From assembly GCA_020723935.1 (NCBI GenBank), contig DYHY01000004.1, positions 7,634 to 71,633 of the forward strand: a DNA stretch of 64,000 nt, read 5' to 3'. The DNA is from Candidatus Micrarchaeum sp. (GTDB lineage Archaea; SpSt-1190; DYHY01). The notes beneath the pieces are model-generated. The model was given only the letters and a program-made list of their open reading frames with translations. It did no database searches and was not told the DNA's origin. Below are positions 1-64,000 of the stretch, one piece after another (within the stretch, counting starts at the first letter, position 1; the number at the start of each line of letters is the position of its first letter). A program made the translations under genes and the position numbers.

Positions 1-11
1 CCAACTTCTCG

Positions 12-461
12 ATGTCGGGCTGCAGCCAGGACCGCGACTGCGTCCTCGTCGACTCCGACCTCTTCCCGACCTGCTGCTGGTCCGGAGCCTGCGAGCCGGT
101 CGATTATTCGCTTGAGAAATGGATCTCCGTGAACCTGAGCTGGTTCTCCTCGATGCGCGACAGGCTCTGCCCATCCGTGGAGAAGTGCGGCGGGGCGCCG
201 AACTGCGACCCTAAGCCGACAAACGACGGCTTCAAGGCCAGGTGCGTCTCGGGCTCGTGCGAGAAAGCGCCGATAATCGGAAGCTACGTCGCCTGCGGCT
301 GCGGATGCTGCCCAGACGTCCTCCCGCTCCAAGAGTGCATCTACCATTCGGAGCTGGACAGCATCGAGAGGATAATCGAGCGCGACAGGCTCGCCGCCGC
401 AAGCGAGCAGTGCCCGACGACGGGCTGCTCGCGCGGGATGAACTACACCTTCTGCGACTGA
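12..461 (+). CDS. Cys-rich small protein, probably extending beyond window start
   Basis: Frame is open to nt 1. More than 20 Cys in CC / CGCGCC / CxxC clusters. No recognisable family. Confidence 0.3.
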   Translation: MSGCSQDRDCVLVDSDLFPTCCWSGACEPVDYSLEKWISVNLSWFSSMRDRLCPSVEKCGGAPNCDPKPTNDGFKARCVSGSCEKAPIIGSYVACGCGCCPDVLPLQECIYHSELDSIERIIERDRLAAASEQCPTTGCSRGMNYTFCD

Positions 462-482
462 CTGACGGGGGAAATCGGATTA

Positions 483-1916
483 CTACTGCGTCCCAAGGGC
501 CCCGCCGCCATTTCCTTCCTGCGCAAGGAACACCCGCGGAAGCAGGGGCGGCATCGCGCCTATCGACCGTTCCAGCGGCGAGCTCGGAAGCTCTCCGGTC
601 GGCACGCGGACGCGCCACCTCACATCCTCCGGGAAGTCGGGCAGCCGGGAAATCGCCCACGAAAGAAGGAGCATCAGCACAAGGGCCGCCGAGAAGACCG
701 CGGCGGATCCTGCGGGCGAGCGCTCCGCAGCCGAGATGCCGAGGAACGCGAGGAGGAAGAGGGCGGGGAGCAGCCCCGCCGCAAGGCCAGTCTTGTCGAA
801 GCCCCAGTTCTCCATCGGCGCGAAGAGCAGGAGGAGGGCCAGCACGCCCGCCGCCAGGGCGGGAGCGAGGGGCCGCGGGCCCAGGAGCGAGCCTGTGACC
901 GCCGCGGCCAAGAGAAGGAGCCCGAGGGCGCTTGCCAGGACTAGCGGGAGCCCGATGAAGGTTGGATAGGGATAGCCTGGGGTGCGCACGATCGTCCCGC
1001 CCTGGAAGTTCAGGAGGCCGTTGAAGGGGAAGCAGGCGGGGCCGAGGCACTGGAAATACATCGGGTCCGTCGGCGTCGGCCTCTGGCTTTCGTGGAAGAC
1101 GATAGACCCGAACGCGAGCTGATGGAAGAGCGCGAGCACAGCGACGAGGGGGGAGAATCCGGAAAGGAACCCCTTCGCCGCCGACGCGCCTCCCTTCTTT
1201 CCGAGGAAAAGGAGCGATGCGAACGCCGGCGCCAGGAACACGGCGTATTCGTGCCTCGTCGCAACGAGCGCCGCCGCGGCGACGCCCGCGAGGACGCCGC
1301 TTCCTCCGGCGGAAAGGCCGAAGAGGAGGAACGCCGAGGTCATCAAAAGGGCGGTCAGGTGGGGCCACAGGCCCGATATCCCGGGAAAGAGGAGGTTGGA
1401 GACCGAGAGGAACCCGAGGGCTCCGGCGAGGAGAAGGCGGGCCGGCCCTCCGCCAAAGAGCCTCATCGCCGCGCAGACGAACAGGCCGAACGCGAGGGCG
1501 GCGGAAATCCCGACGAAGATCCCGCTTCCCGCCCGGGCGGAGAAGAAAGAGAAGAGCGGTGCGAGCAGGAGGCCCGTCCCCTCGGGCTGGTCGTAGCGCC
1601 AGTTCACCGCAAGGCCCGTGCCCAGGAACAATCCCTCCTCGCCCGCAAGGTCGCCGGAGATCACGCGGGCGTTCCTGAAATCCGTGTCAAGGGGGTTGGG
1701 CGCATAGGCGCGAAAGACCAGGGCGAATATCGCGAGGAACGCGGCGATCGCCGCCGCATCACGCAGGGCGGGCCCCCTCAGGCCCCTGAAGATCCGGCGC
1801 CGGCCCCTGAAAAGGAGGATCCCCGCAAGGGGGACGAGGACGCACGCCGCGAAGAGGAGGGCGCTGTCTCGCGCGGACGCAAGATCCGCAAGCGTGAAGA
1901 AAGTGGCGGGCTGCAC
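483..1916 (-). CDS. polytopic integral membrane protein of unknown function
   Basis: 477 aa, Gly/Ala/Leu-rich with more than 10 hydrophobic helices. Overlapping Arg-rich ORFs are GC shadow frames. Confidence 0.5.
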   Translation of the reverse strand: MQPATFFTLADLASARDSALLFAACVLVPLAGILLFRGRRRIFRGLRGPALRDAAAIAAFLAIFALVFRAYAPNPLDTDFRNARVISGDLAGEEGLFLGTGLAVNWRYDQPEGTGLLLAPLFSFFSARAGSGIFVGISAALAFGLFVCAAMRLFGGGPARLLLAGALGFLSVSNLLFPGISGLWPHLTALLMTSAFLLFGLSAGGSGVLAGVAAAALVATRHEYAVFLAPAFASLLFLGKKGGASAAKGFLSGFSPLVAVLALFHQLAFGSIVFHESQRPTPTDPMYFQCLGPACFPFNGLLNFQGGTIVRTPGYPYPTFIGLPLVLASALGLLLLAAAVTGSLLGPRPLAPALAAGVLALLLLFAPMENWGFDKTGLAAGLLPALFLLAFLGISAAERSPAGSAAVFSAALVLMLLLSWAISRLPDFPEDVRWRVRVPTGELPSSPLERSIGAMPPLLPRVFLAQEGNGGGALGTQ

Positions 1917-2089
1917 TGGCCCAGCGCGCCGCCCGTGGCTTTAATTTGTTTGCGTGCACGCGGGGGATTTGGGGCGGGGCCGGCCGCATGCTATTCGTGT
2001 GGGACGGCGCGACTGGCCCCCTGATTTTTCCCGGCGGAGGGCCTGCGCGGCCCTCTCCGCCGGATTCTCCTCCCTAGGAGCCTAACACT

Positions 2090-2344
2090 TCACTCGTAGA
2101 GCTTGTCGAGGCCCTCGACGAAGTTCTTCCAGGATTCGTCGGACTGCGCGTCCGACTTCATCTTCTCGGCGAGGAACTTCACGACGAGATCCGCCTCCTG
2201 GTCGAGCATCTTCCCTGCGAGGGGCTCAAGCTTCTTCTTGATCTTCTCCTTTAGGAGCTCGAACTTGCTGCCTTCGCCGCGGCCAGCACGAAATCCGCGC
2301 GCCAGTCGCCGCCCTCTTCGCCCGAGCAACAGGAGCACCCGCAT
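2090..2344 (-). CDS. small Lys/Glu-rich protein; an upstream Cys/His/acidic repeat (HACGCGDEGECGCGEDDESCCGDEGECGC) lies in a different frame
   Basis: C-terminal 60 aa has protein-like composition. Upstream 24-nt DNA repeats encode CGCGDEGEC units that end at a TAA exactly where this frame begins, suggesting a frameshift. Confidence 0.3.
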   Translation of the reverse strand: MRVLLLLGRRGRRLARGFRAGRGEGSKFELLKEKIKKKLEPLAGKMLDQEADLVVKFLAEKMKSDAQSDESWKNFVEGLDKLYE

Positions 2345-2629
2345 TCGCCCTCGTCGCCGCAGCAGGATTCATCGTCTTCGCCGCAGCCGCATTCGCCCTC
2401 GTCGCCGCAGCCGCACGCATGTCCTTCTTCGTGTCCTTGTTTGTGTATCTCAAAATTACTTCTCCTTTTTTGGTCCGGGGACGGTATCTGGTATATAAAC
2501 TATACTGTGTCTCCCTGGAGGACGCTTTTTCGGCCGTCGGCGGGGGCTCCAGATGGCGCCGTCATCCGGACTTCAGGAGAGGTTCCCTTTGGGTTAGGAT
2601 TAAAACCGGGTTCCGGCGGGCTTCCTCCA

Positions 2630-3361
2630 ATGGAACCGCGGATTGTGGGGGTCGGAAAGGACGCTTCCGCCGAGAGGCTTCTCCTCGCCGGCCTGCGCTC
2701 GATAGGCCATTCCCCGGTGAAGAGGAATCCGGAGATCGTCGTCTCCCTCGGGGGCGACGGATCCCTCCTCAAGGCCGAGCGGCTCTATCCTGGCGTCCCG
2801 AAGCTCCCCGTGCGCGACAGGAGCATCTGCGAGAAGTGTGGGGACGGGAGGCTCGGCGCGCTCCTCAACGCCGCCCTCTCCGGGAAGCTCGCCGTGAAGG
2901 AATATGGGAAGCTGGAGGGGCGGGTGCTTCGGAAGGGAAGGCCGGTCTTTCGCGGGATGGCTGCAAACGACGTCGTCGTGCGAAACGACAAGCCCTACCA
3001 CGCACTCAGGTTCTCCCTGAGGATAAATTCAAGGCCCGTGGACGGGATAATGGTCGGCGACGGGATCGTGGTCTCAACGTCCTTCGGCTCCACGGGGTAC
3101 TTCCACTCCGTAACCGGGAGGCACTTCAAGGAGGGCCTCGTCGGCGTCGCGTTCAACAACCCGATGAGGGGCCGGGCGCCCGTGATCGGGAAGGCCCTTC
3201 GCGTGCGCCTGAAAATCGAGAGGAACCCCGCCGTCGTGTGCCTCGACAACGACAGGCGCATCTTCCTCGCAAGGGAGGGGGACGTCGTCGAGGCGAGGCC
3301 CTCGAAGGGGAAGCTGAGGATCCTGGGCGGCTGGACGTTCGGGAACGGGAAGGAACCCTAG
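2630..3361 (+). CDS. nadK: NAD(+) kinase
   Basis: GGDGSLL, NDVVV and DGIVVSTSFGSTGY motifs. Start taken at the internal Met (MEPRIVGVG) of track ORF 2441..3361. Confidence 0.85.
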   Translation: MEPRIVGVGKDASAERLLLAGLRSIGHSPVKRNPEIVVSLGGDGSLLKAERLYPGVPKLPVRDRSICEKCGDGRLGALLNAALSGKLAVKEYGKLEGRVLRKGRPVFRGMAANDVVVRNDKPYHALRFSLRINSRPVDGIMVGDGIVVSTSFGSTGYFHSVTGRHFKEGLVGVAFNNPMRGRAPVIGKALRVRLKIERNPAVVCLDNDRRIFLAREGDVVEARPSKGKLRILGGWTFGNGKEP

Positions 3362-3363
3362 GC

Positions 3364-3693
3364 TAGTCCGGAAAGGCGTCGCTCGTCCCGAGGCATTCCG
3401 AATACTTCGCGAAATTGTCGGCCATGTATTTGCGCCACTGCGCGTCCGTGTAGCCGGGAAGCTTGGCGCAATAGGCGGCGCCCCCGCCGGTGGCGGATGA
3501 GGGGCGCGCCTGCTGCTTCTGCTGCGGCGCTCCGTAGGCCAGGCTCCTGTAGGAAGCGCGATACCCTCTCCCCCAGGAAAGCGCCTCCGAGGGAACCGAG
3601 CATCAGGAGGAGGAGAACTGCTACTGCGCCCGCCTTCGTGAGCAGGTCCCGTCTCACTTTCTTTCCACCGTGCCTAGCCCAGGCATTCCGCAT
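3364..3693 (-). pseudogene. small secreted protein, frameshifted paralog of 3674..3904
   Basis: Signal-peptide-like N-terminus in one frame; C-terminus (CAKLPGYTDAQWRKYMADNFAKYSECLG) in the +1 frame aligns with the neighbouring gene. The shift falls at a GGGGG run. Confidence 0.4.
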
Positions 3694-3904
3694 ACCGGTC
3701 CGGGTGGTGGCCCATGTGCTGTCTCCACGCAGCGTCGGTGTACCCGGCGGGGGTGGCGCACTTGTCGAGGGGGTTCTGCGCCGCGAAAGTCCGCTGCGCT
3801 TGGGCTGCCGTGTAAAGGGGCTTGGGCGCCAGAATCCCCGAAAGCGTCCAGGCGAGCGTCCCGACCGCGAAAAGGAGCAAGACTACCAGGGCTGTCGCCT
3901 TCAT
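3674..3904 (-). CDS. small secreted protein with signal peptide
   Basis: MKATALVVLLLFAVGTLAW signal peptide, then conserved CATPAGYTDAAWRQHMGHHPDRYAECLG. GGAGG-like motif upstream of the internal Met. Confidence 0.5.
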   Translation of the reverse strand: MKATALVVLLLFAVGTLAWTLSGILAPKPLYTAAQAQRTFAAQNPLDKCATPAGYTDAAWRQHMGHHPDRYAECLG

Positions 3905-3993
3905 CGGGCCGCCGGAACTTCCCCCCCTCCCCTGCCGCCCGCCGTCTCCGTGTTCGCGCTCTTCCTTGCCCCTCCGCTCGTTCTCCATGTTTT

Positions 3994-4602
3994 TCATCCT
4001 CCATACCTCGCCACGTATCCTATAGCGAAAACAACCGAAATGAACGATATCGTCAGGACGACCCGCTTGGCGTACTCCAGGTCGCGCCCGAGAAGGAAGT
4101 CGAGGAAGCCGATGCCAGTCACCCTCACGCCAGCCCTCCGGACGTACGAGAGCATCATGAAGGTCCCTAGAACGTTTGAGAATATCGTAGCGAGGAGAAA
4201 CGCCGGCTGGTAGCGGAAGAAGAAGAAGCTCGTCAGGGTGGAGATTCCAATGAGGGGGACGTCGGTCAGGTGGTGCGCGCAGCGGGCGACCATCGACGCG
4301 CCCGAGACTCCTGCGGAGCCCGCGAGCGGGGACGCACCGACCGCGACGAGGCCTGAAGCGTAGGAATAGATCCAGAACTGGAAGGCGGGGAGGGCCGAGA
4401 TGACGAGGACGAAGGGCAGCATCTGCCTGAACTGGGCGACCGCGAGATCGAACGAGTTGAAGACGAGCATTATCGAGAAGTAGAGCGTGGGCATCGCTAC
4501 CAGGCCTGCCAGGGCCGCCAGGGCCGCCAGGGCCGCGAGGATGCGCCCGGATTTGCCGGCGGCCTCCACCTTTCCCGGGCCCGCTTTCGTCCCCGCTTCC
4601 AT
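3994..4602 (-). CDS. integral membrane protein (about 6 TM) of unknown function
   Basis: 202 aa hydrophobic ORF. Last gene of a three-gene minus-strand set with the TRASH and His-rich proteins. Confidence 0.45.
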   Translation of the reverse strand: MEAGTKAGPGKVEAAGKSGRILAALAALAALAGLVAMPTLYFSIMLVFNSFDLAVAQFRQMLPFVLVISALPAFQFWIYSYASGLVAVGASPLAGSAGVSGASMVARCAHHLTDVPLIGISTLTSFFFFRYQPAFLLATIFSNVLGTFMMLSYVRRAGVRVTGIGFLDFLLGRDLEYAKRVVLTISFISVVFAIGYVARYGG

Positions 4603-4603
4603 C

Positions 4604-4873
4604 TCAGTGCCGATGCCTCCCCGCGCCCTTCTTCTCCTCCTCCTTCTCCTCCTTCAGCCCCCCTTCCTCGCCGCCGTGGTCGTGGCTGTGGCGGCCCTTT
4701 CCCGAGAACATCATCCAGAGGTGGAGCGCGGCCATTCCGCTTATCAGAATCATCGAGGCCGTTCCGCCGGAGATCCTCACGCCCAAGAACGGCAGGGCGA
4801 CAACCGCAAGGAGCGGCGCTACGCAGGCGAAGACCATCCAGAAGCCGCTGTCGCCGTCCTTCAGGAATCCCAT
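4604..4873 (-). CDS. small membrane protein with His-rich C-terminal tail
   Basis: Two TM segments, then HSHDHGGEEGG...HRH. Immediately downstream of the TRASH gene. Confidence 0.45.
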   Translation of the reverse strand: MGFLKDGDSGFWMVFACVAPLLAVVALPFLGVRISGGTASMILISGMAALHLWMMFSGKGRHSHDHGGEEGGLKEEKEEEKKGAGRHRH

Positions 4874-5125
4874 CTAGTGGCAGCAGTCTCCTCCGGAGTG
4901 CCCGCGGGATTCCAGCTCGACCTTGCGCTCGAATTTCTCGAGGCAGTTCTTCGAGCAGAACCATTGGCCGTGGCGCTCCGTGGCGCTCCCTTCCTTCCTC
5001 TTCCTCCCGCATATCGGGTCCTTCTTCGTCTCGAACAGTCCGAACAGTTCCCTTCTACTCAGCTCCTTCTTTCCTTTCTCGCAATCTTGCCGGCCTTGCC
5101 CGCAGCCTCGTCCTCGCCGCAGCAA
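4874..5125 (-). CDS. TRASH/YHS-type metal-binding domain protein
   Basis: DPICGRK...WFCSKNCLEKFE matches the TRASH/YHS Cys pattern, like the CopA N-terminus at 15557. C-terminal GGDCCH. Confidence 0.6.
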   Translation of the reverse strand: MLRRGRGCGQGRQDCEKGKKELSRRELFGLFETKKDPICGRKRKEGSATERHGQWFCSKNCLEKFERKVELESRGHSGGDCCH

Positions 5126-5351
5126 GGTGATTCCGGGAACTTCCTGGCCGCTTCCGCCGCCTCGGGGTTCCTCCTGGCGAGATCCTCGAGCGTCACTTTT
5201 TCCCCGCCTCCCGGAGGAACCAGAAGAGCGCGTAGGCGTCGAGGGCGTCGGAGAAACAGTCCATCGCGGCCTTCCTGTCGCCCGCCCCGCCCCTCTTTAT
5301 CCCGACCTCAAGGAGGCGCATCGTTGTCCTGAGGAGGTGCTTTGAGACGCA

Positions 5352-5620
5352 TCACATCTCGCCGGAGGTGTTGCGCACTACTATCTGCTTCTGGTACTTG
5401 CTGCGAAGCTTCCTCACCGCGGAATAGGTGCCGCGGTAAGTGGGATCCTTGGTCTTGACGGCCGCGAAGGCGGGGTGCTCCTCGATTGACACGAGGTTCA
5501 TCACCGCGACCGATATCTCCTGCAGCGTCCCGAGGTCCGACTTTTGGAAGTCTTCGCGCCTTCTTTCGTTTCCGCAACCGTGTTGCCGTTATTGTTGCCC
5601 TTCTTCGTTCTTTTCGCCAT
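5352..5620 (-). CDS. small basic protein with interrupted reading frame
   Basis: MAKRTKKGNNNGNTVAETKEGAKTSKS in one frame; 60-aa protein-like tail (..MNLVSIEEHPAFAAVKTKDPTYRGTYSAVRKLRSKYQKQIVVRNTSGEM) in another. Weak S25e-like ending. Uncertain. Confidence 0.2.
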
Positions 5621-5626
5621 CTTGGA

Positions 5627-6044
5627 TCACATCAGCGCCATCGGCAGTATGTAGCCGCCGATCGCCAGCATCGCGAGGCCCGCGAGGAGCGAGACCGCCC
5701 GATGGCCCGCCTTCTCCGCGCGCTCGATGTTGTCGACGACTCGCCTGTTCGCGGCGATCGCGAGTATCGCTATGAGCGGCAGGACGAACATCATCGCGTT
5801 GTAGACCATCAGGTACATGAACCCCCGGGCGGGATTGCCTATGAGCAGCGACGTTATGGAGAAGTAGATGCCTGACGTGCAGCTGGAGGAGCAGATCCCC
5901 ACAAGGAGCCAAAGGAGGAAGGCCGCGGGGAGGGATGCCCTGCTCGCGAGCTTGACGAAGCGCCCCTTCTGGTATGAACATGGGCTTGAGCAGGAAGAGG
6001 AACGCGATGTAGGAGATTATCCCGACGGCTATCATGAGCGCCAT
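5627..6044 (-). pseudogene. small membrane protein with apparent +1 frameshift
   Basis: MALMIAVGIISYIAFLFLLKPMFIP (track ORF 5589..6044) continues as KGRFVKLASRAS...GGYILPMALM (track ORF 5627..5902) across a GGGG run. Confidence 0.4.
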
Positions 6045-6153
6045 CTTGGAGGGGGAGGTCTAGCTCCACGGCGGGAAGCCTGGCGGTGCCTGCCTGCCTC
6101 TTTTTTCCGGAATCCCGCTTTGTCACCCTTTTCATCCTCCCTCGCCGCGAGTT

Positions 6154-7332
6154 TTAAGCCTTCTTCAGCGCGGCCCTCAAATCTTCAAGCAGGTCTTCCT
6201 TCGTCTCGATCCCGACGGAGAGCCTGACGAGGCCCGGCTCGACTGCTATCTGCGAGCCCGCGGTCGACGCGTGCGTCATCGCGAGCGGCACCTCGATTAG
6301 GGACTCCACTCCCCCAAGGGACTCTGCGAGCGGGAAGAGCCGTGTGCCCTCCGCGAGCCTCCTGGCGGCCCGTGCCCCGCCCTTCATCACGACGGAGACC
6401 ATCCCGCCGCCGTTCCTCATCTGCCGCTCCGCGAGGGAGTGCTGCGGATGGGACGGGAGCCCGGGGTAGAGGACGCGGGAGACCTTTGGATGGCCTTCGA
6501 GGAGCTCGGCGATTGCGAGCGCGTTCTCGGCATGCCGCTCCATCCTGACCGCGAGCGTCTTCGTCCCGCGCAGGATGAGGAAGCAGTCCATCGGGCCCGG
6601 GACCGCGCCGATGGCGTTCTGCAGGAACTTCAGGCGGGAATACATCTTCTCGTCGTTTAGGAGGAGCGCGCCCCCAACGACGTCCGAGTGGCCACCCAGG
6701 TATTTCGTCGTCGAATGGACGACGATGTCCGCCCCCAAGGAAAGGGGCCGCTGCAGGTAGGGCGTCGCGAAGGTGCTGTCGACTGCGACCTGCGGCCTCG
6801 CCCGGGACTTGCGGGCCAGATCCGATATCTCGCGTACGTCGCAGAGCGCCATGCGGGGGTTGGTCGGCGTCTCGAGCCAGACTAACTTCGTGTTCGGCAG
6901 GATGGCTTGCGCGACCGCTCCGGAATCCGATCCGTCGACATATGTGAAAGAGAGCCCGTACTGGCGCAGGACGCGCTCGAAGAGCCGGTAGGTGCCGCCG
7001 TAGACGTCGTTGCACGCGACCACGTGGCCTTCGGGTCCTACCGTGCGGAGGACCGTGTCTATCGCCGCCATCCCGGAGGAGAACGCGAGGCTGTGGCGCG
7101 CGCCCTCGAGCGCCGCGAGGTTCTTCTGAAGAGCCGTCCGCGTCGGGTTGTCCGTGCGCGAATAGTCGTATCCCTTGTGCTTCCCTATTCTTTCTTGGGC
7201 GTAGGTGGAAGTCAGGTAGACCGGCGTCATCACGGCGCCTGTCGACGGGTCGGGCGGCTGGCCCGCCCTGACTGCGAGAGTCTCGAATCCCTGTTCCTTC
7301 CCTTTCAGAATGCCCTTGTTCACGTAGGTCAT
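6154..7332 (-). CDS. cystathionine gamma-synthase/gamma-lyase family PLP-dependent enzyme
   Basis: 392 aa with the Cys/Met-metabolism PLP fold. PLP-lysine motif VHSTTKYLGGHSDVVGG. Confidence 0.85.
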   Translation of the reverse strand: MTYVNKGILKGKEQGFETLAVRAGQPPDPSTGAVMTPVYLTSTYAQERIGKHKGYDYSRTDNPTRTALQKNLAALEGARHSLAFSSGMAAIDTVLRTVGPEGHVVACNDVYGGTYRLFERVLRQYGLSFTYVDGSDSGAVAQAILPNTKLVWLETPTNPRMALCDVREISDLARKSRARPQVAVDSTFATPYLQRPLSLGADIVVHSTTKYLGGHSDVVGGALLLNDEKMYSRLKFLQNAIGAVPGPMDCFLILRGTKTLAVRMERHAENALAIAELLEGHPKVSRVLYPGLPSHPQHSLAERQMRNGGGMVSVVMKGGARAARRLAEGTRLFPLAESLGGVESLIEVPLAMTHASTAGSQIAVEPGLVRLSVGIETKEDLLEDLRAALKKA

Positions 7333-8402
7333 GTCGTTCCCCTTCCAAGCGTCTTGCTCTTTTTCTTCTTTTTCTTCTTCTTCTTCTTCTTCTCCCGCTC
7401 TTGCTCCGCGCCCCTGTTGCCGCGGAAACGCAGGACATGGGCCGCCAAAACTATCACGAGCAGGAGGAGGGCGCCCCCTAGCACCTTAGGATAGGGCCCG
7501 GAGGAAGAGGAGAGCGCCCTGCCCTGCACCGAATAGAAGTACTGCTTGAGGTGGAGGAAATCCCAGGTGTTGACGACGGAAGTCCCCCTGAATACGACAA
7601 ACGACAGGCCGATGAGCGCGAGGAACGCGCCCGACACCAGGTTCGTCGTGTGCAGCAGCAGGTCCTTCCCGAACAGGCGGACGCGCACCTCTTTTCCCCT
7701 GATAAGCGGGCTCTTCGCGAGGCCTGTGGAATCGTAGAAGACAGACAGGATGAAGAGCGGGGCGAAGATGCCCAGGGAATACGCGCCCATAAGGAGGCTA
7801 GCGTAGAGGACGTTCCCGAGGAGCGCCGCGACGGAGAGAATCCCGCTCAGTATCGGCCCGACGCAGGCGGTCCAGCCCAGGGCGAAAAGGGTGCCGGAGA
7901 CGAAGACCCCCGCGACGCCGTCGCCGCCGGGAGCCGGGGCGGTTCTCGGCCGGATGAAGGAGGAGAATCCCTTGCCGAGGGCGGTCATGATTCCCATCGC
8001 CATCAGGACGAGCCCCGCCACGAGGACGAGCTCCGGCCTCTGGAGCTTCAGGAGCGATTGCTCGCCGACGAATCCGGCGACCGCGCCGAACGCCATGAAA
8101 ACCACCGCGACCCCTAGCGAGAACGCGAGGGTCATCTTCGTCACTTCCGTTTTGCCTCCCGGCCGGAAGGTGTAAGAGAAGTACGCGGGAAGGAGCGGGA
8201 GGACGCAGGGAGAGAGGAGTGTGAGGGCGCCGGCAAAGAACGCGATGAGGAAGGAGATCTTCGCCTGGAAGTCCCTGGCATAGCCCTGGTTATAGTCCTT
8301 TATCTTCTGGAGGGCCGGCGGGAGAGCCGATGCGTCCGCCGCGAGGGCGGGCGCCAGGAGGACGAGCGCCAGCAGCGCCCGGCCCAGATCCATCCTATCC
8401 AT
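7329..8402 (-). CDS. ccdA: cytochrome c-type biogenesis protein CcdA (DsbD-family) with 100-aa C-terminal extension ending in poly-Lys
   Basis: LSPCVLPLLPAYF and a second conserved Cys in the TM core. Extra TM helices. EKKKKKKKKKKK tail encoded by a (TTC)n run. Confidence 0.75.
   Translation of the reverse strand: MDRMDLGRALLALVLLAPALAADASALPPALQKIKDYNQGYARDFQAKISFLIAFFAGALTLLSPCVLPLLPAYFSYTFRPGGKTEVTKMTLAFSLGVAVVFMAFGAVAGFVGEQSLLKLQRPELVLVAGLVLMAMGIMTALGKGFSSFIRPRTAPAPGGDGVAGVFVSGTLFALGWTACVGPILSGILSVAALLGNVLYASLLMGAYSLGIFAPLFILSVFYDSTGLAKSPLIRGKEVRVRLFGKDLLLHTTNLVSGAFLALIGLSFVVFRGTSVVNTWDFLHLKQYFYSVQGRALSSSSGPYPKVLGGALLLLVIVLAAHVLRFRGNRGAEQEREKKKKKKKKKKKSKTLGRGTT
7358..7393. repeat. (TTC)n microsatellite encoding the poly-Lys tail of CcdA
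   Basis: ctttttcttctttttcttcttcttcttcttcttc on the plus strand. Confidence 0.8.
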
Positions 8403-8406
8403 CCTA

Positions 8407-8991
8407 TCAGTTCACCGCCAAGGTTCCCCTCATCAAGCTGTGCCCGGAGCCGCAGGGGCGGTTGCAGAAGAATGCGAAACGCCCCTGCCTGTCCGCGGTG
8501 AACTCGACGACGACCGGCGCGTCCCCGGGGGAGAAGGACTGCGTCGCAACCCCATAGTCGGGAAGGGTGGGGCCGTGCGTCCCCGACGTGCTTGTTAGAA
8601 CGAGCCTAACGCGGTCTCCCTGGCTCACGGTTGTGGTCGACGAGTTCCAGCCGAAGGAGTATGCCTCGACCTTTATCTCCTTCATGGGCGCCTGGCCCGC
8701 CGTCGAGGAGGTGGGCGAGCTGGAGGATGAAGAGGAGGGGGATGAAGAGGAGAGGGATGAAGAGGAAGGGGATGAAGAGGAGGGGGATGAAGAGCCCTGC
8801 GAGCTTGATGTCGAACTGGATGGACTTCCTGAGCCAGCCGAAGGCATCCCCGCGTCCTGCGCTGGCCCCGTCACGCATCCCGCGACCAGGACCGCCGCCG
8901 CCAGCAGAACGGCCGCCACAACCGCAAAGGAGGCGGCCGTCTCGGGCATAGCCTTCCCGATGTTTCCCCTGAATCCCGATGCGTATCCCAT
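8407..8991 (-). CDS. cupredoxin-like (CuA-type Cys/His/Met motif) lipoprotein with Ser-rich linker
   Basis: Lipobox LVAGC after a hydrophobic signal. About 45 aa of SSSP-type linker. C-terminal FFCNRPCGSGHSLMRG resembles the CuA CxxxCGxxHxxM motif. Confidence 0.6.
   Translation of the reverse strand: MGYASGFRGNIGKAMPETAASFAVVAAVLLAAAVLVAGCVTGPAQDAGMPSAGSGSPSSSTSSSQGSSSPSSSSPSSSSLSSSSPSSSSSSSPTSSTAGQAPMKEIKVEAYSFGWNSSTTTVSQGDRVRLVLTSTSGTHGPTLPDYGVATQSFSPGDAPVVVEFTADRQGRFAFFCNRPCGSGHSLMRGTLAVN
8690..8810. repeat. 12-nt tandem coding repeats (ggatgaagagga-like) encoding the Ser-rich linker
   Basis: Five near-identical units. Antisense reading gives the EDEEEGDEEE artefact ORF 8567..9220. Confidence 0.7.
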
Positions 8992-9014
8992 TTCCGTCCT
9001 TTCATCCTCCCGTT

Positions 9015-10000
9015 CTTATCTCTTTCCCGCCGTCCCGTTCGGAACCACGACCGAGCCGTCGGACAGGTTCCTATACGGCAGGCTGAATATCTCGACCGTC
9101 TGGAAGACGTACGTCCCGTCCCGCTCGACCGTCCCAACGTACTTCCAAGAGCCGTTCAGCGCCGGATACGCATCCACGTCGCCGTTCAGGATCGCCGTAG
9201 GGACGAGGAGTATCCCGTAGCGCGAGAGAAGCTCCTTCCCCCTCAGCCGAGAATATGTCGACGGATTTCTCGGCTTGCACGGCCGCCCCGACCTTGGCCA
9301 AGACCTTCTTGTGTATGGGCCCGGGATCGTAGCAGGACGCGCACGAGGCGTCGCGGACTATCGTGAGGTTGACGTACCCGACGGCCCGCCCGAGGGAAGC
9401 GTCGTAGTAAGGCGGAAGGGGTTTCTCGGCCACGTAGGCGGAACCGTCGGCTGAGAGGGGGGCCGTGCTGAAGATTCCGGGAAGGATGCCCTCGTACGCC
9501 GAAAGCTCCCCTGAGAGGACGACAGCGGGGAATTTCGAGAGGGAATACTCGAGCGCGAGCGAGCGTCCTTTGGGGGAAGACAGGTTCACCTGGCTGATGC
9601 TTCCCAAGCCCACCCCAGCTAGGCGCAGCTGGCTTAGGAACGGAAGGGAGCCCGCGCAGGACAGGGCATAGATTACGGAAACGTTCACTATTCCTGCGAC
9701 CGACCCGCTAGAGACGTCGAAGTAGAAGGGGTCTGGAGAGGAAAACACGATTGCGTCGCCAGAAAGCCTTCCGCCGGGAACCGCTTGCAGGGATTTCGCC
9801 TTCCCTATCTCGCCCGTCACGATCACCGCCGGAAGACGCGTTATCCCGTACCTGGAGATTAGGGGAGCAACCAGGGAGGAGCCGAAATCCAGGTCGTCTT
9901 GCGATGCCACCCGCACTCCGGCGGACTTGCGTATGGAATCTGCCAGGGCCGCGGGCGATGAGCACCTGCCGCAGTCGGCCTTGACTACTATGGTAGTCAT
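9015..10000 (-). CDS. protein with three tandem thioredoxin/glutaredoxin-like repeats (CGRC, degenerate SCAGS, CASC); C-terminal repeat in shifted frame
   Basis: MTTIVVKADCGRC...RYGITRLPAVIVTGE; YSLSKFPAVVLSGE; then SRYGILLVPTAILNGD only after a shift at a GGGGG run near 9240. Track ORF 9071..10000 ends in Arg-rich junk. Confidence 0.5.
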
Positions 10001-10269
10001 GGAGACGTCCGCCGGGAGGGGCGCTCCTGCTCGGTTCGGACGGCCGAGCCCAGGATTCTGGAGAGCGAGGAGGACGAGAGGAGGTCAACGGACGCGAACA
10101 TGACGAGGGCCGCCGCGAGGGCGAGTACGAGGCCTTCCCTCCTAAAAACCCCGGGAGGCTCCGGCCCGCGCGATTCCGCTGCCTGCCTACTGCTCCGCCT
10201 CGTCTCCATCGCCATCTCGCAAGTATTGTGCCCCGGGGGGCGCGCTCTCTTGATTCCTGAATAGAACAA
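9997..10269 (-). CDS. small single-TM protein, translationally coupled to the thioredoxin-fold gene
   Basis: Its stop overlaps the downstream ATG (ATGA). One hydrophobic helix LVLALAAALVMFASV. Confidence 0.3.
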   Translation of the reverse strand: MFYSGIKRARPPGHNTCEMAMETRRSSRQAAESRGPEPPGVFRREGLVLALAAALVMFASVDLLSSSSLSRILGSAVRTEQERPSRRTSP

Positions 10270-10319
10270 AGGAAGGGTCTTTTTTTGGGAAACGGAAATA
10301 ATCCCTCTGACGCCCTAAA

Positions 10320-10556
10320 CTAACAGCCACCCACCTGCTGGGGAAGACTCGCAAGGCTCTTGGGAACCGAGCCTCCCGACGCCGCGGCGATGCCTCCGCT
10401 GTTGCTGCCTGCGGCCTCGGACGCTGCGAAGAGCTCCCCGAGGGAAACCTTCCCGTCCGAGACCTTCGTCCTAAGCTCGTTCAGCTGGAACGTCTGCGCC
10501 GCGGAGACTACCACGAACACCGCGAGAATCGCCGCGAGTATCTTCGTCTGGTCCAT
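10320..10556 (-). CDS. small membrane-anchored protein ending in the SLPQQVGGC motif
   Basis: N-terminal TM ILAAILAVFVVVSAAQTF. C-terminus ...SLASLPQQVGGC followed by a stop. Confidence 0.45.
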   Translation of the reverse strand: MDQTKILAAILAVFVVVSAAQTFQLNELRTKVSDGKVSLGELFAASEAAGSNSGGIAAASGGSVPKSLASLPQQVGGC

Positions 10557-10603
10557 CTTTTTTCGACACCTCCTTGTCTTTCTTCTTTCCTGATCTGATT
10601 AGC

Positions 10604-11416
10604 TTAACACCCGCCGACCTGGCTCGGGAGGCTCGCGGCGCCCGGCCCCGCGTCCCCGCCCGCCACATTGAGACCCAAGGTAACCATGTCCTTGGGGAAG
10701 AACAGGGTCTTCCACTTCATCGCCTCGTAGAGTATCTGCCCGTCGGAGTAGTTCGGCCTGTTCGCCGAGAGCCAGAGGGCCACGGAGAGCATCGCCGGGT
10801 TGTGCTGGCAGCCGCAGAGCGAGTTGCCGTTGGAGTCAGCTCCGGTCGGCCCTATCCCGCAACAGTACTCGCAGGAAATGCCGACCGGCTTGGTAGCGAA
10901 GCCTATGAACCTCTGGAACGCCTCAGGGTTGTTCTTCTTTACGTCGTCCTTGAGGCTCGGATAGGATTTCGCGAGGAGGTCGAGCGACTTTATCGGGTCG
11001 TCGAAGCTCACTCCCATCTCGGTGCCGTACTCGGGGGTGCCCGTCGGGAACATCGCCGCCATCGCCCCATCGGCCGTCTTCATCTTGTCGAGGGGGAAGA
11101 CCGCGGCGATCGTGTCGGCCGTGGATTTTATCTTCGAGACGTCAACCTTGGAGAGGTCAGCTCCGTCGGAGCTCCCGGCCTGGAGGACGCTCGAGAGAAA
11201 CCCTATCGAGGGCCCTTTGGCCCCGCCGCTGCCGTAGAGGGCGCCGGATATCGCGAATATCTGGGCCTGGTTGACTGCGAGGAGTATCGCCGCTATGACA
11301 ATGAGCGCTATCACCGGGGCGCCCAGCCTCATCGCGCCGGATTCCCTCTCTGCCGCCCCCTTCTCGGGAGCTGCCTTGGCCGCAGTAGCTTGCGTAGCAT
11401 GATGCCTTTCCGCCAT
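10604..11416 (-). CDS. membrane-anchored Cys-rich protein ending in SLPSQVGGC (paralog of 10320..10556)
   Basis: TM VIALIVIAAILLAVNQAQIF. Middle domain with CEYCCGIGPTG...CGCQHNP. C-terminus AASLPSQVGGC. Start possibly the internal Met at 11332. Confidence 0.5.
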   Translation of the reverse strand: MAERHHATQATAAKAAPEKGAAERESGAMRLGAPVIALIVIAAILLAVNQAQIFAISGALYGSGGAKGPSIGFLSSVLQAGSSDGADLSKVDVSKIKSTADTIAAVFPLDKMKTADGAMAAMFPTGTPEYGTEMGVSFDDPIKSLDLLAKSYPSLKDDVKKNNPEAFQRFIGFATKPVGISCEYCCGIGPTGADSNGNSLCGCQHNPAMLSVALWLSANRPNYSDGQILYEAMKWKTLFFPKDMVTLGLNVAGGDAGPGAASLPSQVGGC

Positions 11417-11466
11417 TTTCGGTCCGGTCGAGAACGCTGCCCCTATATTTAAAAGGGGGGAAATAA

Positions 11467-11486
11467 CCGTGAAAAAACAGTGAAAG
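11467..11486 (+). promoter_or_regulatory. 20-bp motif CCGTGAAAAAACAGTGAAAG (direct GTGAAA half-sites) overlapping the regulator start codon; TATATTTAAAA box upstream
   Basis: Reverse-complement copy at 13252..13272. AT-rich box at about 11441-11452 in a divergent intergenic region. Confidence 0.45.
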
Positions 11487-13228
11487 AAGGGGAAAACCAG
11501 CCTGCCGCGCAGCAGCGGGGCGTTTTCGCGAGCCAGAGGTCGGTCCTGGCGCTCTCCTTGGCGCTCCTCCTGATGGGCGCGGTGGTCCTGGTGAACTTCC
11601 TGTCCTTCTCCAAGGTCGGGGGGGTTATGGAAAGCCAGCTCCTGGACCGCCAGCAGATAGCGGCCGACTACGCGGCGTCAAGGATCGAGGAGCACATCCA
11701 TCAGGTCAGTATGGAGGTGACGACGCTTTCCAGCTTCCCCGCGCTGAAGAACCTCGACCTGAGCCAGTGCAGCGGGGACGTGAAAATAATACACCCCAGC
11801 CTCGAGGGCAAGACGAAGGTACTCCTGCGGGTTGACGCTCTCGGGAACATCGTGGAATGCTCGTCCCCGAATTACAAGGGATACGTTGGCTTGAACGTCA
11901 GGAACAAGGACTATTTCAAAGTCCCGGCCGAGACGGGGGCTTCCTATGTCTCGGGCCTCGCGAGGGACGGGAGCGACTACAATGTCTTCGTCTCCGCCCC
12001 CATCTTCGAGGGGGGGTCTGGAGGAACATACCCCAATAACGGCGAGTTCGGGGGAATACTCCTAAGCATCGTGGGCCTCCAGGACCTCTACGACCTCTAC
12101 ATACACCCAATAGGGCCGATGGGCAGGGACCTCTTCGTCCTCGCGAGCGTGGATGCGGGCGACACCGTGATGAAAAGCCAGGGCGCCCCTGACCTGGGCG
12201 GCCTCGGCAAGGTGCACGAGATAAGGGATTATGCCGGGACGGGCAGGACCATAGCCGTCTCCTCCGACCTCTCCCTCGGGAGCGAGAAGTTTCGCCTCTT
12301 CATCCTCACACCCCTCGCCAACGCAGACAAGGAGATACGGGACGTCAGAGCGGGCTACCTGTTCTCCCTGTTCTTGGCCGTTTCGGCCATCCTGGGCGCC
12401 CTCCTTCTCGCGGCTTCGGCGTACCTGTCGCGCGAGAGGATAAGGACGCAGCTCGCGCGGACCACAGAGACGCTCGAGAGCCTCGGGATCACGGTCGAGA
12501 CGGAACGGAGCGGATATTCTCCTACCGACATCGTCCTCGAGCCCCACAAGGTCTACCTCCTTAAGGAGGACGGGGAGACGAGCCCCCACGACCTCTTCAT
12601 TGGGATGCTCTCACATGGCTTCGCGGGCCTCGGCATAGTGAGGGACGACCCCAGGGAGCTGCGGAAGAAGTACAGCCTCAAGAAGACTTCGTTCATATGG
12701 CTCTCGGAGGCGGGCGGGGGCCGGGGCGTCCCGGCCGAGACCAAGATCGAGACGCTCCTCGGCCTCGCCAGGGAGTTTGTGGAGAGGAGCGAGAAGAGCG
12801 TCATATTGATAGACCGGCTCGACTACCTGATATTCGAGAACGGCTTCGAGCGGGTCCTCAAGGCGGTGTACGCCCTCCGCGACCTCGTCGCGAGGAGGAA
12901 GTGCGTCGTGATAATCTCGGCCAACCCCGCGGTCATACCCAAGGAGCAGATGGAGGCGTTCAGCGCGGAGACGATCGACCTCTTCGGCGGCAGGGCCGGG
13001 GCCGGCCTCTCCAAGGACGAGGCCGAGCTGCTCTCGTTCGTGAACGAGGGGAACGTCGCGAGCAGGCTCGTCTCCTACACGGACGTGACGGAGCAGCTTG
13101 GGATAACGAAGCCCACCGCCCGAGCCAAGATCCGGCGCCTGCAGGACGCGGGCTTCCTCTCCGTCGAGAAGGTCGGGCGGGTGAAGGCCGTGCGGATAAC
13201 GTCCCTGGGCAGGAAAATCATTTCCTGA
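11480..13228 (+). CDS. membrane-bound one-component regulator: N-terminal TM, extracytoplasmic sensor domain, second TM, DUF835-like (P-loop-less RecA/KaiC-like) domain, C-terminal winged HTH
   Basis: TM helices at about 22-42 and 295-318. Cytoplasmic part has IWLSE...VILIDRLDYLIFENGFE...CVVIISANPAVI. C-terminus ...QLGITKPTARAKIRRLQDAGFLSVEKVGR. GTG start. Confidence 0.65.
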   Translation: MKEGENQPAAQQRGVFASQRSVLALSLALLLMGAVVLVNFLSFSKVGGVMESQLLDRQQIAADYAASRIEEHIHQVSMEVTTLSSFPALKNLDLSQCSGDVKIIHPSLEGKTKVLLRVDALGNIVECSSPNYKGYVGLNVRNKDYFKVPAETGASYVSGLARDGSDYNVFVSAPIFEGGSGGTYPNNGEFGGILLSIVGLQDLYDLYIHPIGPMGRDLFVLASVDAGDTVMKSQGAPDLGGLGKVHEIRDYAGTGRTIAVSSDLSLGSEKFRLFILTPLANADKEIRDVRAGYLFSLFLAVSAILGALLLAASAYLSRERIRTQLARTTETLESLGITVETERSGYSPTDIVLEPHKVYLLKEDGETSPHDLFIGMLSHGFAGLGIVRDDPRELRKKYSLKKTSFIWLSEAGGGRGVPAETKIETLLGLAREFVERSEKSVILIDRLDYLIFENGFERVLKAVYALRDLVARRKCVVIISANPAVIPKEQMEAFSAETIDLFGGRAGAGLSKDEAELLSFVNEGNVASRLVSYTDVTEQLGITKPTARAKIRRLQDAGFLSVEKVGRVKAVRITSLGRKIIS

Positions 13229-13251
13229 CATTCTCGGCGGTTTGCCGGCGG

Positions 13252-13272
13252 CTTTTCACTGTTTTTTCACGG
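13252..13272 (-). promoter_or_regulatory. inverted copy of the 20-bp GTGAAA motif, 45 nt upstream of the 13316 operon
   Basis: cttttcactgttttttcacgg is the reverse complement of ccgtgaaaaaacagtgaaaag. TTTAATAT box follows at about 13296. Confidence 0.45.
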
Positions 13273-13315
13273 TTGTTTCGCCTTGCTTTAATATGGTGCT
13301 TTCTCCGTTCCCCGC

Positions 13316-13915
13316 ATGGAAAACGAAAGCAAGGCCGCAATCCCGGTGCTCGCCGTTGCCGCGCTCGCGGTATTATTGGCGCTCTTCGCGCTCCCCCTCG
13401 CGGGGGCGTATGCGTACGAGGGGAACTTCACCAAGGAGGCTCTCGCGATAATAGCGGCGAATGTGTCGTGCGGCTCGATAACCGAAGCACAGCTCGAGAC
13501 CCTGGGCGAATACTACAAGGAGCTCATGCATCCGGGCGCGGCCCACGAGGCTATGGACCAGATGATGGGTGGCGAGGGGTCTGAGTCCCTGCGGCAGGCG
13601 CACGTCGGAATGGGCCGGGCGTTCCACTGCGGCGCTTCGGGAAGCTTCAGGGGGATGATGGGCCTCGGCTACAGGATGGGCATGATGGGCGGTCCTTATT
13701 ACGGGGGATACACCGGCTACGGCGGGGGGATGATGGGCGCGTCCTATGCTACTCCTTGGTATCTGGTGCTCGTCAACGTCCTCTACTTGCTCCTCCTCCT
13801 GGGTGCGGTGATTTTGGTCTTCATCTGGGTCGTGCGGTCCTGGAGGGCGCTCAACAGCGGCGCCCGGCAGGAAGCCGGGAGCGGCCCGGTAAGGAAGCCT
13901 GCGAGGCGGAAATAA
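13316..13915 (+). CDS. secreted, C-terminally anchored Met/Gly-rich protein (Met-motif Cu-binding type)
   Basis: Signal peptide. MMGGEG, GMMGLGYRMGMMGGPYYGGYTGYGGGMMG. C-terminal TM helix. Confidence 0.5.
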   Translation: MENESKAAIPVLAVAALAVLLALFALPLAGAYAYEGNFTKEALAIIAANVSCGSITEAQLETLGEYYKELMHPGAAHEAMDQMMGGEGSESLRQAHVGMGRAFHCGASGSFRGMMGLGYRMGMMGGPYYGGYTGYGGGMMGASYATPWYLVLVNVLYLLLLLGAVILVFIWVVRSWRALNSGARQEAGSGPVRKPARRK

Positions 13916-13916
13916 G

Positions 13917-14582
13917 TTGGGCGGAACGGACGGAAAGGCGGCGGACGCCGTCTTCTACGCAATACTCATCGTTGCGGCTGCCGGGGCGACGGGAATAGCC
14001 ATCCTGTCGGCATTACAGCCTCCCTCCCCGGCAGCCCCAACTTCATTCGGCCCGCGCGCAACGAAGCTCACCTCATTCGACATATCGCTCGCGCAGGGGA
14101 TGATGGACAGAAACGGCGACGGGAAATGCGATTCCATGGGATCGTCGGTCGAGGGCGAGATCCTCGCGAACAGGCTCCAGTGCATGGGCGACCCCAACGC
14201 GACGATAGGGCAGCTCGGCTCCTCGCACCACCACGCGGACTTCAAGGTCTACGTAAACGGGCTGCCGACGGATTTCAACGACCCGAAATACTTCGTCAGG
14301 AGCTCGTTCGCCCATGTGGAGCCCGACGAGGTTTTGGGGGCGACCGGGACCGTCTTGCACCTCCACGCGACGGGAGTCCCGTTATGGGTCTTCTTTAAGA
14401 GTGTGGGGATGGACCTGGACGGGGCGAAGATCCTCGTGAACGGCGCGGAGAGTGGTCTGCTAGGGGACTATGCGCCGTCAAACGGCGACAGGATACTGGT
14501 GTCTTACGGAAACGCTACGCAAGGGGAACTGAAGAGAGAAATGGACAGCGTCACTGACTACGCGGCGATGGGGAGGGTCTGA
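13917..14582 (+). CDS. secreted protein with His motifs (SSHHHADFKVYVNG, HLHATG)
   Basis: N-terminal TM/signal. No recognisable family. Lies inside the copper gene set. Confidence 0.45.
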   Translation: MGGTDGKAADAVFYAILIVAAAGATGIAILSALQPPSPAAPTSFGPRATKLTSFDISLAQGMMDRNGDGKCDSMGSSVEGEILANRLQCMGDPNATIGQLGSSHHHADFKVYVNGLPTDFNDPKYFVRSSFAHVEPDEVLGATGTVLHLHATGVPLWVFFKSVGMDLDGAKILVNGAESGLLGDYAPSNGDRILVSYGNATQGELKREMDSVTDYAAMGRV

Positions 14583-14584
14583 AA

Positions 14585-15526
14585 ATGACTTCCACTGGCG
14601 CCTACATTTTCTCGTACCTGCTCTATATGGCGGTGCTCTCGGGCGCCGCCCTCTACGTCTGGAAGTACAGGAAGGGCCTCGACGAGATGTACGGCATGAT
14701 GATGGGAATGACGTTTGGCACGGTCGCAGGTCTTGCGACCGGCCTCTTCTACGCCCTCCCGAGCGGCGACTTTGTCGGCGGGGCGATTGTCGGGACCGTG
14801 GCCGGGCTCCTCTTCGGGATACTGCTAGGGGTGATCGGCGGGCCCCTCGGGATAATGGAGGGCGTTATGGGCGCCTTCATGGGGGGCTTCATGGGCTCGA
14901 TGACGGGGCAGATGGCGCGCCCGTTCCCGCTGGGCGCGTTCTCTCCGGTCTTCGCGGCGATATTCCTCGCGATGATGGCGGGGATCACCTATGCCGCGGA
15001 AACGGGCAAGACCTGCTGCGCTCCCGCGGGGGGTAAGCCGGAGGCGCCCGAGAGGCCGAAGCTGGTGAACCCGTCGGGCAAGTTCGTCGCCACGTGGACA
15101 GTCGTCGCCGCAATCCTCCTCTTCGCGAGCTTCGCGATAGACCTCTCGCCGTACTCCGCACAGGGCGCCCAGTCGACTGGCACGCAGAGCACGGCTCTTC
15201 CGGCGTCGCTTCGGGCGCTCACGGAGGAGCAGCAGACCCAGGCAGTCCAAAAGGACGGCTACCAGGAAGCGTCATTTAGGGTGACCGCGGGGAGGTACAC
15301 GCCTAACGTCATAGTCGTCAAGGCTGGGACGCCGCTTAGGCTGAACATCGCAGCAGACAGGAACGCCGGATGCGGGACTGACATCGTCTTCCCGGATCTC
15401 AGGGTGCGCTCGCTCATCCCCCCGGGGACGTCCAAGACGGTCGAGGTGGGGACCCCGTCCGCGGGGAACCATTCGTTCTCCTGCTCCATGGGCATGTTCC
15501 GCGGAAAAATCGTCGCGGTCGGTTAG
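14585..15526 (+). CDS. Met-rich polytopic membrane protein with C-terminal cupredoxin-like domain
   Basis: MMMGMTFG...GVMGAFMGGFMGSMTGQM TM region. C-terminal VKAGTPLRLNI...CGTDIVFPDL...HSFSCSMGMFRGKIVAV. Confidence 0.55.
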   Translation: MTSTGAYIFSYLLYMAVLSGAALYVWKYRKGLDEMYGMMMGMTFGTVAGLATGLFYALPSGDFVGGAIVGTVAGLLFGILLGVIGGPLGIMEGVMGAFMGGFMGSMTGQMARPFPLGAFSPVFAAIFLAMMAGITYAAETGKTCCAPAGGKPEAPERPKLVNPSGKFVATWTVVAAILLFASFAIDLSPYSAQGAQSTGTQSTALPASLRALTEEQQTQAVQKDGYQEASFRVTAGRYTPNVIVVKAGTPLRLNIAADRNAGCGTDIVFPDLRVRSLIPPGTSKTVEVGTPSAGNHSFSCSMGMFRGKIVAVG

Positions 15527-15556
15527 TCAGTTAAAAAGAGGTAAAGGGGGAGAAGA

Positions 15557-18196
15557 GTGAAAATGGCGATGGAAAAGGATCCTATATGCGGCATGAATGT
15601 CGACCCGCGGACCGCGAGGTTCAAGGGCGAGAAGAGTGGGAGGACATACTACTTCTGCAGCAAGTCCTGCATGGACGCTTTCCTGGGGGGCGGCGAGGAG
15701 GGCGTGGGGGAAGAGGGGCGCCATCGCGGCGACGGGGAACCGGAATCCGGGAAGGAAGAAGGACTCCCGCAAAAAGGCCCGCCGAAGAGGATGTTCAGGA
15801 TAAAGGGCATGCACTGCGCTAGCTGCGCGATAACGATAGAGAACAACCTCAAGAAGCTCCCAGACACCAGGGCGAGCGTCAACTACGCCTCCGAGAAGGC
15901 CTATGTCGAGGGGCCCGCGACCGACGCGCGGGTCATGGCGCGCGTGAAGGAGGCTGGCTACGAGGCGATCCCGGCTTCCGACAGGCCGGGGGAGATGGTC
16001 CTTGAGATATCCGGGATGGATTCCATGCACTGCGTCGGGATCGTCGAGAGCTCGCTCAAGCGCGTGCACGGGGTCTCCGAAGTCAAGGTCAACCTCGCCA
16101 CGGGCAAGGCGAGGGTCGCGTTCGACCCGGCAAGGGCCCATGCAAGCGACCTCGTCAAGGCTGTGAAAGCCGTCGGCTACGGCGCGATGGCGTCTAGCGA
16201 GAAGCGCGACGAGCACGCCGAGGAGCAGCGGGCGGAGATACGCTCCTACCTCTCCCGGATAGCGGTATCTTTCTTCTTCGCAATCCCTCTCCTCTACCTC
16301 TCGATGGGGATGCTCGTGGGCCTCCCGGTGCCGGAGTTCAAACCGTTCGAGCTGGGGCTCCTGGAGCTGGCGCTCGCTACGCCTGTGATAGTCGCGGGCC
16401 GGGGCTTCTACACGCGCGGCTTCAAGTCGCTCGCGAACCTCACGCCCAACATGGATTCTCTCGTCGCCATAGGGACGGGGGCTGCATACGTCTACAGCGT
16501 CTACGGCGTCGTCTCAGCGTACTACGGCGCGTCGCCGGAATACTATTTCGAGGTATCCGCGCTCCTGATAGCTTTCATACTCCTCGGGAAATACCTGGAA
16601 TCGGCCGCAAAGGGCAGGACGTCGGAAGCGATAAAGAAGCTAATCGGCCGGCAGGCCAAGACGGCGACCGTCGTCCATCACGGAGTCGAGACCGAGATCC
16701 CAATAGAGGAAGTGGCGATCGGCGACATCGTCATCGTCAAGCCCGGCCAGAAGATACCTGTGGACGGGACCGTCACCGAAGGGAGGTCCACCGTCGACGA
16801 GAGCATGATAACGGGCGAGAGCGTCCCCGTCGGGAAGGGCCCGGGGGACGCCGTGATAGGTGCGACGATGAATAAGACCGGCGCCTTCAGGTTCAAGGCA
16901 GAGAAGATAGGCGCCGACACGATGCTCGCGCAGATAGTGCGGATGGTTGAGGAGGCTCAGGGATCCAAGGCGCCGATACAGGCGCTCGCCGACAGGGTCT
17001 CGGCCTATTTCGTCCCGGCGGTCGTCGGAATCGCCCTCGTATCTTTCCTCGCGTGGCTCTTCCTCGCGGGCAAGCCGTTCCCGTTCGCCCTCACGATATT
17101 CATATCCGTCCTGATAATCGCCTGTCCCTGCGCCCTGGGCCTCGCGACGCCCACGGCCGTGATGATGGGGACGGAGAAGGGGGCCGAGAACGGGATACTC
17201 ATCAAGACGGCCGAGGCCCTGCAGATGGCCGGGAGCGTCGGAACGGTCGTCTTCGACAAGACCGGGACTCTCACAAAGGGCGAGCCTTCCGTGCCGGACG
17301 TCGCAACGGTCGCAGGCGGCGAGGAGAACGACGCCCTCGACTACGCGGCGGCCATAGAGAAGAACTCCGAGCATCCCCTGGGCGAAGCGATAGTGAGGTT
17401 CGCCGCCGAGAAGGGCATAAGGCCGGAGGCCGTGAACGAGTTCAGCTCGATCACGGGGAAGGGCATCAAGGCGTTCTACAGGAACAAGCTAGTGCACCTG
17501 GGCAACAGGGCGCTCATGGATTCGGAGGGGATCCCCTACCGCGCGTACGAGGACAAGACGTCCGGGCTCGAGGGCGAGGGGAAGACAGTCATGTTCCTCG
17601 CGGTCGACAGGAAGGTGATCTCGCTCATCGCGGTCGCGGACACCCTCAAGGAGCATTCGAAGGAGGCCGTCGCCGAGCTCGGGAGGCTCGGGATAGAGAC
17701 GGCCATGATAACGGGCGACAACGAGCGGACGGCCAAGGCGATAGCCTCGCAGGTCGGGATAAAGACCGTCCTCGCGCAGGTCCTTCCCGGCGAGAAGGCC
17801 GAGAAGGTGAAGAGCCTCCAGGAGGGGGGGAAGCGCAAGGTCGCGATGGTCGGGGACGGGATAAACGACGCGCCCGCGCTCACCCAGGCAGACGTGGGGA
17901 TAGCGATAGGCTCAGGGACCGACGTCGCGATCGAGTCAGGGGGGATAGTCCTCGTCAAGGACGACCTGCGCGACGTCGTGAAGGCGATACGCCTGAGCAA
18001 GTACACGATGGGGAAGATCAGGCAGAACCTCTTCTGGGCGTTCTTCTACAACCTGATCGGGATTCCGGTGGCCGCGGGCGCGCTCTTCCCGTTCACGGGC
18101 GGGCTGCTCAACCCCGTGGTAGCCGGCGCCGCCATGGCTTTCAGCAGCGTGAGCGTTGTCACGAACACGCTGACTATGAAGGGGTTCAAGTTGTAG
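15557..18196 (+). CDS. copA: copper-translocating P1B-type ATPase with N-terminal TRASH/YHS domain and two HMA domains
   Basis: DPICGMNV...[12 protein letters not shown]; two GMxCxxC HMA motifs; [10 protein letters not shown]; DKTGTLT; [10 protein letters not shown]. Confidence 0.9.
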
Positions 18197-18216
18197 TAAG
18201 GGCCGCCCGCATCGGG

Positions 18217-18849
18217 CTAGCCCCGTTTTTTCTTCTTCTTGGCGGGAGATCTGCTCTGCTTCCCCTTCCGCCCGATGAACCTCGTCGAATACGCGACGGT
18301 CGCCGCGAGGGAGACTGCGATAGGTATCACGACGATCGGCATCGCGAAGGCGGGCGGGATGATCGCCGCTATCGGCGGGAAAAGCGCTGAGAAATAGAGC
18401 CCAAGGGCGCCGGCCTTCTGCGTCCCCGCCCACGCGTCCTCGTTTCCCTTTATCCAGGGGAAGCGGAAGCCGAGGGCCGGGTTTTCCGGCGCGGATTGGA
18501 CGCACCAGCCCAGGTATGCGAGGGCTGCCGAGAAGAGGAGGAGGAAAGCCAGGGGCGTCCTCTCGTTCCCCGCGAGGATCGCAATCACCTGGTCGTTGGC
18601 TATTATCACGAGGAGGAGGAACATCAGCTCCAAGTTCCTTAGCGAGGAGACAACCCCTTCGGGAAGGAGCTCCTTCCTTTTCCTGCCCTTGAGCCGGAAG
18701 AGGAGGAACACCGCGATCGCCGCGGCCGGGGCGGCGAAGAGCAGGGGGCTTGCGAGGCCGGCTGCGAAGCGGAGGCGGAAATAGATGGAGGATGCGAGCG
18801 GGAAGAGCGCGAGGAAGGCGGAGAGGAGAAGGTACGCGAAGGCGGCCAT
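18217..18849 (-). CDS. SdpI/YhfL-family membrane protein
   Basis: GFRFPWIKGNEDAWAGTQK matches the family motif. Multiple TM helices. Lys-rich C-terminus. Confidence 0.45.
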   Translation of the reverse strand: MAAFAYLLLSAFLALFPLASSIYFRLRFAAGLASPLLFAAPAAAIAVFLLFRLKGRKRKELLPEGVVSSLRNLELMFLLLVIIANDQVIAILAGNERTPLAFLLLFSAALAYLGWCVQSAPENPALGFRFPWIKGNEDAWAGTQKAGALGLYFSALFPPIAAIIPPAFAMPIVVIPIAVSLAATVAYSTRFIGRKGKQSRSPAKKKKKRG

Positions 18850-19161
18850 CTATTCCCCCCTTGCGCCCTTCTTCGTCTTCTTCTTCGCCGCCTTGGGGAA
18901 GAACCCCGGAAGCGCCGCGTACGCGAGGACCGAGAAGGCTATCACGGCGAGGGCGGCGAATGCGGGCGTTGAGACGGGCGCCTCGGAGAGGAGGAGCTCA
19001 AGGCCCCCGGTGGGGACCCTTGGCGGGCCGGGCTTCTCGCTTTGCGTCAGGAGGAATATGAAGATGAAGGCGAACGCCGCTATCAGGAGGACGAATATCA
19101 GGAGGAACAGCTGCTTTGTCTTGGACATTCTCCTGTCTCGCCTCCACCCCAAGCGCGTCAC
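18850..19161 (-). CDS. small two-TM membrane protein
   Basis: Hydrophobic segments LFLLIFVLLIAAFAFIFIFLL and FAALAVIAFSVLAYAAL. Abuts the SdpI-like gene. Confidence 0.35.
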   Translation of the reverse strand: MTRLGWRRDRRMSKTKQLFLLIFVLLIAAFAFIFIFLLTQSEKPGPPRVPTGGLELLLSEAPVSTPAFAALAVIAFSVLAYAALPGFFPKAAKKKTKKGARGE

Positions 19162-19436
19162 CCCTGCTTATATCCCTTTTCGGCAGACGGCCTTCTCGCG
19201 GCGACCGCGGCCTTCACCGGGCAGGGGCAGCACCGGTAGCAGGGGTCGCAGTAGGGGCCGGGAGCGCTCTTCCCGGGGTCGAGGATCGCTCCGCCCGCCT
19301 CCCTCGCGTTCAGGTCCGCCTTTATAGAAAGGCAGTACGTTCCCGCGTCCGTCGGGCAGGTGCAAATCCTGGGGACCAAATAGAGTATCGGCGCGCGCGC
19401 CGCCCGCCCGTGCCCTTCCCTCCCGAAGGGACGCAC
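19158..19436 (-). CDS. Cys-rich small protein (CTCPTDAGTYC ... PYCDPCYRCCPCP)
   Basis: Coding-like codon usage. 4-nt overlap with the downstream gene. Family unknown. Confidence 0.3.
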   Translation of the reverse strand: MRPFGREGHGRAARAPILYLVPRICTCPTDAGTYCLSIKADLNAREAGGAILDPGKSAPGPYCDPCYRCCPCPVKAAVAARRPSAEKGYKQG

Positions 19437-19494
19437 AGTTCCCCCTTCCCGGGGCCCTGTGGCCTTAAAACGTTTCCAGCCCTCGCGCGTATCT

Positions 19495-20199
19495 TCAGGC
19501 CGGGCCGCCGTAGGAGGAGACTATCTTTGCAATCCGCCTCGCCGTCTCGGTCTGCGTGATGTCGGTCACGTCCAGGATGTGGACGTCCGGGAGCGCGATT
19601 GTCCTGCCGTCGCCACAATCCAGGCTCCTTGCCTGCGCGGCGAGGCGGAAGTACTTGTCCGTGAGCTCAAGCCTGCGCGTGTCGCTCTCATTCCACCTCT
19701 CGGCCGTCCCGGCGTCGCGCTTCCCGTCCTTCACGCGCTCCACAATGCGCTTGCGGTTCTCCTCGACGGTGGACACGAGTATTATCTCGGCACGCGGGAG
19801 TATTATCCCGCCCGACTCGACGGCCGAATACATGCTGTCCAGCGTCGGGCGCACCTTCTCGTCGGCCCATCCGTACTCCTCCTGCATCACGCGCAGGTAC
19901 ACCCAGACATCAAGGTACCCGCTCCTGTCCGAAAAGACGGTGGAATTCGGTGGGGCGGCGGCTAGCATGGCGGACCTCTCCCTGTGCTGGCGTATCAGCT
20001 CCTCCTCCCCTTTCAGGCTCCCTAGGAAGGGGTTGAGGGGCTCCTCGAGATAGAGCGCCCAGGGGACGAGCCTTACGAGTTCCGCCAGGGTCTCGGTTTT
20101 GCCCACGCCGTGGGAGCCGTTCACCGAAAAATAAAGTCCGTGCGTTTTCTGCGGCGACACCCTCCGGCCGGAACTTGCCCAATAAAAAGGAGATGGCAA
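19495..20199 (-). CDS. P-loop kinase, deoxynucleoside kinase-like
   Basis: Walker A GSHGVGKTE; LEEP and FSDRSGY resemble the dNK EP and ERS motifs. Track ORF extends to 20370 across the tRNA and repeats; true start is likely TTG/GTG near 20160-20199. Confidence 0.5.
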   Translation of the reverse strand: MPSPFYWASSGRRVSPQKTHGLYFSVNGSHGVGKTETLAELVRLVPWALYLEEPLNPFLGSLKGEEELIRQHRERSAMLAAAPPNSTVFSDRSGYLDVWVYLRVMQEEYGWADEKVRPTLDSMYSAVESGGIILPRAEIILVSTVEENRKRIVERVKDGKRDAGTAERWNESDTRRLELTDKYFRLAAQARSLDCGDGRTIALPDVHILDVTDITQTETARRIAKIVSSYGGPA

Positions 20200-20215
20200 C
20201 GGCGGGCGCGCTATC

Positions 20216-20323
20216 GGCCGGGCCGCGGCGGGGTCTGGAGGGCGCCGAACGAAGAGAGGGGCCCGGAACGGCCGGGCCGCGGCGGGGTCTGGAGGGCGCC
20301 GAACGAAGAGAGGGGCCCGGAAC
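20216..20323. repeat. perfect tandem duplication (2 x 54 bp) that includes the 3' terminal 10 nt of tRNA-His
   Basis: ggccgggccgcggcggggtctggagggcgccgaacgaagagaggggcccggaac at 20216-20269 and again at 20270-20323. Confidence 0.9.
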
Positions 20324-20385
20324 GGGAATCGAACCCGTGTTTGGGGATCCACAGTCCCCCAGTCTGCCACTAACTTATCCAGGCC
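20314..20385 (-). tRNA. tRNA-His (anticodon GUG) with extra 5' G-1
   Basis: Hand-folded cloverleaf. Acceptor GCCUGGA/UCCGGGC with one G-U. Anticodon stem GGGGA/UCCCC, loop CUGUGGA. T-arm ACGGG-UUCGAUU-CCCGU. Discriminator C73 pairs with G-1. TTTATAAAAG box about 30 nt upstream. No encoded CCA. Confidence 0.85.
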
Positions 20386-20873
20386 ACGATCGACTGCGAA
20401 GACTCCTGGAAGGCGCTTTATAAAAGTTAGATGCCCCGCGCTTCCTGCCGCGGCGCGCCATTTCGCCGGGCTTGGCTAGCTCCACTGCGCACAGCATCCA
20501 GAAGGCCGCCGCGCAGATGAGGAGGGCCTCCGCGAGCAGTATCAGCCAGTCGGACCCGATCCCGCGCGCGAAGGCGCGCGTCGCGGCCGCCGTCCATAGG
20601 AGGATGACGAAGAAGACGACGCCGGAATAGCCCGGCCGAAGATCCCCCCGCTGCCCCTGAGCGCCCGGACGCCCGCGACGATGGAATATGCCATGAGGCC
20701 GCCGCCGCGAGCCCGAGGAAAAGTATCGAAACAGTCAGGATGCCGCCCGTCCCCCTGCAAGCCGGCAGCGCTCAGTTTAAGGGTTCTGCCGGAAGACCCG
20801 GAACGTTATAAATGCCGGGCGGGGCCCCGCCCCCGTGCTAGGGACCAATATCGCCCTCGCGGCCGAAGCGGTG

Positions 20874-21881
20874 ATGTCCAACTTCAGGAGGCCCGCCTTT
20901 CCATACAAGCTCACATTCGCCGTCACCTACAACTGCAACTCGCGCTGCAAGACGTGCAACATCTGGCAGAACAGGAGCACGGGCGAGCTGACGCTCGGGG
21001 AGATAGACTCGTTCCTCAGGAAGAACGGTGGCTTCCGCTGGGTCGCCATAACGGGCGGGGAGCCGTTCCTGCGCCGCGACCTCCCCGAGATCTGTGAATC
21101 GTTCGCGAAGAACTGCCCGCTCCAGATACTCACAATAACGACCAATTCCCTCCTCCCGACGCTCCAGATAGAGGGGATAAGGAAGATAGCGAAGCTCAAA
21201 ATCCCCAGGCTCATCGTCACGCTGAGCTGCGACGGGGCGGGCAAGCTGCACGACGAGATACGCGGCGTGCCTGGGAACTTCGAGAAGCTCTGCCGGATAT
21301 ACTCGGAGCTGCGCGGCCTGCAGGACAGCCACTTCCGGATTTTCTTCGGGATGACGCTCTCGTCCTTCAACGTCGGGAAATTCGATGAGCTCTACAGGGA
21401 GCTGCATTCGCGCTTCCCGGAGATCGGGTACGACAGGATCCACGTGAACGTCTTCCACACCTCGAGCCACTTCTACAGTAACGCTGAGGGCGGCGCCGAG
21501 GAGAAGAGGGAGAAATGGAAGAGGGCGGCGATAGCGGAGATGAGGAACGTCCTCTTGAAGAGGAGGTTCTCCCCCTTCGATTCCCTCGGGTTCCTCGAGC
21601 GTAGGTACATCAAGGGCTCGATAAGATATATGAAGACGGGCAGGTCGCCGATGTCCTGCCTCTCGCTCTCGAGCTCGATGTTCCTCGACCCGCACGGGAA
21701 CCTCTATCCCTGCACAATATGGAACAGGAAGATGGCGAGCATCCGCGAGAACAAGGATTTGAGGAAGCTGTGGAACTCGCGCGAGTTTCGGGAGACCGCG
21801 CGCCTCGCCCGCGAGCTCAAATGCCCCAACTGCTGGACCCCTTGCGAGGCGTATCAGACGATACTCGGGAATCTTCTCTAA
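20874..21881 (+). CDS. radical SAM enzyme with C-terminal SPASM/Twitch-like Cys cluster
   Basis: CNSRCKTC (CxxxCxxC) near the N-terminus. C-terminal C-x17-C ... CPNCWTPC. Start taken at MSNFRR within track ORF 20835..21881. Confidence 0.8.
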   Translation: MSNFRRPAFPYKLTFAVTYNCNSRCKTCNIWQNRSTGELTLGEIDSFLRKNGGFRWVAITGGEPFLRRDLPEICESFAKNCPLQILTITTNSLLPTLQIEGIRKIAKLKIPRLIVTLSCDGAGKLHDEIRGVPGNFEKLCRIYSELRGLQDSHFRIFFGMTLSSFNVGKFDELYRELHSRFPEIGYDRIHVNVFHTSSHFYSNAEGGAEEKREKWKRAAIAEMRNVLLKRRFSPFDSLGFLERRYIKGSIRYMKTGRSPMSCLSLSSSMFLDPHGNLYPCTIWNRKMASIRENKDLRKLWNSREFRETARLARELKCPNCWTPCEAYQTILGNLL

Positions 21882-21935
21882 AAAGGGCCCAAGGGACGTT
21901 TCTGCGTAATGTCATGAGTAACAGTTAAAAACTCC

Positions 21936-23222
21936 TTGCCAGTTATACCGCACCGGGGGAATACCAGAATGTCAACTAGTGATAGCAGAAAGTCTCTCCC
22001 GTGCATTTTGACCTCTAGTCCGAAGGCGCCTAAGGGGGGAAGCGGTATCAAGCTTCCGGGCGTTCCCAAGGGCCCGGTGCCCTACGTCGTTGGCGTGGGG
22101 GCCTTCCTGACGATGGTGCTCGCCGGATACCAGAGTTTGGCATACAGCCCGCCGGATTCCCCGGACTTCGAAGTCGACAGGCTAGTTGACCCCTACGCCA
22201 GGGACCTCGCTAAGACCAAGACGCAGGGCACGATAGCTGAACTTATCTACTACCGGCTCGCGGCGCTCCCGACCTACCTGACCGTGAAGGGCGCGATAGA
22301 TGAGTGCAAGACCAGTCCCCCCCCAGCCGAGGAGACCGCCTTCCTACACAATGCGGCGTGTGTTGATGCGGCCCTCGCGAGCTACCAAGCAGGCCTTAAT
22401 CAGGTCATCGCCGACATGGGGAACCCGGCATCCGTCGTCTACACACCCGTCGGGAGCGCGATGGGAGGGGTTGAGGGCAGGCTCTCCCTCCTAGACAGGC
22501 AGATCGCCGCGGCGAGGGCAGGGATCGCAGAGACCGGGGAAGCGTACAGGAACGGCGTGGACACCCTCGGCCGCCTCACCGCCGAGCGGGCCGGGATACA
22601 GCGCGAGCAGGACGAGAGGAGCGACGAGCTCACGCAGGCCACCTACGACAGGATGCAGGTGGAACAGCAACTCGCTGCCCTCACGGCCTACAACGTGGGG
22701 GAGGACGTGCCGCTCTCCGGCGTGAGGCGCTGGGCCGAGGACTTGTGGGAGCTGCCAACCGCGATCGGCCTCAAGGGCCAGCTCTCCGAGAAAGCGGCAG
22801 CCGAAGCGCAGGCGCAGGCGACCTTGGATTCCACGAACATCAGGGCGAAGGCGACGGACCTGGAGATCAAGGCGACAGAGAGCGTCCTCTCCAACGGGGA
22901 GAATATTGTCAAGGCCGCGTACGTTGATCCGACGCTGACCCTCCTGGGCGACTTCATGGGATATTCCGGCGCGAACGACGCAAGGGACGCGCAGGTCGTA
23001 AGCGTCCCGGAGGAACTAGATAACATCCGGCAGCTCTCCCGCGACTCGATACTGCAGGATTCGCAGGCGTTCGTGGAGGCTGCCCTCGCCGACGCAAGGG
23101 ACGATGCGGCAAGGAACAAGCCGAACCCCTTGGCCGGCCCCATAGCGACGGCGATCGGAGGCACTATCCTGACCCTGACGATTGCCGGAGCCACGCTCCT
23201 GGGTAGGAAGAGCAGGGGCTGA
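21936..23222 (+). CDS. membrane-anchored coiled-coil protein (N- and C-terminal TM helices)
   Basis: TM near residues 48-65 and 400-420. Long Ala/Glu/Gln-rich helical middle. No family recognised. Confidence 0.45.
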   Translation: MPVIPHRGNTRMSTSDSRKSLPCILTSSPKAPKGGSGIKLPGVPKGPVPYVVGVGAFLTMVLAGYQSLAYSPPDSPDFEVDRLVDPYARDLAKTKTQGTIAELIYYRLAALPTYLTVKGAIDECKTSPPPAEETAFLHNAACVDAALASYQAGLNQVIADMGNPASVVYTPVGSAMGGVEGRLSLLDRQIAAARAGIAETGEAYRNGVDTLGRLTAERAGIQREQDERSDELTQATYDRMQVEQQLAALTAYNVGEDVPLSGVRRWAEDLWELPTAIGLKGQLSEKAAAEAQAQATLDSTNIRAKATDLEIKATESVLSNGENIVKAAYVDPTLTLLGDFMGYSGANDARDAQVVSVPEELDNIRQLSRDSILQDSQAFVEAALADARDDAARNKPNPLAGPIATAIGGTILTLTIAGATLLGRKSRG

Positions 23223-23262
23223 ACAGAGAAGTAGGAAGGCAGCAGCTCCCTAGCAAGAGGGC

Positions 23263-23532
23263 TCAGTCCTCGTACTGGCTCCGGGATATCTCCCAGCCTA
23301 TTGCGGCGCTAGCAAGGAGCGCGGCGACGGTGAGGACGGTGACCGGCACCGCCAGCGCGAGCATCCGGTAGGCGGGAGTCAGGATCCCGAAGAGGAACAG
23401 AGCGAGCAGCGCGACGGAAGCGAAGGTGAGCATTATCCCGCTGAGGTTCCCGGCCTGCGGGCCCTGCGGCCCCTTCTTCCCCCCTTTTTCCGGGGCAGCC
23501 CCTTTGTAATCCTTCCTGCTCGAGCGAGGCAT
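23263..23532 (-). CDS. small two-TM membrane protein
   Basis: 89 aa, Lys/Gly-rich N-terminus then two hydrophobic helices. Confidence 0.35.
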   Translation of the reverse strand: MPRSSRKDYKGAAPEKGGKKGPQGPQAGNLSGIMLTFASVALLALFLFGILTPAYRMLALAVPVTVLTVAALLASAAIGWEISRSQYED

Positions 23533-23915
23533 ATTCGGAAGCCTGGATGGAGAGGCGGTTTAAAATCGTTTTCGGAGAGGGCTGCTGTGCGGGGCTCCGG
23601 AACGGCGGGGGTGGGGGGCAGGAAACCTTCCTTCTGGGATTTTCCCTTCCCGGGCAGCTAGGGCCGGGCGGCCCTGCAATGCCTCGTGGGAAACGGGAGT
23701 GCAGTTCTCTTGTCGCCCTCTCGCATCCCCTTTTCCGGAGCCCTCAATCATTCGGCTTGCGCGCCTGGCGGTTATGCTTCCGATATCCTCACATGCGCGG
23801 GGCTTCCCCGCAATCCTCCTTGCCCGTCCTCCCGCGCGCCCTGCGGATAACGATTGGGGGAGGGCTTTTCCGCTAATGCTTTTATCTCGGGAATGCTCTC
23901 CCGGGAAGGAACATA

Positions 23916-24320
23916 ATGGCGCTCTCCGACACCAAGAAGAAGGCCGCGCGCGAGATGGTCCTCGCGGCCCTGGGGAACAAGGGGAGGGATGGCGCCAGGT
24001 TCTCCGAGCTCTTCTTGATTGCGCGGCGCTCCATCGACCCCTCCGAGCTCAAGCTCCTCCTCTTCGAGATGCAGCTGGCAGGCGAGGTCGAGGAGATTGT
24101 CCCGACGCTCTTTCGCCTTGCCGACAGGAAGCCGCCGCCAAAGGAGAAGGAGCCCGAGAAGCCGACCTTCAAGTGCAGGATCTGCGGCCTCACCTACGCC
24201 GACGAGAAGTGGTGGAAGAAGTGCGAGTTGTGGTGCGCGACGCACCCGGCATGCAACCTGCAGATAGGGCAGCACTCGCTCGAGGGCCGCGGCGAGAAGG
24301 AGTCGGACCTGGAGCATTAG
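23916..24320 (+). CDS. small winged-helix plus C4 zinc-ribbon protein (regulator-like)
   Basis: N-terminal helical part; CRICGLTYADEKWWKKCELWCATHPAC. Followed by a terminator hairpin. Confidence 0.5.
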   Translation: MALSDTKKKAAREMVLAALGNKGRDGARFSELFLIARRSIDPSELKLLLFEMQLAGEVEEIVPTLFRLADRKPPPKEKEPEKPTFKCRICGLTYADEKWWKKCELWCATHPACNLQIGQHSLEGRGEKESDLEH

Positions 24321-24332
24321 CAGGCACCCGAG

Positions 24333-24360
24333 GCCGTCCCGAGGGACGGGCGCTTTTCTT
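24333..24360 (+). terminator. hairpin plus T-tract downstream of 23916..24320
   Basis: gccgtccc-ga-gggacgggc followed by gcttttctt. Confidence 0.4.
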
Positions 24361-24460
24361 CCGAAGAGGATGGAGGGCCCGTTCTTTTCGCAAAAGAAGG
24401 GGGGTTCTGGTGCAGGAGGCCGGGCTCCGAAGAGTCCGGTTTTGTTGCACCATCTGAGGA

Positions 24461-24547
24461 TGGTGCAGGAGGCCGGATTCGAACCGACGAACCCTCTAGG
24501 GGAGCAGATCTTGAGTCTGCCGCGTTTGACCGCTCCGCCACTCCTGC
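24461..24547 (-). tRNA. tRNA-Leu (anticodon CAA), long variable arm, CCA encoded
   Basis: Acceptor GCAGGAG/CUCCUGC. Anticodon stem GCAGA/UCUGC, loop CUCAAGA. Variable arm about 17 nt. T-arm CGGUUCGAAUCCG. Ends ACCA. TTTAAAA box about 25 nt upstream. Confidence 0.85.
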
Positions 24548-24639
24548 GAAGGAGAGGCCGGCGCGACTCATTTAAAACCCTTGCATGGCTTTCCGAAAAG
24601 AGGGGAGAGCGAGACCAGGGCAGACCTGTCCGCGAGAAA

Positions 24640-25524
24640 GACGAAGGCGCTTGTCGCGATTTCCGAAGAGCTCTCGCGCGCGCCGGCGTCGAGAAGTGGT
24701 GCCTCATAGGGAGTTGCGCCCTCTTCGCGCGCGGCGTGACGCAGAAGGAGCCAAACGATATCGACATCCTGACCGACCTCCCGGGGGCAAGGACTGCCGG
24801 GCGCGCCCTCGCCGGGATGGTCGTGTCTTCCAAGGAAACTCCAAAAGAAGGCGCCCAGCCGCTCATGCTTTCCGTCGTCCTGTTGATCGGGGGCTGCGAG
24901 GTCGAGATCATCGGCGAGGAGCCTGCGCCGGACCTGTCGCATCTGGAATGGATCGCTGCGGGAGGGGGCCGGTCGTCCCGCTCCGGCCGGCAGAGGAGGA
25001 GCTGGCCCTCTATGAGCGGCTCGGGAGGGGGGAGCGCGTCGGGGAGATTAGAGTGTGGCTCGCCCGCGCGAGGGTGTGGGCCCTGAAGCTGGTCTGCGCG
25101 AGGCTTGGGGGGTTGGGAATAAGGTGGGCGCTCGTGGGAAGCAGCGGCCTCGCGCTGCGGGGCGTGGACGTTGAGCCGCACGACATCGACATCCTCACGG
25201 ACGAGGGTGGGGCATACGGAATTGACCGGCTGCTCTCCGAATTTTCTCCGTCCGCAAGGTCTCGTTCTCCGAGACCACCCGGTTCAGGTCGCACTTCAGG
25301 GAGCTGAGGATGGACGGCGTCAAGGTCGAGATTATAGGGGATCTCCGGACGCGGGAGCCTGGCGGAAAGTGGTCCGAAATCGGGGACCTCTCCAAGGGCA
25401 TGCAGGAGGGCGCTCCTCGCGGACAAGACGAGGGTTCCCGTGAGGCCCTTTGAGTCCTACCTGCGGATGAGGCGAAAGGAAACGACGGAAGCTATAACGT
25501 GCAGGCTCTCTAGGAGCTCCGGTT
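24640..25524 (+). pseudogene. two tandem minimal nucleotidyltransferase (MNT / Pol-beta superfamily) domains broken by several frameshifts
   Basis: GSCALFARGVTQKEPNDIDILTD and ALVGSSGLALRGVDVEPHDIDILTDEGG (GS...DxD) lie in different frames. Downstream VKVEIIGDL and LLADKTRVPVRPFESYLRMRRKE segments are in two further frames. Confidence 0.45.
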
Positions 25525-26229
25525 GAGCTTGTTTATCTCCTCGCGGATCTTCCTTATCCTGTCTTCTATTCCGTCTATCTCCTCGGGAGCCATCTTCTTG
25601 ACCGACTCGTAGCGCGAGCCGCTCACCCGCTCCTGCACGTCCTCGAGGCGGCCGAGGATCTTGTCCAGCTTTATCTGCGAGCGCTCGAGCTCCTTCATCA
25701 GGCCGTCGAGGATCGAGACCGAGTCAAGCTGCACCTCGCGCACGAGGCTGAAGACCTCCGCGAGGTTCTTGATGTTGTTCATCGTCGCCTTCATGTCGGA
25801 GAGCTCGGTGAGTATCTCCTCGTACTTGTCGATCTTGACGAACACCGGGGCGTCCGGGTTGCTCGCGACGACCGTCGGCTGTAGGTCGCGCTCCGTCGAG
25901 TCGCGCTGGACCTGCACTATGACCGGCTGCCGCTCGGGAGGATACATCTGCTGGGACATCTGCTGCTGGAACTGCGGCTGCTGCGGCTGCGGGGGCTGGG
26001 GCGCGGGCCTGGGGGCCTGCTGCTGGGTGACGACGTGCACCGTGACGGGGACGGGAGGAGTGTAGTTGGACGGAAGAGAGGCCGCCCTCTGAGGGGGCAT
26101 CCAGCCGGGGCTTGCGGGCTGCTGCTGGGGCATCCCCAGGGGCGATTTTAGCGGTACCGTCTGGGGCTGCATGGAATTCGCGGCCGTCGGCTTGGGTTTC
26201 GTGAATATTCCCATTGCGTATAGTTTCAC
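25510..26229 (-). CDS. protein with Gln/Pro-rich low-complexity N-terminus and helical coiled-coil C-terminus
   Basis: PQPPQPQQPQFQQQ region, then about 130 aa of heptad-like helical sequence. Family not recognised. Confidence 0.45.
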   Translation of the reverse strand: MKLYAMGIFTKPKPTAANSMQPQTVPLKSPLGMPQQQPASPGWMPPQRAASLPSNYTPPVPVTVHVVTQQQAPRPAPQPPQPQQPQFQQQMSQQMYPPERQPVIVQVQRDSTERDLQPTVVASNPDAPVFVKIDKYEEILTELSDMKATMNNIKNLAEVFSLVREVQLDSVSILDGLMKELERSQIKLDKILGRLEDVQERVSGSRYESVKKMAPEEIDGIEDRIRKIREEINKLNRSS

Positions 26230-26294
26230 TCCACTTGGTGGTGACAGGATGGAGGGCGACTTTCTTTAAAAAGGTTCTTTATCCGGCGGGCCCC

Positions 26295-28922
26295 CTAGAC
26301 AAGGAAGCTCACGTATCCCTTGCGCCCGGCCCATTTCAGGGCTTCGTAGGCGACGAGCACGCTCGAAGCAGTCAGGAACGCGAAGACCCAGTCGAGGGGG
26401 CCAAGGGCGACCGTCCGGAAGATCCTCTGCAGGAACGGGACGTACACTATCAGGACGTGCGCCGACATCAGGACGGCGATGGATGTCACGCCGACCCTGT
26501 TCGTGAGGATCCCTATCTTGAAGGCGGACTCGTCGAAGGAGCGGCAGTTAAGGACGTTGAAGACCTGGAAGATGGCGAACGTCGTGAAGGCCACGGTGGT
26601 CGCGCGCGTCTGGTCGCCCGCGAGGAAGTAGGCCCAGAATATGGAGAGGGTCCCTAGCGCCATTATCAAGCCCGTTATCGCCATGTTGATCAGCATGTTC
26701 CTGGATATCAGCGGCTCGCGCATCCCCCTGGGCTTCCTGGACATCAGGTTCCGCGCGCGCGTGGGCTCCAGGCCCAAGGAGAGGGCAGGGGGCCCGTCGA
26801 TCGAGAGGTTTATCCACAGGAGCTGGACGGGGAGTATCGGGAGTGGGAGGGAGATGGCGATGCTCAGAAGTATCAGGAGGATCGCGCCGATGTTGGTCGA
26901 GAGCTGGTAGCGGATGAACTTCCTGATGTTCTCGTATATCGCCCGCCCCTCCTCGACGGCCCCCACGATGCTCGCGAAATTGTCCTCTGTGAGGACCATC
27001 GCAGAGGCCTCCTTCGCCACGTCCGTCCCCGTGAGGCCCATGGAGATCCCGATGTCTGCCTTCCTGAGGGCGGGCGCGTCGTTCACGCCGTCCCCCGTCA
27101 TCGCGACGACGTAGTCCTTCTGCTGCAGGGCCTTCACGATCTTGAGCTTGTGCTCGGGCGAGACGCGGGCGTAGATGACCATCTCCTCGACGATGTCCTC
27201 CAGGGACGTGACCTCGTCTATCTCGCGGCCAGTGAGGACCTTGGGCTCCAGGCCCAGGGACTTGGCTATGGCGATCGCCGTGCCGGCGTGGTCGCCCGTT
27301 ATCATGACGACCTTTATCCCCGCGCGCATGCACCTCTCTATCGCGCCCTTCACCTCCTCGCGCAGGGGGTCCATCATCGCCTGCAGGCCCACGAACACGA
27401 GGTTTTCCTCGTGCAGGTGCTCGCCGGGGAAGAGGGGCTTGTATGCGAAACCGAGGATCCTGAGGCCCTCGGAGGAGAAGACGTCGTTCGCCTCCAGGGC
27501 CTCCTTCCTGTGGCGCTCAGTCATCTGGAACTCGCGGCCGCCGTAGAGTATCTTTGTGCACTTGGCTATCACATCGTCGGGCGCGCCCTTGACTAGGAGC
27601 ATGGGGTTTGCCCCGAGGAGGTTCACCGTGCTCATGAGCTTCCTCTCGCTCGTGAACTCGAACTCATCTATCCTCTTGAAGACGCGCTCCAGCTCCTCCT
27701 TGTGTATCTCGCCCTTGGCGGCGCTCACGATGAGCGCAATCTCCGTCGGGTCCCCCGAGACCTTGTCGTGGAAGAAGGAGGCGTTGTTGCAGAGGGCTCC
27801 TATCTGGAGGAGCATCTCGAGGGCGGGCGTGCGGTCGCCAAGGATCTTGCCGTGGACGTTGTAGCCCTGGCCTGATACCTCACACGTGCGCCCGTCGTAG
27901 AAGACCTTGGTCACGGTCATCTGGTTCTTCGTGAGGGTCCCCGTCTTGTCCGTGCAGATGACGTTCACGCACCCGAGGGTCTCAATGGACGCGAGCCTGC
28001 GCACGAGGACGTGGCGGTGGACCATCCTCCTTATCCCGACGGCGAAGGTTATCGTCATCACGATGGGCAGGCCCTCGGGGAGCGCGGCGACTATCATCGC
28101 GACGGATGTGAGGAGGACGTCCAGGAACGGCCACTTCTTGACGAACAGGAGGAAGCCGAAGACGAGGACGGAGAGCGCGAGGATCCCGTAGGAGAGCTGC
28201 TTGCTCATCCTGTCTATGCTCTTCTGGAGGGGCGTGCTCTCGAACTCTATCCCCTCTATGAGCTTGGCGATCTTGCCTATCTCCGTGCGGGGGCCCGTCT
28301 CGACGACGACCGCCGCGGCCCGCCCGGTCGCGACGACCGTGCCCGAATAGGCCATGTTCTTCCTCTCCGCAAGGGGCGTGTCCTTGTGCAGCGTCTCGGC
28401 GTGCTTCCGGGACGGCGACGATTCGCCCGTGAGCGCGGCCTCTAGGACGGAGAAGGAATGATGCTCGGTGATCCTCGCGTCCGCCGGGACGCGGTCGCCC
28501 GTCTCCAGGAATATGATGTCGCCGCGCACGAGCTGGGGTGCCTCTGCTAGCTGCTTGAGGCCGTCGCGCAGGACCTTCACCTTGAGCGCGGACATCCTCT
28601 TGAGGGCCGCTATCGCGTTCTCGGCGTTCCTCTCCTGCGCGAAGCCTATCACGGCGTTTATGAGGAGAATCAGGGCGATCGCGAGGGACTCGGCCCGGTC
28701 GCCGAGGATGAACGAGAGGACGGATGCGGCGAGGAGCAGGAGGACGGGGAGGCTCTTGAACTGCTCGAGGAAGAGCACTGCGTCGTGGCGGCGCTTGGCC
28801 TCCGCGAGGAGGTTCCTCCCCTCCGCGGAAAGGCGCCTGGAAGCCTCGGCCGACGAGAGCCCCTCCTTCCCGGTCCCAAGCTCCGCAAGGAGGACGTCGA
28901 TGTCCTTCGCATGATGCGACAT
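26295..28922 (-). CDS. P2-type cation-transporting ATPase (Ca2+/SERCA-PMCA-like)
   Basis: 875 aa. ICTDKTGTLT, MITGDHAGTAIAIA, MTGDGVNDAPALRKADIGISMG, 10 TM. Confidence 0.9.
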   Translation of the reverse strand: MSHHAKDIDVLLAELGTGKEGLSSAEASRRLSAEGRNLLAEAKRRHDAVLFLEQFKSLPVLLLLAASVLSFILGDRAESLAIALILLINAVIGFAQERNAENAIAALKRMSALKVKVLRDGLKQLAEAPQLVRGDIIFLETGDRVPADARITEHHSFSVLEAALTGESSPSRKHAETLHKDTPLAERKNMAYSGTVVATGRAAAVVVETGPRTEIGKIAKLIEGIEFESTPLQKSIDRMSKQLSYGILALSVLVFGFLLFVKKWPFLDVLLTSVAMIVAALPEGLPIVMTITFAVGIRRMVHRHVLVRRLASIETLGCVNVICTDKTGTLTKNQMTVTKVFYDGRTCEVSGQGYNVHGKILGDRTPALEMLLQIGALCNNASFFHDKVSGDPTEIALIVSAAKGEIHKEELERVFKRIDEFEFTSERKLMSTVNLLGANPMLLVKGAPDDVIAKCTKILYGGREFQMTERHRKEALEANDVFSSEGLRILGFAYKPLFPGEHLHEENLVFVGLQAMMDPLREEVKGAIERCMRAGIKVVMITGDHAGTAIAIAKSLGLEPKVLTGREIDEVTSLEDIVEEMVIYARVSPEHKLKIVKALQQKDYVVAMTGDGVNDAPALRKADIGISMGLTGTDVAKEASAMVLTEDNFASIVGAVEEGRAIYENIRKFIRYQLSTNIGAILLILLSIAISLPLPILPVQLLWINLSIDGPPALSLGLEPTRARNLMSRKPRGMREPLISRNMLINMAITGLIMALGTLSIFWAYFLAGDQTRATTVAFTTFAIFQVFNVLNCRSFDESAFKIGILTNRVGVTSIAVLMSAHVLIVYVPFLQRIFRTVALGPLDWVFAFLTASSVLVAYEALKWAGRKGYVSFLV

Positions 28923-29061
28923 TATTGTCGGGAAGGACCCGCAAATCGGCGTTAATAATGGTTTGTTTTGTGGGGAACGGCCGGTGGGCCGACCGGAAGC
29001 GGCCCTCGGACCGCAGAGAAGTCCGCCGATTTCCGGCCAGACCTGTCACTAGTTGAGAAAT

Positions 29062-29274
29062 TGGTGGGGTCGTAGGGATTTGAACCCTAATAAGCAGGTT
29101 TCTCCGAAACCAGCCGGAATCTCAAACCCGCTGTCCTGGCCTCCCGCTTCGAGGCGGGATTGTGCCATTCCTTCCTTTCTTTTCAGTCATCGTCTCGTGG
29201 TCCGCTGACCACTCGACTCTTAGCTCCAAGATTTCCCTGGAGCCTGCCGTAATGCCTAGTTATACGACGACCCC
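29062..29274 (-). tRNA. tRNA-Trp (anticodon CCA) interrupted by a 137-nt intron at position 37/38; CCA encoded
   Basis: Canonical 3' half GGGUUCAAAUCCCUACGACCCCACCA ends at 29062. The matching 5' acceptor GGGGUCG lies 200 nt away. Anticodon stem GCAGG/CCUGC and loop CUCCAG|A are reconstituted across the intron. Confidence 0.55.
29100..29236 (-). ncRNA. tRNA-Trp intron; possible box C/D-like element (CGAUGA-CUGA)
   Basis: ACGAUGACUGA inside the intron. Archaeal tRNA-Trp introns often carry a C/D guide. Motif complement incomplete. Confidence 0.25.
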
Positions 29275-29297
29275 TTGCTTTGGGTGAGAACCGGGGA

Positions 29298-29310
29298 GAC
29301 TTTATATAAA
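29298..29310. promoter_or_regulatory. palindromic TATA-like box TTTATATAAAA shared by divergent tRNA-Trp and the ACD gene
   Basis: About 26 nt upstream of the tRNA 5' end and 30 nt upstream of the ATG at 29340. Confidence 0.35.
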
Positions 29311-29339
29311 ACTTGGTGCCGGGGGGAGATGAGGGCAAA

Positions 29340-30725
29340 ATGGCAGAGGCACGGGGAGCGATCAACACCTTCTTTGACCCCAAGACAATAGCGGTCGTCG
29401 GGGTCTCCTCCACTGAGGAGGAAGGGCCGGGCCGGATAATATTCAAGAACCTCTCCTCGGGCTTTCCTGGGAAGGTCTATGCTGTCAACCCCCGGGCCGC
29501 GCAGATAGAGGGGGCGCGCTGCTACCCGTCCGTCGGGGAGATACCCGGGCCCGTCGACCTGTGCGTGATAGCGACGCCCGCCGCGGTCGTCCCGCAGATA
29601 CTCGAGGACTGCGGCCGCAAGGGGACGCGCAACGCGATAATAGTGTCCGGCGGCTTCGGCGAGGTCGGGAACACGGACCTGGAGGCGCGCCTCGAGGAGG
29701 CCTCAGTCAAGCACGGGATCAGGATAATAGGCCCAAACTGCCTGGGGATCTACGACTCGCATTCCAAGATAAACGCGTTCTTCCTCCCCAGCTACAGGAT
29801 ACGCGTGCCGAAGCCTGGGAACGTCGCGTTCATCAGCCAGAGCGGCGCGGTCGCCGGCGGGGGCCTGGACTGGGCGGCCGCCGAGAACATCGGGATCTCC
29901 AAGATCGTCTCCTACGGCAACAAGCTGGACGTAGGGGAGTGCGAGATGCTCGAATACCTGGAGCGCGACGACCGCACGAAGGTCATAATGGTGTACCTGG
30001 AGGGCCTCAAGGACGGGAGGCGGTTCGTGAGGATAGCCCGCAGGGTCTCCAGGAAGAAGCCTATAATAGTCCTCAAGGTCGGGAACACCTCCAGGGGCGC
30101 GGCCGCGGTCAAGAGCCACACCGGGTCCCTCGCGGGCGACTCCAAGGTCTACGCCGGCGCCTTCGCCCAGGCGGGCATCGTCCAGGCGAGGACCCTGGAG
30201 GAGCTCTTCGACTTCGCGAAGGCGTTCTCCCTCCAGCAGCCGGGCGCGGGCCCGCGCGTCCAGGTGATAACTAGCGGCGGGGGCTTCGGCGTCATGGGGA
30301 CGGACGCGATAGAGGAGAACGCTCTCGTCATGGCCGAGATGGGGGAGGAGAGGCGGGCTGCCCTGCGCGCCCAGCTCCCGGCGCATTGCGTGATCGTAAA
30401 CCCGCTGGACGTCACGGGGGACTCGGACGCCGAAAGGTACAAGCTCGCGACGGACGCGGCGATAGATGACCCTGCGGTCGACGCGATCCTCCTGATCTTC
30501 CTCTTCCAGCTCCCGAAGCTCTCGACGGAGGTCGTGAAGATAATGGCCCTCGCCGACAGGCGCACCGACAAGCCGATAGTCGCCGTCGCGATAGGGTCGG
30601 AATTCACGCACCTGCACCGGGTCACGATGGAAGCCGAGGGGATCCCGGTCTACGACACGCCCGAGCGGGCGGTGCGCGCGATGAAGGCGCTCGTCGACGC
30701 GGGACGCCTCCGCGCCGCGCCATGA
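29340..30725 (+). CDS. acetyl-CoA synthetase (ADP-forming) / NDP-forming acyl-CoA synthetase alpha subunit
   Basis: CoA-binding N-terminus TIAVVGVS, succinyl-CoA-synthetase-like core, GPNCLG. Start at MAEARG within track ORF 29313..30725. Confidence 0.8.
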   Translation: MAEARGAINTFFDPKTIAVVGVSSTEEEGPGRIIFKNLSSGFPGKVYAVNPRAAQIEGARCYPSVGEIPGPVDLCVIATPAAVVPQILEDCGRKGTRNAIIVSGGFGEVGNTDLEARLEEASVKHGIRIIGPNCLGIYDSHSKINAFFLPSYRIRVPKPGNVAFISQSGAVAGGGLDWAAAENIGISKIVSYGNKLDVGECEMLEYLERDDRTKVIMVYLEGLKDGRRFVRIARRVSRKKPIIVLKVGNTSRGAAAVKSHTGSLAGDSKVYAGAFAQAGIVQARTLEELFDFAKAFSLQQPGAGPRVQVITSGGGFGVMGTDAIEENALVMAEMGEERRAALRAQLPAHCVIVNPLDVTGDSDAERYKLATDAAIDDPAVDAILLIFLFQLPKLSTEVVKIMALADRRTDKPIVAVAIGSEFTHLHRVTMEAEGIPVYDTPERAVRAMKALVDAGRLRAAP

Positions 30726-31663
30726 CCGCGGGCGTGCCCTGGAACGGGAAGGTCAGGTTCATAATATCGGACGTCGACGAGACCGTCGCCGACGTCTACA
30801 GGAAGGCCTCGCCTAATCTCGTCAAGCGGATAGAGGACGTCCTCTCGGGTGGGCGCTCGATCCTCTTCATATCGGGCCAGGGCAAGGAGGGCATACACGA
30901 GAGAATTACGGGAATGCTCGAGCCGGCGCTGCGCCAGAGAACCCTCGTCGGCGGATGCCTGGGCGCGGAGGTCTGGGGCTTCGGGGCGGACGGCAGGTTC
31001 CTCGGGCGCCCCCTCTATAGCCTCTACGACGCCCTGACGGGCCAGCAGAAGAGGAAGTGGCGCGAGATCGTGGGCAGGGTGGCTGGCGAGTTCTCCCTCA
31101 GGATCTTCCCGCCGATGCCCTTTGCCGACTTCAAGAAGAAGGCGGGCGGGAACCCGCGGGCAGTCATGCTCGCCGACAGGGGCGCGCAGATAACCCTCGA
31201 GGTCGTGAACAAGAGCCTTGCGCCTGGGATACCCGACATGCGGGTCCCCATCGCTAGGAGGCTCAAGGCGCTTCTGTCCGCGGCGAGGCTCCCCGTCAGG
31301 CCGACGTTCGGCGGGGCGTTCGCCCTAGACATGCGCCTCGCCGGGGCGTCCAAGGGCCTCGCGGTGAGGCGCGTCGTCTCCGACGAGAGGGTCCTCTCCG
31401 CGGTGGGCCTCTCCAGGAGGGAAATCCTCCCTATGCGCGAGCGCGTGGAGGTGTGGGGCGATAGGTTCGAGGGCGGGGGCGTCGATTCGGAGATAAGCAG
31501 GGCCCTTCCGCCGGCGGTCAGGTCAATCGACTTCCGTGCCGAGGACCCGGCTCGCTTCCCAAAGGGGCGAAACATCGTCCTCTGGGACGGGCGGCGTAGG
31601 CTCCACGACGGCCTCCTGCAATACCTCTCCTCCCGGCAGCCGCGAAAAGGGCATATTAATTAA
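30722..31663 (+). CDS. HAD-superfamily hydrolase (type IIB-like phosphatase)
   Basis: IISDVDETV (DxDxT motif I). 4-nt overlap with the upstream gene. Confidence 0.55.
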   Translation: MTAGVPWNGKVRFIISDVDETVADVYRKASPNLVKRIEDVLSGGRSILFISGQGKEGIHERITGMLEPALRQRTLVGGCLGAEVWGFGADGRFLGRPLYSLYDALTGQQKRKWREIVGRVAGEFSLRIFPPMPFADFKKKAGGNPRAVMLADRGAQITLEVVNKSLAPGIPDMRVPIARRLKALLSAARLPVRPTFGGAFALDMRLAGASKGLAVRRVVSDERVLSAVGLSRREILPMRERVEVWGDRFEGGGVDSEISRALPPAVRSIDFRAEDPARFPKGRNIVLWDGRRRLHDGLLQYLSSRQPRKGHIN

Positions 31664-31701
31664 CCGGCCCCTCGGGCCACCCGGGCAAGGGAAAGAGAAG
31701 T

Positions 31702-33129
31702 ATGGGAATACGCCTCTACAACACGCTCACGAGGAAGGTCGAGGAGTTCTCGCCGATGGGCGAGACGGTCGGCCTCTACACCTGCGGCCCGACGATATAC
31801 AACTTCGCGCACATCGGGAACTTCCGCGCCTACGTCTGCCAGGACGTCCTCAAGCGCCACCTGCGCCACAGGGGCTTTGCCGTGCGCCACGTCATGAACC
31901 TCACGGACGTCGACGACAAGACGATACGCGACTCGCAGAAGGAGGGCGTCGTCTTGAAGGCCTTCACGGACAGGTACAAGAAGGCGTTCTTCGAGGACAT
32001 CGCGGCGCTCAGCATCGTCCCCGCCGAGGCCTATCCCGAGGCGACCGCCTACATCGAGGACATGATCTCCCTCATCGAGTCGCTAATGAGGAAGGGCGTC
32101 GCGTACCGGGGCGAGGACGGCTCGGTCTACTACAACATAAGGAAGTTCCCGGAGTATGGTAAGCTCTCCAAAATAAACCTCGAGGGGCTCCTCGCCGGCG
32201 CGAGGGTCAAGCAGGACGAGTATTCCAAGGAGCAAGCCAACGACTTCGCGCTCTGGAAGGCGTACGACCCCCCGGACGGGATGGTCTACTGGGAGAGCCC
32301 CTGGGGCAGGGGGCGCCCCGGCTGGCACATCGAATGCTCCGTGATGAGCATGAGGAACCTCGGGGAGACCTTCGACATACACTGCGGGGGGATAGACCTC
32401 ATCTTCCCCCACCACGAGGACGAGATAGCGCAGAGCGAGGCCGCCACAGGGAAGAAGTTCGCGAACTACTGGGTACACAACGAGCACCTCCTCGTCAACG
32501 GGAAGAAGATGTCCAAGTCCATGGGGAACTTCTACACCCTGCGCGACGTCCTTTCCAGGGGCTACTCGGGGAAGAGTGTGAGATACCTCCTCATCTCGAC
32601 GCAATACCGTCAGCAGCTGAATTTCACCTTCCAGGCCCTGGACGCCGCGCAGGCGGCCGTCGGCAGCCTCGAGGAGCTCGTGAGGAACCTGAAGGCGCGC
32701 GAGGAGGCGGGAAGGGGTGCGGCTAGGTCGGACATGCTCCCCGCGCTCGTCGAATCCTCTAGGCGCGCGTTCGATTCCGCGATGGACGCCGACCTCAACA
32801 CCCCCGAGGCGCTCTCCGCGGTGTTCGCGTTCGCGCACGAGATGAACAGGCTCATGGGCTCCCTTTCGGCCGAGGACGCGCAGGACGCCCTGAGGCTCCT
32901 CTCGGAGTTCGACTCCGTCCTGGGGGTCCTGGGGGAGGCGTTCTCGGAGAAGGAGGCCCTCCCGCCGGAGGTGGAGGAGCTCGTCGCGAAGCGCGAGGAG
33001 GCGCGGGCCGGCAGGGACTGGAAGATGGCCGACTCCTTCCGCGCCCAGATAGAGGCTTTCGGCTATGCAGTGCAGGACCGCAAGGACGGGGCGCCCGCAG
33101 TCAGGAAAATACGACCCGAACGTCGCTAG
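31702..33129 (+). CDS. cysS: cysteine--tRNA ligase
   Basis: HIGN (HIGH) and KMSKS motifs. Zn-binding Cys pattern. 475 aa. Confidence 0.95.
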
Positions 33130-33541
33130 GCGGCCGGGGCTTCCAGGAGGAGACCTCCTTGTGCAGCCTGTCGAGGAGGTCGCGCGCCTCGGGGCCTATG
33201 TATTGCAGCTCGACTGACAGGCGCGTGGGCTCGAAGGTCGCCGAGACGAGCGGCTGGCTGTTGTAGAAGTTGGACCAGGTCATCCTCGCTATCGCCTTGT
33301 GCGGACGCTCCTCGGAGAGCTGGTCCGAGTACATCGCGACCAGGCCCTCGCGGTCGATAGGCTTGGCCAGGTCCTTGTAGTGGATTATCTTGGAATATTG
33401 CGGGTAGAATGCCATGCCTGCCTGCGGCTCGGTCGTGACGTCGTGGCGGAACTCCAGGACGTGCACCTGCTCGGGCTCGCCGAGTATCGAGAGGAGGCGT
33501 CTGAGGAATTCGGGGTGCCATGCGACGGGGCTCTTCACCAT
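33101..33541 (-). CDS. hypothetical protein downstream of cbf5
   Basis: 146 aa, protein-like composition. No family recognised. Confidence 0.4.
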   Translation of the reverse strand: MVKSPVAWHPEFLRRLLSILGEPEQVHVLEFRHDVTTEPQAGMAFYPQYSKIIHYKDLAKPIDREGLVAMYSDQLSEERPHKAIARMTWSNFYNSQPLVSATFEPTRLSVELQYIGPEARDLLDRLHKEVSSWKPRPPSDVRVVFS

Positions 33542-33553
33542 GCGGGTGCGGAA

Positions 33554-34543
33554 TCAAGCCCCCTTCTTCGGCTCGTCCTTCTTCTTCCACATGCGCGGAT
33601 AGGTGCCGCCGGGCATGACGACCCTCACGGGGCTCGCCGCCCAGCCCCTGCTTGCGGACGCCATCTGCCGGGCGTCGCACATCGACGTCGCGAGGGAGAC
33701 TAACTCCTCCTTGCCGCTTATGACCGCGATGAGCTCGCCCGGGACGATTCCTGCATCGATCTTCGTCAGCCCCACGCTCGCTAGGTTTGCCCCACAGCAG
33801 ACGGCCTCGATCGCGCCGTCCTTCACCCAGACCTTCGGGAGGTGGGAGACTGCGGATTCCACCGGGAGCACGGCCTTCCTGATCCTCGCCTCCTCGCCGG
33901 ACTCCATCGCGTCGGCAAGGTCCTGGAGCGTCACGCTGTCCGCCTCCATGAACGGCCCGGCGCGCGTGCGCCGCAGCTCCGTCATGTTGGCGCCCCCCAG
34001 CTTCCTCCCGAGGTCGTGGCACAGCTTCCTGATGTAGGTTCCGGCCTCCACGCTCGTCCTGAACAGGGCGTCCTGGCCCTCGATCTCCGTTATCTCCAGG
34101 GAATACACGCGCCTGGGCCTGATCTCGCGCTTCACCGCCGAGCGCACAGGGGGCTTCTGCATTATCGTCCCGACGAACCCCGCGGCCGCGGAGCGCAGGG
34201 CGGCCTCGTCGACCGGATGGTGCAGGTGCATAACCCCGACGTACTCCTTCCCCGCCGGAAGGAGGGCGTAGAGGACCTTCGTCGCGTCGTTTATCGCGGT
34301 CGGGAGGACGCCCGTGACGTTAGGGTCCAGGGTCCCTGAATGGCCCGCGCGCGCGGCCGAGAGCATGTCCCTCACCCAGGAGGCAACCTCGTGGCTCGTC
34401 GGGCCCGCGGGCTTGTTCAGGTTTATCACGCCGAAGCGCATGAGCTCCTTCATCGGCCGCGCGTCGGGGAAAATGCCGAACTTCTGGTCGGACTCCTCGG
34501 AAGATGCGCCTTCGCGGGAAAGGAACTCGCCGGTCTTGGGCAT
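33554..34543 (-). CDS. cbf5: H/ACA RNP pseudouridine synthase Cbf5 (TruB family with PUA domain)
   Basis: GHSGTLDPNVTG catalytic motif. C-terminal PUA-like region. Confidence 0.9.
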   Translation of the reverse strand: MPKTGEFLSREGASSEESDQKFGIFPDARPMKELMRFGVINLNKPAGPTSHEVASWVRDMLSAARAGHSGTLDPNVTGVLPTAINDATKVLYALLPAGKEYVGVMHLHHPVDEAALRSAAAGFVGTIMQKPPVRSAVKREIRPRRVYSLEITEIEGQDALFRTSVEAGTYIRKLCHDLGRKLGGANMTELRRTRAGPFMEADSVTLQDLADAMESGEEARIRKAVLPVESAVSHLPKVWVKDGAIEAVCCGANLASVGLTKIDAGIVPGELIAVISGKEELVSLATSMCDARQMASASRGWAASPVRVVMPGGTYPRMWKKKDEPKKGA

Positions 34544-34607
34544 TGTGCTCAGCCGGAGTGCGCGGCCCCCTCTTTTAAAACCGCGCCGCCCGCCGCTCCC
34601 GGGCCGC

Positions 34608-35072
34608 CTAGATCTCTATCTCGAAAAAGTCGCGCACGATGAGGCTCGCGACGACCGCTATGTAGAAGTACCACCAGAACCAGGAGAGGCTGGACACGAA
34701 GGCTATCGGGGGCATCTTCCAGACGAGGATCGGGATGGGCATGGGCGTCGGTATCTGCAGCGTCGCGTACGCCTTCTGGGCCCAGCCGAGGAGGAAGATG
34801 AAGATGAAGGACGAGATGAGGTTGGGCTTCATCGTGAGGGAGAGGCGCCTCATGGAGAGCTCGTTCACCTTCCCCAGGGCCCCCTCGAGCTTCTTGGGCT
34901 CCTTCGTCTTCTGCGCCTCCTTCATCTTGGCCTGGGCGTGCTCCAGCTGCTTCTTGAGCTCGCGCAGCGCCGTCTGGTCGGAGAGCTTCTTGAAGAGGAG
35001 GTTCTGTATTACCACCGCGGCGAACGCTATCGCGATTATCTCAAGGGCCTTGAGGGCGACTTCGGAGACCAT
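34608..35072 (-). CDS. DUF106-type membrane protein (archaeal YidC/Oxa1/EMC3-like insertase)
   Basis: TM1, Lys-rich coiled coil, TM2-TM3. Located next to secY as in many archaea. Confidence 0.55.
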   Translation of the reverse strand: MVSEVALKALEIIAIAFAAVVIQNLLFKKLSDQTALRELKKQLEHAQAKMKEAQKTKEPKKLEGALGKVNELSMRRLSLTMKPNLISSFIFIFLLGWAQKAYATLQIPTPMPIPILVWKMPPIAFVSSLSWFWWYFYIAVVASLIVRDFFEIEI

Positions 35073-35084
35073 CCTAGGGCCCCC

Positions 35085-36542
35085 TCACTTGCTCCCGGCG
35101 ACGAAGCCTTTGAGCATCGGGGCCATGTCGACGAGGTGCTGCTTGACGACGCTCTCGTACATCTTGTAGACTATCATGACCGTAAGGAGTATCCCCGTGC
35201 CCCCGCCTATCGCCTGCGTGAAGTCGGCGAACGCCGCGAGGAGGCCGACGGCCGCCCCGCCTATCACGGTGAGGTAGGGGATGTAGCGGTCCAGGATCAT
35301 CTCTATCACGCGCGGGTCGCTCCTGAAGCCTCTCACCTGCATCCCGGCCTGGTTGATCTGCGCGGCGACCGACTTTGTGTCCTGGCCACTAGTCTTCACC
35401 CAGAAGATGGAGAAGAGGACGGAACCCACGACCATGAAGACTGTGTACGTGAAGGCCTGCAGGAGCATCGTGAGGTATATCAGGTTGTAGAAGTTGGCCG
35501 CCCCGCCGGCGACGAAGAGTGATGACACGTCGCGCGCGACCCCCCCGAAGAAGGCGAAGGGGTTGAGGAGGTATGTTATGAAGTTCGTCGGGGGCGTGAG
35601 GAAGAATATCAGGCCCGTCGCCGGGGCGTTGTTTGTCACGGTCCCCAGGAAGGCGAACCCCGCGTTCTGCGCGAGGCGCGCCCAGAGCTGGAGGTTTGCT
35701 ATCAGCGCCGCGACGAGGATGACGGGGATGTTCCCCGTGTAGAAGAGGTTGAGCGGCCAGCGCGTCGTCATCCCCGCGATCCTGCCGAACGCGAGGGGGA
35801 TCTCGACGTTTATCGACTGGGCGTAGACCGCGATGAAGAAGACGATGATCGTGAACACTATCGGGACGAGGACGTAGAGGGCCTGCGTCGGGTCGCCCTG
35901 GCCGAGGAACTGTAGGGCAGCGGGTATCCGGCCGGCCGCGATCGTCGGGTTCTGCGGGTTGGGGAGCGGGTTGAGGGCAGCGACCATCACTTCCGTCGCG
36001 ACGCCCGCCGCTATGAACAGGCTTATGCCCGAGACGAACCCCCATTTCTGGCAGAGCTCGTCGAGGAGGGCTATCAGCATCGTGCCCATGAAGAGCTGGG
36101 CCACGAGGAGCATCTTGAGGGTCGGGTCGTTGTTGAGCGCCGGAAGGCCGCCCATGTAGACGTAGATCCCCGCCTCGAAGAGGGCGACGACGATCGTGAG
36201 GACCTGCGAGAGGCCCTGGAAGATCTGCTTGTCGCGCGGCTTGCTCATATCCAGCGGCAGGAGCTTGACGCCGACAAGGAGCTGCAGGATTATCCCGGCG
36301 GTGACTATCGGGCCTATTCCCAGGGTTATTATGGACCCGAAGCGCCCGGCTATTATCGCCCTGACCGCCTGGAAGAAATCCACTTCCCACTGGGGGTCCA
36401 GGCCGTAGAGGGGGATCATGCCTAGGACGTAGTAGATGAGGAGGGCTATGGCGGTCCATTTCAGCTTCTCGTTGAATCCGAGGCGGAGGGTCGGCTTCTT
36501 TATCGCTGGGATGTATTTCAGGACTTCCTCTATTCCCGGCAT
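35085..36542 (-). CDS. secY: preprotein translocase subunit SecY
   Basis: 485 aa, 10 TM, canonical SecY N-terminus. Confidence 0.95.
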   Translation of the reverse strand: MPGIEEVLKYIPAIKKPTLRLGFNEKLKWTAIALLIYYVLGMIPLYGLDPQWEVDFFQAVRAIIAGRFGSIITLGIGPIVTAGIILQLLVGVKLLPLDMSKPRDKQIFQGLSQVLTIVVALFEAGIYVYMGGLPALNNDPTLKMLLVAQLFMGTMLIALLDELCQKWGFVSGISLFIAAGVATEVMVAALNPLPNPQNPTIAAGRIPAALQFLGQGDPTQALYVLVPIVFTIIVFFIAVYAQSINVEIPLAFGRIAGMTTRWPLNLFYTGNIPVILVAALIANLQLWARLAQNAGFAFLGTVTNNAPATGLIFFLTPPTNFITYLLNPFAFFGGVARDVSSLFVAGGAANFYNLIYLTMLLQAFTYTVFMVVGSVLFSIFWVKTSGQDTKSVAAQINQAGMQVRGFRSDPRVIEMILDRYIPYLTVIGGAAVGLLAAFADFTQAIGGGTGILLTVMIVYKMYESVVKQHLVDMAPMLKGFVAGSK

Positions 36543-36601
36543 CTGTGTTTCGAATCCTTCCCTTCAGTTCCCCGGCCGACCGCGCGGCCCGCGCCTTCCG
36601 G

Positions 36602-37057
36602 CTATTCCTTCTTCCCGGGGGGAGCCGCTATGCTCCCGCCCGCGGATTCCACCTTCTCCTTCGCGGATTCGGTGAAAGATGTGCAGTTCGTGAGTATCAG
36701 GGGGCGTGTGACCTTGCCGCTCCCCAGGACCTTCCCTATGCCGAGCTTGGCGCAGTCGATCTCGACGGACGCGCCGCGCATCGACGCCAGCTTCTCCGCG
36801 ACGAGCTTCTCTGCCATCGCGTCGAGGAGCCCGACGTTCGCGGTCTCGGGCCTGTTCGCGACCTGGCCGGGCGTGTGGAAGCCGCACTTCCCGAAGTGGC
36901 CGGGGTCGTACTTGAGGCTCCAGACCCACAGGTGCTTGTCCCAGGCGTATCCCTTGCCGCCCTTGTTGCCCTTGCCGCGGTGCTTCTTCCCCGCCCCGTA
37001 GCCATGGGTCCTGTGGCCGCGCTCCTTCCTGGAGCGCTTCGGAAACCTCTTTGCCAT
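36602..37057 (-). CDS. rpl15: 50S ribosomal protein L15 (uL15)
   Basis: MAKRFPKRSRKERGHRTHGYGAGKKHRGKGNKGG. Start at the internal Met of track ORF 36602..37177. Confidence 0.9.
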   Translation of the reverse strand: MAKRFPKRSRKERGHRTHGYGAGKKHRGKGNKGGKGYAWDKHLWVWSLKYDPGHFGKCGFHTPGQVANRPETANVGLLDAMAEKLVAEKLASMRGASVEIDCAKLGIGKVLGSGKVTRPLILTNCTSFTESAKEKVESAGGSIAAPPGKKE

Positions 37058-37109
37058 GATGTGACTAACTATGCCTCGCCTGCAAGCCGTTTTTGGGTGT
37101 TTATAAAAC

Positions 37110-38075
37110 TTGGGTGGAGGCCGCGAGGCGCCTGACGGCGGCCTGCCTGCGGCTTGCCATTGGAAAGGGCTAAACAAGAAATTTATACAAGGTCGGGCCC
37201 TCCTGCGCGTGGCCTACGAGAACGAGGACGACCTTTCCGCCGCCGAGCGGGCCCGCCTCGGGATAAGCTTCTCGCACAAGGTCTACATCATGAGGGACAC
37301 GACGGGCGAAGCCGTGGCGGTGAAGACCGTGGACCCGATGGCCAACAAGGAGAGCGTCATAGACCTCAAGGTCGCGATGCCCAAGGAGGGGCGCGGGACG
37401 CTCCTCGAGATCGTGAAGGGTGTCTATTCGGGGATGCGCAGACTCCCTCAGAACTACGCCACCTACATGGCGCCCGACGGCATGCTCACCCGCGCGCAGA
37501 GGAGCGGGGTCGTCGGATACTCGGCCGAGAGGAGCCTTGAGGAGAACGGCCGGGTCGCGCAGTTCGTCGTGGGGAATTCCTCCGCGATGCAGGCGTTCAT
37601 AGGGCGGAAGCGCGCCGCCGCGTCGGACGCGTACGGCGCCGGATCGTCGGACGGGTACAAGGGGGATTCCAGCGCCGATTCCTACGGGCGCGGCGGCGAG
37701 GCGGAGCTCTGGGCGGGGCACAAGAAGGACGATGATGCATCCTCCCTGGCCGCGGGCGGGAAGAAGGCGGGGAAAGACCGGACCATCCAAGCCGGCCCTG
37801 CCGCCCGGCATCGCCGCGGGCGGGGCGCCGGAGCTGCTGCCCGGCGGGGAAAAGGGCCTCAGGAAGAGGGTGGTAGGAACGTGCGGGCCCCGTCCCCGTT
37901 TGCCACGGCAGACTTCCTGGAGATAGAGCTACTTCTTACCGAAACCGCCGCGGCCACGACATACCTGCAGCGAGAGCCGCCGTCTGCGGGCCCCGTCAGA
38001 TCATCCTTTCGAGGAGCGCGCCCATCCCGGCCTTCCTGTAGCCGGCCTCGCCCTTGGAGGAGACCTGCCGCTTGA
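37110..38075 (+). CDS. hypothetical protein encoded on the opposite strand between rpl30 and rpl15
   Basis: Coding-like codon usage over about 230 aa (VAYENEDDLSAAERARLGISF...MRDTTGEAVAVKTVDPMANKESVIDLKV...). Gly/Ser/Asp/Tyr-rich disordered middle. C-terminal 80 aa overlap rpl30 and look non-coding. Confidence 0.35.
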   Translation: MGGGREAPDGGLPAACHWKGLNKKFIQGRALLRVAYENEDDLSAAERARLGISFSHKVYIMRDTTGEAVAVKTVDPMANKESVIDLKVAMPKEGRGTLLEIVKGVYSGMRRLPQNYATYMAPDGMLTRAQRSGVVGYSAERSLEENGRVAQFVVGNSSAMQAFIGRKRAAASDAYGAGSSDGYKGDSSADSYGRGGEAELWAGHKKDDDASSLAAGGKKAGKDRTIQAGPAARHRRGRGAGAAARRGKGPQEEGGRNVRAPSPFATADFLEIELLLTETAAATTYLQREPPSAGPVRSSFRGARPSRPSCSRPRPWRRPAA

Positions 38076-38472
38076 GGCTCTTCTTGAAGCCCCCCGCGGG
38101 GGGGTGGAGGCGCATGTGCCTCTTGATCCCGTAGTCCTGAAGCTTCTTCCCCGAGAAGAGGCCCGCCGAGGCGTCCTTGGCCTTGGCCTCGTCGACGCGC
38201 GCATCCCCAGGGAGCCTTCCGCGCCTGGCGACGACCTTGGCGACCGTCTCCTGGTCCACTGGCCCCCACGCGACGTAGTCCTTGGCTATCTGGAGCATCG
38301 CGCGCGACGTCGGCGTGTCCGGCAGGAGCATGCAAGTGTTTATCCGATGGAGGTTGAGTATCACAAGGGTCCTCCTCGCGTCGGGCTTGGAGCCTATCGG
38401 CGACTTTATGAGGACCGCCGCGACCACTCCTCCGGCCGCCGGCGACTTTTCGTCTTTCTTGGGTATCTTCAT
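37996..38472 (-). CDS. rpl30: 50S ribosomal protein L30 (uL30)
   Basis: PDARRTLVILNLHRINTCMLLPDTPTSRAMLQIAKDYVAWG. Confidence 0.9.
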   Translation of the reverse strand: MKIPKKDEKSPAAGGVVAAVLIKSPIGSKPDARRTLVILNLHRINTCMLLPDTPTSRAMLQIAKDYVAWGPVDQETVAKVVARRGRLPGDARVDEAKAKDASAGLFSGKKLQDYGIKRHMRLHPPAGGFKKSLKRQVSSKGEAGYRKAGMGALLERMI

Positions 38473-38499
38473 CTCAGATCGTTTCTCCTTCCTTGCCTT

Positions 38500-39294
38500 T
38501 CACTTGAGGCCCCATTTCTCCGCGAATTCCTTGGGGACCGAGAGCGTGCTCGTCTGCTTGAGCGCCTCGAATGTGGCGTAGCCAAGGTTTATCCTGTTCC
38601 TCGTCTCTCCATCTATCCTTGACCAGGCATCCGTTATCCCGGCGAGCGCGAGGATCCTCTTCGCCTCCGGGTGCACGACCAAGCCCGTTCCCCGCGGGGC
38701 GGGGATGAGCTCGACCATGACGCTCGAGGACTTGCCGCGTATCTTGAAGGGGACGCTGTGGGGCTTTCCGCACCCGCATTCCCACGATCCGCACGCGCGA
38801 AGGACCCTCACCATATTGAGCTTGGCCGCCTTCGTCGAGGACTCCTTTGCAGGGAGGGATTCCCTCGACGAGCCCTTGCCCATGCCGATGTACCCGTCGT
38901 TGTTCCCGACGATCGCAAGGTACGAGAACTTGGTCCTCGCGCCCTCGCGCACCTTCTTCTGGGTGTTCTTGTACACCCTGCGCGCGCCGCCGCCGAACTT
39001 GCCCTTGGACTGGCCGATCATGACGAAGTCCACGGCGAGCTGCGGGAAGAAATAGTCGACGATCTCAGGCTCCATGACCTTGATGCCCTTGGAGAGTATC
39101 TCGTCGAAGCTCTTCACCTTGCCCGCAAGGACGTCTCGCCCGAGAGCCGTCTTGGGGATCCAGATCTTGGGCGCCGCGTCCTCGTCGCGCCTGTATCCTC
39201 CGGCCGCGCCCTTGCGCCTTCCCCGGCCCCTGCCTCCGCCGAAACCTCCGCGTCCGCCGGGCCTTCCGCCCGCTGATGGTCCTGCCATTTTCAA
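38500..39294 (-). CDS. rps5: 30S ribosomal protein S5 (uS5)
   Basis: Gly/Arg-rich N-terminus; S5 dsRBD and C-terminal domain. Confidence 0.9.
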   Translation of the reverse strand: MKMAGPSAGGRPGGRGGFGGGRGRGRRKGAAGGYRRDEDAAPKIWIPKTALGRDVLAGKVKSFDEILSKGIKVMEPEIVDYFFPQLAVDFVMIGQSKGKFGGGARRVYKNTQKKVREGARTKFSYLAIVGNNDGYIGMGKGSSRESLPAKESSTKAAKLNMVRVLRACGSWECGCGKPHSVPFKIRGKSSSVMVELIPAPRGTGLVVHPEAKRILALAGITDAWSRIDGETRNRINLGYATFEALKQTSTLSVPKEFAEKWGLK

Positions 39295-39860
39295 TCGCTA
39301 CCTCCGTCGTCGTTCCTGCTCTTCTCTATCCTGCCCTTCACTTCCGCGAAGTTGGCCGGTATCTGCGACGGCTCCAGGCCGTGCTTCTTGTAGTCGGAGA
39401 ACGTCGACGGCGCGCCCTTGATGTGCGCGCCCTCTAGGCGCTCCTTGGACGGGAAGACCCCTTCGTCGCATTCGACAAGGAGGCCTGCGTCTATCGCGCC
39501 CTTGAGCGCCGCGAAGATCCTGCCGCCCTTGGCCGGGCGCTGCAGGCCCACGTCCAGGATCGCCTTCTGCGCCTTGCCGGCGGAGCGCTTCCCGACGAGG
39601 TAGCCCACGAGGTACGCCGTGGGGATGTTCCCGAGGTTCCCCTTCCATCCCAGCTTCCTGATGTCCGCCCCGGACGCCGCCGCGACCGTCGTGTCGCCTT
39701 CCGGCCTGAACTCGACGAGCTGCGCGTAGACGTTGGAGAGGCTCTTCCTCACGACGAGCCGTGTCATCCCCGACCTCACTGCCGCAAGCCTGCGGCGGTA
39801 GTCGGTCTTCCCTTCCCGCCTCCTCCTGAAGCGGACCCGGTATATCGGTGAATCTGCCAT
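39291..39860 (-). CDS. rpl18: 50S ribosomal protein L18 (uL18)
   Basis: RRRREGKTDYRRRL...RLVVRKSLSNVYAQL. Confidence 0.9.
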   Translation of the reverse strand: MADSPIYRVRFRRRREGKTDYRRRLAAVRSGMTRLVVRKSLSNVYAQLVEFRPEGDTTVAAASGADIRKLGWKGNLGNIPTAYLVGYLVGKRSAGKAQKAILDVGLQRPAKGGRIFAALKGAIDAGLLVECDEGVFPSKERLEGAHIKGAPSTFSDYKKHGLEPSQIPANFAEVKGRIEKSRNDDGGSD

Positions 39861-39861
39861 C

Positions 39862-40326
39862 TTACTGCTTCGCGCTCCCTTCCTTGTTCCTCGCTTCCGC
39901 GCCCTTGCCCAGGTGCAGCTTCAAGTGCGTCTTACTCCTGAAGTACCCCCCGCGCGCCTTGGCATAGAGGTCGGTGTACTCCTTCTTGGAGACCTCGCCC
40001 TTGGAAAGCATCGCCTTGAGCAGGCGCCTTATCGGGCGGATCGTGTTTATCCAATCGCGCTTGTCGGACACTGAGGAGCCCCTCCTCGTCGCCGCGCCGC
40101 GGGGGCGGCCCTTGCGCCGCTTCTCGCCGCGCGCCCGGGCCCTCGCCCTAGAGGTCCCCAGCTCGTCGCGCTTCCCTATGATCCCTTTCTCTATCAGGCG
40201 CCTCACGTCGTCGCGGGTTATCGCCGCGGAGACCTTCTTCCCCGCATCCGGGTCTATCCAGACGCGGTTGATCCCTACCTTGAGTATCTCCGACGCCATC
40301 CTTCTCTGAGAGTATACGTCCGTCAT
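39862..40326 (-). CDS. rpl19e: 50S ribosomal protein L19e (eL19)
   Basis: QRRMASEILKVGINRVWIDPD. Confidence 0.9.
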   Translation of the reverse strand: MTDVYSQRRMASEILKVGINRVWIDPDAGKKVSAAITRDDVRRLIEKGIIGKRDELGTSRARARARGEKRRKGRPRGAATRRGSSVSDKRDWINTIRPIRRLLKAMLSKGEVSKKEYTDLYAKARGGYFRSKTHLKLHLGKGAEARNKEGSAKQ

Positions 40327-40754
40327 TGCTGCTTCTTCTCCTCCTCCGCCTTGCCCCCGGCGGGCGCGGCCTCGGCCTTCTGCGCCGTCTTGGCCTGCGC
40401 CTTCTTCCTCGCCTTCGCCGGGTTGAAGACCTTTATCCCTGCCTTCTTCGCAGCCTCGGTGATCGCCACCTTGTTCCTCCGGGAGAGGTTCCCCGAGATT
40501 CTCGCGCCCTCGCCCTTCTTGTCAAGGAGCGACAGGTCCGCTATCCTGAAGACCATGATTTCCGCAAGGCCCGTAGGATGCAGCCCGCGCAGGGCCGCGG
40601 CCTTCCCGAACCCCGCGTCCACGACGCGCGGGTTGCCCTTCCTGTGCTCGCGCATCTTGCTGTGGTGGCCGCGCGGCTTCCTCCAGGAGGGATCGTGCGC
40701 GACCCTCTTGTACCTGTGGTGCTCCTGCTTGAGAAACTTTACTCTTCCTGCCAT
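40323..40754 (-). CDS. rpl32e: 50S ribosomal protein L32e (eL32)
   Basis: KFLKQEHHRYKRV...WRKPRGHHSKMR. Confidence 0.85.
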   Translation of the reverse strand: MAGRVKFLKQEHHRYKRVAHDPSWRKPRGHHSKMREHRKGNPRVVDAGFGKAAALRGLHPTGLAEIMVFRIADLSLLDKKGEGARISGNLSRRNKVAITEAAKKAGIKVFNPAKARKKAQAKTAQKAEAAPAGGKAEEEKKQQ

Positions 40755-40761
40755 TTCCTTT

Positions 40762-41340
40762 TCAGGCTCCTTCCACCCCTTTCGGGCGGACCTTCTTGTC
40801 GATTATGTAGACCCCGTCCTGGAACGTGCGGTGGTCCTTCCTCTTTATCTTCGTGGCGTCCTCTATCTTCTGGGCGCTCTTCCCCAGGGCCTCAACGTCG
40901 GATCCGGAGAGCGTCAGGGACTTGCCGCCGACCTTGGCCTTCACCCCGGGCTCGATTTTGACGACCCGCGGGGATTTCTCCCCGATGAAGTTCTCGATCC
41001 TGACCTCCGAGCCCGCCGCCGTGACCTTTATCGGGAAGTGGCTCTGGACTACCTCCAGCCTGTACTCGAAGCCGTTCAGGACGCCCTCGGCCATGTTGGC
41101 TATGTGCGCCTGGATCGTCTCCAGGGTGGCCTTGGCCTTCCTGTTCTGGGACCTTGCGACGAGGATTATCTTCCCTCTGTCCACCGACACGGCGACGAAC
41201 GGGCTCACCATCGCGCGGGAGACGGATCCCTTGGGCCCCCTCATCGTGAGGCGCCCCTCCTTCATTTCCGCGGACAGACCGCTTCCGAGGGACTCGATCC
41301 CTATTTCCCTCGTGACCTTGTGCGTAGCTTCTGTTGCCAT
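40762..41340 (-). CDS. rpl6: 50S ribosomal protein L6 (uL6)
   Basis: Two L6 repeats. Start at the internal Met (MATEATHKV) of track ORF 40762..41493. Confidence 0.9.
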   Translation of the reverse strand: MATEATHKVTREIGIESLGSGLSAEMKEGRLTMRGPKGSVSRAMVSPFVAVSVDRGKIILVARSQNRKAKATLETIQAHIANMAEGVLNGFEYRLEVVQSHFPIKVTAAGSEVRIENFIGEKSPRVVKIEPGVKAKVGGKSLTLSGSDVEALGKSAQKIEDATKIKRKDHRTFQDGVYIIDKKVRPKGVEGA

Positions 41341-41363
41341 GTTGTTCTCTTTCCTGCGTCCGT

Positions 41364-41747
41364 CTAGTAGACGAACGCTATGAGCTTCCCTCCCACCTTC
41401 TTCTTCTTGGCTTCCTCGTGGGTTATGACGCCCGCCGAGGTTGTCAGGATGAGTATGCCGAAGCCCTGGGCCGGGAGGTAGCGCTTCTCCCATTTCTCTA
41501 TCTCAAAGACTCTCACCGGGGTCCTCGGGCTTATCGCCCCGCAGTTGTTCACGGTGTGTGGGAGCTTCAGGCGGTAGACCTTGCCCCTGCCGTCGTCTAT
41601 CGTCTCGAACTCCCCGACGTAGCCGTTCTTCTGCATGAGCTGCAGCACCGCGGTACAGACCGCCGACGTGGGCCGGACGAGCGCCTCGCTCTTCCCGCTA
41701 TTTGCGGCGTTCTTCACCGTCGCCATCATGTTCGAAAGCGTTGTCAT
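41364..41747 (-). CDS. rps8: 30S ribosomal protein S8 (uS8)
   Basis: 127 aa, conserved S8 C-terminus ...GGKLIAFVY. Confidence 0.9.
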   Translation of the reverse strand: MTTLSNMMATVKNAANSGKSEALVRPTSAVCTAVLQLMQKNGYVGEFETIDDGRGKVYRLKLPHTVNNCGAISPRTPVRVFEIEKWEKRYLPAQGFGILILTTSAGVITHEEAKKKKVGGKLIAFVY

Positions 41748-41775
41748 TTTCTCTTCGTTCTCCTTCCTTGGTTCG

Positions 41776-41935
41776 TCATTCGTACTGCTTGAAGCCGAGG
41801 TCCTTGGAGACCTCCCTGAAGCACTGCCTGCAGACGTTGAGGCCGTACTTGCGTATGAGGGCGTTGTGGTTCCCGCATATCCTGCACTGCCTCGACCCCT
41901 TGCCGAAAGCGCGCTGCACCTTCTGGTTCTTGACC
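41776..41935 (-). CDS. rps14: 30S ribosomal protein S14 type Z (zinc-binding uS14)
   Basis: Below the track size cutoff. [53 protein letters not shown]. Confidence 0.8.
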
Positions 41936-41946
41936 ATGTCGGACTA

Positions 41947-42486
41947 CTATTCCTCCTCCTTGCCCTCTTCGCGGCTCGATATCTTGGCCCCGAAGCGCTT
42001 CGCGAACTCCATCGCGTCCTCCCTGGACACCCTGTGATGTAGCCCCACCTTCGCCGGCCTCATCCGCCTCCACTTGACGCGGTAGCCCGGACGCTTGAGC
42101 GTGACGCACACGTCCATCCCTATTATCCCGAGGCTCGGGTCGTACTTGACGTCGGGGAGGTCGATGTACTCCTTTATCCCGAACGCGAAGTTCCCCTCGT
42201 TGTCGAAGCTCGTCTCGCGGACGGTGTTCTCGGCCGCCGCAAGCGCCCGCTTGAGGAACTTCTCCGCGGCCTCGCCGCGCAGCGTCAGCTTGCAGCCTAT
42301 GACGGTGTTGGGGCGCACGCCGAAGTCCGGGATCCTCTTCGTCGTCATGGTCTTGACGGGGGTCCTGCCCACGACCTTCTTGAGGACGTTTATCGCGTTC
42401 TCCAGCTTCGCGCCGCCTTCGCCGACGCCGACGTTTATCGTCACCTTCTCTATCGCGACCTGCTGCATCGGGTTGGTCTTGGCCAT
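41947..42486 (-). CDS. rpl5: 50S ribosomal protein L5 (uL5)
   Basis: 179 aa, canonical L5. Confidence 0.9.
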   Translation of the reverse strand: MAKTNPMQQVAIEKVTINVGVGEGGAKLENAINVLKKVVGRTPVKTMTTKRIPDFGVRPNTVIGCKLTLRGEAAEKFLKRALAAAENTVRETSFDNEGNFAFGIKEYIDLPDVKYDPSLGIIGMDVCVTLKRPGYRVKWRRMRPAKVGLHHRVSREDAMEFAKRFGAKISSREEGKEEE

Positions 42487-42488
42487 CT

Positions 42489-43217
42489 CTAGGCTGCCTC
42501 CTTCTTGCCCTCGGAAACCGTGAGCTCGGGCTTGCCCACGCCGACAGCTATCACATACTCCTTGAGCGTCTCGAGGGACTTCCTGCCGGCTTCGAGGAGC
42601 ACCGTCGGGGGGGAGTTCGCCGTCCCGCTCCTGAACTCCGATATCTCGAAGACCTTGCCCGTGTGCGCGCCGTCGTAGACGACGACGATGGTCCTCTTGT
42701 CGAGGGGTATGTACTTGGCGACCTTGCCGCTCTTCAGGTCGAAGAGCACCGAGAAGCCGGTCTTGACGGACCCGGCCGCCGCGGCGTCAAGGAGGAGGGT
42801 CCTCCCGTCGTGGAAGGCGACCTGCGTCTTCCCGCCGCCGATCGTGCGCTTCCCCGTGACCTTGAGGATCTTGAGGAGCGCCTCCTTCTCCGGTATTTCG
42901 ACCAGGCCCAGGCCCTTCCCCAAGGGGACCACCCGGTAGTGCTTGCCGACGGTCTTGAATGTGATCGTGTCCATGAGCCCCACCGCGAGCGAGCCCTTCA
43001 TGCACGCCTTGCCGTCGACGAGGACCTCCTTGGCCCCCAGGATCGCGTTGACCTCCCTTGCGGTCCGTCCCAGCTTCAGGACGTCGCGCATCACGACGAG
43101 GAGCGGCAGCGACCTGTCCTTCGGGTGCCTGCCCGGCTTGGGCGTGACGACCCAGTACGCGGTCTTCTTGCCCGTCTTCCAGTAGGACGGGGATATTATG
43201 CGTTTCAGATGCGCCAT
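42489..43217 (-). CDS. rps4e: 30S ribosomal protein S4e (eS4)
   Basis: MAHLKRIISPSYWKTGKK... with S4 and KOW domains. Confidence 0.9.
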   Translation of the reverse strand: MAHLKRIISPSYWKTGKKTAYWVVTPKPGRHPKDRSLPLLVVMRDVLKLGRTAREVNAILGAKEVLVDGKACMKGSLAVGLMDTITFKTVGKHYRVVPLGKGLGLVEIPEKEALLKILKVTGKRTIGGGKTQVAFHDGRTLLLDAAAAGSVKTGFSVLFDLKSGKVAKYIPLDKRTIVVVYDGAHTGKVFEISEFRSGTANSPPTVLLEAGRKSLETLKEYVIAVGVGKPELTVSEGKKEAA

Positions 43218-43219
43218 GA

Positions 43220-43603
43220 CTATTTCTTCCTCCCTGCTGCCGTCGCCCTTTCGAGTGCCTTCTTCCTCATCTTGTCGTCCCCGGATATCTCCAGGATGAT
43301 GAGGTTGGACGGGTGGAGCGGGACGCGGACCTTGGACCCGTTGACCTTCTGCACCGTGACGCCCTCCAAGTAGGCCCTGGACCTGACGAGGTCCACTTCC
43401 TCAACCTTGGCGACGGTCCCGTTGAACTCGCCGCGCACGACCTTGACCTTGTCGCCCTTCCTCAGCTGGATCGCGCGCTTCCCTATCTTCGCCTTCAGGT
43501 CCTTGGAGACGTGCGCGTGCACGAGCGACTGCCGCTTGTGCATCGGCGCGTTGTAGAGGGCTTTGTGCTGGTTTCGCCTAAGGGCGGATCTCGTGAGCAC
43601 CAT
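43220..43603 (-). CDS. rpl24: 50S ribosomal protein L24 (uL24)
   Basis: KOW motif KGDKVKVVRGEFNGTVAKV. Confidence 0.9.
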   Translation of the reverse strand: MVLTRSALRRNQHKALYNAPMHKRQSLVHAHVSKDLKAKIGKRAIQLRKGDKVKVVRGEFNGTVAKVEEVDLVRSRAYLEGVTVQKVNGSKVRVPLHPSNLIILEISGDDKMRKKALERATAAGRKK

Positions 43604-44032
43604 CTAGACAACAATCCTCGCGACCTTGCCTATCTTGTTCCAGCGCTCGATCGCCTCCTTGGCAATCGCCGCCTTGACCTCGGAGCCCTTGGGGCCCCCC
43701 TCGTCGTCGACGATGACGCAGGTGTTCTCCTCGAATTTGATCCTCGTCCCGTCGGCGCGCCTGAACTCCTTCCTCATGGAAGTGATGACCGCCTTGGCCA
43801 GCTTCTTCCTGTATTCAGGCGTGCCGCTCTTGACCGCGACGAAGACCATGTCCCCGATCGTCGCGCGCGGAGCGCGGCCCCTGACCCCGTGGTAGCCCTT
43901 GATCGCGGCTATCTCGCAGATCTTGGCTCCGGAGTTGTCTATGCACTTGATCCTGCTCCCCGTGTTGAGGCCCCGCGTCGTCTTGATCGTCAGGGGCCTC
44001 TTGCCCGAAACCTTTACACGTCGTTGTCCCAT
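43604..44032 (-). CDS. rpl14: 50S ribosomal protein L14 (uL14)
   Basis: CIDNSGAKICEIAAIKG. Confidence 0.9.
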   Translation of the reverse strand: MGQRRVKVSGKRPLTIKTTRGLNTGSRIKCIDNSGAKICEIAAIKGYHGVRGRAPRATIGDMVFVAVKSGTPEYRKKLAKAVITSMRKEFRRADGTRIKFEENTCVIVDDEGGPKGSEVKAAIAKEAIERWNKIGKVARIVV

Positions 44033-44040
44033 CTAGAAAA

Positions 44041-44430
44041 TCATGCCCCTTCCTTCTTCTTCGCTGCCGCCGGTGTCGCCGCGGCGGCGGCTCGGACGTG
44101 CTCCGCCCGCTTGATCACCGCTGTGACTATGAAGTTCATCGTCTTGGAGAGCTTCCTCGTCTCCTCGATCCTGACCGTGTCGCCGGACCGCGCGCCGAGG
44201 CCCTCGGGGTTCCTCGCCTTAACCCTGCTGGAGAGCCTCTTGAACCTGTTGTACTTGGGGACCCAGACGACGCGCGGCCACTCCACAATGACCGAGCCGT
44301 GCATCTTGTCGGACACGACCGTCCCCTCGAAAAACTTGCCCCTGGTCCTTACTGCCAGGGCTCCCGCCACGCCGAAAGCACCCTTTGGAGCCGCTTTGTG
44401 CGCTCCTCCGGTCTTGCCATGATCGCCCAT
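44041..44430 (-). CDS. rps17: 30S ribosomal protein S17 (uS17)
   Basis: GKFFEGTVVSDKMHGSVIVEWPRVVWVPKYNRFKR. 5' end overlaps the rnp1 3' end; start may be further downstream. Confidence 0.85.
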   Translation of the reverse strand: MGDHGKTGGAHKAAPKGAFGVAGALAVRTRGKFFEGTVVSDKMHGSVIVEWPRVVWVPKYNRFKRLSSRVKARNPEGLGARSGDTVRIEETRKLSKTMNFIVTAVIKRAEHVRAAAAATPAAAKKKEGA

Positions 44431-44699
44431 CCTTCGATATCCACCTTCGTTGTTCTTTTGCTGCTTCCCTTCTTTCCCTCGCCGGCGGGAATCGAGAAGC
44501 GGAACACGGCCCCTTTCTTCGGGACCTTCGTCTCCCGCTGCTTCCTCTTCCCGCTAGCGCTCTCAATCACCAAAAGGCGCTCCGTTTCCCACGCGACCGT
44601 CCCCGACAGGCCGACGAGGCCAGGGTCCGTCGCGCGCACGACTTTTACAGGAATCCCTGCGAACTCGTGACCCGCAAGGTTCCGAGGTGTGACAGGCAT
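44349..44699 (-). CDS. rnp1: RNase P protein component 1 (Rpp29/Pop4)
   Basis: GLVGLSGTVAWETERLLVI core. Conserved position between L29 and S17. Confidence 0.7.
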   Translation of the reverse strand: MPVTPRNLAGHEFAGIPVKVVRATDPGLVGLSGTVAWETERLLVIESASGKRKQRETKVPKKGAVFRFSIPAGEGKKGSSKRTTKVDIEGWAIMARPEERTKRLQRVLSAWREPWQ

Positions 44700-44738
44700 A
44701 ACGTCTGCTGGAAGTAGGGGGCCAGGTTCCCCGGCCGT

Positions 44739-44993
44739 TTATAAGAGTTCCGGATGACCCTTCCTGAGGGAAAAGGGCCCCCTGTGGGAGCAAATCAGAA
44801 ATAGGGGTATTGCGGCCCGCCCGAGGTAGAGGGCGGTGAGGACGAGGACTGCGCACGTGAGCAGGCCCATCTTCCACCTGCGCGGGACGTCCTCGAGGGC
44901 CGTGTCCAGGAAGTCTAGGAACAGGAGGAGGGCGAGGGCGCAGCCCACGAGGAGGATGAGGAAGTTCGCCCCTTGAGAAAAGTCCGCGCGCAT
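44739..44993 (-). CDS. small two-TM membrane protein
   Basis: 84 aa hydrophobic ORF. An in-frame TAG 12 codons upstream of its Met separates a further 24-aa hydrophobic segment. Confidence 0.3.
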   Translation of the reverse strand: MRADFSQGANFLILLVGCALALLLFLDFLDTALEDVPRRWKMGLLTCAVLVLTALYLGRAAIPLFLICSHRGPFSLRKGHPELL

Positions 44994-45151
44994 CTTGAAG
45001 GAGAAGGCGTTGTAGCCGGAGTCCCCCTAGTTGGCGACCGCGTAGGAGAGGAGCACGAGGGCTAGGAGGAGGCTGGCAAAATAGAGCTTTATGTCTGCCA
45101 CGGTATTCCTACTAGGCGGGCAAAATAAAGCTTTCCCTGCGCGGGCTGCCC

Positions 45152-45466
45152 TCAGTCGTTGTCCTTGACCTCGACCGATTCGGGGGGGAACCCGGCCGCG
45201 GCCAGGGCGGGGAGTATCCTCTTCCTGTGGTCGCCCTGCAGCTCTATTATCGCGTCCTTCCCGGTGCCGCCGCAGGCGAGGCGCTCCTTGAGTTTCTTTG
45301 TCACGTCCTCAATGTTGACGTCCTTGGGGTTTATCCCCTCGACGAGCGTCACCATCTTCTTGAACCTGCGCTTCTCGACCCGCACGACGATCTTCTGGAC
45401 CTCGCGGGAAATGCTCTCGCAGACGCAGAAATCCTTAGGTAGTCCGCACTTCTTGCATACTTCCAT
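45152..45466 (-). CDS. translation initiation factor SUI1 (aSUI1/eIF1)
   Basis: VVRVEKRRFKKMVTLVEG...LKERLACGGTGKD. Confidence 0.85.
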   Translation of the reverse strand: MEVCKKCGLPKDFCVCESISREVQKIVVRVEKRRFKKMVTLVEGINPKDVNIEDVTKKLKERLACGGTGKDAIIELQGDHRKRILPALAAAGFPPESVEVKDND

Positions 45467-45472
45467 TTGCGA

Positions 45473-45682
45473 CTATTTGCCCATGACCTTCTTGGATGAG
45501 GAGACGGTGAGAAGCTTGGCGATGGCGCGGCGGATGTTCTTGATGCTCGACGGCTTCGTCGGCGCTCTCCCGGTCGCCCTCTTGGACATCTCCTTCACTA
45601 GTTCCGCCCTGAGCTCTTTTAACCTTTTGCCGGCTTCCGCCGCTCCGAGGCCCGCGAGCTCCTTCTTCTTGATGATCGCCAT
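45473..45682 (-). CDS. rpl29: 50S ribosomal protein L29 (uL29)
   Basis: 69 aa, KELRAELVKEMSKRATG. Confidence 0.85.
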   Translation of the reverse strand: MAIIKKKELAGLGAAEAGKRLKELRAELVKEMSKRATGRAPTKPSSIKNIRRAIAKLLTVSSSKKVMGK

Positions 45683-45684
45683 CC

Positions 45685-46386
45685 CTACTGTACCTCCCCG
45701 GCCGATGCCGCCGCCGGCGCGGCCTGCGGCTGCTGCGGCTGCTGCGGCTGCTGCGGCTGAGCCGGTTTCTGGGCCGCCGCGCTCGCCGCGATGTTCTCGG
45801 CGATCAGGACCTCGTCCGGGAAGCCGACGTTCTGGGGCATTATCCTCACGCGCACGCCGACGACTCCCGGCTTGAGCTGGGCGTCGTAGTATCCGACGAG
45901 GACGCTGTCCTTGACCACCTGCCCGCAGTGCCTGATGTAGCCCTTCTTGAATATCCAGTCCTTGGCCCTGGCGCTAGGGACCTTGCCCGAGATTCGGATC
46001 TCGGCGCCCCTCGCCCCGGCGAGCATTATGCTGTCAAGGACCCTGTGGGCGACCTTCTTGAAATAGTAGCCGCGCTCCAGGAACCCGCCGACCTTCGCCG
46101 CCTGAAGCTGCGCGTCAACGTCGGGGTTGTCTATCGTCTTCACCTCAACCTGCGGGTTGTCTATCTTGAAGTCGGTCTTGAGCTTCTCCGTGAGCTCCTT
46201 GATGCTCTCGCCGCTCCTGCCGATGACGAGGCCCGGGCGCATCGCGTAGATTATGACGCGCGTGCCCATGGGCGTGCGCTTTATCTCGGTGTGCGAGTAG
46301 CCGGCGCGCCTAAGGTTGCGCGCTAGCATCCTCATCACTTCCAGCTCCTTCATCTTCTCCGACACGAAGAACTTTTCGACTGTCAT
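45685..46386 (-). CDS. rps3: 30S ribosomal protein S3 (uS3) with Gln/Pro-rich C-terminal tail
   Basis: KH and S3-C domains. PQQPQQPQQPQ tail from a (CTGCGG)n repeat. Confidence 0.9.
   Translation of the reverse strand: MTVEKFFVSEKMKELEVMRMLARNLRRAGYSHTEIKRTPMGTRVIIYAMRPGLVIGRSGESIKELTEKLKTDFKIDNPQVEVKTIDNPDVDAQLQAAKVGGFLERGYYFKKVAHRVLDSIMLAGARGAEIRISGKVPSARAKDWIFKKGYIRHCGQVVKDSVLVGYYDAQLKPGVVGVRVRIMPQNVGFPDEVLIAENIAASAAAQKPAQPQQPQQPQQPQAAPAAASAGEVQ
45724..45759. repeat. (CTGCGG)n hexanucleotide repeat in the rps3 3' end
   Basis: ctgcggctgctgcggctgctgcggctgctgcggctg. Confidence 0.8.
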
Positions 46387-46387
46387 C

Positions 46388-46843
46388 TTAGCGCACCCTC
46401 TCCTCCAGAACTATCTCCACGCTCGCCCTTCTGCTTCTGTTGGACGGGCCCTTGGCGAAGGCGCGGGCGGTGCCGGGCCTCTTGTGGACCGACCTGTTTG
46501 CGACCGCGCTCACGACGTAGAGCCTCTTCTCGTCCAGGCCCTTGGCCTTGGCGTTGCCCTTGGCGTTGAGGAGGATCGTGAGGACTTCCTGCGCGGCGTT
46601 CACCGGGAAGCGCGCGGGCCCGATGCCCGGCTTGTGCCCGACCTCGGTGTTGTACCTGCGGAACCTTATCGGGGTCTTCACGTAGATCACCTTGCTGAGG
46701 ACGTCCTCTGCCTGGGCGACCGGGAGGCCCCGGATGTTCCAGACAACCTCGACTGCGTCCTTTGCGGATATGTGCAGCGCCATCGCGTGGGCCTTGGCAA
46801 CCTTCGCCCCGTTGGGCGCTTCGTAGGAATATTTCCTTGGCAC
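46388..46843 (-). CDS. rpl22: 50S ribosomal protein L22 (uL22)
   Basis: 151 aa, canonical. Confidence 0.9.
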   Translation of the reverse strand: MPRKYSYEAPNGAKVAKAHAMALHISAKDAVEVVWNIRGLPVAQAEDVLSKVIYVKTPIRFRRYNTEVGHKPGIGPARFPVNAAQEVLTILLNAKGNAKAKGLDEKRLYVVSAVANRSVHKRPGTARAFAKGPSNRSRRASVEIVLEERVR

Positions 46844-46864
46844 GTGTGTTGTCCTTCCTCCTTC

Positions 46865-47260
46865 TTACTTGAGCGGGATGAACATGCTGCTCTTCGTCGC
46901 GCCGATTCCCGGAGCCCCGTGCTGGACGCGGTGCCTCGTGAGCGCGAACTCACCCATCCTGTGGCCCACCTGCTCGGCGGTTATCTCGAACGTCACGAAC
47001 TCCTTGCCCGCGTGGACGGCGACCAGGGCGCCCACCATCTGCGGGGTGATTATCACATCTCTGTAGTGCGTGCGCACCGGGTTTTTGTCCTTGTTCTTGG
47101 CCGCGTTCAGGACGTCGAAGACGAACTTCTTCTCCGCGGGCGAAAATCCGCGAAGAAGGCGCCTCCGGGCCCTGGCCGGGACCAGCTTCGAGAACTCCTG
47201 CAGCGTCAGCTTCTGGAGCTCCTCTATCGTCTTTCCTCGGTATTTGAAGATCCTTGCCAT
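46865..47260 (-). CDS. rps19: 30S ribosomal protein S19 (uS19)
   Basis: 131 aa, canonical. Confidence 0.9.
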   Translation of the reverse strand: MARIFKYRGKTIEELQKLTLQEFSKLVPARARRRLLRGFSPAEKKFVFDVLNAAKNKDKNPVRTHYRDVIITPQMVGALVAVHAGKEFVTFEITAEQVGHRMGEFALTRHRVQHGAPGIGATKSSMFIPLK

Positions 47261-47284
47261 CTGGTGAGCGTGTTCCTCCTGTGC

Positions 47285-48088
47285 CTATTCCTTCTTCTTC
47301 TTCTCCTGCTGCTGCCCGGAGTCCTGCTGGCCTCCGGAGCCTCCGCTTACTATCTGGGACTCCTTCTTCTTGGAGGAGCCGCGGCCCATCGAGCGCGCGG
47401 CGATGCTCCCGACCTTCCTTCCGGGCGGCGCGTTGTGGCTCACCGTCTGGGACTTACCCAGGTGCTGGTGGCCTCCGCCCCCGAACGGGTGGTCGACGGG
47501 GTTCCTCGCGGACGCCGAGCTCCTCGGCCAGCGCAGGTTCCTCGCGTGCTTCTTGTGATGCATCTTCCCAGCCTTTGCGAACGGCTTGAGTATGCGCCCG
47601 GATCCGGCGGCGATCCCTATTGTCGCGCGGCACTGGGGAAGGAGCGTCCTCATCTCCCCGGACGCGAGGCGGATGTTTATGATCCCCCTGTCCTTGGCGA
47701 CGATGAACGCGTAGCTTCCGGAGGAGCGGCCGATCTTGCCGCCGTCGCCGGGCCTAAACTCGATGTTGAAGACGGGGATCGTCTCGGGGATCATCCCGAG
47801 CGGGAGGACGTTGCCCTCCTTCGCCTCGGCCTGCGAGCCTATGAAGACCTTCTGCCCGACGAGCAGGCCTTCCTTGGCCGGCACGAGGGCTTCGGCCGGG
47901 CCCCGCCTGATCACCGCGACCGGGACGTTGTGCCCGACGGAGTGGATGATGTCTGAGACCGTCCATTCCTCGGCCGCGCCGTCGGCGGAGGGCTCCGGAT
48001 AGGCGAGCGTCCCCGCGTACCTGTGCGAGGGCGCCCTGAAAGTCGGCAGGTTCTTACCGCGTCTCTGTTGGATGAGTCGTTTTCCCAT
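47285..48088 (-). CDS. rpl2: 50S ribosomal protein L2 (uL2)
   Basis: 267 aa, canonical L2 with Gly/Gln-rich C-terminal extension. Confidence 0.9.
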   Translation of the reverse strand: MGKRLIQQRRGKNLPTFRAPSHRYAGTLAYPEPSADGAAEEWTVSDIIHSVGHNVPVAVIRRGPAEALVPAKEGLLVGQKVFIGSQAEAKEGNVLPLGMIPETIPVFNIEFRPGDGGKIGRSSGSYAFIVAKDRGIINIRLASGEMRTLLPQCRATIGIAAGSGRILKPFAKAGKMHHKKHARNLRWPRSSASARNPVDHPFGGGGHQHLGKSQTVSHNAPPGRKVGSIAARSMGRGSSKKKESQIVSGGSGGQQDSGQQQEKKKKE

Positions 48089-48095
48089 TTTTCCT

Positions 48096-48479
48096 TCACA
48101 GCATCCCGAGTTTCGATGCGAGGTCGGAGGCGGAGGATTCGGGCGACAGGTCTATGTACGCCTTCTTCTTGCCGTTCGCGGCGTTCTGCGTCCTCACGGC
48201 CGCCACCTTCACGCCGTAGAGCGATTCCATCGCCATGCGCACCGTCCCCTTCGTGGCCGTGCGGGCCACAATGAAAGTTATCGTGTTGAGCGCAGTCATC
48301 CTGACCGCCTTTTCGGTCGTGTAGGGATAAAGGAGGACCTCCTCGGGCCTGAAGGTTCCCGGGAATGCCTTCGCCTTCCCCTTGCCTTTCCCCTCGGCGC
48401 CCGCCGGCGACGCGCCGGGCTTCTTCCTGGGGGATTTCATGGGTTTCTTGACCTGCTGGGGTTCAGCCGTTTCAGCCAT
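48096..48479 (-). CDS. rpl23: 50S ribosomal protein L23 (uL23) with Lys-rich N-terminal extension
   Basis: Start at MAETAEPQQVKKP within track ORF 48096..48605. Core LLYPYTTEKAVRM. Confidence 0.85.
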   Translation of the reverse strand: MAETAEPQQVKKPMKSPRKKPGASPAGAEGKGKGKAKAFPGTFRPEEVLLYPYTTEKAVRMTALNTITFIVARTATKGTVRMAMESLYGVKVAAVRTQNAANGKKKAYIDLSPESSASDLASKLGML

Positions 48480-49296
48480 GGTAGTAGAGTTTCTCCTCCT
48501 TGAGTTTCGCGATCGCGCCCTCGCTCCAGACTGTGAGCCTTCCCGGCACCGTCCCGGGCGCGAGAAGCTCGGCGTTGAGCTGGTTGACCGTGACTGCGTC
48601 AACACCGGGGATGTTCCTCGCGGCCCTGAGCGCGGCCGCGCCGGGCTTGGATAGGATGAGGAGGACCGACTTCTTGGCCTTGTAGGGCCGCCCCCTCATC
48701 TTCCCGACGCCCGCACGGGTCTTCCTCTTGGAAACGCGCTCTAGGTCCGAGCCCAGGCCCAGCTTCTGGAGAAGCGTCTCCATCTCCTTTGCCTTGGAGA
48801 TCTCCTCCGCGCCGTCCTCGACGATTATCGGGAGCTCCAGCTCCTTCGCTATCCTGTGGCCGCGCGCCTGGACGAGCATTATCTGCGCCGTCGCGGCGAT
48901 CGCGCTCCTGATCGCAAGGAGCCTCTCCTTGCGGTTGATCCGCTCCGTGAAGTTCTTCTCGGGGGTGGGGGCGTGCACCGACCTTCCGCCCACCGCCTGC
49001 GGGACGATCTTGGCCTGGCCGACGCGCCTTCCGCCCTTCTTTATCAGGAGGCGTGGGATCCTGGCCTGCCCGTATCCGTAGGAATGGCCCCAGCCCTTCC
49101 TCGTGCCCTTGTAGCGGGCGGACGAGCGCTTGCCGCTCTTGGGGTCCGGGCCGTAGGGCTGCCGCCTCGCGTTCTGCGAGGAGATGACGGCGCGCGCTAT
49201 GACGTCGGGCCTCACGCTTTCGGAGAACTGCGACGGGAGATCGGACCTTGCGGAGGTCTTCTCGCCCGACTTCGAATATACTGGAACCTTGCTCAT
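48472..49296 (-). CDS. rpl4: 50S ribosomal protein L4 (uL4)
   Basis: 274 aa, canonical. Confidence 0.9.
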   Translation of the reverse strand: MSKVPVYSKSGEKTSARSDLPSQFSESVRPDVIARAVISSQNARRQPYGPDPKSGKRSSARYKGTRKGWGHSYGYGQARIPRLLIKKGGRRVGQAKIVPQAVGGRSVHAPTPEKNFTERINRKERLLAIRSAIAATAQIMLVQARGHRIAKELELPIIVEDGAEEISKAKEMETLLQKLGLGSDLERVSKRKTRAGVGKMRGRPYKAKKSVLLILSKPGAAALRAARNIPGVDAVTVNQLNAELLAPGTVPGRLTVWSEGAIAKLKEEKLYYHG

Positions 49297-50255
49297 TGCC
49301 TGATCACTCCTTCCATCGCGACATTGTCTACCTTCCTCGCGGGGTAGACCTTTTCAGGTATGCGCATGGCGAACCTCAGGCGCACGAGCCTCTTGGATGG
49401 CCCGGGGACCGAGCCCGCGATGAGGAGATAGTCGCCCTCGACCTTGCCTCCGTAGCCCGTGATTCCGCCGGGGACGTCCAGGCCCTTGTCGGACATGAAG
49501 ACGACCTGCTTGTTGAACTCGCAGCGCTGGTTGTATCCGGCCTTGCCGGGCATCGGCGTCTGCCAGAGGACCCTCTTGGGGCGCCAGCTGCCGATGTTGC
49601 CCGGCCGCCTCCTTGAGCGCTTGGTCTTAGGGGGCTGGAGCGGGACGTTGTGCCTAGCGACGGGGCCCAGGAACCCGTGGCCCTTGGTGACCGCGAAGAC
49701 GTCGATGTAATCGCCGACAGTGAGGACGTCGGATGCCCTGATGTCCTTCCCCAGGAGCTCTTCGGCCTTCTTCTTCTGCTCCTCAGGGGTGCCGGCGACC
49801 GCCACTTCCATCACTTCCGGCTTCTTCTTCCCGAAGCCTGCGATGCGTGGCTGCGTCGCGACGAGGATCACCACCTTGTCGAACTTCTCCGGGGCCTTGC
49901 CCTCGGCGGCCTTCTTGGGAAGGGGCCTCATCGTCCTCGCGAGGTCCTTGGGGAGGCTTGATGCCATCACCTGGCCCGTCTTCTTCTTCCCCTTGTAGAA
50001 CACGGCGCCTATCGCCTTCAGGGGCGGCGTGTGGAGGACGGTGAGTGCCTCCTGGCGCGGCTGGTTCACGAGGATGCTCTTGGGATTGTTCTCTATGAGC
50101 TGGCCGTGGGTTATCGCAACCTTGTATCCCGAAAAGCCGAGGATCGACTTGCCCTCGGGAGCGACCCATGTCCGGATGCGAGGTATCTCGCTGTCCGCGC
50201 GTGCACGGGGATTGAACTGCCTGCTTCCCCTTCTAGGATGGCTGAATTTGCCCAT
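49293..50255 (-). CDS. rpl3: 50S ribosomal protein L3 (uL3)
   Basis: 320 aa, canonical. First gene of the cluster. Confidence 0.9.
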   Translation of the reverse strand: MGKFSHPRRGSRQFNPRARADSEIPRIRTWVAPEGKSILGFSGYKVAITHGQLIENNPKSILVNQPRQEALTVLHTPPLKAIGAVFYKGKKKTGQVMASSLPKDLARTMRPLPKKAAEGKAPEKFDKVVILVATQPRIAGFGKKKPEVMEVAVAGTPEEQKKKAEELLGKDIRASDVLTVGDYIDVFAVTKGHGFLGPVARHNVPLQPPKTKRSRRRPGNIGSWRPKRVLWQTPMPGKAGYNQRCEFNKQVVFMSDKGLDVPGGITGYGGKVEGDYLLIAGSVPGPSKRLVRLRFAMRIPEKVYPARKVDNVAMEGVIRQ

Positions 50256-50338
50256 GTTGGTATCGGGAAGGGGCCTTCTTGAGCCGTTTATAATGTTTTA
50301 GGGGTTTAAAAGGGGGCCTGGAACGCCCCGGGGCGCCC

Positions 50339-51880
50339 TTGCGTCAGTGTTTAATATGTGGGACAGGGCTCCTGCCGGGGAGGTCCGCAAAGGCGGTCCT
50401 TGCCAACAGGGGGTTCTTCCTGCAAATAGCCGGCGCCCTCACAATCCCCTCTGTCGTCCTCTCGTTCTACTATTCCGAGACGCATGCGACAATAGCGCTC
50501 CTCGTCACCGCTCTCCTCTTCCTCCTCGCCGGCTTCGGCCTGAACAGCCTCGCCGAGAAGAGGGATCTCAACGTGCGGGAGGCCTCCGCCCTCCTCGTGA
50601 CCGCTTTCGCAGCCATGGCCCTCATCAGCTCCTTCCCGTTCCTCTATCTCAACTCCACCGGCGGGGCGGGCATGGCCGAAAGGGTGACGAACGCCTATTT
50701 CGAGGGCGTCTCCGGCTACACGACGACGGGCTTCTCGTTCATAGCCGACGAGAGCATCCTGCCGCGCTCCGTGCAGACCCACCGGGCGATGATAGAGTTC
50801 GTCATGGGGATCGGCCTCGTCTTCATGCTCCTCTCGTTCCTCTACCCGGAGAAGTCGATCAAGGGGTTCTTCGAGACCGTCGGCAGGGAGCGCCTCGGGA
50901 ACTCGAGCATGCCGAGGACGTATTTCGAGATCGCGTCCGTCTACGCCCTCTACATTGCGGCGGCCGTGATAACGTTCTACGTGCTCGGCTTCCGGGGGCG
51001 GCTCATGATGTTCGCGTTCGCGACCCACATACTGACCGGGGGTTTCACCCCCGCGCCGGAGACGCTTGCCAGGTACCTGGCCTGCCCCGGCGCCGCGATA
51101 ATCGTGGTGACGATGCTCGCGGGCTCCGTGAGCTTCGTCTTCCACAACTCGCTCCTCGGCAGGAGGATAAGGAAGGCTCTGACCGCGGAGGTCTTCGCCT
51201 ATTTCCTCGTCATCCTCGCGGGCGCCCTCGCCTTCCTCGGGACTTCCCCGGTGTGGGCGCTCTTCAACACCCTGAGCTTCTCGTCGGGGACGGGGGTGAC
51301 TAGCGCCCTCCAGATGACCGAGCAGGTGAAGGTCGTCCTAATAGCCTTGCTGTTTGTCGGCGGCTGCGGCTTCTCGCTCGCCGGCGGGATCAAGATATTC
51401 AGGCTGGTGCTGATGGTGAAGTCCGTCCTCGCGAGGTATTCGGGGGGTGACCTGGACTTCGCCGAGACGCCCAAGAGCCACAGGAAGACCACCGACCTCC
51501 TGGTCGCGATGCTCTCGGTGCTCGCCGGGATGGCGATCGTCTTTTCCGCGGCGGCGGTCTTCGCAGTCGCGCTGGGAATACCGTTCGTCGACGCGCTCTT
51601 CGAGTCCGTGTCCGCCTATTCCACGACCGGCGCGACCCTGGGCAGCATATCGGCGGCGGTGCCCATCGGCCTCGAATGGCTCGTCATGGCGCTCATGGCA
51701 GTCGGGCGGCTCAAGATAATCTTCTTCATGGTCGCCCTCTTCGCGCTGGGCATGAGGATCGGCCGCAGCCTGATGGGCGGGGCGGCGGACGGGCTCCTCG
51801 CGGTTGAGATAATGCCCTCTGGAAAAGGGGACAAGACTGAGAAGGCCGGGCCGCAAAAGGGGACCCTTGACGATCCCTGA
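50339..51880 (+). CDS. trkH: TrkH/KtrB-family cation (K+) transporter membrane subunit
   Basis: Repeated GYTTTGFS-type selectivity motifs. About 10 TM helices. Confidence 0.8.
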   Translation: MRQCLICGTGLLPGRSAKAVLANRGFFLQIAGALTIPSVVLSFYYSETHATIALLVTALLFLLAGFGLNSLAEKRDLNVREASALLVTAFAAMALISSFPFLYLNSTGGAGMAERVTNAYFEGVSGYTTTGFSFIADESILPRSVQTHRAMIEFVMGIGLVFMLLSFLYPEKSIKGFFETVGRERLGNSSMPRTYFEIASVYALYIAAAVITFYVLGFRGRLMMFAFATHILTGGFTPAPETLARYLACPGAAIIVVTMLAGSVSFVFHNSLLGRRIRKALTAEVFAYFLVILAGALAFLGTSPVWALFNTLSFSSGTGVTSALQMTEQVKVVLIALLFVGGCGFSLAGGIKIFRLVLMVKSVLARYSGGDLDFAETPKSHRKTTDLLVAMLSVLAGMAIVFSAAAVFAVALGIPFVDALFESVSAYSTTGATLGSISAAVPIGLEWLVMALMAVGRLKIIFFMVALFALGMRIGRSLMGGAADGLLAVEIMPSGKGDKTEKAGPQKGTLDDP

Positions 51881-51885
51881 GCGCT

Positions 51886-53355
51886 TCAGCCCTTCACTAC
51901 ACCTATCGGCCGCATCCGCGCGACGAGGCGCCCTATCCCCGCCTCGTGGGACACGCGCGCGACCTCGTCAATGTCCTTGTAGCAGTCCGGCGCCTCCTCC
52001 GCGATCGATCTCCAGGAATCGCAGCGAACGAGTATCCCGCGGGCGCCTAGCTCCTTCACTATCTCCTCGCCGCGGTGCCTCCTGAGCGCCTCGCCGCGGC
52101 TCATCATCCTCCCGGCGCCGTGGGCGGTCGAGCCGAAGGTGCGCTCCATCGCGGTCTCGCTCCCGACGAGGACGTAGCTAGCAGTCCCCATGCTTCCGGG
52201 CAGGAGCACCGGCTGGCCGACGCGCCTATATGCCTGCGGGACCTCCTTCCGTCCCGGGCCGAAGGCGCGGGTCGCGCCCTTCCTGTGCACGAAGCACTTC
52301 CTGGCGTGGTGCTCCTCTATCTTGGCGATGTTGTGGGCGACGTCGTAGAGGAGGCTCATCCCGAGGTCCTCGGGCGTCCTCCCGAACACGCGCGAGAAGG
52401 CGCCGCGCACCGAATGCATTATCGCTTGCCTGTTCGTGAAGGCGAAATTGACGGCGCAAGCCATCGCGGAGAAGTAATCGTCGGCTTCCCTGGTCCCTGC
52501 CGGCGCGTAGGCGAGCTCGCGGTCGGGCAGGCCCGAGATCTCCTCCTTGAACTTGTCCTCCATCACGCGCAGGTAGTCGGAGCATACCTGGTGGCCGAAG
52601 CCGCGCGAGCCGCAGTGGATCATCACTACTGCCTTCCCCTTCTCAAGGCCGAAGGCCTCCGCTTCCGGGCCGAACGTCTCGCCGATCTCCTGCACCTCGA
52701 GGAAATGGTTCCCTGCTCCAAGAGTCCCTACCTGGCTCTTCCCCCTGTCGCGCGCCTCCGCCGACACCTTCTCGGGCCTAGCGCCGGGAAGGCTCCCTCC
52801 CTCCTCGCAGTGCTCGAGGTCCTCCTTCCAGCCCTGGCCGATTCTCACGGCGGCTTTCGCGCCGTCTACCAGGACCGCGTCAAGTTCGGAGGGCGAGAGC
52901 TTCCTCTTGGTCGCCCTTCCGACACCGCTGGGCACCGAATCGTGTATCTTGTCAAGCAATTGCTTGATTTTCGGGCGCACCTCGGCCGCGGAAAGGTTCG
53001 TCCTTATCAGGCGCACGCCGCAGTTGATGTCGTAGCCTATGCCGCCCGGGGAGATCCCTCCCGTCTCGCAGTCGAGGGCGACGACGCCGCCTATGGGAAA
53101 GCCGTATCCCTCATGGCTGTCTGGCATCGAGATCGGGAATTTGACTATCCCGGGGAGGCAGGCGACGTTCGCGAGCTGGCGCAGGGTCCTGTCCGTCCGG
53201 ATCTTCTCCAGGAGCGCCTTGCTTGCGATTATGCGCGCCGGCGTCTTCATCTGGGCGACCGTTCCCATCGGTATCTCCCATTCCACCGGCCCTATGCGGT
53301 CCAGTTTCAGGGCCCGGGTGTCGAGGTCCGCGTGGGCGTGAGGGGAATCTTCCAT
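51886..53355 (-). CDS. rtcB: tRNA-splicing ligase RtcB
   Basis: 489 aa. GYDINCGVRL and HCGSRGFGHQV metal-binding motifs. No intein. Confidence 0.9.
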   Translation of the reverse strand: MEDSPHAHADLDTRALKLDRIGPVEWEIPMGTVAQMKTPARIIASKALLEKIRTDRTLRQLANVACLPGIVKFPISMPDSHEGYGFPIGGVVALDCETGGISPGGIGYDINCGVRLIRTNLSAAEVRPKIKQLLDKIHDSVPSGVGRATKRKLSPSELDAVLVDGAKAAVRIGQGWKEDLEHCEEGGSLPGARPEKVSAEARDRGKSQVGTLGAGNHFLEVQEIGETFGPEAEAFGLEKGKAVVMIHCGSRGFGHQVCSDYLRVMEDKFKEEISGLPDRELAYAPAGTREADDYFSAMACAVNFAFTNRQAIMHSVRGAFSRVFGRTPEDLGMSLLYDVAHNIAKIEEHHARKCFVHRKGATRAFGPGRKEVPQAYRRVGQPVLLPGSMGTASYVLVGSETAMERTFGSTAHGAGRMMSRGEALRRHRGEEIVKELGARGILVRCDSWRSIAEEAPDCYKDIDEVARVSHEAGIGRLVARMRPIGVVKG

Positions 53356-53404
53356 CTTCGGCCGGTTTCCAGGGCTTGCGGGGCAGTATAAAAAATAGCG
53401 CTTA

Positions 53405-53827
53405 TTAGACGTCCAGGACGACCCGGCAGACGAACCGGCCGGCGCGCTTCGTTATCGCCATCTCGTGATAGGTGACCGACTTCACCAGGGAGAACGTCGG
53501 GTGTTTCCGGGATATGGGCTCGCCCCGCGCGACGGCGGAAAGGCCCGCCTTGGTGATCCTCACCGAGAACGAGGAGAAGAACATCCCCTTCGCGTCGTAG
53601 AGGTAGACGAGCCTGTCGAGGAAATCGTAGAGGAGGGCGACATCGTCGGAGCGGCGGGGGACGGAAACCCGGACCGCCTTCTTCCTGGCGACCTCGGACA
53701 GATCGGTCATCGAGGCGAAGGTGGCTTTCCCGGCGTTCGCGAAAGCCCGGGAAAGCGTGCGTCCGTAGGATTCGAACTCGACGTCCGTCGTGTGGGGGAG
53801 GAATCTGAAGCCGGAATCCTCAGTCAT
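53405..53827 (-). CDS. archease (RtcB activator)
   Basis: FRFLPHTTDVEFESYG. Adjacent to rtcB. Start at the internal Met of track ORF 53405..53884. Confidence 0.75.
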   Translation of the reverse strand: MTEDSGFRFLPHTTDVEFESYGRTLSRAFANAGKATFASMTDLSEVARKKAVRVSVPRRSDDVALLYDFLDRLVYLYDAKGMFFSSFSVRITKAGLSAVARGEPISRKHPTFSLVKSVTYHEMAITKRAGRFVCRVVLDV

Positions 53828-53910
53828 ATGGCTGGGTGGAAAAAGACGGAAAATAAAAGAAGATTGGTGGCCCGCCGGGGCCACCGTTCTTGCCTGCTTG
53901 CTCCGCTTGC

Positions 53911-54513
53911 CTAGCGCTTCTTGCGCCTGGGCGCGGGCCTCTTGGGCGCGGGCCTCTTGGACTCGAACTTCTCCTCCTGGCCTGCGACGACGTCCGCGAT
54001 GTGGGACGTGTACTTGGAAAGATCCTTGTAGAGGATCTTCCCGGCGGCCCAGAAGAGGGCGAGGGACACCGCGACGATGAACCAGATTGATATCGTTGCT
54101 AGCATCTGCCCGACGACCGGTATCAGCGCCAGCATCCCAGGCAGGAACGGCGTCAGGAGGATGAGGACCAAGGCGAGGACTATCTCCTTTATCGCCTTCT
54201 TGAGGTCCGCAGCCTCGCTCCCCCTAACGAGGGGCGCGTAGCCGACAATTGTCTCCGCTGCCGTGTCCGCGAGAGCGAGTACATCCTGGATGACTGCTAT
54301 CGCGAAGTACAGCATGACCACGATCAGCGACGCGATCACGAGGAATCCCGTCGAGATCTGGGCGCCTGGAATCACCGAGCCGAGCGATTGCACGGCCGGG
54401 GACACGAGGGTCGCTATGAACCACACGGAGAACAGAACCGCGAGGTTCAGTATAATCCTTGGTAGTTTCTGTCTTATCCTATTGCCTAGTTCGGTCATTC
54501 TTTCGAATGTCAC
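53911..54513 (-). CDS. membrane protein of unknown function
   Basis: 200 aa, 4-5 TM helices, Lys/Arg/Pro-rich C-terminus. Confidence 0.45.
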   Translation of the reverse strand: MTFERMTELGNRIRQKLPRIILNLAVLFSVWFIATLVSPAVQSLGSVIPGAQISTGFLVIASLIVVMLYFAIAVIQDVLALADTAAETIVGYAPLVRGSEAADLKKAIKEIVLALVLILLTPFLPGMLALIPVVGQMLATISIWFIVAVSLALFWAAGKILYKDLSKYTSHIADVVAGQEEKFESKRPAPKRPAPRRKKR

Positions 54514-54955
54514 CAGAGCTAGTGGTAACTAACTACGTATTTATGGGTTGGTAGGGGTTTAGCCTATTTTCGGACCAAAAGGGAGATACCGAGGTGGAAT
54601 CTGCGAATTTCAATCGTTTTTTCGGCTTGAAGGAGTTGAGCTGGAAGTGGGGGCCGGAGGTCTGAGCCATCCGGTCCGTGAAAGTTAGGCGAGGGCTGAA
54701 AGTCCGACTCGCCCTGCGAGGGATAGATAAGGGAGGGGCCTCCCCCGTGGCGGTCAGGAAAGCCCCAAGGCTCAGTTGCGCCACGTCCCCGGGGGCGAGA
54801 ACCGATATCGCCCCGCAGGAAGCGCAGTGGTGAACCCACGTCCTATCCATGGTAGAGCCGCCCGAGAGGAACCAGTACCTGCCGCACCTGTTGCAAGTCT
54901 GCATCCTCGGGCTTCTTTCCATGGGGAAGCTTCCCCCGCGGAAAGGTAAAGGTGT

Positions 54956-55600
54956 TTGCAGGCACCTCCCTTCCGGTATTTTTTTATCCGGCGCGGGCGG
55001 CGGAGCGCGGGAAGCGAAGCGGACCAAAAGCCTGAAGACTGGAAGAAGCGCCTGACGCCGCAGGAGGTCTACGAGCCGCAGGAGGATTCCGAGCTCCTGC
55101 TCTCCGTCATCAGGAAGCTGGGCCTCTCGGGGAAGCTCGCCTGCGACATGGGGACGGGCTCCGGGATCCTCGCAAACGAGCTTGCGAAGGGGTTCGGGGC
55201 CGTCGTCGCGGCGGACGTGAACCCCGCGGCGCTCGATCCTAAGAACTTCGCAGCGAAAAACATCCGTCCGGTCGAAAGCGACCTGTTCTCCGGCATTCCG
55301 GAGCGCAGGTTTGACTTGGTAGTCTTCAACTCCCCCTACCTTCCAGGCGACGAGGATGCGAGGTGGTCGTGCGGGCCGGACGCAAAGGTGGTCGCCGATT
55401 TCCTCGCGCGGGCGGCGGGGAGGCTTTCCGAAAAAGGGGAGATACTCCTCCTCATCTCGAGCCTCACGCCGCCGCAGGCGTCCGCTGCGGCGCGCAGGCT
55501 CTTTCGCAGGGTCGAGATCGCCGGCGAGCGCAGGCTCCCGGGCTTCGAAACCCTCTTCGTGCTAAGGCTTTCTGGACCCAAGGGCCCTCATGCCGATTGA
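54956..55600 (+). CDS. HemK/Mtq2-like SAM-dependent methyltransferase (N5-glutamine methyltransferase family)
   Basis: VYEPQEDSELLL, DMGTGSGILA, VVFNSPYLP (NPPY-type). True start upstream is uncertain. Confidence 0.6.
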   Translation: MQAPPFRYFFIRRGRRSAGSEADQKPEDWKKRLTPQEVYEPQEDSELLLSVIRKLGLSGKLACDMGTGSGILANELAKGFGAVVAADVNPAALDPKNFAAKNIRPVESDLFSGIPERRFDLVVFNSPYLPGDEDARWSCGPDAKVVADFLARAAGRLSEKGEILLLISSLTPPQASAAARRLFRRVEIAGERRLPGFETLFVLRLSGPKGPHAD

Positions 55601-56173
55601 GCCCTTGATCTTCGCGAGGATCCTGCCCTTGAACGAGTTCCTCCTCCTGCCGCGGGAAGCCCCGATGGCGCGGGCGGCGGCGACTATCAGGGCGGCCACC
55701 TGGTCGGCGTTGAGGTTGTCCGTGTTTATCTCGATGTCGACTTGCGGCCGCGCCCCGACGTCCACGCCGTAGAGCCTCTTGTAGCGGGCGATGTTCTTCT
55801 CGTCGCGCATCTTCGTGAAGTAGAGAGCGCGCTCCATGGGGACCCCGTCCTCCTTCGCCCTGCGGGCCGCGCGCACTTCCACGGAAGCAGAGAGCCAGAC
55901 ATAGAGGTCGGCGTCGACGAGCCAGCACGCGAGGCGCGAGCCGGTTATCGAGTTCCTGCTCCTGTCGGAGCGCGTTATCAGGCGGCCGTCGACGAGGTAG
56001 TCTATCCGGTCGTCCTTCTCGGCCTCCGCCTGGATCGTCTCGAACGGGACGCCCCGCTCCTCGGCTATCTGCCTCAACGTGTAGTTGACGACCTGCAGGC
56101 CTATGGCCTTCGCGACCTTGTTGCACGCGGTCGTCGTGCCCGCCCCGGAAAGGCTCGATATCGCTATTTTCAT
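55562..56173 (-). CDS. cmk: cytidylate kinase, archaeal type
   Basis: MKIAISSLSGAGTTTACNKVA P-loop, 203 aa. It is the C-terminal part of composite track ORF 55562..57745. Confidence 0.7.
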   Translation of the reverse strand: MKIAISSLSGAGTTTACNKVAKAIGLQVVNYTLRQIAEERGVPFETIQAEAEKDDRIDYLVDGRLITRSDRSRNSITGSRLACWLVDADLYVWLSASVEVRAARRAKEDGVPMERALYFTKMRDEKNIARYKRLYGVDVGARPQVDIEINTDNLNADQVAALIVAAARAIGASRGRRRNSFKGRILAKIKGSIGMRALGSRKP

Positions 56174-56217
56174 GTGGGGGGTCCGGAAAGGAAGGTAAAA
56201 AAACTTTTTGGTTCCCC

Positions 56218-57816
56218 TCAGGCCGGGAGCAGGTAATAGGAGAACTGGCCCGTCGGGTCTGTGGCCATGAGCTTTGCCGCGGGGTTCTTGTCCATTATCT
56301 GCCTGCACTGGCCGCCCTTGAACGGCGGGACGGTGCACCAGAAGCCGTAGTCGAAGATCGCGCACGGCGCCTTCTCCAGGGCCTTGGCGCGCAGCGCCGG
56401 GTCCTGCAGGTACCAGGGCTGGGCGGAAGTCCTCCCCAGGTCTATGTGCAGGGAAGTCACGTGCGAGAAGATCGTGCAGTTCTCCGGGAGCCGGACGTCG
56501 CGCGCGAACTCCGCGTAGGACCTCGCCTGGTTGGCCTCCGCTATCCTCGGGGCGGGCGTGGAGACCGAGGGGTAGAACGCGACGAGGAAATATGCGCAGA
56601 GCAGGACCGAGAACGCCGCAAGGTGCCTTCCCGAGGGGAGGAGTAGGGCGAAGGCGGACGCCGCGATCGCGAACGGGGCGTAGTAGGAGACCACGTAGCG
56701 CACGTCCGTGCCGTACCTCACGCTTCCGGCGTAGAAGGCGGCGTAGAGGAGGAAGAGGGAGAGGAACCAGAGCAGGAGGACGAGTGCGGCCCTCCTGCGG
56801 CCGCCAGCCAGGAGGACGAGCGTCCCTGCGACCGCGAGGGCGGAGAGGAGGAGCGGGTGCTCTATCGCCGGATAGCCGAAGAGGAAGAACCCCGCGTTCA
56901 CCGGGAGGTTCTGGCCGAAGTACTCCCGGGAGAACTTGGCGCCCGTCGCGCCCCAGGAGCTCTTCGTCGCGCCCAGGTAGACGTGGAGGAGGTGGGGCGC
57001 GGAGAGGAGGAGAACGAGGGCTGCCGACGCGTAGAAGGCCGGCTTCAGGAGGGTCGCGCGCGGGCCGGCGAGGATCGCGGCGGCCAGGTAGAAGAGAGGC
57101 AGGAGGACGCCCGTCTCGGCCTTGGACTGGATCGCCATCGCGAGGGTCGTTCCCAGGAGGAGGAGGAAAACCTGCTCCTTCCCCTCGGAAAAGAGGAGGA
57201 GGGAAAGGAAGGAGAGGAGGGAGAGGAAAAGGAACGTCGTCTCGGCGGCGATCGTGTTGGACCATACGATCGCGACCGGGAGGAGGTTGATGAGGAGGGC
57301 GGAGAGGAGGGCGGGGCGCTCCCTCTTCCCGAAGAGGAGGTAGGTGCAGAGGAACATCAGGAAGCCGGAGGCGAGGAATGCCGCCTGGGAATATGCGAAG
57401 CCCGCGGCCCTCGACGGGCCGAAGGCGTGGAAGACGAGGGCCATCAGGAAGGGATGGGCGGCCGGAGCCTTGTTGATGATGCAGTCGTAGCAGGCCGAAG
57501 CGTCTCCCCAGTTGCACATGCACGACCGCCCCTCGAGGAGGACGTTCCTCGCCATGTTCTCGTAGAGATCCTCGTCGAAATAGACGCGGTTCGTCAGCGG
57601 CACGAAGGCGAGGCGGAACGCGAGGGACGCGAAGAGGATGAGCACCAGGGCGAGCCAGGCTTTCCTCGAGACGCGGGAGAAGGCGGCGCGGATCTTCCTC
57701 CAGGACAGGGCGGCGAGGAGGATCGTGAGCCCGAGGGCAGCCCACATGGAAATCACGGTGCCGTATTCGATTATGTTAAGCTGCAGGGGTGTCGTCGCCA
57801 TGAGCTCGCCCGACAT
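56218..57816 (-). CDS. GT-C glycosyltransferase, ArnT/PMT-like (GT39 family)
   Basis: 532 aa, more than 10 TM. FDEDLYENMARN (DE...Y loop motif). Confidence 0.7.
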   Translation of the reverse strand: MSGELMATTPLQLNIIEYGTVISMWAALGLTILLAALSWRKIRAAFSRVSRKAWLALVLILFASLAFRLAFVPLTNRVYFDEDLYENMARNVLLEGRSCMCNWGDASACYDCIINKAPAAHPFLMALVFHAFGPSRAAGFAYSQAAFLASGFLMFLCTYLLFGKRERPALLSALLINLLPVAIVWSNTIAAETTFLFLSLLSFLSLLLFSEGKEQVFLLLLGTTLAMAIQSKAETGVLLPLFYLAAAILAGPRATLLKPAFYASAALVLLLSAPHLLHVYLGATKSSWGATGAKFSREYFGQNLPVNAGFFLFGYPAIEHPLLLSALAVAGTLVLLAGGRRRAALVLLLWFLSLFLLYAAFYAGSVRYGTDVRYVVSYYAPFAIAASAFALLLPSGRHLAAFSVLLCAYFLVAFYPSVSTPAPRIAEANQARSYAEFARDVRLPENCTIFSHVTSLHIDLGRTSAQPWYLQDPALRAKALEKAPCAIFDYGFWCTVPPFKGGQCRQIMDKNPAAKLMATDPTGQFSYYLLPA

Positions 57817-57865
57817 TCCAGTCCCTCCTACCTCCCGGCGCCTGGCGCGCGGGCCCCTTGTTTCC

Positions 57866-59608
57866 TCACTTCGTGCGCCCCTTGCTCTTGCCCTTCTTCG
57901 CGCCCGCGGCCTCCTTCCTGCAGGTTATGTGGACGCCTTCCGCGAACAGGTGCTCGGCGCGCGTCTTCTCCATCATGTCGAGTGCGTCGTCTATCGAGGA
58001 GACTATCGGGTCCCCGTGGAGGTTGAAGGATGTGTTGAGCACTATCCCGTATCCCGTGCGCTTCCTGACGCGCGATATCAGGGCGCGGTATTCCCTGTTC
58101 TCGCCCCCGACCATCTGCGGGCGCGCGGAGCCGTCGACATGCGTGACGGCAGCAAGGTCGGCCTTCTTCTCGGGCCGGCACATGTAGCCCATCGTCATGA
58201 ACCTGTCGGGGATCCTGTCGTAATCCGAGAAGAGCCTGGCGGCGTCCTCCTCAAGGAGCGAGGGGCAGAAGGGCTGGAACCAGTTCCTGGACTTTATGCG
58301 CAGGTTCAGCTCGTCCTTCACCGCCAGGGACGACGCCGGGGCGACTATGCTCCTGTTCCCGAGGGCCCGGGGGCCGTATTCCATCCCGCCCTGGAACCAG
58401 AAGACGTACTTCTCCTCGTCCTCGACGATGTCAGCGGCCTCGGAGGCGAAGCCCCTCTCCTCGCTTGCGCGAAGGCCTGGCCTCTTCTTCACCGCCGCGA
58501 GCACCGATCCCTTGGTCTCGCCGGGGCCGAAGTAGGCAAGGGGCATTTTCTTCCCGTGTGGGACGCCCGCTATCTGCAGGGCCGCCCCGAGGGCGAGGCC
58601 CCCGTCCCCCATGTGCGGGAAGACGAACCAGTCTTCGGGCGACAGCTCCGCGCGTATGCGCATGTTGAGCTTGATGTTGGACGCCACCCCACCGCTCCAG
58701 CAGATGCGCCTCATCCCGGTCTCGGCGACGGCGTTCCTGAAGAGCTGCAGGAGGTGCTTTTCCAGCGTCCGCTGCGCCATCGAGGCGAAATCCTCCGGCG
58801 GCGTGCGCCAGGCCAGGCGCTCGAGGAGCGCGTACTGGGTTATCGGGTCGTGCTTCGCGCGCACCGCAAGGCCGCGCACGGAGAAGAAGTCCTCTAGCTT
58901 GTTCTCCTTCTTGTGGCTGTAGTCAGCGAGGCTCATAACCTTGCCCTCGTCCTCCAGCTCGCGCATCCCGAGGATCGTCGTCACCTGCTCGAAGAATATC
59001 CCGATCGAATCGCGGGCGGGGATCGCGGAGATCCTCCTTATCCTCCCGTCCTCGCACACGTTCACGGAGCCCGAGAGGCCGTCGCCCACGCCGTCGACCG
59101 TTATGCACAGGGCGTCCCCCATGCCGCTGGGGTAGTAGGCGCTCGCCGCGTGCGCCGCGTGGTGGTCGACGTAGGAGAGCCTCGCTTGCGCGAAGCCCTC
59201 GCGCCGCACGAGGGAGGCGAAATATCCCTCGTTCACCCTCCTCAGGATCCAGCGGGGGCGATCGACCGTCGTCAGGACGAACTTTGCCGCCCGCCTCAGG
59301 CCCACGAGGGGCGGCCGGTCGATCTTCCTCCTGCGGAACTTGTAGTAGTTCCTCCCGATGCCGGGAAAGAAGCGCGACGACGTCTTGGCGACGTCGACTG
59401 TTGTGAACGCGACGTCCGTGATCTCCGGGCGTGAGAGCCCGGCTATCCGCAGGCACGCCTCGACCGAGTGGGCCGGGTATCCGATGTCCAGCTTCTTCCT
59501 TGAGAGCCTCTCCTCGTTCACGGCCGAAAGGACCCTCCCTTCCCCGTCGACGATCGCCGCCCCGGCATCGTGCCCGTCCCAGATCCCCAGTATCGCGTGT
59601 CCCGCCAT
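57866..59608 (-). CDS. carbamoyltransferase (NodU/CmcH family)
   Basis: MAGHAILGIWDGHDAGAAIVDGEGRVLSAVNEERLSRKK N-terminus, 580 aa. Confidence 0.8.
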   Translation of the reverse strand: MAGHAILGIWDGHDAGAAIVDGEGRVLSAVNEERLSRKKLDIGYPAHSVEACLRIAGLSRPEITDVAFTTVDVAKTSSRFFPGIGRNYYKFRRRKIDRPPLVGLRRAAKFVLTTVDRPRWILRRVNEGYFASLVRREGFAQARLSYVDHHAAHAASAYYPSGMGDALCITVDGVGDGLSGSVNVCEDGRIRRISAIPARDSIGIFFEQVTTILGMRELEDEGKVMSLADYSHKKENKLEDFFSVRGLAVRAKHDPITQYALLERLAWRTPPEDFASMAQRTLEKHLLQLFRNAVAETGMRRICWSGGVASNIKLNMRIRAELSPEDWFVFPHMGDGGLALGAALQIAGVPHGKKMPLAYFGPGETKGSVLAAVKKRPGLRASEERGFASEAADIVEDEEKYVFWFQGGMEYGPRALGNRSIVAPASSLAVKDELNLRIKSRNWFQPFCPSLLEEDAARLFSDYDRIPDRFMTMGYMCRPEKKADLAAVTHVDGSARPQMVGGENREYRALISRVRKRTGYGIVLNTSFNLHGDPIVSSIDDALDMMEKTRAEHLFAEGVHITCRKEAAGAKKGKSKGRTK

Positions 59609-59609
59609 C

Positions 59610-60359
59610 CTATCCCGAAATCCTCCTTTCCTCTTGCTTTCCGCCAGCCATTCTTTTGAAGATCAGCTCCCTGACTATCGTCTTGAGTATGAGGAATCCG
59701 TCCTTGAAGGTGCCCAGCCTGCTCTCGCCGTGGAGGCGGGGCTTCTCGGTGCTCGGGACCTCGATCGTGCGCAGGCCCGCCTTGGCGCAGCGGATGGATA
59801 TCTCCGTCTCTATGCCGAAGCCCTTGCTGGAGAGGGCGAGCCTCCCGACCGCGCTCCGCCTCATCGAGCGATAGCCGTAGCACAGGTCAGTGTACCTCGT
59901 CCCCCAGAAGAGATTGACGAGGGCGACGAAGAGCTTGTTCCCGACGTAGCGCAGGGGCGTTATGTCCTCGCTCCCGCCGCCACGCATGAAGCGCGAGCCC
60001 ATGCAGACGTCGTATCCGCCGCTCTCGACCTTCGATATCAGGACGGGGAGCTCGTCTGCCGTGTGCGAGCAGTCGGCATCCATTATCACGATGACCGGCG
60101 CCTGGCACGCCCCCAGGCCCGCTATTATCGCCGAGCCCTTGCCCACGGAGTCGAAGATCACTCGCGCCCCCGCGCGCCTGGCGATCGCGACCGTCCCGTC
60201 CTTCGAGTGGCCGTCGACGATTATGATCTCGGTCCTGCGGCCGCTCCGCTTGGAGAAGGACCTGACGTCCGAGAGCACGCGGGGGAGATTGCGCTCCTCG
60301 TTTATCGTCGGGATCACGATGGAGACCGAGGGCCTAGGTGACGTAGAAGCTCTTGGCAA
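59610..60359 (-). CDS. GT2 glycosyltransferase, dolichyl-phosphate sugar synthase (Dpm1-like)
   Basis: VSIVIPTINEE, IIVDGHSKDGT, DADCSH (DxD). Confidence 0.8.
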   Translation of the reverse strand: MPRASTSPRPSVSIVIPTINEERNLPRVLSDVRSFSKRSGRRTEIIIVDGHSKDGTVAIARRAGARVIFDSVGKGSAIIAGLGACQAPVIVIMDADCSHTADELPVLISKVESGGYDVCMGSRFMRGGGSEDITPLRYVGNKLFVALVNLFWGTRYTDLCYGYRSMRRSAVGRLALSSKGFGIETEISIRCAKAGLRTIEVPSTEKPRLHGESRLGTFKDGFLILKTIVRELIFKRMAGGKQEERRISG

Positions 60360-62871
60360 AGCCGTTGTTGAAAACCTCCCGGAACCTCCTGGACGGGCCC
60401 CCGTCCAGTATGAAGGTCTCCGTGAAAACGCTCCCCGCGGCGTCGTCGGGCATCAGGAACGCGGTCGGGCCGGCGGCGTAGACGGCTCCGGGCGTCTTGG
60501 TCTGGTTCCCGAAATCCACGTCGAGGACGCCCTCGCGGGTCACGATCTTGCTCAGAACCCCGTACCCCGGCTGGCCCGAGCTCCCTATGAGGGGGATTGT
60601 CGTCCCGTTGGCGTCGACCATCGCTATGAAATAATGCTGCGCGGCATAGACCTTGGCCGGCCCCAAGGGCGTGTCGCGGTCGCCGACGAGCTGGAAGGAG
60701 AGGTACTGTGTGGGCCGCCCGCCTATCCTGGACGCCCAGTACATCTTCCCTATCATCGTCGCGTCGTGGGTCATGAGGTGGGGTATTGCTATCCTGAATC
60801 CCGTAGAGTTGTACCCGAAGGAAAGGAGGCCGCCGGGAGAGAGCTCCAGGAACGGGGCTATCACGGTCCCGTCCTTCTGCGCAAGGTAGTCCTGGAAGAC
60901 TGCGTAGCCTTCCTCGAGCGTGCTTTCCGAGAGTACGCCCCCCGCGGTGTCCAGGCTCGCGGCGAGGTGGTGGGTCATCCCGCGGTACGTGACGTAGAAG
61001 TCAAGGCGGTACTTTCCGGGAAGGAGGGTCGCCGAGACGTTCTGGACGAAGCCGGGGCAGACCTTGGGTATCGGCGTGGACGGATCCCTGCAGGTTGCGA
61101 CGGCCAGGTGGCTGTCCGGTATGAAATTGGCGTAGTATTCGGGCGCGAAGACGCCGTTGTCGAAGGTCGTAACCTCTTCTCCCGAGGGCTTGGAGACGAC
61201 GAGCTTCACCTCGGGGTAGGGGAGGGAGAGCATCCAGGCCGCAGCCTTGTCCTCGTTCGTCTCGGTGAACATGAGCCCGAGCTCCTCGTCCATCTTGAGG
61301 ATCCGGTTGCCCCCGTCGGCGACGGAGGGGCGCCTGGCGAAATACTGTATCCAGTAGCCGTAGTCCCACCACGCGACCACGGGGCTCTCCGCCCTCATGT
61401 TGAGGTCGGTCCACTTGAAGTTCTCGAACCATTCCTCGTTCACGGACGTGTGTATGCCCCTCGCCTGCGCGAGGATCCCGGGCGCGCCCATCCCGACGTA
61501 TATCTGGGCGAAGGCGGCCATGACGAGGATCACCGAGGCCGCCTTGATGTATCCCCTGATTCCCTGCGGCCCGAAGCCTGCGCGGAACAGGAACGCTATC
61601 GCCTGCCCGGCGGCGAACGCGGCGATGGGCATGAGGTTCATGAACAGGCGCATCCCGCGCGAGGCCGCGTAGATGTTGAAGCCGAGGAAGAACGCAGTCA
61701 GGATGTCCTCGTCGCGCTTCGTGAAGAGGGGTATCGTGAGGGTGAGGAGCGCGATCGGGAAGACGAGCTTCATCTGCTCCCAGTAGGCGTTCCCGCCCTG
61801 CCAGAAGAAGGGCTCCCAGGGCCATGCCCAGCTCGTCGGCTGGTTCTCGCCGACCGAGGAGCCGTGGACGCTGGAGCGCAGGGGGTCGGCAACCTCCGAG
61901 AAGACCCGCCCGACGATCGAGGCGGGCGCCTGCCCCTTCGCCGCGGCCGCGAGGAAGGCGATCGCGACGGTCACGACGACCGCCGCCGCGAGCCTGTAGG
62001 CCCGCTCGTTCCCCTTCCCCGACAGGAACGGCATCCTGAGCCTCAGGACGAAATAGGAGATGATGAGGAAGGCCGCCGAGCCCATGAGTATGAGGTTCCT
62101 GGAGTCGGAGAACTGCCACAGGCCGCCCGCGGAGCCGTACCCCGCCTTCATCAGCATCGGCAGGAGGACGAGCACAGCCGTCCCGAACACGTCCTTCCCT
62201 GCGCGGTAGCGGAAGATCACCTGGAAGATGTGGAAGAGGACGACGGGGACGACGAAGAGGATGTAGCTGGAAAGGCTCATCGCCCCCAGGCCCATCGCGA
62301 CCCCGGCGAGGATGCTGTAGAGGAGGACCGGCGCGAGGCGCTCCCTCTCCTGGACGTACCTGTAGACGAAATAGGTGGCGAGGACCATGAAGAAGAACGC
62401 GGCTGTGTCCTTGTCAGAGAAGCCAGCGACCGACCTGAAGAGGGCGCCAGGGACTATCGCGAAGAGGAGGCCCCCGACGAACCAGTCGCGGCCCGCCCGG
62501 TGCCCGAGGTAGAAGAGGGTGATGATCGTGAGGAACGTGAAGATCGGCGCGTACCATTTCGCGGCGGACTTCACCCCCTCGAACGTCTCTAGGCAGAACG
62601 GGTTGATCTTGCAGAGGAGCGCGATGGAATACGTCGGGACGTGCAGGTCCCCCCCGTCGTAGAGGAGCGGATAGTACCTGTCCTCCTCGACGCGCGGGAG
62701 CTCCCCGCCCGTGACGATCCTTTCCGCCGCGTTGTGGAAGTAGACGGTGTCAAACTCGAGCATGTGCGGGTCGCCGAGGCTCTGGAGGCGCGTCCCGAAC
62801 GCTATCCAGAGGACGAGGAAGATGGCTGCTAGCGCCAGTATCCCTGCCGCCAGCTTCTTCGCGTCCTGCAC
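60334..62871 (-). CDS. aglB: oligosaccharyltransferase AglB (STT3 homolog)
   Basis: WWDYGYWI motif, 13 TM N-terminal domain, 845 aa. Confidence 0.9.
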   Translation of the reverse strand: MQDAKKLAAGILALAAIFLVLWIAFGTRLQSLGDPHMLEFDTVYFHNAAERIVTGGELPRVEEDRYYPLLYDGGDLHVPTYSIALLCKINPFCLETFEGVKSAAKWYAPIFTFLTIITLFYLGHRAGRDWFVGGLLFAIVPGALFRSVAGFSDKDTAAFFFMVLATYFVYRYVQERERLAPVLLYSILAGVAMGLGAMSLSSYILFVVPVVLFHIFQVIFRYRAGKDVFGTAVLVLLPMLMKAGYGSAGGLWQFSDSRNLILMGSAAFLIISYFVLRLRMPFLSGKGNERAYRLAAAVVVTVAIAFLAAAAKGQAPASIVGRVFSEVADPLRSSVHGSSVGENQPTSWAWPWEPFFWQGGNAYWEQMKLVFPIALLTLTIPLFTKRDEDILTAFFLGFNIYAASRGMRLFMNLMPIAAFAAGQAIAFLFRAGFGPQGIRGYIKAASVILVMAAFAQIYVGMGAPGILAQARGIHTSVNEEWFENFKWTDLNMRAESPVVAWWDYGYWIQYFARRPSVADGGNRILKMDEELGLMFTETNEDKAAAWMLSLPYPEVKLVVSKPSGEEVTTFDNGVFAPEYYANFIPDSHLAVATCRDPSTPIPKVCPGFVQNVSATLLPGKYRLDFYVTYRGMTHHLAASLDTAGGVLSESTLEEGYAVFQDYLAQKDGTVIAPFLELSPGGLLSFGYNSTGFRIAIPHLMTHDATMIGKMYWASRIGGRPTQYLSFQLVGDRDTPLGPAKVYAAQHYFIAMVDANGTTIPLIGSSGQPGYGVLSKIVTREGVLDVDFGNQTKTPGAVYAAGPTAFLMPDDAAGSVFTETFILDGGPSRRFREVFNNGFAKSFYVT

Positions 62872-62938
62872 GGCAGGGAGGACCGGCGGAGCGTTTTAAA
62901 CCTTTTCCGGCGCCGCGCGCGGCGAGAGAGTTTTAAAC

Positions 62939-63904
62939 ATGCGGGGCGGCCGCATCCCGAAGGACATGCCCCAAAAGCGCCGCGGAAGGCCTGGGATAAC
63001 GATCATCTGCACTGTCAGGAACGAGGCGGGCTCCGTCGGGGAGCTCGTCTCATCCGTCCTCTCGGGCGAGAGGAAGCCGGACGCGTTCATAATAGTGGAC
63101 GGCGGATCGACCGACGGCACCCCCGCCATCCTGCGCAGGAGGTTCGGGAGGAGGGTGCGGGTCATAGTGGCGCCCGGCGCAAACATAGCGGCGGGGAGGA
63201 ACGCGGCGGTGCGCGCCGCGGGGACGGAGTGGATAGCCTCCATCGACGGAGGGTGCGTGGCGAGGCCGGGATGGCTTTCCGCCCTCGAGAGGGGGTTTGC
63301 GGGCGCTGACGTAGTCTCGGGCGCCTACGTGCCCCTCGCGAGGAGCGCCTTCGAGCGCGCGCAGGGAAGGATCGTGTGCAAGGACCCGGAAAGCCTCGGG
63401 GAAGGTTTCCTTCCCTCTTCGCGCTCCGTCGCCTTCAGGAAGTCCGCCTGGGAGAAGGCTGGCGGATATCCGGAAGGGACATACACCGCCGAGGACACGC
63501 TCTTTGACATCAATCTGCGCAAGACTGGGGCGCGGTTTTCCTTCGCGAGGGACGCGATAGTCGAATGGAGGATGCGCCCCGACATCAGGTCCTTCGAAAG
63601 GCAGTTCTACAACTACGGCCTGGGGGACGGAAGGACGGGCCTCGTCCTCGGCATGCCGGGCAACCTCCTCCTCGTCCTCGCTTTCAAGGCGGCCGTCTGG
63701 GGCCTGCTCCTCAGCATGTCGGCAAACCCCCTCCTCCTGTTCCTCGCCGCCCCGTTCGCGCTCCTCGTCCTCGCCGAGAGCGCATATCACGCCCTCCGGG
63801 ACCCCGCGCACTTCCACGACTATTTCGTCCTGGTCCTCGCCAAGCGCGCGGGATATTCCCTCGGCGCGTCCATCGGGCTCTTCAGGGGGCTCTCGCCTTG
63901 GTGA
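62939..63904 (+). CDS. GT2 family glycosyltransferase with C-terminal TM helices
   Basis: ITIICTVRNE, FIIVDGGSTDGT, AEDT. Hydrophobic C-terminus. Confidence 0.7.
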   Translation: MRGGRIPKDMPQKRRGRPGITIICTVRNEAGSVGELVSSVLSGERKPDAFIIVDGGSTDGTPAILRRRFGRRVRVIVAPGANIAAGRNAAVRAAGTEWIASIDGGCVARPGWLSALERGFAGADVVSGAYVPLARSAFERAQGRIVCKDPESLGEGFLPSSRSVAFRKSAWEKAGGYPEGTYTAEDTLFDINLRKTGARFSFARDAIVEWRMRPDIRSFERQFYNYGLGDGRTGLVLGMPGNLLLVLAFKAAVWGLLLSMSANPLLLFLAAPFALLVLAESAYHALRDPAHFHDYFVLVLAKRAGYSLGASIGLFRGLSPW

Positions 63905-64000
63905 CCCTTCCCGCGCCCCTAGAGAGGCTGCTGCCGCGCGGCGGCAGGAAGAGGGCGACGGCCTTCCTTTCAGCTGCAAGCCTCTATTCCTACGCGATGA

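Follow-up and report, generated by a model that had tools for sequence, protein, structure and literature searches.

How does the 3′ end of a tRNA gene come to be present twice, in perfect copies that abut head to tail, while the gene itself stays whole? The question is raised by a tRNA-His gene within a 64-kb (64,000-nt) stretch of archaeal DNA, referred to here as the window. Two answers had been put forward in an initial annotation, which described a perfect 2 × 54-bp tandem duplication across the 3′ end of tRNA-His and read it either as the attachment-site (att) footprint of an integrative element or as the result of replication slippage, with the perfect identity of the copies taken as the sign of a recent event.

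The repeat and its surroundings

TRF places a perfect tandem repeat at window positions 20215..20325 (period 54, 2.1 copies or, more exactly, 2.06, 100% matches, score 222), and a search of the whole window with the 54-mer, with up to three mismatches allowed, returns exactly two matches, 20215-20268 and 20269-20322, against a shuffle expectation of 0. The two methods agree on the duplication as first described, although its span, given as 20216-20385, has to be corrected: the identical stretch is 20215-20325, or 111 nt (2 × 54 + 3). Its composition was likewise described correctly as a tRNA end plus flank but miscounted as 10 nt of tRNA and 44 nt of flank. The repeated part of tRNA-His is the last 12 nt, positions 62-73 (CCGTTCCGGGCC), or 14 nt with the two encoded C of CCA added, and the trailer supplies 40-42 nt of the unit, such that 42/54 nt, or 78%, is trailer sequence. 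The copies follow each other head to tail with 0 nt between them, and the sequence after both is the same for 42 nt; with that identity and nothing separating the copies, the duplication is tandem in the strict sense.

On the tRNA strand, the order is tRNA sequence ending in TTCGATTC, the first unit (CCG TTCCGGGCC CC TCTCTTCGTTCGGCGCCCTCCAGACCCCGCCGC GGCCCGG), the same 54 nt again, CCG ATAGCG and, further on, TTTTTATT and GTG. The sequence beyond the distal copy on the minus strand (ATAGCGCG...) is unique, and a search there for a third, degenerate copy gave no significant match. CCG opens each unit (CGG on the plus strand at 20269-20271 and 20215-20217), which provides microhomology at the junction and leaves the register of the unit ambiguous by these 3 nt. 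The left breakpoint falls at tRNA position 62, at the 3′ edge of the T loop (1-2 nt 3′ of it). The repeat is non-coding and tRNA-His remains intact, with G-1 encoded at 20385 and the discriminator C73 at 20314 followed by the two encoded C (20313-20312).

The features of the locus and of the related loci discussed below are collected in Table 1. Upstream of the tRNA lies a TATA-like box whose conserved form, TTTATAAA, precedes every related tRNA-His, and the box is a putative tRNA-His promoter element. Downstream, the first T-run also precedes the orthologue of the next gene at the related locus L001; it is probably both the archaeal terminator of the tRNA transcript and the TATA-like element of the next gene, from whose GTG start it is separated by about 21-28 nt. 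This next gene encodes a kinase-like protein with a single homologue, P0002, among 5.8 billion proteins. Since it starts at GTG 20160, the repeat is intergenic. A longer in-frame ORF, 19495-20370, reads through the repeat and the tRNA and is taken to be spurious; the repeat was considered as an N-terminal extension of the kinase-like protein (in frame, 18 codons), and this was rejected because the annotated product and the sole homologue both begin at a GTG that follows the TATA-like box.

Table 1. Coordinates of the features discussed (window positions unless a related locus is named)
Feature	Position	Strand	Basis
tRNA-His(GTG), intact	20314..20384	-	Rfam RF00005 (61 bits, E 9e-11, full length); ARAGORN
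Proximal (tRNA-side) copy of the 54-nt unit: tRNA positions 65-73 plus 45 nt of 3′ flank, two encoded C of CCA included	20269..20322	-	TRF, exact pattern match, direct-repeat search
Distal copy of the unit, matching the proximal one at 54/54 positions	20215..20268	-	TRF, exact match, direct-repeat search
3-nt extension of the repeat, CCG (tRNA positions 62-64)	20323..20325	-	sequence; TRF 2.1 copies ending at 20325
New junction hairpin GGCCCGG-CCGTT-CCGGGCC, 7 bp, all G-C	20260..20278	-	sequence; RNA minimum-free-energy fold of the trailer
TATA-like box TTTTATAAA, ~35 nt upstream of G-1	20417..20425	-	sequence
First T-run after tRNA-His, TTTTTATT, ~125 nt downstream of the tRNA	20181..20188	-	sequence
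P-loop (GSHGVGKT) kinase-like gene, GTG start at 20160	19495..20160	-	P0001, 221 aa, 100% identical
tRNA-Leu(CAA) 3′-end repeat	24408..24476	-	local alignment, direct-repeat search
Relatives' tRNA-Leu(CAA) with D-loop insertion, L001	753-875	+	
Relatives' tRNA-Leu(CAA) with D-loop insertion, L004	5141-5262	-	
Relatives' tRNA-Leu(CAA) with D-loop insertion, L006	8920-9050	-	
Relatives' tRNA-Leu(CAA) with D-loop insertion, L008	5857-5982	-	

The genes around tRNA-His are ordinary (a cupredoxin, a Cu-ATPase, an SdpI-like protein, the kinase-like gene and a radical SAM/SPASM enzyme), and elsewhere the window carries an archaeal ribosomal-protein/SecY cluster, Cbf5, RtcB, AglB and CysRS. The closest named relatives of the radical SAM protein come from unclassified "archaeon" and DPANN-type genome bins at 42-59% identity, and the lineage is almost unsampled in sequence collections. 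The window also contains a tRNA-Trp(CCA) gene (29062-29274, minus strand) with a 137-nt intron at position 37, which is overlooked by default ARAGORN and by Rfam at the gathering score. This intron holds C/D-box-like motifs (GATGA...CTGA), which presumably correspond to those of euryarchaeal tRNA-Trp introns. The intron-bearing tRNA-Trp, the TATA-like boxes and the gene content just listed mark the source organism as an archaeon.

The source of the window is a metagenome-assembled contig, and one might suspect an assembly or library error laid over a genome that is truly single-copy at this site. We consider this very improbable on the evidence of an independent assembly. Logan contigs are constructed with k=31 such that all 31-mers are distinct, and k-mers seen once are discarded (PMC12424806). 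A perfect 2 × 54 repeat must therefore break a Logan contig. In SRR13164374, the sole sample found to contain this organism, the contig with the tRNA and the radical SAM gene (L002) has its first base at window position 20296, and 20296-20326 is the first 31-mer to hold the base that separates the path from copy 2 into the tRNA from the path from copy 1 into copy 2. A branch at 20296 needs two or more occurrences of the junction k-mers, which places the junction between the copies in the reads. This evidence is independent of the assembler behind the window. Two different assemblers thus concur, with the k=31 graph branching exactly where the junction predicts, and an assembler artefact is unlikely; a single 150-nt read could in addition span the 111-nt array, if the reads are that long. 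What speaks for an error is that the left Logan contig (L005) stops at 20056 rather than at the repeat, which indicates that coverage or strain variation is locally imperfect. The stop lies within the kinase-like gene, 159 nt before the repeat, at a point where the sequence offers no apparent cause; coverage may be low there, or a strain variant may be present.

Slippage as the probable origin of the duplication

With modest confidence, we favour a recent event in which slipped-strand mispairing or template switching in replication duplicated a 54-bp segment locally and in tandem. Mechanism, recency and neutrality are what we infer; the observations themselves are a head-to-tail unit that runs from the gene into its trailer without intervening DNA, a junction present in the reads, an intact tRNA, the lack of cargo and of any recombinase match in the window ORFs scanned, a 3-nt CCG microhomology at the junction, and 7-nt inverted repeats, CCGGGCC/GGCCCGG (20314-20320 and 20272-20278), that bracket one unit. 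The microhomology and the inverted repeats fit slippage without proving it. The slippage reading of the initial annotation thus accords with the arrangement of the copies, their 42/54 nt of trailer sequence and the junction features, and its claim of recency is in keeping with copies that have not diverged at a single position.

The single-copy ancestor would have read, on the tRNA strand, ...TTCGATTC-[CCG]-TT-(CCGGGCC)-CC...33 nt...-(GGCCCGG)-[CCG]-ATAGCG. In the nascent strand, the acceptor 3′ strand CCGGGCC and the trailer GGCCCGG would pair with each other and set the distal CCG beside the proximal CCG (tRNA positions 62-64). Re-annealing on this microhomology, followed by resumed synthesis, would then copy the 54 nt a second time; because the hairpin juxtaposes both CCG, such a slip would copy exactly 54 nt. 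With a left breakpoint within the gene and a right breakpoint in the trailer, the duplication leaves tRNA-His with a normal 3′ end, supplied by the first copy, and the second would be a non-functional 3′ fragment within a lengthened 3′ trailer that, before the first T-run, goes from about 71 nt in the inferred single-copy state to about 125 nt. The duplication is probably neutral. As to structure, when the inferred single-copy state is folded as DNA, the stem that brackets the unit is part of the centroid fold but not of the minimum-free-energy fold, and the folds of the trailer and region are no more stable than those of shuffled sequences (z +0.8 for RNA, +0.9 for DNA).

Several observations sit less easily with slippage. 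The 3-nt microhomology is minimal, and the breakpoint at position 62 matches the site of all other distal tRNA copies in the clade. This shared T-loop breakpoint would be a coincidence if pure slippage were at work, whereas it would be expected if a site-specific recombinase acts on the T loop. In addition, three independent loci have near-equal spacings of 54, 53 and 56 nt, which no model at hand explains. On the other side, in the related locus L004 the identity of the distal copy runs past the tRNA 3′ end into the trailer (CCATCT), as tandem duplication predicts.

Copies at other tRNA genes and competing explanations

Seven related tRNA-His loci were retrieved through the neighbouring radical SAM protein (57-65% identity), and several carry a second tRNA-His 3′ end. 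In L003, a 26-nt distal copy with 3 inserted nt in the T loop lies about 150 nt downstream of tRNA-His; in L004, a 23/24-nt copy lies 77 nt downstream; and in both L006 and L007, a 17/17-nt copy lies 56 nt downstream and is accompanied by a degenerate third copy. No significant downstream tRNA-His copy was found in L001, L008 or L009. Homology between the repeat units of L006 beyond their tRNA part is weak (p 0.024, 0.135 and 0.156).

L006 and L007 represent one species in two samples, and their tRNA-His trailers are identical over 500 nt except for one additional 45-nt unit. This unit belongs to an array in the trailer (L006 5676-5788, L007 3755-3911; JGI samples) that has 2.5 copies in the former and 3.5 in the latter. 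The difference is either copy-number variation or assembly collapse and, unless it is the latter, points to the gain or loss of tandem repeats in these trailers.

A further case is found within the window itself, at tRNA-Leu(CAA) (24547-24464, minus strand), whose last 16 nt (CCGGCCTCCTGCACCA, 24476-24461, encoded CCA included) recur exactly at 24423-24408. The copies have a 53-nt spacing with a 37-nt unrelated spacer, their local alignment score of 32 exceeds a null maximum of 26, the pair is unique in the 128 kb of two-strand window sequence, and the locus matches an independent Logan contig at 281/281 positions. L006 likewise has a 20/20 copy about 143 nt downstream of its tRNA-Leu, while the tRNA-Trp of the window has no downstream 3′-end copy. 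The copies start at tRNA position 61 (tRNA-His of L006, tRNA-Leu of the window), 62 (the 2 × 54 repeat) or 57 (tRNA-Leu of L006), and those of L003, L004 and L006 tRNA-Leu have insertions at 56|57.

At tRNA-Leu, a conserved ancestral trailer, CCCC.TTCTTTT.G.AAAAG, stands directly behind the tRNA in L004, whereas in the window and in L006 it is found behind the distal copy (p<0.001), and it is for this reason that the proximal 3′ end and the spacer look inserted, as at attL. A new proximal 3′ end arriving with new DNA while the old 3′ end is displaced is the geometry of att integration in the T loop (PMC9897764). The spacers of the older copies are not homologous to the ancestral trailers, and in the window the tRNA-Leu spacer has no homology to the sequence after the distal copy (p 0.39). 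Judged by their sequence arrangement, the older distal copies thus look like integration-type remnants. Spacer homology between loci, which a family of mini-elements would be expected to show, was limited to a 13-14-nt match in opposite orientation (E 0.04) between the tRNA-His unit of the window and the tRNA-Leu spacer of L006.

Two side observations concern tRNA-Leu in the relatives. In the L006 trailer (8702-8917), a 49-nt spacer segment, GAGGGGAAAGAAAACGAAAGCTTCGCTGGTTCTCCCGAACGAAGAGA, recurs at 96% identity about 108 nt downstream, and it is this segment that shares the 13-14-nt exact match with the start of the 54-nt unit of the window (TCTCTTCGTTCGG). Moreover, the tRNA-Leu(CAA) genes of four relatives (Table 1) have a D-loop insertion of ~35-45 nt after GGTCAA, apparently a candidate non-canonical intron, and ARAGORN wrongly labels these genes as Trp, Arg or Ala. 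The tRNA-Leu of the window has no such insertion, which would mean that the intron was lost or gained within the clade.

These copies bear most directly on the possibility that site-specific recombination in the tRNA-His T loop gave rise to the 2 × 54 repeat as a by-product, an explanation that we regard as unlikely though not negligible. Two routes can be envisioned: a tyrosine integrase or other recombinase crossing over in the T loop may have integrated DNA that later eroded, or a nick in the T loop may have triggered a local repair duplication. The repeat would then be the youngest in a series of events at the tRNA genes of the clade. Consistent with such a series, distal 3′-end copies occur at 2/3 of the window's tRNAs, in 4/7 of the related tRNA-His lineages and at one related tRNA-Leu, with left ends or internal indels all falling within positions 56-62, that is, in the T loop and its 3′ edge; the two longest perfect local direct repeats of the window outside low-complexity sequence are exactly the two tRNA 3′ ends. 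The displaced tRNA-Leu trailer, with its T-run behind the distal copy in the window and L006 and behind the tRNA in L004, points the same way, as does the tRNA-His trailer of L008, which corresponds to the flank of the most distal copy (DR3) in L006 (p=0.004). The T loop is also a known integrase sublocation (Williams 2002, as cited in PMC9897764), with which a block starting at position 62 is compatible, yet 42/54 nt of that block lie beyond the gene.

For the 2 × 54 repeat itself, the expected traces of integration are mostly missing. A direct repeat containing the 3′ part of the tRNA is there (positions 62-73 in both copies), but it does not flank any integrase-encoding foreign DNA, as there are 0 nt between the copies. 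Precise excision of an integrated element leaves one copy, not two, and an attL-cargo-attR arrangement could not collapse to 2 × 54 without a deletion with exact endpoints. No integrase (Phage_integrase, SSV-type), integrase fragment or Cas1 was matched in the 50 window ORFs scanned, nor was integrase or Cas1 present in the precomputed Pfam annotation of the related contigs. Six tRNA 3′-end patterns, that of tRNA-His included, gave 0 matches in the viral contig collection; in 185,579 species-representative genomes, neither the 54-nt unit nor the tRNA 3′ end of the window had a match; the 3′-terminal 23 nt of tRNA-His are absent from these genomes, from metagenome contigs and from viral contigs; and a degenerate clade-wide tRNA 3′-end pattern matched, among metagenome contigs, only the contig of L006 itself. 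An occupied site was not found either, all seven related tRNA-His loci having ordinary genes within 500 nt downstream, although the search for occupied sites and attP is a weak test because the collections hold very little of this lineage. Finally, the spacers measure only 37-123 nt, and we know of no integrative element anywhere near as small. The att-footprint reading of the initial annotation is therefore not borne out for the 2 × 54 repeat, which has no cargo and for which no integrase or Cas1 was found in the window ORFs scanned, no match in the viral contigs and no occupied site among the seven related loci; the underlying idea of integration fares better at tRNA-Leu of the window and in the relatives, where the copies have integration-type geometry. 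An origin in T-loop recombination retains some probability because the breakpoint of the repeat coincides with that of these integration-like copies.

A broader version of this thought, to which we assign a rather low probability, is that a hitherto undescribed process operates across the clade, time and again adding 40-140 nt directly 3′ of the T loop and duplicating the tRNA 3′ end as it does so, with the repeat as its youngest product, or else that the retained distal copies are selected acceptor-stem mimics. It is suggested by copies at 6/13 of the tRNA loci examined, by breakpoints at 56-62, by three spacings of 53-56 nt and by the ancestral trailer found behind the distal copy at tRNA-Leu and behind the most distal copy of L006 at tRNA-His. 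Such a process may involve a T-loop recombinase or nickase, local duplication being the way in which its aborted reactions are repaired, or perhaps gene-less miniature integrating elements.

It is improbable, in our view, that the distal copy is functional as RNA. It would have to pair with a stretch of the trailer as an acceptor-stem mimic, in which GGCCCGG/CCGGGCC reproduces G-1:C73 and pairs 1-6 of tRNA-His, and, within the pre-tRNA or the leader of the downstream gene, take part in processing or termination or act as a decoy. A spacer stretch complementary to the distal copy is indeed present at every locus that has one, but the probabilities of this complementarity (p = 0.17, 0.03, 0.01, 0.18 and 0.56, Fisher combination about 0.007) are biased in that the stretches were picked by eye and found by looking for them. 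The L004 trailer does fold as a cloverleaf-like four-way junction, and the distal copies are nearly perfect next to flanks that do not align. In general, however, the trailer folds equal shuffles, inverted tRNA copies in the spacers are nominally significant in L006 alone, the feature is absent in L001, L008, L009 and at tRNA-Trp, and the lineages all differ in position, length and extent. At the gathering score of Rfam 15, the repeat region matches tRNA only, and no other family comes near threshold, the best being terC (E 0.26) and sR48 (E 8.6). Among candidates set aside, the terC-like matches (E 0.26 and 0.31; 20 bits against a 39.9-bit cut-off) were judged to be chance; matches to sR48, chrB-a and mascRNA in the trailers are at chance level; and a permissive Rfam search for a second tRNA or tRNA-like gene in the trailers gave real tRNAs only.

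Other known kinds of element can hardly account for the repeat: a non-canonical tRNA intron of 54 nt, for which the second copy would provide the actual 3′ exon, is suggested by the introns in the relatives' tRNA-Leu and by the 137-nt intron of tRNA-Trp, yet the first copy already yields a complete tRNA and a brute-force search for bulge-helix-bulge motifs found none with a span of 54 (tRNA-His), 53 (tRNA-Leu) or 56 nt (L006); a casposon/Cas1 target-site duplication recalls the 14-bp duplications at tRNA-Leu 3′ ends (PMC4779613), but neither terminal inverted repeats nor Cas1 were found; and a CRISPR-like unit, to which the repeat and spacer sizes bear a superficial resemblance (16+37 at tRNA-Leu, 17+39 at tRNA-His of L006), is contradicted by two 40-nt "spacers" of the 2 × 54 repeat that are identical and by the lack of a third repeat.

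Significance and comparison with known systems

Taken alone, the repeat matters little: it leaves the tRNA whole and gives no sign of a new function. As a local duplication, it would show, with support from the reads, that partial copies of a tRNA can form with no mobile element involved, and it stands as a caution for pipelines that call each repeat of a tRNA 3′ end an att site or a tRNA pseudogene. Of greater interest are the tRNA trailers of this lineage, with their many 3′-end copies and breakpoints clustered at the T loop. Leftover tRNA-end copies are unusually common in this little-sampled archaeal group, for which we know of no mobile elements, and if the pattern holds genome-wide it would imply frequent recombinase activity at tRNA genes or a structural hot spot. 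It is the clade-wide pattern, rather than the single locus, that is worth attention.

Among known systems, the attL/attR repeats of archaeal integrative elements resemble the locus in comprising a direct repeat with the 3′ part of a tRNA, in pairing a complete gene with a fragment and in having a breakpoint near the T loop. They differ in that the tRNA sequence flanks 9-23 kb of foreign DNA with an integrase, as in PYG1 of Pyrococcus yayanosii, where 44-bp repeats flank 21.4 kb (PMC9897764), whereas the copies in the window abut, are 78% trailer and come with no recombinase or cargo that could be found.

Casposons offer a second parallel, a short duplication of a target at the 3′ end of a tRNA, which in the tRNA-Leu of Methanosarcina measures 14 bp; casposons in tandem that are separated by the shared duplication alone are also known (PMC4779613). 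These elements depend on terminal inverted repeats together with a Cas1 casposase, and their duplications flank elements of kilobase size, none of which was found here.

The E. coli tyrT-tyrV locus (the rttR/tpr region) has a tandem array that, as here, starts in the 3′ end of a tRNA, in this case tRNA-Tyr, and runs into the trailer, and in both loci the first tRNA copy is intact and the later copies are 3′ fragments. TRF gives the E. coli array a period of 178, 3.1 copies, 95% matches and an overlap with tyrV of 19 nt; it is thus a bacterial repeat of 178 bp in 3.1 diverged copies, as opposed to an archaeal one of 54 bp in two perfect copies. Transcription of the tyrTV repeats gives a known small RNA and small ORF, whereas the repeat in the window shows no sign of a product. 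By analogy of arrangement, then, the 178-bp repeats of E. coli tyrTV are the closest precedent for a tandem repeat that begins within a tRNA gene, leaves the gene complete and extends into its trailer.

Follow-up and report, generated by a model that had tools for sequence, protein, structure and literature searches.

The question raised by this locus is what kind of RNA is carried by the 137-nt intron of its tRNA-Trp gene. Box C/D guides encoded in tRNA-Trp introns have been a model since 2001 for cis versus trans action and for the coupling of modification to splicing, and all those described share, to our knowledge, one architecture. Here, we analyzed such a gene from Candidatus Micrarchaeum sp. 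in a 64,000-nt stretch of DNA (contig DYHY01000004.1), the whole of which is called the window. The results indicate that the locus is probably a functional tRNA-Trp(CCA) gene, whose intron would be both a BHB intron and a circularly permuted relative of the C/D guides with a single K-turn.

ARAGORN with intron search called the tRNA-Trp(CCA) gene, intron included, at 29062-29274 on the minus strand, on which all features of the gene and its intron described below are located. Removal of the 137-nt intron left a mature tRNA-Trp of 76 nt with encoded CCA. From ARAGORN and an enforced fold, the 5′ exon (tRNA positions 1-37) was placed at 29237-29274, with the anticodon CCA at 29240-29238 and C34 at 29240, and the 3′ exon (positions 38-76) at 29062-29099. 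The intron (29100-29236) occupies the canonical 37/38 site; the ARAGORN call sits 2 nt more 5′ owing to sequence ambiguity, and we placed the intron at 37/38 because the BHB geometry fixes the site despite this ambiguity. As called, splicing restored a cloverleaf with a 7-bp acceptor stem (GGGGUCG/CGACCCC), 5-bp anticodon (GCAGG/CCUGC) and T stems, the T-loop UUCAAAU, and the anticodon loop CUCCAGA joined at 37/38. ARAGORN and the sequence thus bore out the first-pass annotation, which had been made from the letters alone, as to the gene, its coordinates, the 137-nt intron at 37/38, the anticodon stem and the loop. The same annotation called the intron unusually long, which holds against older surveys, where archaeal tRNA introns range from 11 to 129 nt overall with a Trp median of 65 nt (PMC4090602); yet 137 nt, while above that range, is a mid-range length among the 41 related Trp introns described below (39-294 nt). 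Because of the intron, default ARAGORN and Rfam at the gathering threshold missed the tRNA-Trp and returned only tRNA-His and tRNA-Leu in the window, and a permissive Rfam scan of 28950-29400 gave a weak tRNA match to the 3′ half only (29065-29129, 18 bits). Since such genes escape default tRNA and Rfam scans, tRNA-Trp may be wrongly called missing in DPANN MAGs. A TATA-like sequence, TTTATATA, at 29303-29310, which is 29-36 nt upstream of tRNA position 1, is the putative promoter.

Relatives of the locus were then collected. In the window, the flanking genes encode a P-type ATPase, an ADP-forming acetyl-CoA synthetase and CysRS. Synthetase homologues with 67-72% identity were found in unclassified archaeal MAGs, and the farther named ones were mostly DPANN. 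Four relatives were located through this synthetase neighbor, with tRNA-Trp in the matching intergenic gap and introns of 128-148 nt. In all, five relatives keep tRNA-Trp at the syntenic position, with introns within these lengths, and their exons are identical save one D-loop base in L003; a syntenic gene with near-identical exons in five relatives is more than chance. A pattern scan of one genome per species (GGAGNN^ACCUGC...GGGUUCRAAUCCC, ^ being the junction) yielded 51 loci with 41 unique tRNA-Trp introns, most of which derive from Altiarchaeota, Iainarchaeia, Micrarchaeota, Aenigmatarchaeota and unclassified archaea; because the pattern fixes GGAGNN^ACCUGC, this sample is biased, and the exon side of the two duplexes described below cannot covary in it. 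The scan added L016 as the sixth member of the window clade, and a metagenome scan for more clade members returned only an already known contig; exact look-ups of two proteins encoded in the window matched no record.

Next, we analyzed the splice junctions. The strict hBHBh′ motif has a 4-bp central helix, two 3-nt bulges that hold the splice sites, and outer helices, and the first two anticodon bases lie within the central helix (PMC4090602). When the pairs of the anticodon stem, the C32-C35/GGAG helix and GAAAUC/GGUUUC were enforced, this motif folded at -74.9 kcal/mol, with both 3-nt bulges unpaired and the rest of the precursor in the cloverleaf. Its parts are the 5-bp anticodon stem, a 3′ bulge of AA and A38 around the cleavage site, the central helix C32-C35/GGAG (CUCC/GGAG), a 5′ bulge of A36 and G37 followed by the first intron G, and the 6-bp helix h′ (GAAAUC/GGUUUC). 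The 5′ strand of h′ (intron nt 2-7; 29230-29235) pairs with 29111-29106. The 3′ end of the intron (29100-29111) accordingly consists of the 3′ strand GGUUUC (29111-29106), then GGAG (29105-29102), which pairs with C32-C35, and then AA (29101-29100), which forms the 3′ bulge with A38. In the six clade members, h′ measures 5-7 bp and shows A-U, C-G and U-G changes. The first-pass annotation had named the lack of a foldable BHB at the exon-intron junctions as grounds for rejecting the intron; in the enforced fold, the motif is foldable, and these grounds fail. Its statement that the ligase system for such introns lies in the same window was likewise confirmed by Pfam, which identified RtcB at 51886-53355 (minus strand, E=2.7e-167) and archease at 53405-53884 (minus strand, E=5.2e-35). 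EndA, the splicing endonuclease, was looked for in 35 window ORFs together with fibrillarin, Nop5 and L7Ae, and none of the four was found.

We then asked what the remainder of the intron encodes. The consensus of box C is RUGAUGA and that of box D is CUGA, and the K-turn is built from tandem sheared G-A pairs, a 3-nt bulge with U at L3, and a canonical stem that brings the boxes side by side. In the window, such a K-turn can be read as AAGA, a 26-nt hairpin, the bulge GAU, and GA followed by CUG. Box D, AAGA (29218-29221), has an invariant GA and is CUGA, CCGA or CAGA in most relatives. The stem I hairpin, GUC-GA-GUGGUC AGCG GACCAC-GA-GAC (29192-29217), folds with covariation in 32 sequences, and abuts both box D and the box C bulge, thereby joining the two. 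The box C region GAUGACUG (29184-29191) comprises the bulge GAU, the sheared-pair GA, and CUG. In this arrangement, NNGA provides the non-bulged strand and the hairpin the canonical stem; L1-L3 of the bulge correspond to GAU, and the sheared pairs are made by GA. The boxes keep their GA cores and are otherwise degenerate, with AAGA in place of CUGA for box D and AUGACUG in place of RUGAUGA for the 7-nt box C, which in relatives has the form AUGACGA. The module antisense-NNGA-hairpin-NNU-GA was present in 39 of the 41 unique related introns, with NNGA exactly at N+5 from C34. As shared, it reads ..UGGAGC, one nt, NNGA (mostly CUGA), a hairpin of 8-67 nt, NNU (mostly GAU), GA and YGA.

A register-anchored pseudo-alignment of 32 distinct modules, in which the variable loop was replaced by a GAAA linker, was used to analyze covariation; the outer (first) two stem I pairs had served as a selection criterion. 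All 32 sequences share GA in both box D and box C, as well as the U at L3. In stem I, 92% of the cells were paired, and each of the four pairs changes on both sides. The covariation score was 0.925, compared to 0.216 for shuffled alignments (0 of 500 reached it) and at most 0.25 with the partner columns slid, and at 4n-4b the window clade has A-U where most sequences have C-G. The covarying K-turn module and its relatives bear out the suggestion of the first-pass annotation that the intron bears a box C/D-type element. The Rfam C/D search that it proposed gave nothing, as no family was matched in the window intron at E≤10; eight relatives, whose introns were scanned at E≤1, likewise gave no match. 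In archaeal sRNPs, two K-turn or K-loop motifs 12 nt apart are the norm, and no C′/D′ motif was found in the window intron.

A box C/D guide is recognized by an antisense element of ~10-12 nt directly upstream of box D. In the window, antisense element 1 (the D guide), CUUGGAGCU, occupies intron nt 7-15 (29222-29230) and, in the MFE fold, forms 9 bp with G30-G37 and intron nt 1. By the guide rule, the target pairs with the fifth nt upstream of D (PMC7994747). As shown by the MFE fold, this nucleotide pairs with C34, the wobble base, and the same register was observed in 39 of the 41 related introns and also in canonical Trp-intron guides.

The order of these elements was compared with that of known guides. 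Approximately 25 aligned Trp-intron guides all read stem-C-g39-D′-loop/hairpin-C′-g34-D-stem, where g39 and g34 are the guides to positions 39 and 34; their units are ..UUGGAGCN with CUGA and ..GCGGGUUUG with CUGA, and that of P. abyssi reads UGAGGA CAGGCGGGUUUG CUGA ... UGAUGA ACCUUUGGAGCC CCGA (PMC2584109 Additional file 4). In contrast to the canonical C-g39-D′-C′-g34-D, the window intron reads g34-D-hairpin-C-g39, an order shared by 39 of the 41 related introns, and its guide units, CUUGGAGCU followed by AAGA and ACAGCGGGUUUG followed by AGAU, follow each other the other way round. Read as a cycle, g34-D-C-g39-(D′)-(C′), the arrangement agrees with the canonical one, indicating a circular permutation. 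Thus, the first-pass annotation was right to suspect an atypical intron, although the permuted order that makes it so was invisible to its reader. The C′/D′ half has apparently been lost from the window intron. Other arrangements were also seen: L042 (Thermoplasmata) has the canonical order, and L033 (Nanoarchaeia) keeps the other K-turn as g39-CUGA-hairpin-GUGAGGA-g34.

No published report of a permuted Trp-intron guide was found in the literature searched. The base phenomenon is known: methylation of C34 and U39 by Trp-intron guides, and the stable circular form of the intron, are documented (PMC4090602, PMC3326292, PMC12558985), and permuted C/D sRNA genes have been described (PMC3491384, PMC6009581); the permuted single-K-turn architecture across mostly DPANN-type lineages is a new form. 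Among the closest known systems is the euryarchaeal Trp-intron guide (Pyrococcus sR50; the 105-nt intron of Haloferax volcanii), which agrees with the window in host gene, 37/38 site and BHB. In both, the two duplexes span the exon-intron junctions, and the pre-tRNA has to alternate between guide and BHB folds. Compared to P. abyssi, the N+5 register to C34 is the same, with CUUGGAGCU before AAGA in the window and CUUUGGAGCC before CCGA in P. abyssi. The differences concern the frame around these guides. The K-turn of the window is closed by the 26-nt hairpin, whereas that of the euryarchaeal guide is closed by the intron ends (terminal stem); the window lacks C′, its D′ is degenerate (AGAU), D is AAGA and C is AUGACUG; it has a 52-nt insertion between box C and the second antisense element, which the euryarchaeal guide has not; and its intron is 137 nt long compared to 55-105 nt.

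Free-standing permuted or circular C/D sRNAs (Nanoarchaeum equitans sRNA24/26, PMC3491384; Pyrobaculum sR56/sR57, PMC6009581), a class to which circular C/D RNAs of Pyrococcus also belong, similarly have D upstream of C and the cyclic element order of their canonical relatives. A circular stage is common to both, as excised Trp introns are circularised. However, those sRNAs mostly target rRNA from genes of their own, while the window guide lies within the intron of its own target, and its retained K-turn is intact in the linear precursor, so that its restoration does not require circularisation. The Sulfolobus solfataricus tRNA-Trp intron, a stable 65-nt circle without consensus C/D boxes, has 7-bp complementarities around positions 34 and 39 (PMC3326292). 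There, as in the second half of the window intron, the complementarities are kept and the boxes have decayed; the window intron differs in keeping one well-formed, covarying K-turn beside the C34 guide. The elongator tRNA-Met intron of N. equitans is alike in being a DPANN tRNA intron with a C/D-type RNA and a stable hairpin; its host tRNA is another one, and a permuted order relative to a canonical homologue is not described for it (PMC3491384).

The second complementarity was analyzed in the same way. Antisense element 2, GCGGGUUUG (29123-29131), agrees with the Pyrococcus D′ (position-39) guide ..GCGGGUUUG, to which it is nearly identical. In the MFE fold, GCGGGUUU (29131-29124) pairs with the last two intron nt and A38-C43, and G at 29127 pairs with C39. 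Among 17 distinct cases, in which element 2 had been chosen only by its match to the invariant exon, its two 3′ nucleotides pair with the last two intron nt in 14 and 12, respectively, compared to 7.1 and 6.2 for shuffled sequences (fractions of shuffles, 2e-4 and 1e-3). This covariation with the end of the intron shows that the duplex over the 3′ junction is real. Both duplexes of the window span an exon-intron junction, yet the N+5 rule is obeyed there for position 34 only. Directly after element 2, the D′ register for position 39 (29119-29122) reads AGAU, which is degenerate and without the GA of a box; canonical guides have CUGA at this position and L001 has AAGA. Element 2 lies 52 nt from box C, compared to the canonical spacing of 12 nt. 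The clade-specific insertion between them (29137-29183) consists of an A/G-rich stretch (29183-29168) and a hairpin (29167-29137), the latter being present with differing sequence in L001 and L003 and absent from L002, L004 and L016.

These features bear on the best-surviving alternative, in which the intron would be a full dual guide for Cm34 and Cm39, as in Haloferax and Pyrococcus, acting through a cryptic D′/C′ motif; one possibility is that the motif forms only after circularisation, with GGAGAA of the 3′ end as a C′-like box. We regard this alternative as unlikely. Element 2 is conserved and covaries with the junction, L001 retains AAGA in the D′ register, and in 16 of 36 relatives element 2 begins 3 nt past box C, so that the base paired with C39 falls at spacer position 8, as in a canonical D′ guide (12-nt spacer, N+5). 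However, besides the AGAU register and the 52-nt distance in the window, most of the canonically spaced relatives lack GA at D′ (AGAC, CGCU, AACG and others), and no conserved C′ was found. Shifted candidates for the D′ box (UUGA, GAGA) were not conserved either, and neither they nor the N+5 registers were accepted. A C′/D′ K-turn across the circularisation junction, built from GAGA, a UUCCG/CGGAG stem, the bulge AAG and GA at intron nt 2-3, could be drawn for the window and not for L001 or L002.

Further candidates for a second K-turn were rejected. That the 3′-end GGAGNN acts as a C′-like box in the circle is speculation, as GA alone matches and GGAG is already needed by the BHB. For a K-turn of element 2 with the 3′ junction (CAGG-UCA-GA with UG-A), Watson-Crick covariation fitted better. 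A K-turn with the BHB central helix as canonical stem needs NNGA before GGAG, where UUUC is found. Because of the AGAU register and the 52-nt distance from box C, we do not claim Cm39, and methylation at position 39 in the window gene appears doubtful; more likely, element 2 is the remnant of a position-39 guide, which would help to open the anticodon stem rather than direct Cm39.

The thermodynamics of the two conformers were then calculated. The MFE fold of the whole precursor is the guide conformer, at -89.2 kcal/mol (z=-4.8 compared to shuffles), whereas the intron alone folds marginally better than shuffles (z=-1.9). In silico, the two conformers are mutually exclusive, and their folding energies differ by ~14 kcal/mol in favor of the guide form. 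For the probable functional gene, the predicted sequence of events is as follows. The primary transcript would prefer the guide conformer, with intron nt 7-15 on G30-G37 and intron nt 1, and with GCGGGUUU on the last two intron nt and A38-C43, which in silico sequesters the anticodon-stem and BHB strands. Box D (AAGA) and box C (AUGACUG), held by the 26-nt hairpin, would form the K-turn, which, by analogy with the family, would bind L7Ae and recruit Nop5-fibrillarin. Fibrillarin would then methylate the 2′-O of C34; the register is seen in the pairing, and the chemistry is presumed. After refolding to the BHB conformer, the splicing endonuclease would cut between nt 37 and intron nt 1 and between intron nt 137 and nt 38, and RtcB with archease would join the exons and circularise the intron, a circle that could act again in trans, as Haloferax and Sulfolobus data suggest. 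Only a 5-nt loop joins the guide to its C34 target in cis, and accommodation of this loop by the RNP might fail. A bolder reading, which we hold at somewhat less than even probability, is that a broad, mostly DPANN-type set of archaea carries the permuted guide with its C34 half alone still working, as a single-K-turn guide that acts in cis; methylation of C34 would then obligatorily precede splicing, as both BHB strands are hidden in the guide conformer.

It is also conceivable, although improbable, that the K-turn and antisense elements are an L7Ae-assisted folding or timing device, which orders processing and transfers no methyl group. In its favor, a switch away from a conformer that is more stable by 14 kcal/mol must be under the control of some factor, the box D and box C sequences of the window clade are degenerate, C′/D′ is absent, and neither fibrillarin nor Nop5 turned up among the 35 window ORFs scanned. 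A folding role, however, needs no N+5 register to C34, which is kept in 39 of 41 introns from very different lineages, and the guide units match experimentally validated guides. That the intron is a long spacer with a BHB, whose box-like motifs and complementarities are fortuitous, is very unlikely: the missing Rfam match and the intron-alone z of -1.9 are compatible with it, but in the six clade members and the 39 of 41 wider relatives the blocks are conserved amid variable surroundings, and both stem I and the junction show covariation. Finally, the CGAUGA-CUGA pair of the first-pass annotation could be taken for the boxes of a conventional C/D element, CGAUGA lying at 29192-29187 and CUGA next to it at 29186-29183. 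While both motifs are present, this has next to no probability and is already refuted by the comparative data, as a C and a D without spacer can neither flank a guide nor form a K-turn, relatives read GAUGACGAAAA without CUGA, L003 has it broken (CUUGA), and the covarying hairpin joins GAUGA to the upstream NNGA, so that the partner D is AAGA. The rejected CUGA is the 3′ end of box C (AUGACUG), which takes in its 29186-29184, with one extra U in the window clade.

If the bolder reading of obligatory methylation before splicing is correct, the intron would have its own switch that places modification ahead of splicing, and would form a naturally occurring minimal half-mer C/D RNP. Despite the rearrangement of the RNA, the Cm34 guide-target relation has persisted through deep archaeal divergence, and the permuted form is a natural test of whether an archaeal C/D RNP with a single K-turn works in vivo. 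The permuted guide may have arisen through the circular excised intron or a tandem duplication; we infer that re-insertion of the circle, or duplication with trimming, would turn the strands of the terminal stem into the hairpin. The permuted form thereby suggests that sRNAs can evolve by way of circular intron intermediates or tandem duplication. In L028, a 278-nt intron of Micrarchaeia, there are apparently two K-turns, each closed by a hairpin, arranged as g39-GCGA-hairpin-AAUGACUG-g34-AUGA-hairpin-AUUGACUUG; this intron is a possible intermediate between the permuted arrangement and the canonical one.

Several minor observations were made in the related introns. In the window, stem I contains a symmetric tandem GA/GA internal loop (29212-29213 and 29195-29196, minus strand), which is absent in relatives. 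L002, L004 and L016 have an internal copy of the 3′ junction just downstream of element 2 (GCGGGUUU-GAGAG..-AAACCUGC), which could pair with element 2 as an intronic decoy; the bases after this copy resemble the start of the 3′ exon (CUUAUU). An extra insert just past the 5′ splice site, absent from the window, was observed in L013, L014, L021, L022, L027, L030, L035 and L036, and likewise in L037, L050, L057 and L031; it forms a polypyrimidine/polypurine hairpin (CCCUUUUCUU...AAGAAAAGG), often with a second hairpin after it. In four Trp-like loci from Micrarchaeota and an unclassified archaeon (L009, L032, L048 and L053), the 3′ pattern matched and the 5′ anticodon-stem strand was displaced, suggesting a second intron or a different gene structure; ARAGORN miscalled these or gave no gene. 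Eight Bathyarchaeia loci (L023, L026, L034, L039, L044, L045, L047 and L059) carry another tRNA, GGGCCCGUAGCUCAGC..., whose anticodon region includes CAU and whose short intron also ends in GGAGNN^ACCUGC; the ARAGORN identities of these were inconsistent.

Around the gene, the 3′ CCA is encoded in the window (29062-29064, minus strand), while L002, L003, L004 and L016 are without it and read ...ACCCCACU; the L001 tRNA-Trp ends in ACC in the retrieved sequence. A GC-rich hairpin (28976-29007, minus strand) lies between the tRNA 3′ end and the ATPase start, and showed a weak match to Pyrobaculum sRNA 204 (20 bits, E=0.1), which is far below gathering and probably due to chance. The order ATPase, tRNA-Trp, ACD, CysRS, Cbf5 and SecY is kept in relatives. 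Cbf5, a TruB-PUA pseudouridine synthase and the enzyme of the H/ACA RNP, is encoded at 33554-34543 (minus strand), 4 kb from the tRNA, and is followed by a ribosomal-protein cluster (S5, S4e, L4 and L3) at 38500-50255.

Follow-up and report, generated by a model that had tools for sequence, protein, structure and literature searches.

A clade-restricted antisense gene between uL30 and uL15 and the probable division of an archaeal ribosomal protein cluster into two transcription units

Organization of the uL30/uL15 Junction

The uS5-uL30-uL15-SecY order is among the best-conserved gene adjacencies in bacteria and archaea. The locus described here is located in a 64,000-nt stretch of contig DYHY01000004.1 from Candidatus Micrarchaeum sp. 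(assembly GCA_020723935.1), referred to below as the window, which has a GC content of 64% and contains a ribosomal protein (r-protein) cluster headed by uL3 (Table 1). The genes of this cluster are tightly packed, except that the stop codon of uL30 and the start codon of uL15 are separated by 938 bp of GC-rich DNA (37058-37995; 64-70% GC). An earlier reading made from the sequence alone (the sequence-only reading) had described a gap of about 940 bp between rpl30 and rpl15, and the measured length, together with the Pfam matches of both flanking genes, confirms it. The gap harbors an uninterrupted ORF on the opposite strand, designated ORFX, which is positioned head-to-head with the uL15-secY genes and is convergent with uL30; as annotated, ORFX reaches into the final 80 nt of uL30. 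In this respect, the window departs from the canonical form of the uS5-uL30-uL15-SecY segment, which is contiguous, with a same-strand junction of at most a few tens of bases and without an internal promoter. No Rfam match was found inside 37058-37995 at E-values up to 1, and at the gathering threshold the whole window yielded two tRNAs and nothing more.

Table 1. Coordinates of the genes and sequence features at the uL30/uL15 junction (positions in the window)
Feature	Position	Strand	Basis or remarks
secY	35085-36542	-	ORF; SecY 78-80% identical to that of ORFX-bearing relatives
uL15	36602-37057	-	Pfam Ribosomal_L27A, PF00828, E=1.7e-11; tblastn to relatives
Predicted TATA box TTTATAAA, palindrome, for the uL15-SecY unit	37100..37107	-	42 nt upstream of uL15 ATG
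Predicted BRE/TATA-like element AGAAATTTATACA of ORFX	37177..37189	+	19 nt before GTG 37209
ORFX, uninterrupted ORF	37209..38075	+	288 aa; NCBI protein call P0001
N-terminal globular domain (predicted), residues ~1-98	37209..37502	+	AlphaFold2
Conserved ~45-aa extension, residues ~99-147	37503..37649	+	Alignments
Low-complexity Gly/Ser/Asp/Tyr segment	37611..37700	+	Three SD(A/G/S)Y(G/K) units
Frame-shifted coding signal	37770..37875	+	Frame +1 relative to annotated ORF
Frame-0 stretch NVRAPSPFATADFLEIELLL	37878..37937	+	Opposite family VNYSxTYAEDLSDxWESSVF, without the family stop
uL30	37996-38472	-	Pfam Ribosomal_L30, PF00327, E=1.3e-12
uS5	38500-39294	-	r-protein cluster
uL3	49293-50255	-	Head of r-protein cluster

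Coding Signal and Start Codon of ORFX

The list of ORFs in the window contains a plus-strand frame at 37110..38075 that opens at TTG 37110, and the sequence-only reading cited this frame for a protein of 230-320 aa. A codon log-likelihood analysis trained on the neighboring genes gave a positive score only in the ORFX frame, from ~37200 to 37725, and a negative score in the remaining five frames, including a minus-strand ORF of 213 aa rich in Arg, Pro and Gly (37170-37811). The description of the frames on the r-protein strand of the gap as Arg-rich shadows is thus consistent with the codon analysis. Across 37209-37775, the ORFX frame reached a log-likelihood ratio (LLR) of +201 bits with a GC3 of ~0.9, and the GC3 values of 0.87-0.97 in this frame compare with 0.885 in the known genes of the window that were used for training. 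This gene-like codon usage and GC3 extend to about 37775. The proposal of an antisense protein with coding-like codons therefore stands up to ~37775, but does not stand for the last ~100 codons of the 288-aa product.

The start codon of ORFX is assigned, on the basis of sequence alignment, to GTG 37209. All homologues have their ATG or GTG at the same aligned position (M-[GA]-Y-…), and GTG 37209 also lies at a suitable distance from a TATA-like element and is the start of NCBI protein P0001; the frame cited by the sequence-only reading consequently opens too far upstream. TTG 37110 was rejected as the start because it lies upstream of the promoter element and because the homologues align at 37209.

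Distribution, Synteny and Selection of the ORFX Family

Eight further proteins homologous to the window product (P0001) were identified in public data, giving a total of nine (P0001-P0009), which together with a paralogue at the P0009 locus (L022) constitute the ORFX family as defined here. When one genome per species was scanned with SecY, two close relatives emerged, L001 and L002; their SecY shares 78-80% identity with that of the window, and each has an ORFX homologue head-to-head with uL15. Profile searches of 5.8 billion proteins detected P0002-P0006, and an exhaustive HMMER search over 1.84 billion representative sequences added only P0007, P0008 and the remote P0009 (E=3e-4). Word-index searches recovered no proteins beyond these nine, a repeated search using a profile that included P0009 retrieved no additional members, and the sole match in a scan of metagenome contigs was a JGI contig already in the set. 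The window ORF matches the ORFX profile with E=5.4e-70 and shares 14 invariant columns with the eight homologues.

A head-to-head position relative to uL15-SecY is likewise seen for six of the eight homologues, and the assemblies that encode them have SecY proteins 78-80% identical to that of the window. The order uL30, antisense ORFX, uL15-SecY is found at L017, L018 and L021 as well as at L001, and a partial view is provided by L020, a fragment of 1.1 kb that carries ORFX and uL30 in convergent orientation. ORFX still adjoins uL15 at L019, where two extra plus-strand genes precede uL30, and at L002, where an unrelated gene occupies the place of uL30. P0009 is encoded outside any r-protein cluster, close to the genes for Trm1 and ABCE1, where it adjoins its tandem paralogue (profile E=8e-9); this pair argues against an obligatory link of ORFX to uL15/SecY. 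All family members located within an r-protein cluster are head-to-head with uL15-secY.

The contig is metagenome-assembled and shows two apparent frame changes within 100 nt, as would be expected if a chimeric join within the contig of this metagenome-assembled genome (MAG) had produced the locus. The arrangement nevertheless recurs in seven independent assemblies derived from three sources (NCBI MAGs, JGI and Logan), which excludes the misassembly that the sequence-only reading had named as an alternative and reduces the probability of an artefact to practically nil.

The genes for uL30 and uL15 directly adjoin each other at 10 loci from more distant relatives, with SecY identities of 40-48%; these loci are labeled mostly as Woese-, Pace- or Nanoarchaeota, with L004 assigned to Methanosarcinales and L014 unclassified. 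Woese-, Pace- and Nanoarchaeota also include the closest named SecY relatives of the ORFX-bearing clade, at no more than 48% identity. The uL30-uL15 adjacency is standard in archaeal S10-spc clusters, and fragmented r-protein clusters occur in some DPANN and Asgard genomes (PMC10833476). Both the distant loci and the published clusters agree with the earlier statement that this junction is normally unbroken.

ORFX of the window is 41-49% identical to its relatives, compared with ~80% for SecY and 46-69% for uL30. Nei-Gojobori dN/dS values for the N-terminal domain were 0.08-0.11 in the close pairs among L001, L017 and L018, and those for the remainder of ORFX were 0.15 and 0.21 in the two pairs with unsaturated dS. 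The synteny among genomes whose SecY is ~80% identical may be inherited rather than selected.

These data also bear on whether ORFX could be a chance ORF in a non-coding spacer of 64-70% GC that encodes no protein. High GC gives long ORFs in all frames here, and a coding-like signal is missing from the final ~100 codons of the annotated ORF, as such an ORF would predict; it would account neither for the frame-specific codon signal and GC3 over 37209-37775, nor for eight homologues with their invariant columns and a dN/dS of ~0.1, nor for a TATA box at the right distance. Conservation and dN/dS refute this reading over the initial two thirds of the ORF, and overall it is extremely unlikely. The plus-strand gene in the gap is genuine, protein-coding and under purifying selection, and ORFX is a clade-specific orphan gene of uncultured archaea, present in about nine assemblies. 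The synteny comparison thus showed that the insert is common to a small clade and conserved, but not that it is a known gene; since the shared gene is still unnamed, the alternative raised by the sequence-only reading, that relatives carry the insert as a known gene, does not apply.

Promoter Elements and Predicted Transcription Units

The ORFX-uL15 spacers (~110-150 bp) of six genomes were aligned. Two conserved sequence elements predicted to be archaeal TATA boxes, one per direction, are present in this spacer. The element facing uL15, TTTATAAA, is unchanged in all six spacers and is located 25 nt before the uL15 ATG in L001, compared with 42 nt in the window. Two copies of TTTATAAA occur in the window against 0.05 expected, and the second copy is situated 32 nt upstream of a tRNA gene. 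In the opposite direction, the relatives possess an ORFX TATA box, TTTTATAT, 20-22 nt before the start codon, and the BRE/TATA-like pattern of the window was matched three times in 64 kb, where 0.07 matches would be expected; each match lies just upstream of a gene start (ORFX, uL3 [50287-50299] and a gene at 29340). The TATA box of archaeal promoters is centered near -26/-27. Combined with this position, the observed spacings suggest that leaderless or short-leader mRNAs are produced in both directions.

A scan of the gap for bacterial-type promoters and terminators, whose reach does not extend to archaeal promoters, yielded no match. In relatives of lower GC content, runs of A and of T occur in the spacer between the convergent ORFX and uL30 genes, consistent with oligo-T termination of both transcripts; no obvious oligo-T terminator was seen in the window's own convergent spacer. 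From these sequence features we infer that the spc-type cluster is split in this clade into ...uS5-uL30 and uL15-SecY... transcription units. The suggestion that the insert may affect transcription of the superoperon is indirectly supported by the presence of a putative promoter element of uL15's own, TTTATAAA, in each of the six spacers.

Domain Architecture of the ORFX Protein

AlphaFold2 was run twice, once on the full-length protein (6 sequences) and once on residues 1-153 (8 sequences). Both runs agree on a folded domain with a pLDDT of ~77-87 over residues 11-90 and <50 elsewhere. The models, built on only 6-8 sequences, thus predict a folded alpha-beta3-alpha-beta2 domain of ~100 aa composed of alpha(11-17), beta(24-29), beta(35-42), beta(47-57), alpha(59-77), beta(83-87) and beta(93-97). 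Twelve columns of this domain are invariant in all nine members: Y3, G18, V25, G33, N46, D52, L53, E60, N82, M87, G91 and R95. The extension that follows (consensus SG.VGYS.E.S..N....VGN.S...F.G......D.YG.G) is conserved in sequence, including G100, GYS, VGN.S and D.YG.G, yet has a pLDDT of <50.

The Gly/Ser/Asp/Tyr-rich disordered region noted previously was found as SDAYGAGSSDGYKGDSSADSYGRGG (about 37620-37700), which is likewise modeled as disordered (pLDDT <50). Two of its SD.Y[GK] units form a 24-nt imperfect tandem repeat (direct repeat 37612-37634 / 37636-37658, 83%). Across the family, the linker after the extension is rich in Gly, Ser, Asp, Tyr and Lys and varies in length. In the subclade P0002-P0006, the linker leads into an amphipathic helix and then into the conserved tail VNYSxTYAEDLSDxWESSVF-stop; this tail is absent from P0007, P0008 and P0009. 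Inspection by eye showed an acidic N-terminus and no signal peptide or transmembrane segment anywhere in ORFX, which by this inspection is presumably cytosolic. The overall pI ranges from 5.7 to 9.9 across the family, indicating that ORFX is not a typical basic ribosomal protein.

Anomaly in the 3' Region of the Window Copy

Beyond ~37770, the GC3 of the annotated frame drops to 0.63-0.67 and the translation becomes rich in Arg, Gly and Ala (DRTIQAGPAARHRRGRGAGAAARRGKGPQEEGG). Over 37770-37872 (34 codons), frame +1 has a GC3 of ~0.88 and exceeds frame 0 by 49.6 bits; in a control consisting of 1223 segments of equal size from 40 genes of the window, the off-frame excess did not surpass 10.9 bits. 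The best path switches from frame 0 to frame +1 at ~37773-37788 and returns to frame 0 at ~37873-37878, a gain of 58 bits over a path with no switch. Frame +1 has a TAG at 37924-37926. After the return, frame 0 at 37878-37922 (NVRAPSPFATADFLE) has 13 G or C among its 15 third codon positions and occupies the aligned position of the relatives' VNYSxTYAEDLSD, although the similarity of neither this stretch nor the shifted segment to the relatives was statistically significant. The C-terminal motif and stop of P0002-P0006 are not found in the window copy, which has a faint counterpart (…FATADFLEIELLL), and frame 0 runs on to 38075 with a non-coding-like composition. ORFX and uL30 of the relatives are separated by a spacer of 38-88 nt or overlap by 4 nt, compared with the 80-nt overlap in the window. 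A comparison of the window C-terminus in every frame with the relatives by tblastn and shuffled Smith-Waterman alignment gave nothing significant; two similarities noticed by eye, GKTGPSKPAL to GKSGKIPPL and the motif DRTI, were rejected on the same tests.

The anomaly is attributable either to two recent compensating indels with loss of the stop codon or to errors in the MAG consensus. It raises the question of whether the window copy is decaying, with its N-terminal two thirds intact and its C-terminus frameshifted and deprived of a stop, such that it would be functionally truncated or on the way to becoming a pseudogene. The lead of frame +1 over 37770-37872, the missing family stop, the read-through tail (GC3 ~0.65) overlapping uL30 and the lack of significant similarity to relatives in any frame of 37776-37925 all point in this direction. 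Nevertheless, the ORF is open from end to end, two consensus errors could account for the anomaly, and the WESSVF tail is missing from the nearest relatives (P0007 and P0008) as well, which suggests that the C-terminus is naturally labile. Decay of the window copy is accordingly possible but is considered the less likely state, and partial decay is compatible with the fixation of ORFX between uL30 and uL15 in the clade. The C-terminal third of the public annotation of the window copy is probably wrong, and only the first ~189 residues of the 288-aa product can be relied on.

Search for Related Families and Folds

Scans of all nine members against Pfam, NCBIfam, PHROGs and PADLOC gave nothing significant, as anticipated by the sequence-only reading, which had reported no family match. 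The best match of the PHROGs/PADLOC type was that of one member to PtuB (E=0.006), and a sequence-profile search of the PDB produced a single match at E=3, which is noise. The ORFX family matched no enzyme, DNA-binding, phage or defence family in these searches.

A narrow-range orphan gene on the opposite strand with its own predicted promoter, with tandem paralogues at an unrelated locus (L022) and with a 13-nt exact direct repeat nearby (37882 and 37985) might be the cargo of a mobile element, a virus, a toxin-antitoxin system or a defence system. Such an origin is very unlikely given that the PtuB match is the best that PHROG and PADLOC offer, that no relatives were found in IMG/VR (viral contigs) or PLSDB (plasmid tblastn), and that no integrase, partner gene or flanking inverted repeats accompany the gene; moreover, its GC3 and codon usage are host-like and its position is stable across the clade.

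Foldseek searches of the AlphaFold2 model against PDB and BFVD returned E-values no better than ~0.01 and probabilities of at most 0.51. Their top lists consist mostly of GNAT proteins (Gcn5, FemX, SpeG and RimI-like proteins), whose beta2-beta4/alpha3/beta5 core resembles the beta-beta-beta-alpha-beta core of ORFX. An r-protein neighborhood would also fit a minimal, diverged GNAT acetyltransferase that modifies r-proteins in the manner of RimI, RimJ or RimL. The defining features of GNAT enzymes are, however, missing: the ORFX domain is much smaller than the GNAT domain of ~160 aa, over which no significant sequence-profile (including Pfam) or structural match was obtained, and it lacks the acetyl-CoA pyrophosphate-binding loop. 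Motif A (Q/R-x-x-G-x-G/A) is absent at the beta4-alpha3 junction, which reads P-K-E-G-R-G-T in the window, H-R-E-G-Q-S-S in relatives and P-K-E-S-Y-G-Q in P0009, so that the glycine spacing of the motif is not preserved. An acetyltransferase identity is thus very unlikely.

The secretion-chaperone-like fold, represented by the class I chaperones SycH and ShcF of type III secretion systems, has the topology alpha-beta3-alpha-beta2-alpha. The order of elements in both AlphaFold2 models of ORFX matches this topology, but the last helix (106-113) has a pLDDT of <50. The Foldseek scores do not single out the secretion-chaperone-like fold, and ORFX was therefore not assigned to a fold family.

Comparison with Known Clusters and Proposed History

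The window shares with the canonical archaeal S10-spc cluster the order from uL3 to uL30 followed by uL15-SecY (PMC10833476). It likewise has tight intergenic gaps and a TATA-like element before uL3, but it differs from the canonical cluster in the 938-bp gap with an antisense gene and a predicted internal promoter at uL30/uL15, and it has no adenylate kinase gene after SecY. Passenger genes in archaeal r-protein clusters include those for SUI1/aIF1, RNase P Rpp29, adk, cmk and a DUF106/EMC3-like protein after SecY; they lie on the same strand as the r-protein genes, are co-transcribed with them, are widespread in archaea and have known functions. ORFX resembles these passengers in being non-ribosomal and held at a fixed place over evolutionary time, and is unlike them in being antisense, in having its own predicted promoter and in being limited to a handful of genomes.

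An independent break of uL30/uL15 within DPANN was found at L007 (Woesearchaeote SI047_bin27), where the inserted gene encodes a 202-aa multi-pass membrane protein. In contrast to ORFX, this gene is on the same strand, abuts both neighbors and is probably co-transcribed with them; its sequence is unrelated, and a search of the loci with the ORFX profile gave no match there. The sequence-only reading had called an antisense break of the ribosomal superoperon unusual. This view holds insofar as the junction is normally intact, whereas L007 indicates that the junction is less inviolable than had been implied. The distinctive features of the present locus are the antisense orientation, the conserved bidirectional promoter predicted from the spacer alignment and a family without detectable relatives beyond about nine sequences.

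Taken as a whole, the fixation of a clade-restricted ORFX between uL30 and uL15, with division of the cluster into two units, is the probable explanation of the locus. ORFX would have become fixed at this site before the members of a small group of uncultured archaea diverged from their common ancestor. The upstream unit, uL3...uL30, would then end in the convergent spacer, and the downstream unit, uL15-secY-DUF106..., would be transcribed from its own promoter. ORFX would be expressed as a leaderless mRNA from the same bidirectional promoter region as uL15-secY, and this shared region suggests that its expression is probably coupled to that of uL15/SecY. In the genome of the window, the 3' third of ORFX would subsequently have been reshaped, as reflected in the frame anomaly at 37770-37875 and the lost family stop.

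Possible Function and Significance

A role of ORFX as a regulator is possible but unsupported. It is conceivable, though doubtful, that ORFX is a non-enzymatic protein acting as a binder, an adaptor or a chaperone-like factor; its folded head and linear-motif tail would then interact with components of the translation or secretion machinery. A more specific proposal, that ORFX is a new accessory factor of this machinery in archaea, a secretion-chaperone-like adaptor co-regulated with uL15 and SecY via the shared bidirectional promoter, is a long shot. Such a factor would pair the alpha-beta3-alpha-beta2 head with a disordered tail whose end carries an acidic-aromatic linear motif. Its binding partners would be nascent or unfolded clients, or else the ribosome or SecY, in a lineage without SecA and SecB. 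Under purifying selection and adjacent to genes for core functions of translation and secretion in archaea with reduced genomes, ORFX is a reasonable candidate for a lineage-specific housekeeping accessory gene.

The case shows how a conserved junction can be broken and then kept stable: an orphan gene is inserted in antisense orientation, and the downstream half of the operon would gain a promoter of its own within the same short spacer. It also adds a small new family of proteins, for which 1.84 billion representative sequences contained no detectable relatives. If ORFX is a mere lineage-specific hypothetical protein, a modest note on operon evolution remains; if it is indeed an accessory factor of translation or secretion, the significance of the finding would be greater.

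Gene order around ORFX in related loci

The uL30 side of ORFX, the orphan gene between uL30 and uL15, is rearranged in two relatives. Two extra genes, without a Pfam match on record, lie between ORFX and uL30 in L019, and in L002 an unrelated gene overlaps the 3′ end of ORFX and uL30 is absent from its vicinity; the adjacency of ORFX and uL15 is kept in both loci despite these rearrangements. In the Woesearchaeote SI047_bin27 (L007), the uL30-uL15 junction is split by a gene other than ORFX, which encodes a multi-pass membrane protein and abuts uL30 and uL15; uL15 of this locus was not picked up by tblastn with the uL15 of the window as the query. In L022, the N-terminal domain of ORFX has a tandem pair of remote paralogues, comprising the remote family member P0009 and a neighbour that matches the ORFX profile (E = 8e-9). 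This pair is not within any ribosomal cluster, and the nearby genes are Trm1, cytidylyltransferase-like and ABCE1-like.

An exact 13-nt direct repeat, TGCGGGCCCCGTC, is present in the window with a spacing of 103 nt: copy 1 coincides with the point at which the coding signal of ORFX switches back to frame 0, and copy 2 covers the uL30 stop codon. The repeat could be a chance occurrence in 70% GC DNA or the remnant of a small duplication.

Other features of the window

Within the S10-spc ribosomal-protein cluster, the stretch flanked by the genes 44041-44430 and 45152-45466 carries two ORFs; by eye, the 116-aa product looks like the RNase P protein Rpp29, and the 84-aa ORF does not obviously correspond to any gene of the standard cluster. 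Neither an adenylate kinase nor a cytidylate kinase gene follows SecY in the window. The orthologues in L017-L019 of the 154-aa membrane protein encoded there bear Pfam EMC3_TMCO1 (DUF106/YidC-like insertase). The 146-aa ORF, whose 149-aa counterpart in L018 has no Pfam match on record, appears to be another conserved hypothetical of the ORFX-bearing clade.

Coordinates of features in the window and related loci
Feature	Locus	Position	Strand	Remark
Extra genes (n = 2)	L019	3678-5246	+	114 and 401 aa
Unrelated gene	L002	104-844	+	246 aa
Inserted gene	L007	3940-4548	+	202 aa; same strand as uL30/uL15
uL15	L007	4548-4985		
ORFX-domain paralogues	L022	449-940, 1002-1433	+	P0009; 143-aa neighbour
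Repeat copy 1	window	37882-37894		
Repeat copy 2	window	37985-37997		
116-aa ORF	window	44349-44699	-	
84-aa ORF	window	44739-44993	-	hydrophobic; low codon score
154-aa membrane protein	window	34608-35072	-	directly after SecY
Cbf5-type pseudouridine synthase	window	33554-34543	-	next after 154-aa protein
146-aa ORF	window	33101-33541	-	between Cbf5 and CysRS genes
TATA/BRE-like element	window	20417-20424		just upstream of tRNA gene (20314-20384, -)
TATA/BRE-like element	window	29296-29308		just upstream of gene starting at 29340 (+)
TATA/BRE-like element	window	50287-50299		just upstream of uL3 (50255, -)

Three further TATA/BRE-like elements were identified directly 5′ of genes in the window. 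For this GC-rich genome, they yield a promoter consensus that can be put to use.

Follow-up and report, generated by a model that had tools for sequence, protein, structure and literature searches.

A predicted O-carbamoyltransferase and its GT-C partner in a probable aglB operon of a Micrarchaeum contig

A gene for a carbamoyltransferase (CT) stands behind aglB, among glycosyltransferase genes, in the 64-kb stretch of DNA analysed here (the window in what follows), and the question is which sugar such an enzyme could modify and whether N-glycosylation is involved. The initial annotation held that carbamoylated archaeal N-glycans are undescribed, and this agrees with the full-text literature where, as judged by titles and abstracts, no description of them was found. 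The same titles and abstracts yielded nothing linking a carbamoyltransferase to AglB, to DPANN archaea or Micrarchaeota, to GT39 enzymes, to S-layer glycans, or to ArnT or undecaprenyl phosphate. No paper on carbamoyltransferases in bacterial polysaccharides or LPS was found in the full-text literature either.

Gene layout of the locus

All five genes that the initial annotation had placed in this cluster were recovered with Pfam and NCBIfam. Four of them follow each other on the minus strand: aglB, encoding an STT3-family oligosaccharyltransferase (60334-62871, 845 aa), GT2a, encoding a Dpm1/AglJ/ArnC-like GT2 (59610-60359, 249 aa; Glycos_transf_2, E=1e-28), the CT gene (57866-59608, 580 aa) and the gene for a PMT_2-type GT-C enzyme (56218-57816, 532 aa). 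The fifth, GT2b (62939-63904, plus strand, 321 aa; Glycos_transf_2 and Glyco_trans_2_3), diverges from aglB and encodes a membrane-anchored GT2 with TM segments at its C-terminal end. GC3 is 0.86-0.92 against a GC2 of 0.44-0.53 in all five, the pattern of real genes in a 64% GC genome. The minus-strand junctions are operon-like: the aglB stop overlaps the GT2a start, one nucleotide separates the GT2a stop from the CT ATG, and a 49-nt spacer with GGAGG lies between CT and GT-C. Two tRNAs are the sole Rfam matches in the window, and the neighbours at 53911-54513 and 54533-55027, which have no Pfam domain, show no conservation outside the window's clade.

Archaeal TATA boxes stand at a characteristic distance from the start. 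Judged by this distance, the TATA-box-like TTTAAAA read at 62894-62900 on the minus strand, with its centre about 26 nt 5' of the aglB GTG, is probably the promoter of a leaderless aglB-GT2-CT-GT-C transcript. As the TATA-like TTTTAAA facing GT2b (62931-62937, plus strand, also a sequence reading) is no more than about 5 nt away from the first GT2b ATG (62939), GT2b probably starts at Met10 (62966); the 321-aa version is absent from the protein collection. Orthologues of GT2b stand 5' of STT3 on the opposite strand in two related loci (L088 and L002), and L003 keeps a short piece of one where its contig ends.

The product of aglB carries the STT3, STT3-PglB_core and AglB_core-like domains, and combines an STT3 membrane domain, with multiple TM segments in the N-terminal part, and a C-terminal core with WWDYG (residues 501-505), as is expected of AglB/STT3 (GT66). 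Since it scores 75 bits against the NCBIfam archaeo_STT3 cut-off of 450, it is a divergent member. AglB orthologues with WWDYG have the corresponding place in the gene order of L001, L002, L087 and L088. GT2a has the DAD motif (MDADCSH), and its NCBIfam scores are all below cut-off (AglJ 155 bits, cut-off 325; Dol-P-hexose transferase 91, cut-off 375; PpgS 59; ArnC 58). The families that it matches best are without exception polyprenyl-phosphate sugar synthases, and it is predicted to be a polyprenyl(dolichyl)-phosphate hexose synthase.

The carbamoyltransferase and the GT-C enzyme

CT has a Carbam_trans_N domain at residues 6-344 (E=6e-39) and a Carbam_trans_C domain at residues 398-560 (E=1e-52), that is, a Kae1/ASKHA-like N-domain followed by a YrdC-like C-domain in one chain, as in the NodU/CmcH/TobZ family. 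The AF2 model (pLDDT 85) matches TobZ over its full length with a TM of 0.78-0.80, while the PDB sequence matches are GdmN, NovN and TobZ (E about 1e-58), with VtdB also matching full length; the NodU/CmcH-type assignment of the initial annotation is borne out by this fold match and these sequence matches. Identity to characterised O-carbamoyltransferases is 26-29%, and the NodU equivalog score is 123 bits against a cut-off of 1000. The catalytic motifs are intact. Invariant among 24 homologues are H13, H149, H150, H153, D172, D335, K439, M471 and S527; H13, H149, H153, D172 and D335 align to identical GdmN residues, and K439, M471 and S527 to TobZ K443, M473 and S530, the positions mutated in deposited TobZ variants. 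CT thus retains the metal-binding His/Asp set in its Kae1-like domain as well as the residues that form carbamoyl-adenylate in its YrdC-like domain, and sequence and model together support the prediction of a sugar/natural-product-type O-carbamoyltransferase.

As CT has no TM segment, it must act in the cytoplasm, ahead of the GT-C step. Its residues 73-136, which HMMER leaves unaligned to GdmN, hold 18 Lys/Arg and 3 Asp/Glu, and this basic segment is possibly a membrane- or phosphate-binding surface. None of the window genes scanned was recognised as a carbamoyl-phosphate source, and among the best 80 of at least 523 CT matches OTCase adjoins CT in only three loci, two of them on one contig. 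Two other identities of CT were considered and rejected: HypF (PDB HypF E=1e-3, TM 0.34; hypF equivalog 43 bits against a cut-off of 466) and a TsaD/Kae1-like protein (Kae1 match partial only, TM about 0.38). HypF_C_2 matches CT partially (E=6e-10), and the acylphosphatase and zinc-finger domains of HypF were not found in CT by Pfam.

The GT-C enzyme matches PMT_2 (PF13231, E=4e-12) and has about 11-13 TM helices, followed at the C-terminal end by about 110 aa that form a soluble, conserved, Cys-containing extracytoplasmic domain. In loop 1 it carries the motif R77...F-D81-E82-D-x-Y, where D81 is invariant and E82 nearly so. The predicted model is confident and has the GT-C_A fold, with the multi-span core, the acidic residue of loop 1 and the likeness to solved GT-C_A enzymes. 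The fold is about equally distant from AglB, ALG12, PMT, ArnT and AftB, with AglB providing the top structural matches; the enzyme has no sequence match in the PDB, and identity to ArnT is only about 13%. The GT39-type label of the initial annotation could not be kept, because the protein matches only the broad PMT_2 family, without PF02366 or MIR, and PMTs are no closer to it than AglB, ALG12 or ArnT. NCBI likewise goes too far in labelling the homologue P0123 a 'glycosyltransferase family 39 protein', and the window's enzyme belongs to an uncharacterised PMT_2-type subfamily with 677 cluster representatives at E<=1e-30. For the deeper alignment an exhaustive search was used, as a word-indexed profile search returned just the same 10 proteins.

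A cryptic oligosaccharyltransferase was also considered and rejected, both for the upstream GT-C paralogue (WWDYG-type motif in none of 25 ORFs) and for the downstream GT-C, where about half of the ORFs hold an only loosely similar (F/L/I)D-Y-G-(Y/F)-W-C. Ten long GT-C relatives (643-853 aa) were searched for Rosetta-stone fusions and had no CT or GT2 domain; eight of them contain PMT_2, one together with a PKD domain, and two have no Pfam domain.

The CT/GT-C pair across genomes

Of at least 523 matches to CT, the 80 best were analysed, so that more distant CTs may have other contexts. Coupling was counted in 78 non-redundant loci of other species among these 80. GT-C lies directly 3' of CT on the same strand in 63 of the 78 and a GT4 in 12 further loci, all from Micrarchaeota, which brings a glycosyltransferase immediately after CT to 75/78 within this best-80 set. 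The gap between CT and GT-C is at most 10 nt in 55 of 64 pairs, and the pairwise identities of the two proteins correlate (r=0.83), that is, the pair is conserved and co-inherited. Its hosts are DPANN archaea, Marsarchaeota and some bacteria, including MAGs labelled as Ignavibacteria (L064/L069) and Saganbacteria (L071).

Among the 40 fully flanked loci from the same best 80 of at least 523 matches, 30 have a radical-SAM gene and 23 a Dpm1-like GT2 no more than 5 kb from CT; linkage of the donor synthase to CT is thus not universal. The window has its own radical-SAM/SPASM gene (20835-21881, plus strand; Pfam Radical_SAM and SPASM), which scores 397 bits against the HMM of the cassette-linked enzymes and is the orthologue of the cassette radical-SAM gene in most DPANN loci, but it lies 35 kb from the cassette; no specific NCBIfam family was found for its product. 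A dedicated small flippase (GtrA/GtcA-like or ArnE/F-like) was called neither in the window operon nor in the L001-L006 cassettes, and a Wzx-like Polysacc_synt gene occurs in L002 only among these. The gene content is therefore not that of three-component systems, such as GtrA/B/C or CsbB/GtcA/YfhO, where the flippase is encoded with the GT2 and the GT-C.

The initial annotation had described a cluster of AglB with a carbamoyltransferase and had proposed a comparison with agl loci of related archaea. The cluster is found in close relatives: the order STT3-GT2-CT-GT-C is kept wherever CT is at least 60% identical (L001, L002/L003, L087 and L088, on five contigs, all with a WWDYG-bearing AglB), and in L002 an epimerase, GT2b, the Wzx-like gene and GT4s next door make up the rest of an agl-type cluster. 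It does not extend further, as at CT identities of 55% or less AglB is not adjacent while the CT/GT-C pair is, often with the radical-SAM/SPASM gene and the Dpm1-like GT2. Gene order repeated in all relatives above the 60% level, together with the pair in 63/78 loci of the best-80 set, makes the arrangement more than chance. By gene order, what is conserved in DPANN archaea and in a few bacteria is an autonomous CT/GT-C cassette, and in the window this cassette has been inserted in an agl cluster. Since AglB adjacency is lineage-specific and the pair is more widespread, the unit of function would be this cassette rather than an 'AglB + CT' cluster. The adjacency argues weakly for an N-glycan as acceptor, because it is confined to one narrow clade.

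Proposed pathway, alternatives and known systems

By analogy with known pathways, we lean somewhat towards a reading in which the GT2 would make a dolichyl-phosphate-hexose, CT would O-carbamoylate it and GT-C would transfer the product outside the cell, the genes forming a mobile autonomous cassette that lies behind aglB in one operon. The substrates, step order, carbamoylated product and acceptor that we infer are as follows. At the cytoplasmic face, GT2a would move a hexose from a nucleotide sugar onto dolichyl or polyprenyl phosphate. The YrdC-like domain of the soluble CT would convert carbamoyl phosphate and ATP to carbamoyl-adenylate, and its Kae1-like domain would then O-carbamoylate a hydroxyl of the lipid-linked sugar or of its nucleotide-sugar precursor. 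A putative flippase would carry the product over the membrane, where GT-C, by means of the Asp-Glu pair of loop 1, would hand the carbamoyl-hexose to an extracytoplasmic acceptor; the radical-SAM/SPASM enzyme, unlinked in the window, probably adds a further tailoring step. As the cassette would be co-transcribed with aglB, a protein-bound N-glycan or an S-layer glycoprotein is the most likely acceptor in this lineage, and such a step would parallel the final mannose added by AglD/AglS in Haloferax and the bacterial ArnC/ArnD/ArnT pathway. To hypothesize further, CT and GT-C, usually with radical-SAM/SPASM and a Dpm1-like GT2, may represent a widespread, hitherto undescribed system of DPANN archaea for tailoring the envelope, which a few bacteria share. 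Through a new GT-C family it would furnish surface glycoconjugates with an O-carbamoylated sugar, possibly altered further by the radical-SAM enzyme, and in the aglB operon here it would decorate N-glycans with carbamoyl groups after transfer. Neither a carbamoylated glycan nor a lipid carrier of a carbamoyl sugar would have been described in Archaea before; this wider proposal is put forward tentatively, and we hold it to be clearly less probable than the pathway itself.

It seems rather unlikely that CT instead tailors a lipid-linked oligosaccharide or nucleotide-sugar precursor for AglB at the cytoplasmic face, while GT-C performs a separate transfer without carbamoyl, for example of a plain hexose. 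This would fit the place of CT within the aglB operon of this clade, and TobZ and NovN, whose structures are known, carbamoylate sugar hydroxyls of soluble substrates, according to PDB descriptions and general knowledge. A cytoplasmic GT4, typical of lipid-linked oligosaccharide assembly, moreover follows CT in the 12 Micrarchaeota loci (among the best 80 of at least 523 matches), so that the GT-C partner is not strictly needed and CT may act on a nucleotide sugar or a growing lipid-linked oligosaccharide. However, the tight coupling of CT and GT-C (gaps of at most 10 nt) without a nearby AglB in most genomes, and the co-variation of their identities, are hard to reconcile with unrelated steps.

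About equally improbable in our view is that the cassette modifies a non-protein surface molecule (a glycolipid, a lipoglycan or another envelope polymer) and came to stand behind aglB by gene-order drift. Parallels are ArnT acting on lipid A, PpgS/Rv3779 on arabinogalactan and CsbB/YfhO on teichoic acids, and in fold the GT-C enzyme is no nearer to protein-modifying GT-Cs than to ArnT and AftB. In nearly all loci from the best 80 of at least 523 matches the cassette occurs without AglB, also in the bacterial-labelled MAGs, and we know of no AglB-type N-glycosylation in bacteria such as Ignavibacteria and Saganbacteria. This reading has to contend with the tight aglB operon, from which none of the five related contigs departs even at 60% CT identity, and, more weakly, with the Cys-containing C-terminal domain of GT-C and AglB as its top structural match.

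That CT works outside glycan metabolism, in HypF-like maturation, TsaD/Kae1-like t6A formation or small-molecule biosynthesis, with merely coincidental neighbours, is highly improbable and largely refuted, since the weak partial matches to HypF_C_2, TsaD and HypF reflect the common Kae1-like fold, and against it stand the domain order and fold of TobZ (TM about 0.8), the missing HypF domains and the glycosyltransferase directly after CT in nearly every locus of the best 80 matches. The non-glycan, HypF-like setting foreseen in the initial annotation as counter-evidence was not encountered; the context of CT was glycan-related everywhere examined.

If the preferred pathway of lipid-linked carbamoylation followed by GT-C transfer is true, O-carbamoylation would be a new chemical modification of archaeal surface glycans and a new tailoring step in the route from GT2 through a lipid-linked monosaccharide to GT-C. 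It would also define a sizeable uncharacterised GT-C subfamily and mark a conserved envelope trait of DPANN archaea. DPANN cell surfaces mediate host attachment, and to our knowledge almost nothing is known of DPANN glycobiology. A cassette of this small size (three to five genes), with its predictable mass signature (+43.006 Da for carbamoyl on a hexose), makes the hypothesis directly testable.

Regarding known systems, TobZ, NovN, GdmN, VtdB, NodU and CmcH share with CT the two-domain architecture, the fold and the catalytic residues, and several of them carbamoylate sugar hydroxyls. The subfamily of CT differs by the basic segment that is unaligned to GdmN, and by being encoded with membrane glycosyltransferases, whereas TobZ-type relatives belong to antibiotic or Nod-factor clusters. 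MoeM5 of moenomycin biosynthesis carbamoylates a lipid-phosphoglycerate-linked sugar; a search for this precedent in the full-text literature returned nothing. With the GT39 enzymes PMT1/2/4, the GT-C enzyme has in common the GT-C_A fold and the Asp-Glu pair in extracytoplasmic loop 1, and both would be expected to use a Dol-P-monosaccharide as donor.

ArnC/ArnD/ArnT carry out the L-Ara4N modification of lipid A, with LgmA/LgmC/LgmB of Bordetella, FlmF2/NaxD/FlmK of Francisella and PpgS/Rv3779 of mycobacteria as analogues. Where these use a deformylase or deacetylase, the tailoring enzyme of the cassette is predicted to be an ATP- and carbamoyl-phosphate-dependent O-carbamoyltransferase, often accompanied by radical-SAM/SPASM; unlike ArnC/ArnD/ArnT, the cassette is hosted mainly by DPANN archaea, and its GT-C resembles no solved structure by sequence. 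In AglD/AglR/AglS of Haloferax volcanii, Dol-P-mannose made by a GT2 is flipped, and a GT-C-like mannosyltransferase, whose gene lies near aglB, then adds the mannose to the N-glycan already on the protein. This branch, taken as a lead, provides a precedent for the proposed acceptor, and the likeness would lie in an archaeal agl cluster with AglB and a second Dol-P-monosaccharide enzyme that decorates the glycan after transfer, although the Haloferax pathway has neither a carbamoyltransferase nor a radical-SAM enzyme, and the cassette stands mostly away from aglB.

Gene layout around aglB

The five genes that the initial annotation had placed here were all recovered in place, with coding-type codon bias (GC3 0.86–0.92, at a window GC content of about 64%); the window covers all but some 10 kb of an archaeal MAG contig of 74,428 bp. 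Four of them lie on the minus strand in operon-like packing: aglB (60334–62871, 845 aa, STT3/AglB with WWDYG at residues 501–505), GT2a (59610–60359, a 249-aa Dpm1/AglJ-like GT2), CT (57866–59608, the 580-aa predicted O-carbamoyltransferase, Pfam Carbam_trans_N and Carbam_trans_C) and GT-C (56218–57816, a 532-aa polytopic membrane glycosyltransferase, Pfam PMT_2). The fifth, GT2b (62939–63904, plus strand), is another GT2 and carries TM helices at its C-terminus. AglB is a divergent, motif-complete oligosaccharyltransferase. The top NCBIfam matches of GT2a are AglJ, the haloarchaeal Dol-P-hexose transferase, PpgS and ArnC, every one of them below its cut-off.

aglB runs into GT2a, with its stop codon overlapping the predicted start of the latter; 1 nt separates the GT2a stop from the CT ATG, which is preceded by GGAGGA, and CT and GT-C are spaced by 49 nt with GGAGG inside. 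Two TATA-like TTTAAA(A) elements lie in the 67 nt between the divergent aglB and GT2b genes (62872–62938): the midpoint of one is about 26 nt 5' of the aglB GTG, and the other faces GT2b. The annotated ATG of GT2b (62939) abuts a TATA-like element, so translation probably begins at Met10 (62966) instead; the 321-aa version starting at 62939 was not found in the protein collection.

A cytidylate-kinase-like gene, cmk (55562–56173, minus strand), starts 44 nt past the GT-C stop and has the same position in two related loci (L001 and L088), while a methyltransferase, archease, RtcB, TrkH and the L3-L4-L23 ribosomal operon follow further downstream. Among these neighbours, a gene at 53911–54513 (minus strand), whose 200-aa product has four TM segments and is without a Pfam match, keeps its synteny solely in the window's clade (L001, L002, L003). 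The remaining window genes are housekeeping. A cupredoxin-domain protein beside a copper-type P1B ATPase with YHS and two HMA domains (14585–18196, plus strand), a separate P2-type cation ATPase (26295–28922, minus strand) and a DsbD-like membrane protein (7329–8402) have no relation to the carbamoyl cassette.

Comparative context of the carbamoyltransferase

The gene context of CT in other genomes is the decisive evidence. When 185,579 species-representative genomes were scanned with a CT profile, at least 523 loci matched. The analysis used the best 80, most of which belong to Micrarchaeota, Aenigmatarchaeota, Altiarchaeota, Woesearchaeota and Marsarchaeota, and neighbour classes were assigned by HMMs made from the window and locus L006. 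Of the 78 non-redundant, sufficiently flanked loci among these 80, 63 have a GT-C orthologue immediately 3' of CT in the same orientation; the gap is at most 10 nt in 55/64 pairs, many being 4-nt overlaps. Pairwise identities of CT and GT-C are correlated (r = 0.83), and CT is far better conserved (mean identity 54% versus 29%). When fully flanked loci are considered, a radical-SAM/SPASM gene (rSAM) is found within 5 kb of CT in 30 of 40 and a Dpm1-like GT2 in 23 of 40. In many loci a second, paralogous GT-C (GT-C') lies upstream of CT, immediately 5' in L004–L007, L012, L016, L029, L031 and others, the typical order being GT2 - rSAM - GT-C' - CT - GT-C. The GT-C' paralogues have weak NCBIfam matches only (archaeo_STT3 and Agl23) and no WWDYG motif, and the window's clade is without them.

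The initial annotation had described a cluster combining AglB with a carbamoyltransferase. This is valid for the window and its clade: all contigs at or above 60% CT identity (L001 = L010, L002/L003, L087 and L088) share the order STT3(WWDYG)-GT2-CT-GT-C. It does not extend to the more distant loci analysed, where CT→GT-C occurs without AglB; none of those at or below 55% CT identity shows the order, and among the analysed loci STT3 adjoins CT solely in the window's own clade. GT2b opposite aglB is also kept in L088, and in L002 an agl-type set (epimerase, GT2b, a Wzx-like Polysacc_synt and two GT4s) lies just upstream. It is the CT→GT-C pair, together with the partners that often accompany it, that forms the conserved functional unit, not AglB with CT; in the window's lineage this cassette is inserted right behind aglB, within an agl-type cluster.

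The cassette-type rSAM/SPASM gene of the window (20835–21881, plus strand, HMM match of 397 bits) is 35 kb distant from the CT and GT-C genes. After it, a gene at 21936–23222 (plus strand) encodes 428 aa with no Pfam match, an N-terminal TM, and a C-terminal TM with a basic tail; N-X-S/T sequons are absent from this protein, and the compared loci encode no homologue of it.

Nine of the best 80 loci belong to bacteria-labelled MAGs (L026, L050, L064, L067–L069, L071, L080 and L085). The CT→GT-C pair is found in MAGs labelled Ignavibacteria, Saganbacteria, Deltaproteobacteria, Pirellulales and Saccharibacteria, with CT 45–49% identical to that of the window and, in a subset (e.g., L064, L069, L071), with rSAM and GT2 partners too, which indicates either cross-domain transfer or mis-binning.

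The CT and GT-C proteins

CT is a genuine TobZ/NodU/CmcH family member. Its PDB sequence matches are GdmN, NovN, TobZ and VtdB (E of about 1e-55 to 1e-58), with HypF at just E = 1e-3, and its AF2 model (pLDDT 85) superposes full-length on TobZ (TM 0.78–0.80). The metal-binding His/Asp and YrdC-domain residues are unchanged across 24 homologues, and the equivalents of TobZ K443, M473 and S530 are kept. CT has zero TM segments; residues 73–136, which fall outside the HMMER alignment to GdmN, contain 18 Lys/Arg versus 3 Asp/Glu and, from this composition, could possibly serve as a membrane- or phosphate-binding surface.

GT-C had been labelled "GT39-type", which is unjustified because PF02366 and MIR domains are absent. 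A PDB sequence search gave no match, and AF2 models the protein with confidence (pLDDT 88.7, pTM 0.91); GT-C is of the GT-C_A fold class and could be assigned to none of the characterised families tested. An exhaustive profile search returned full-length matches to 677 cluster representatives at E ≤ 1e-30, and 55 diverse members share invariant D81, P180, F361, R373 and W493 and nearly invariant E82, Y85, W185, E234, C494 and C504. In GT-C enzymes the catalytic acid is located in the first extracytoplasmic loop, and here this loop holds D81-E82. Adjoining these residues, on a predicted beta-hairpin of the same loop, is a Cys cluster at residues 99–112 (C99, C101, C109, C112; ACMCNxGxxxxCxDC), and further conserved cysteines are found in the C-terminal domain (C447, C485, C494, C504); these residues may engage in disulfide bonds or bind a metal. 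GT-C represents a new GT-C subfamily, found in organisms with a little-explored surface biology.

Putative pathway and comparison with known systems

On balance, we lean towards a carbamoyl-sugar lipid-carrier model. GT2a would make Dol-P-hexose, cytoplasmic CT would O-carbamoylate it or its nucleotide precursor, the product would be flipped across the membrane, and GT-C would transfer it to an extracytoplasmic acceptor. Against this model, GT2 linkage to CT is not universal; there is no flippase gene in the window operon or the L001–L006 cassettes, and no carbamoyl-phosphate source was found among the window genes scanned. A further point against it is that one subclade, represented by 12 Micrarchaeota loci (L034–L036, L039, L045, L047, L053, L057, L063, L070, L075 and L081), has a GT4 of about 377 aa in place of GT-C immediately 3' of CT, so that CT could act on nucleotide sugars or lipid-linked oligosaccharides. 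The radical-SAM gene is still upstream at these loci, adjoining in most, and the same enzyme is thus wired differently there.

It is rather unlikely that CT tailors the AglB substrate independently of GT-C. Within the lipid-carrier model, a protein-bound N-glycan or S-layer protein is favoured as acceptor due to the probable co-transcription with aglB, this being the weakest step of our reasoning. As a rival reading, a non-protein acceptor is a minority prospect. A role of CT outside glycans, such as the HypF-like one that the initial annotation had named as refuting its own reading, is scarcely credible, as the fold is TobZ-like over its full length and HypF and Kae1/TsaD match the model in one domain alone (TM 0.34–0.39).

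In the full-text literature searched, largely outside the subscription journals and judged by titles and abstracts, we found no link of a carbamoyltransferase to AglB, DPANN/Micrarchaeota, GT39, S-layer glycans or ArnT/undecaprenyl phosphate, and no description of carbamoylated archaeal N-glycans; the same sources gave nothing on carbamoyltransferases in bacterial polysaccharides/LPS, nor on MoeM5. The proposed pathway, which would run through a lipid-linked monosaccharide and include carbamoylation as its tailoring step, would be widespread in DPANN archaea, and its chemistry is plausible. Such a cassette would not shock a glycobiologist, and it is compact, widely conserved and directly testable. 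CT itself is orthologous to none of the characterised TobZ/NodU/CmcH enzymes (26–29% identity; 123 bits to the NodU model versus a cut-off of 1000). The proposed mechanism would follow the known logic of ArnC/ArnD/ArnT, LgmA/C/B, PpgS/Rv3779 and AglD/AglS.
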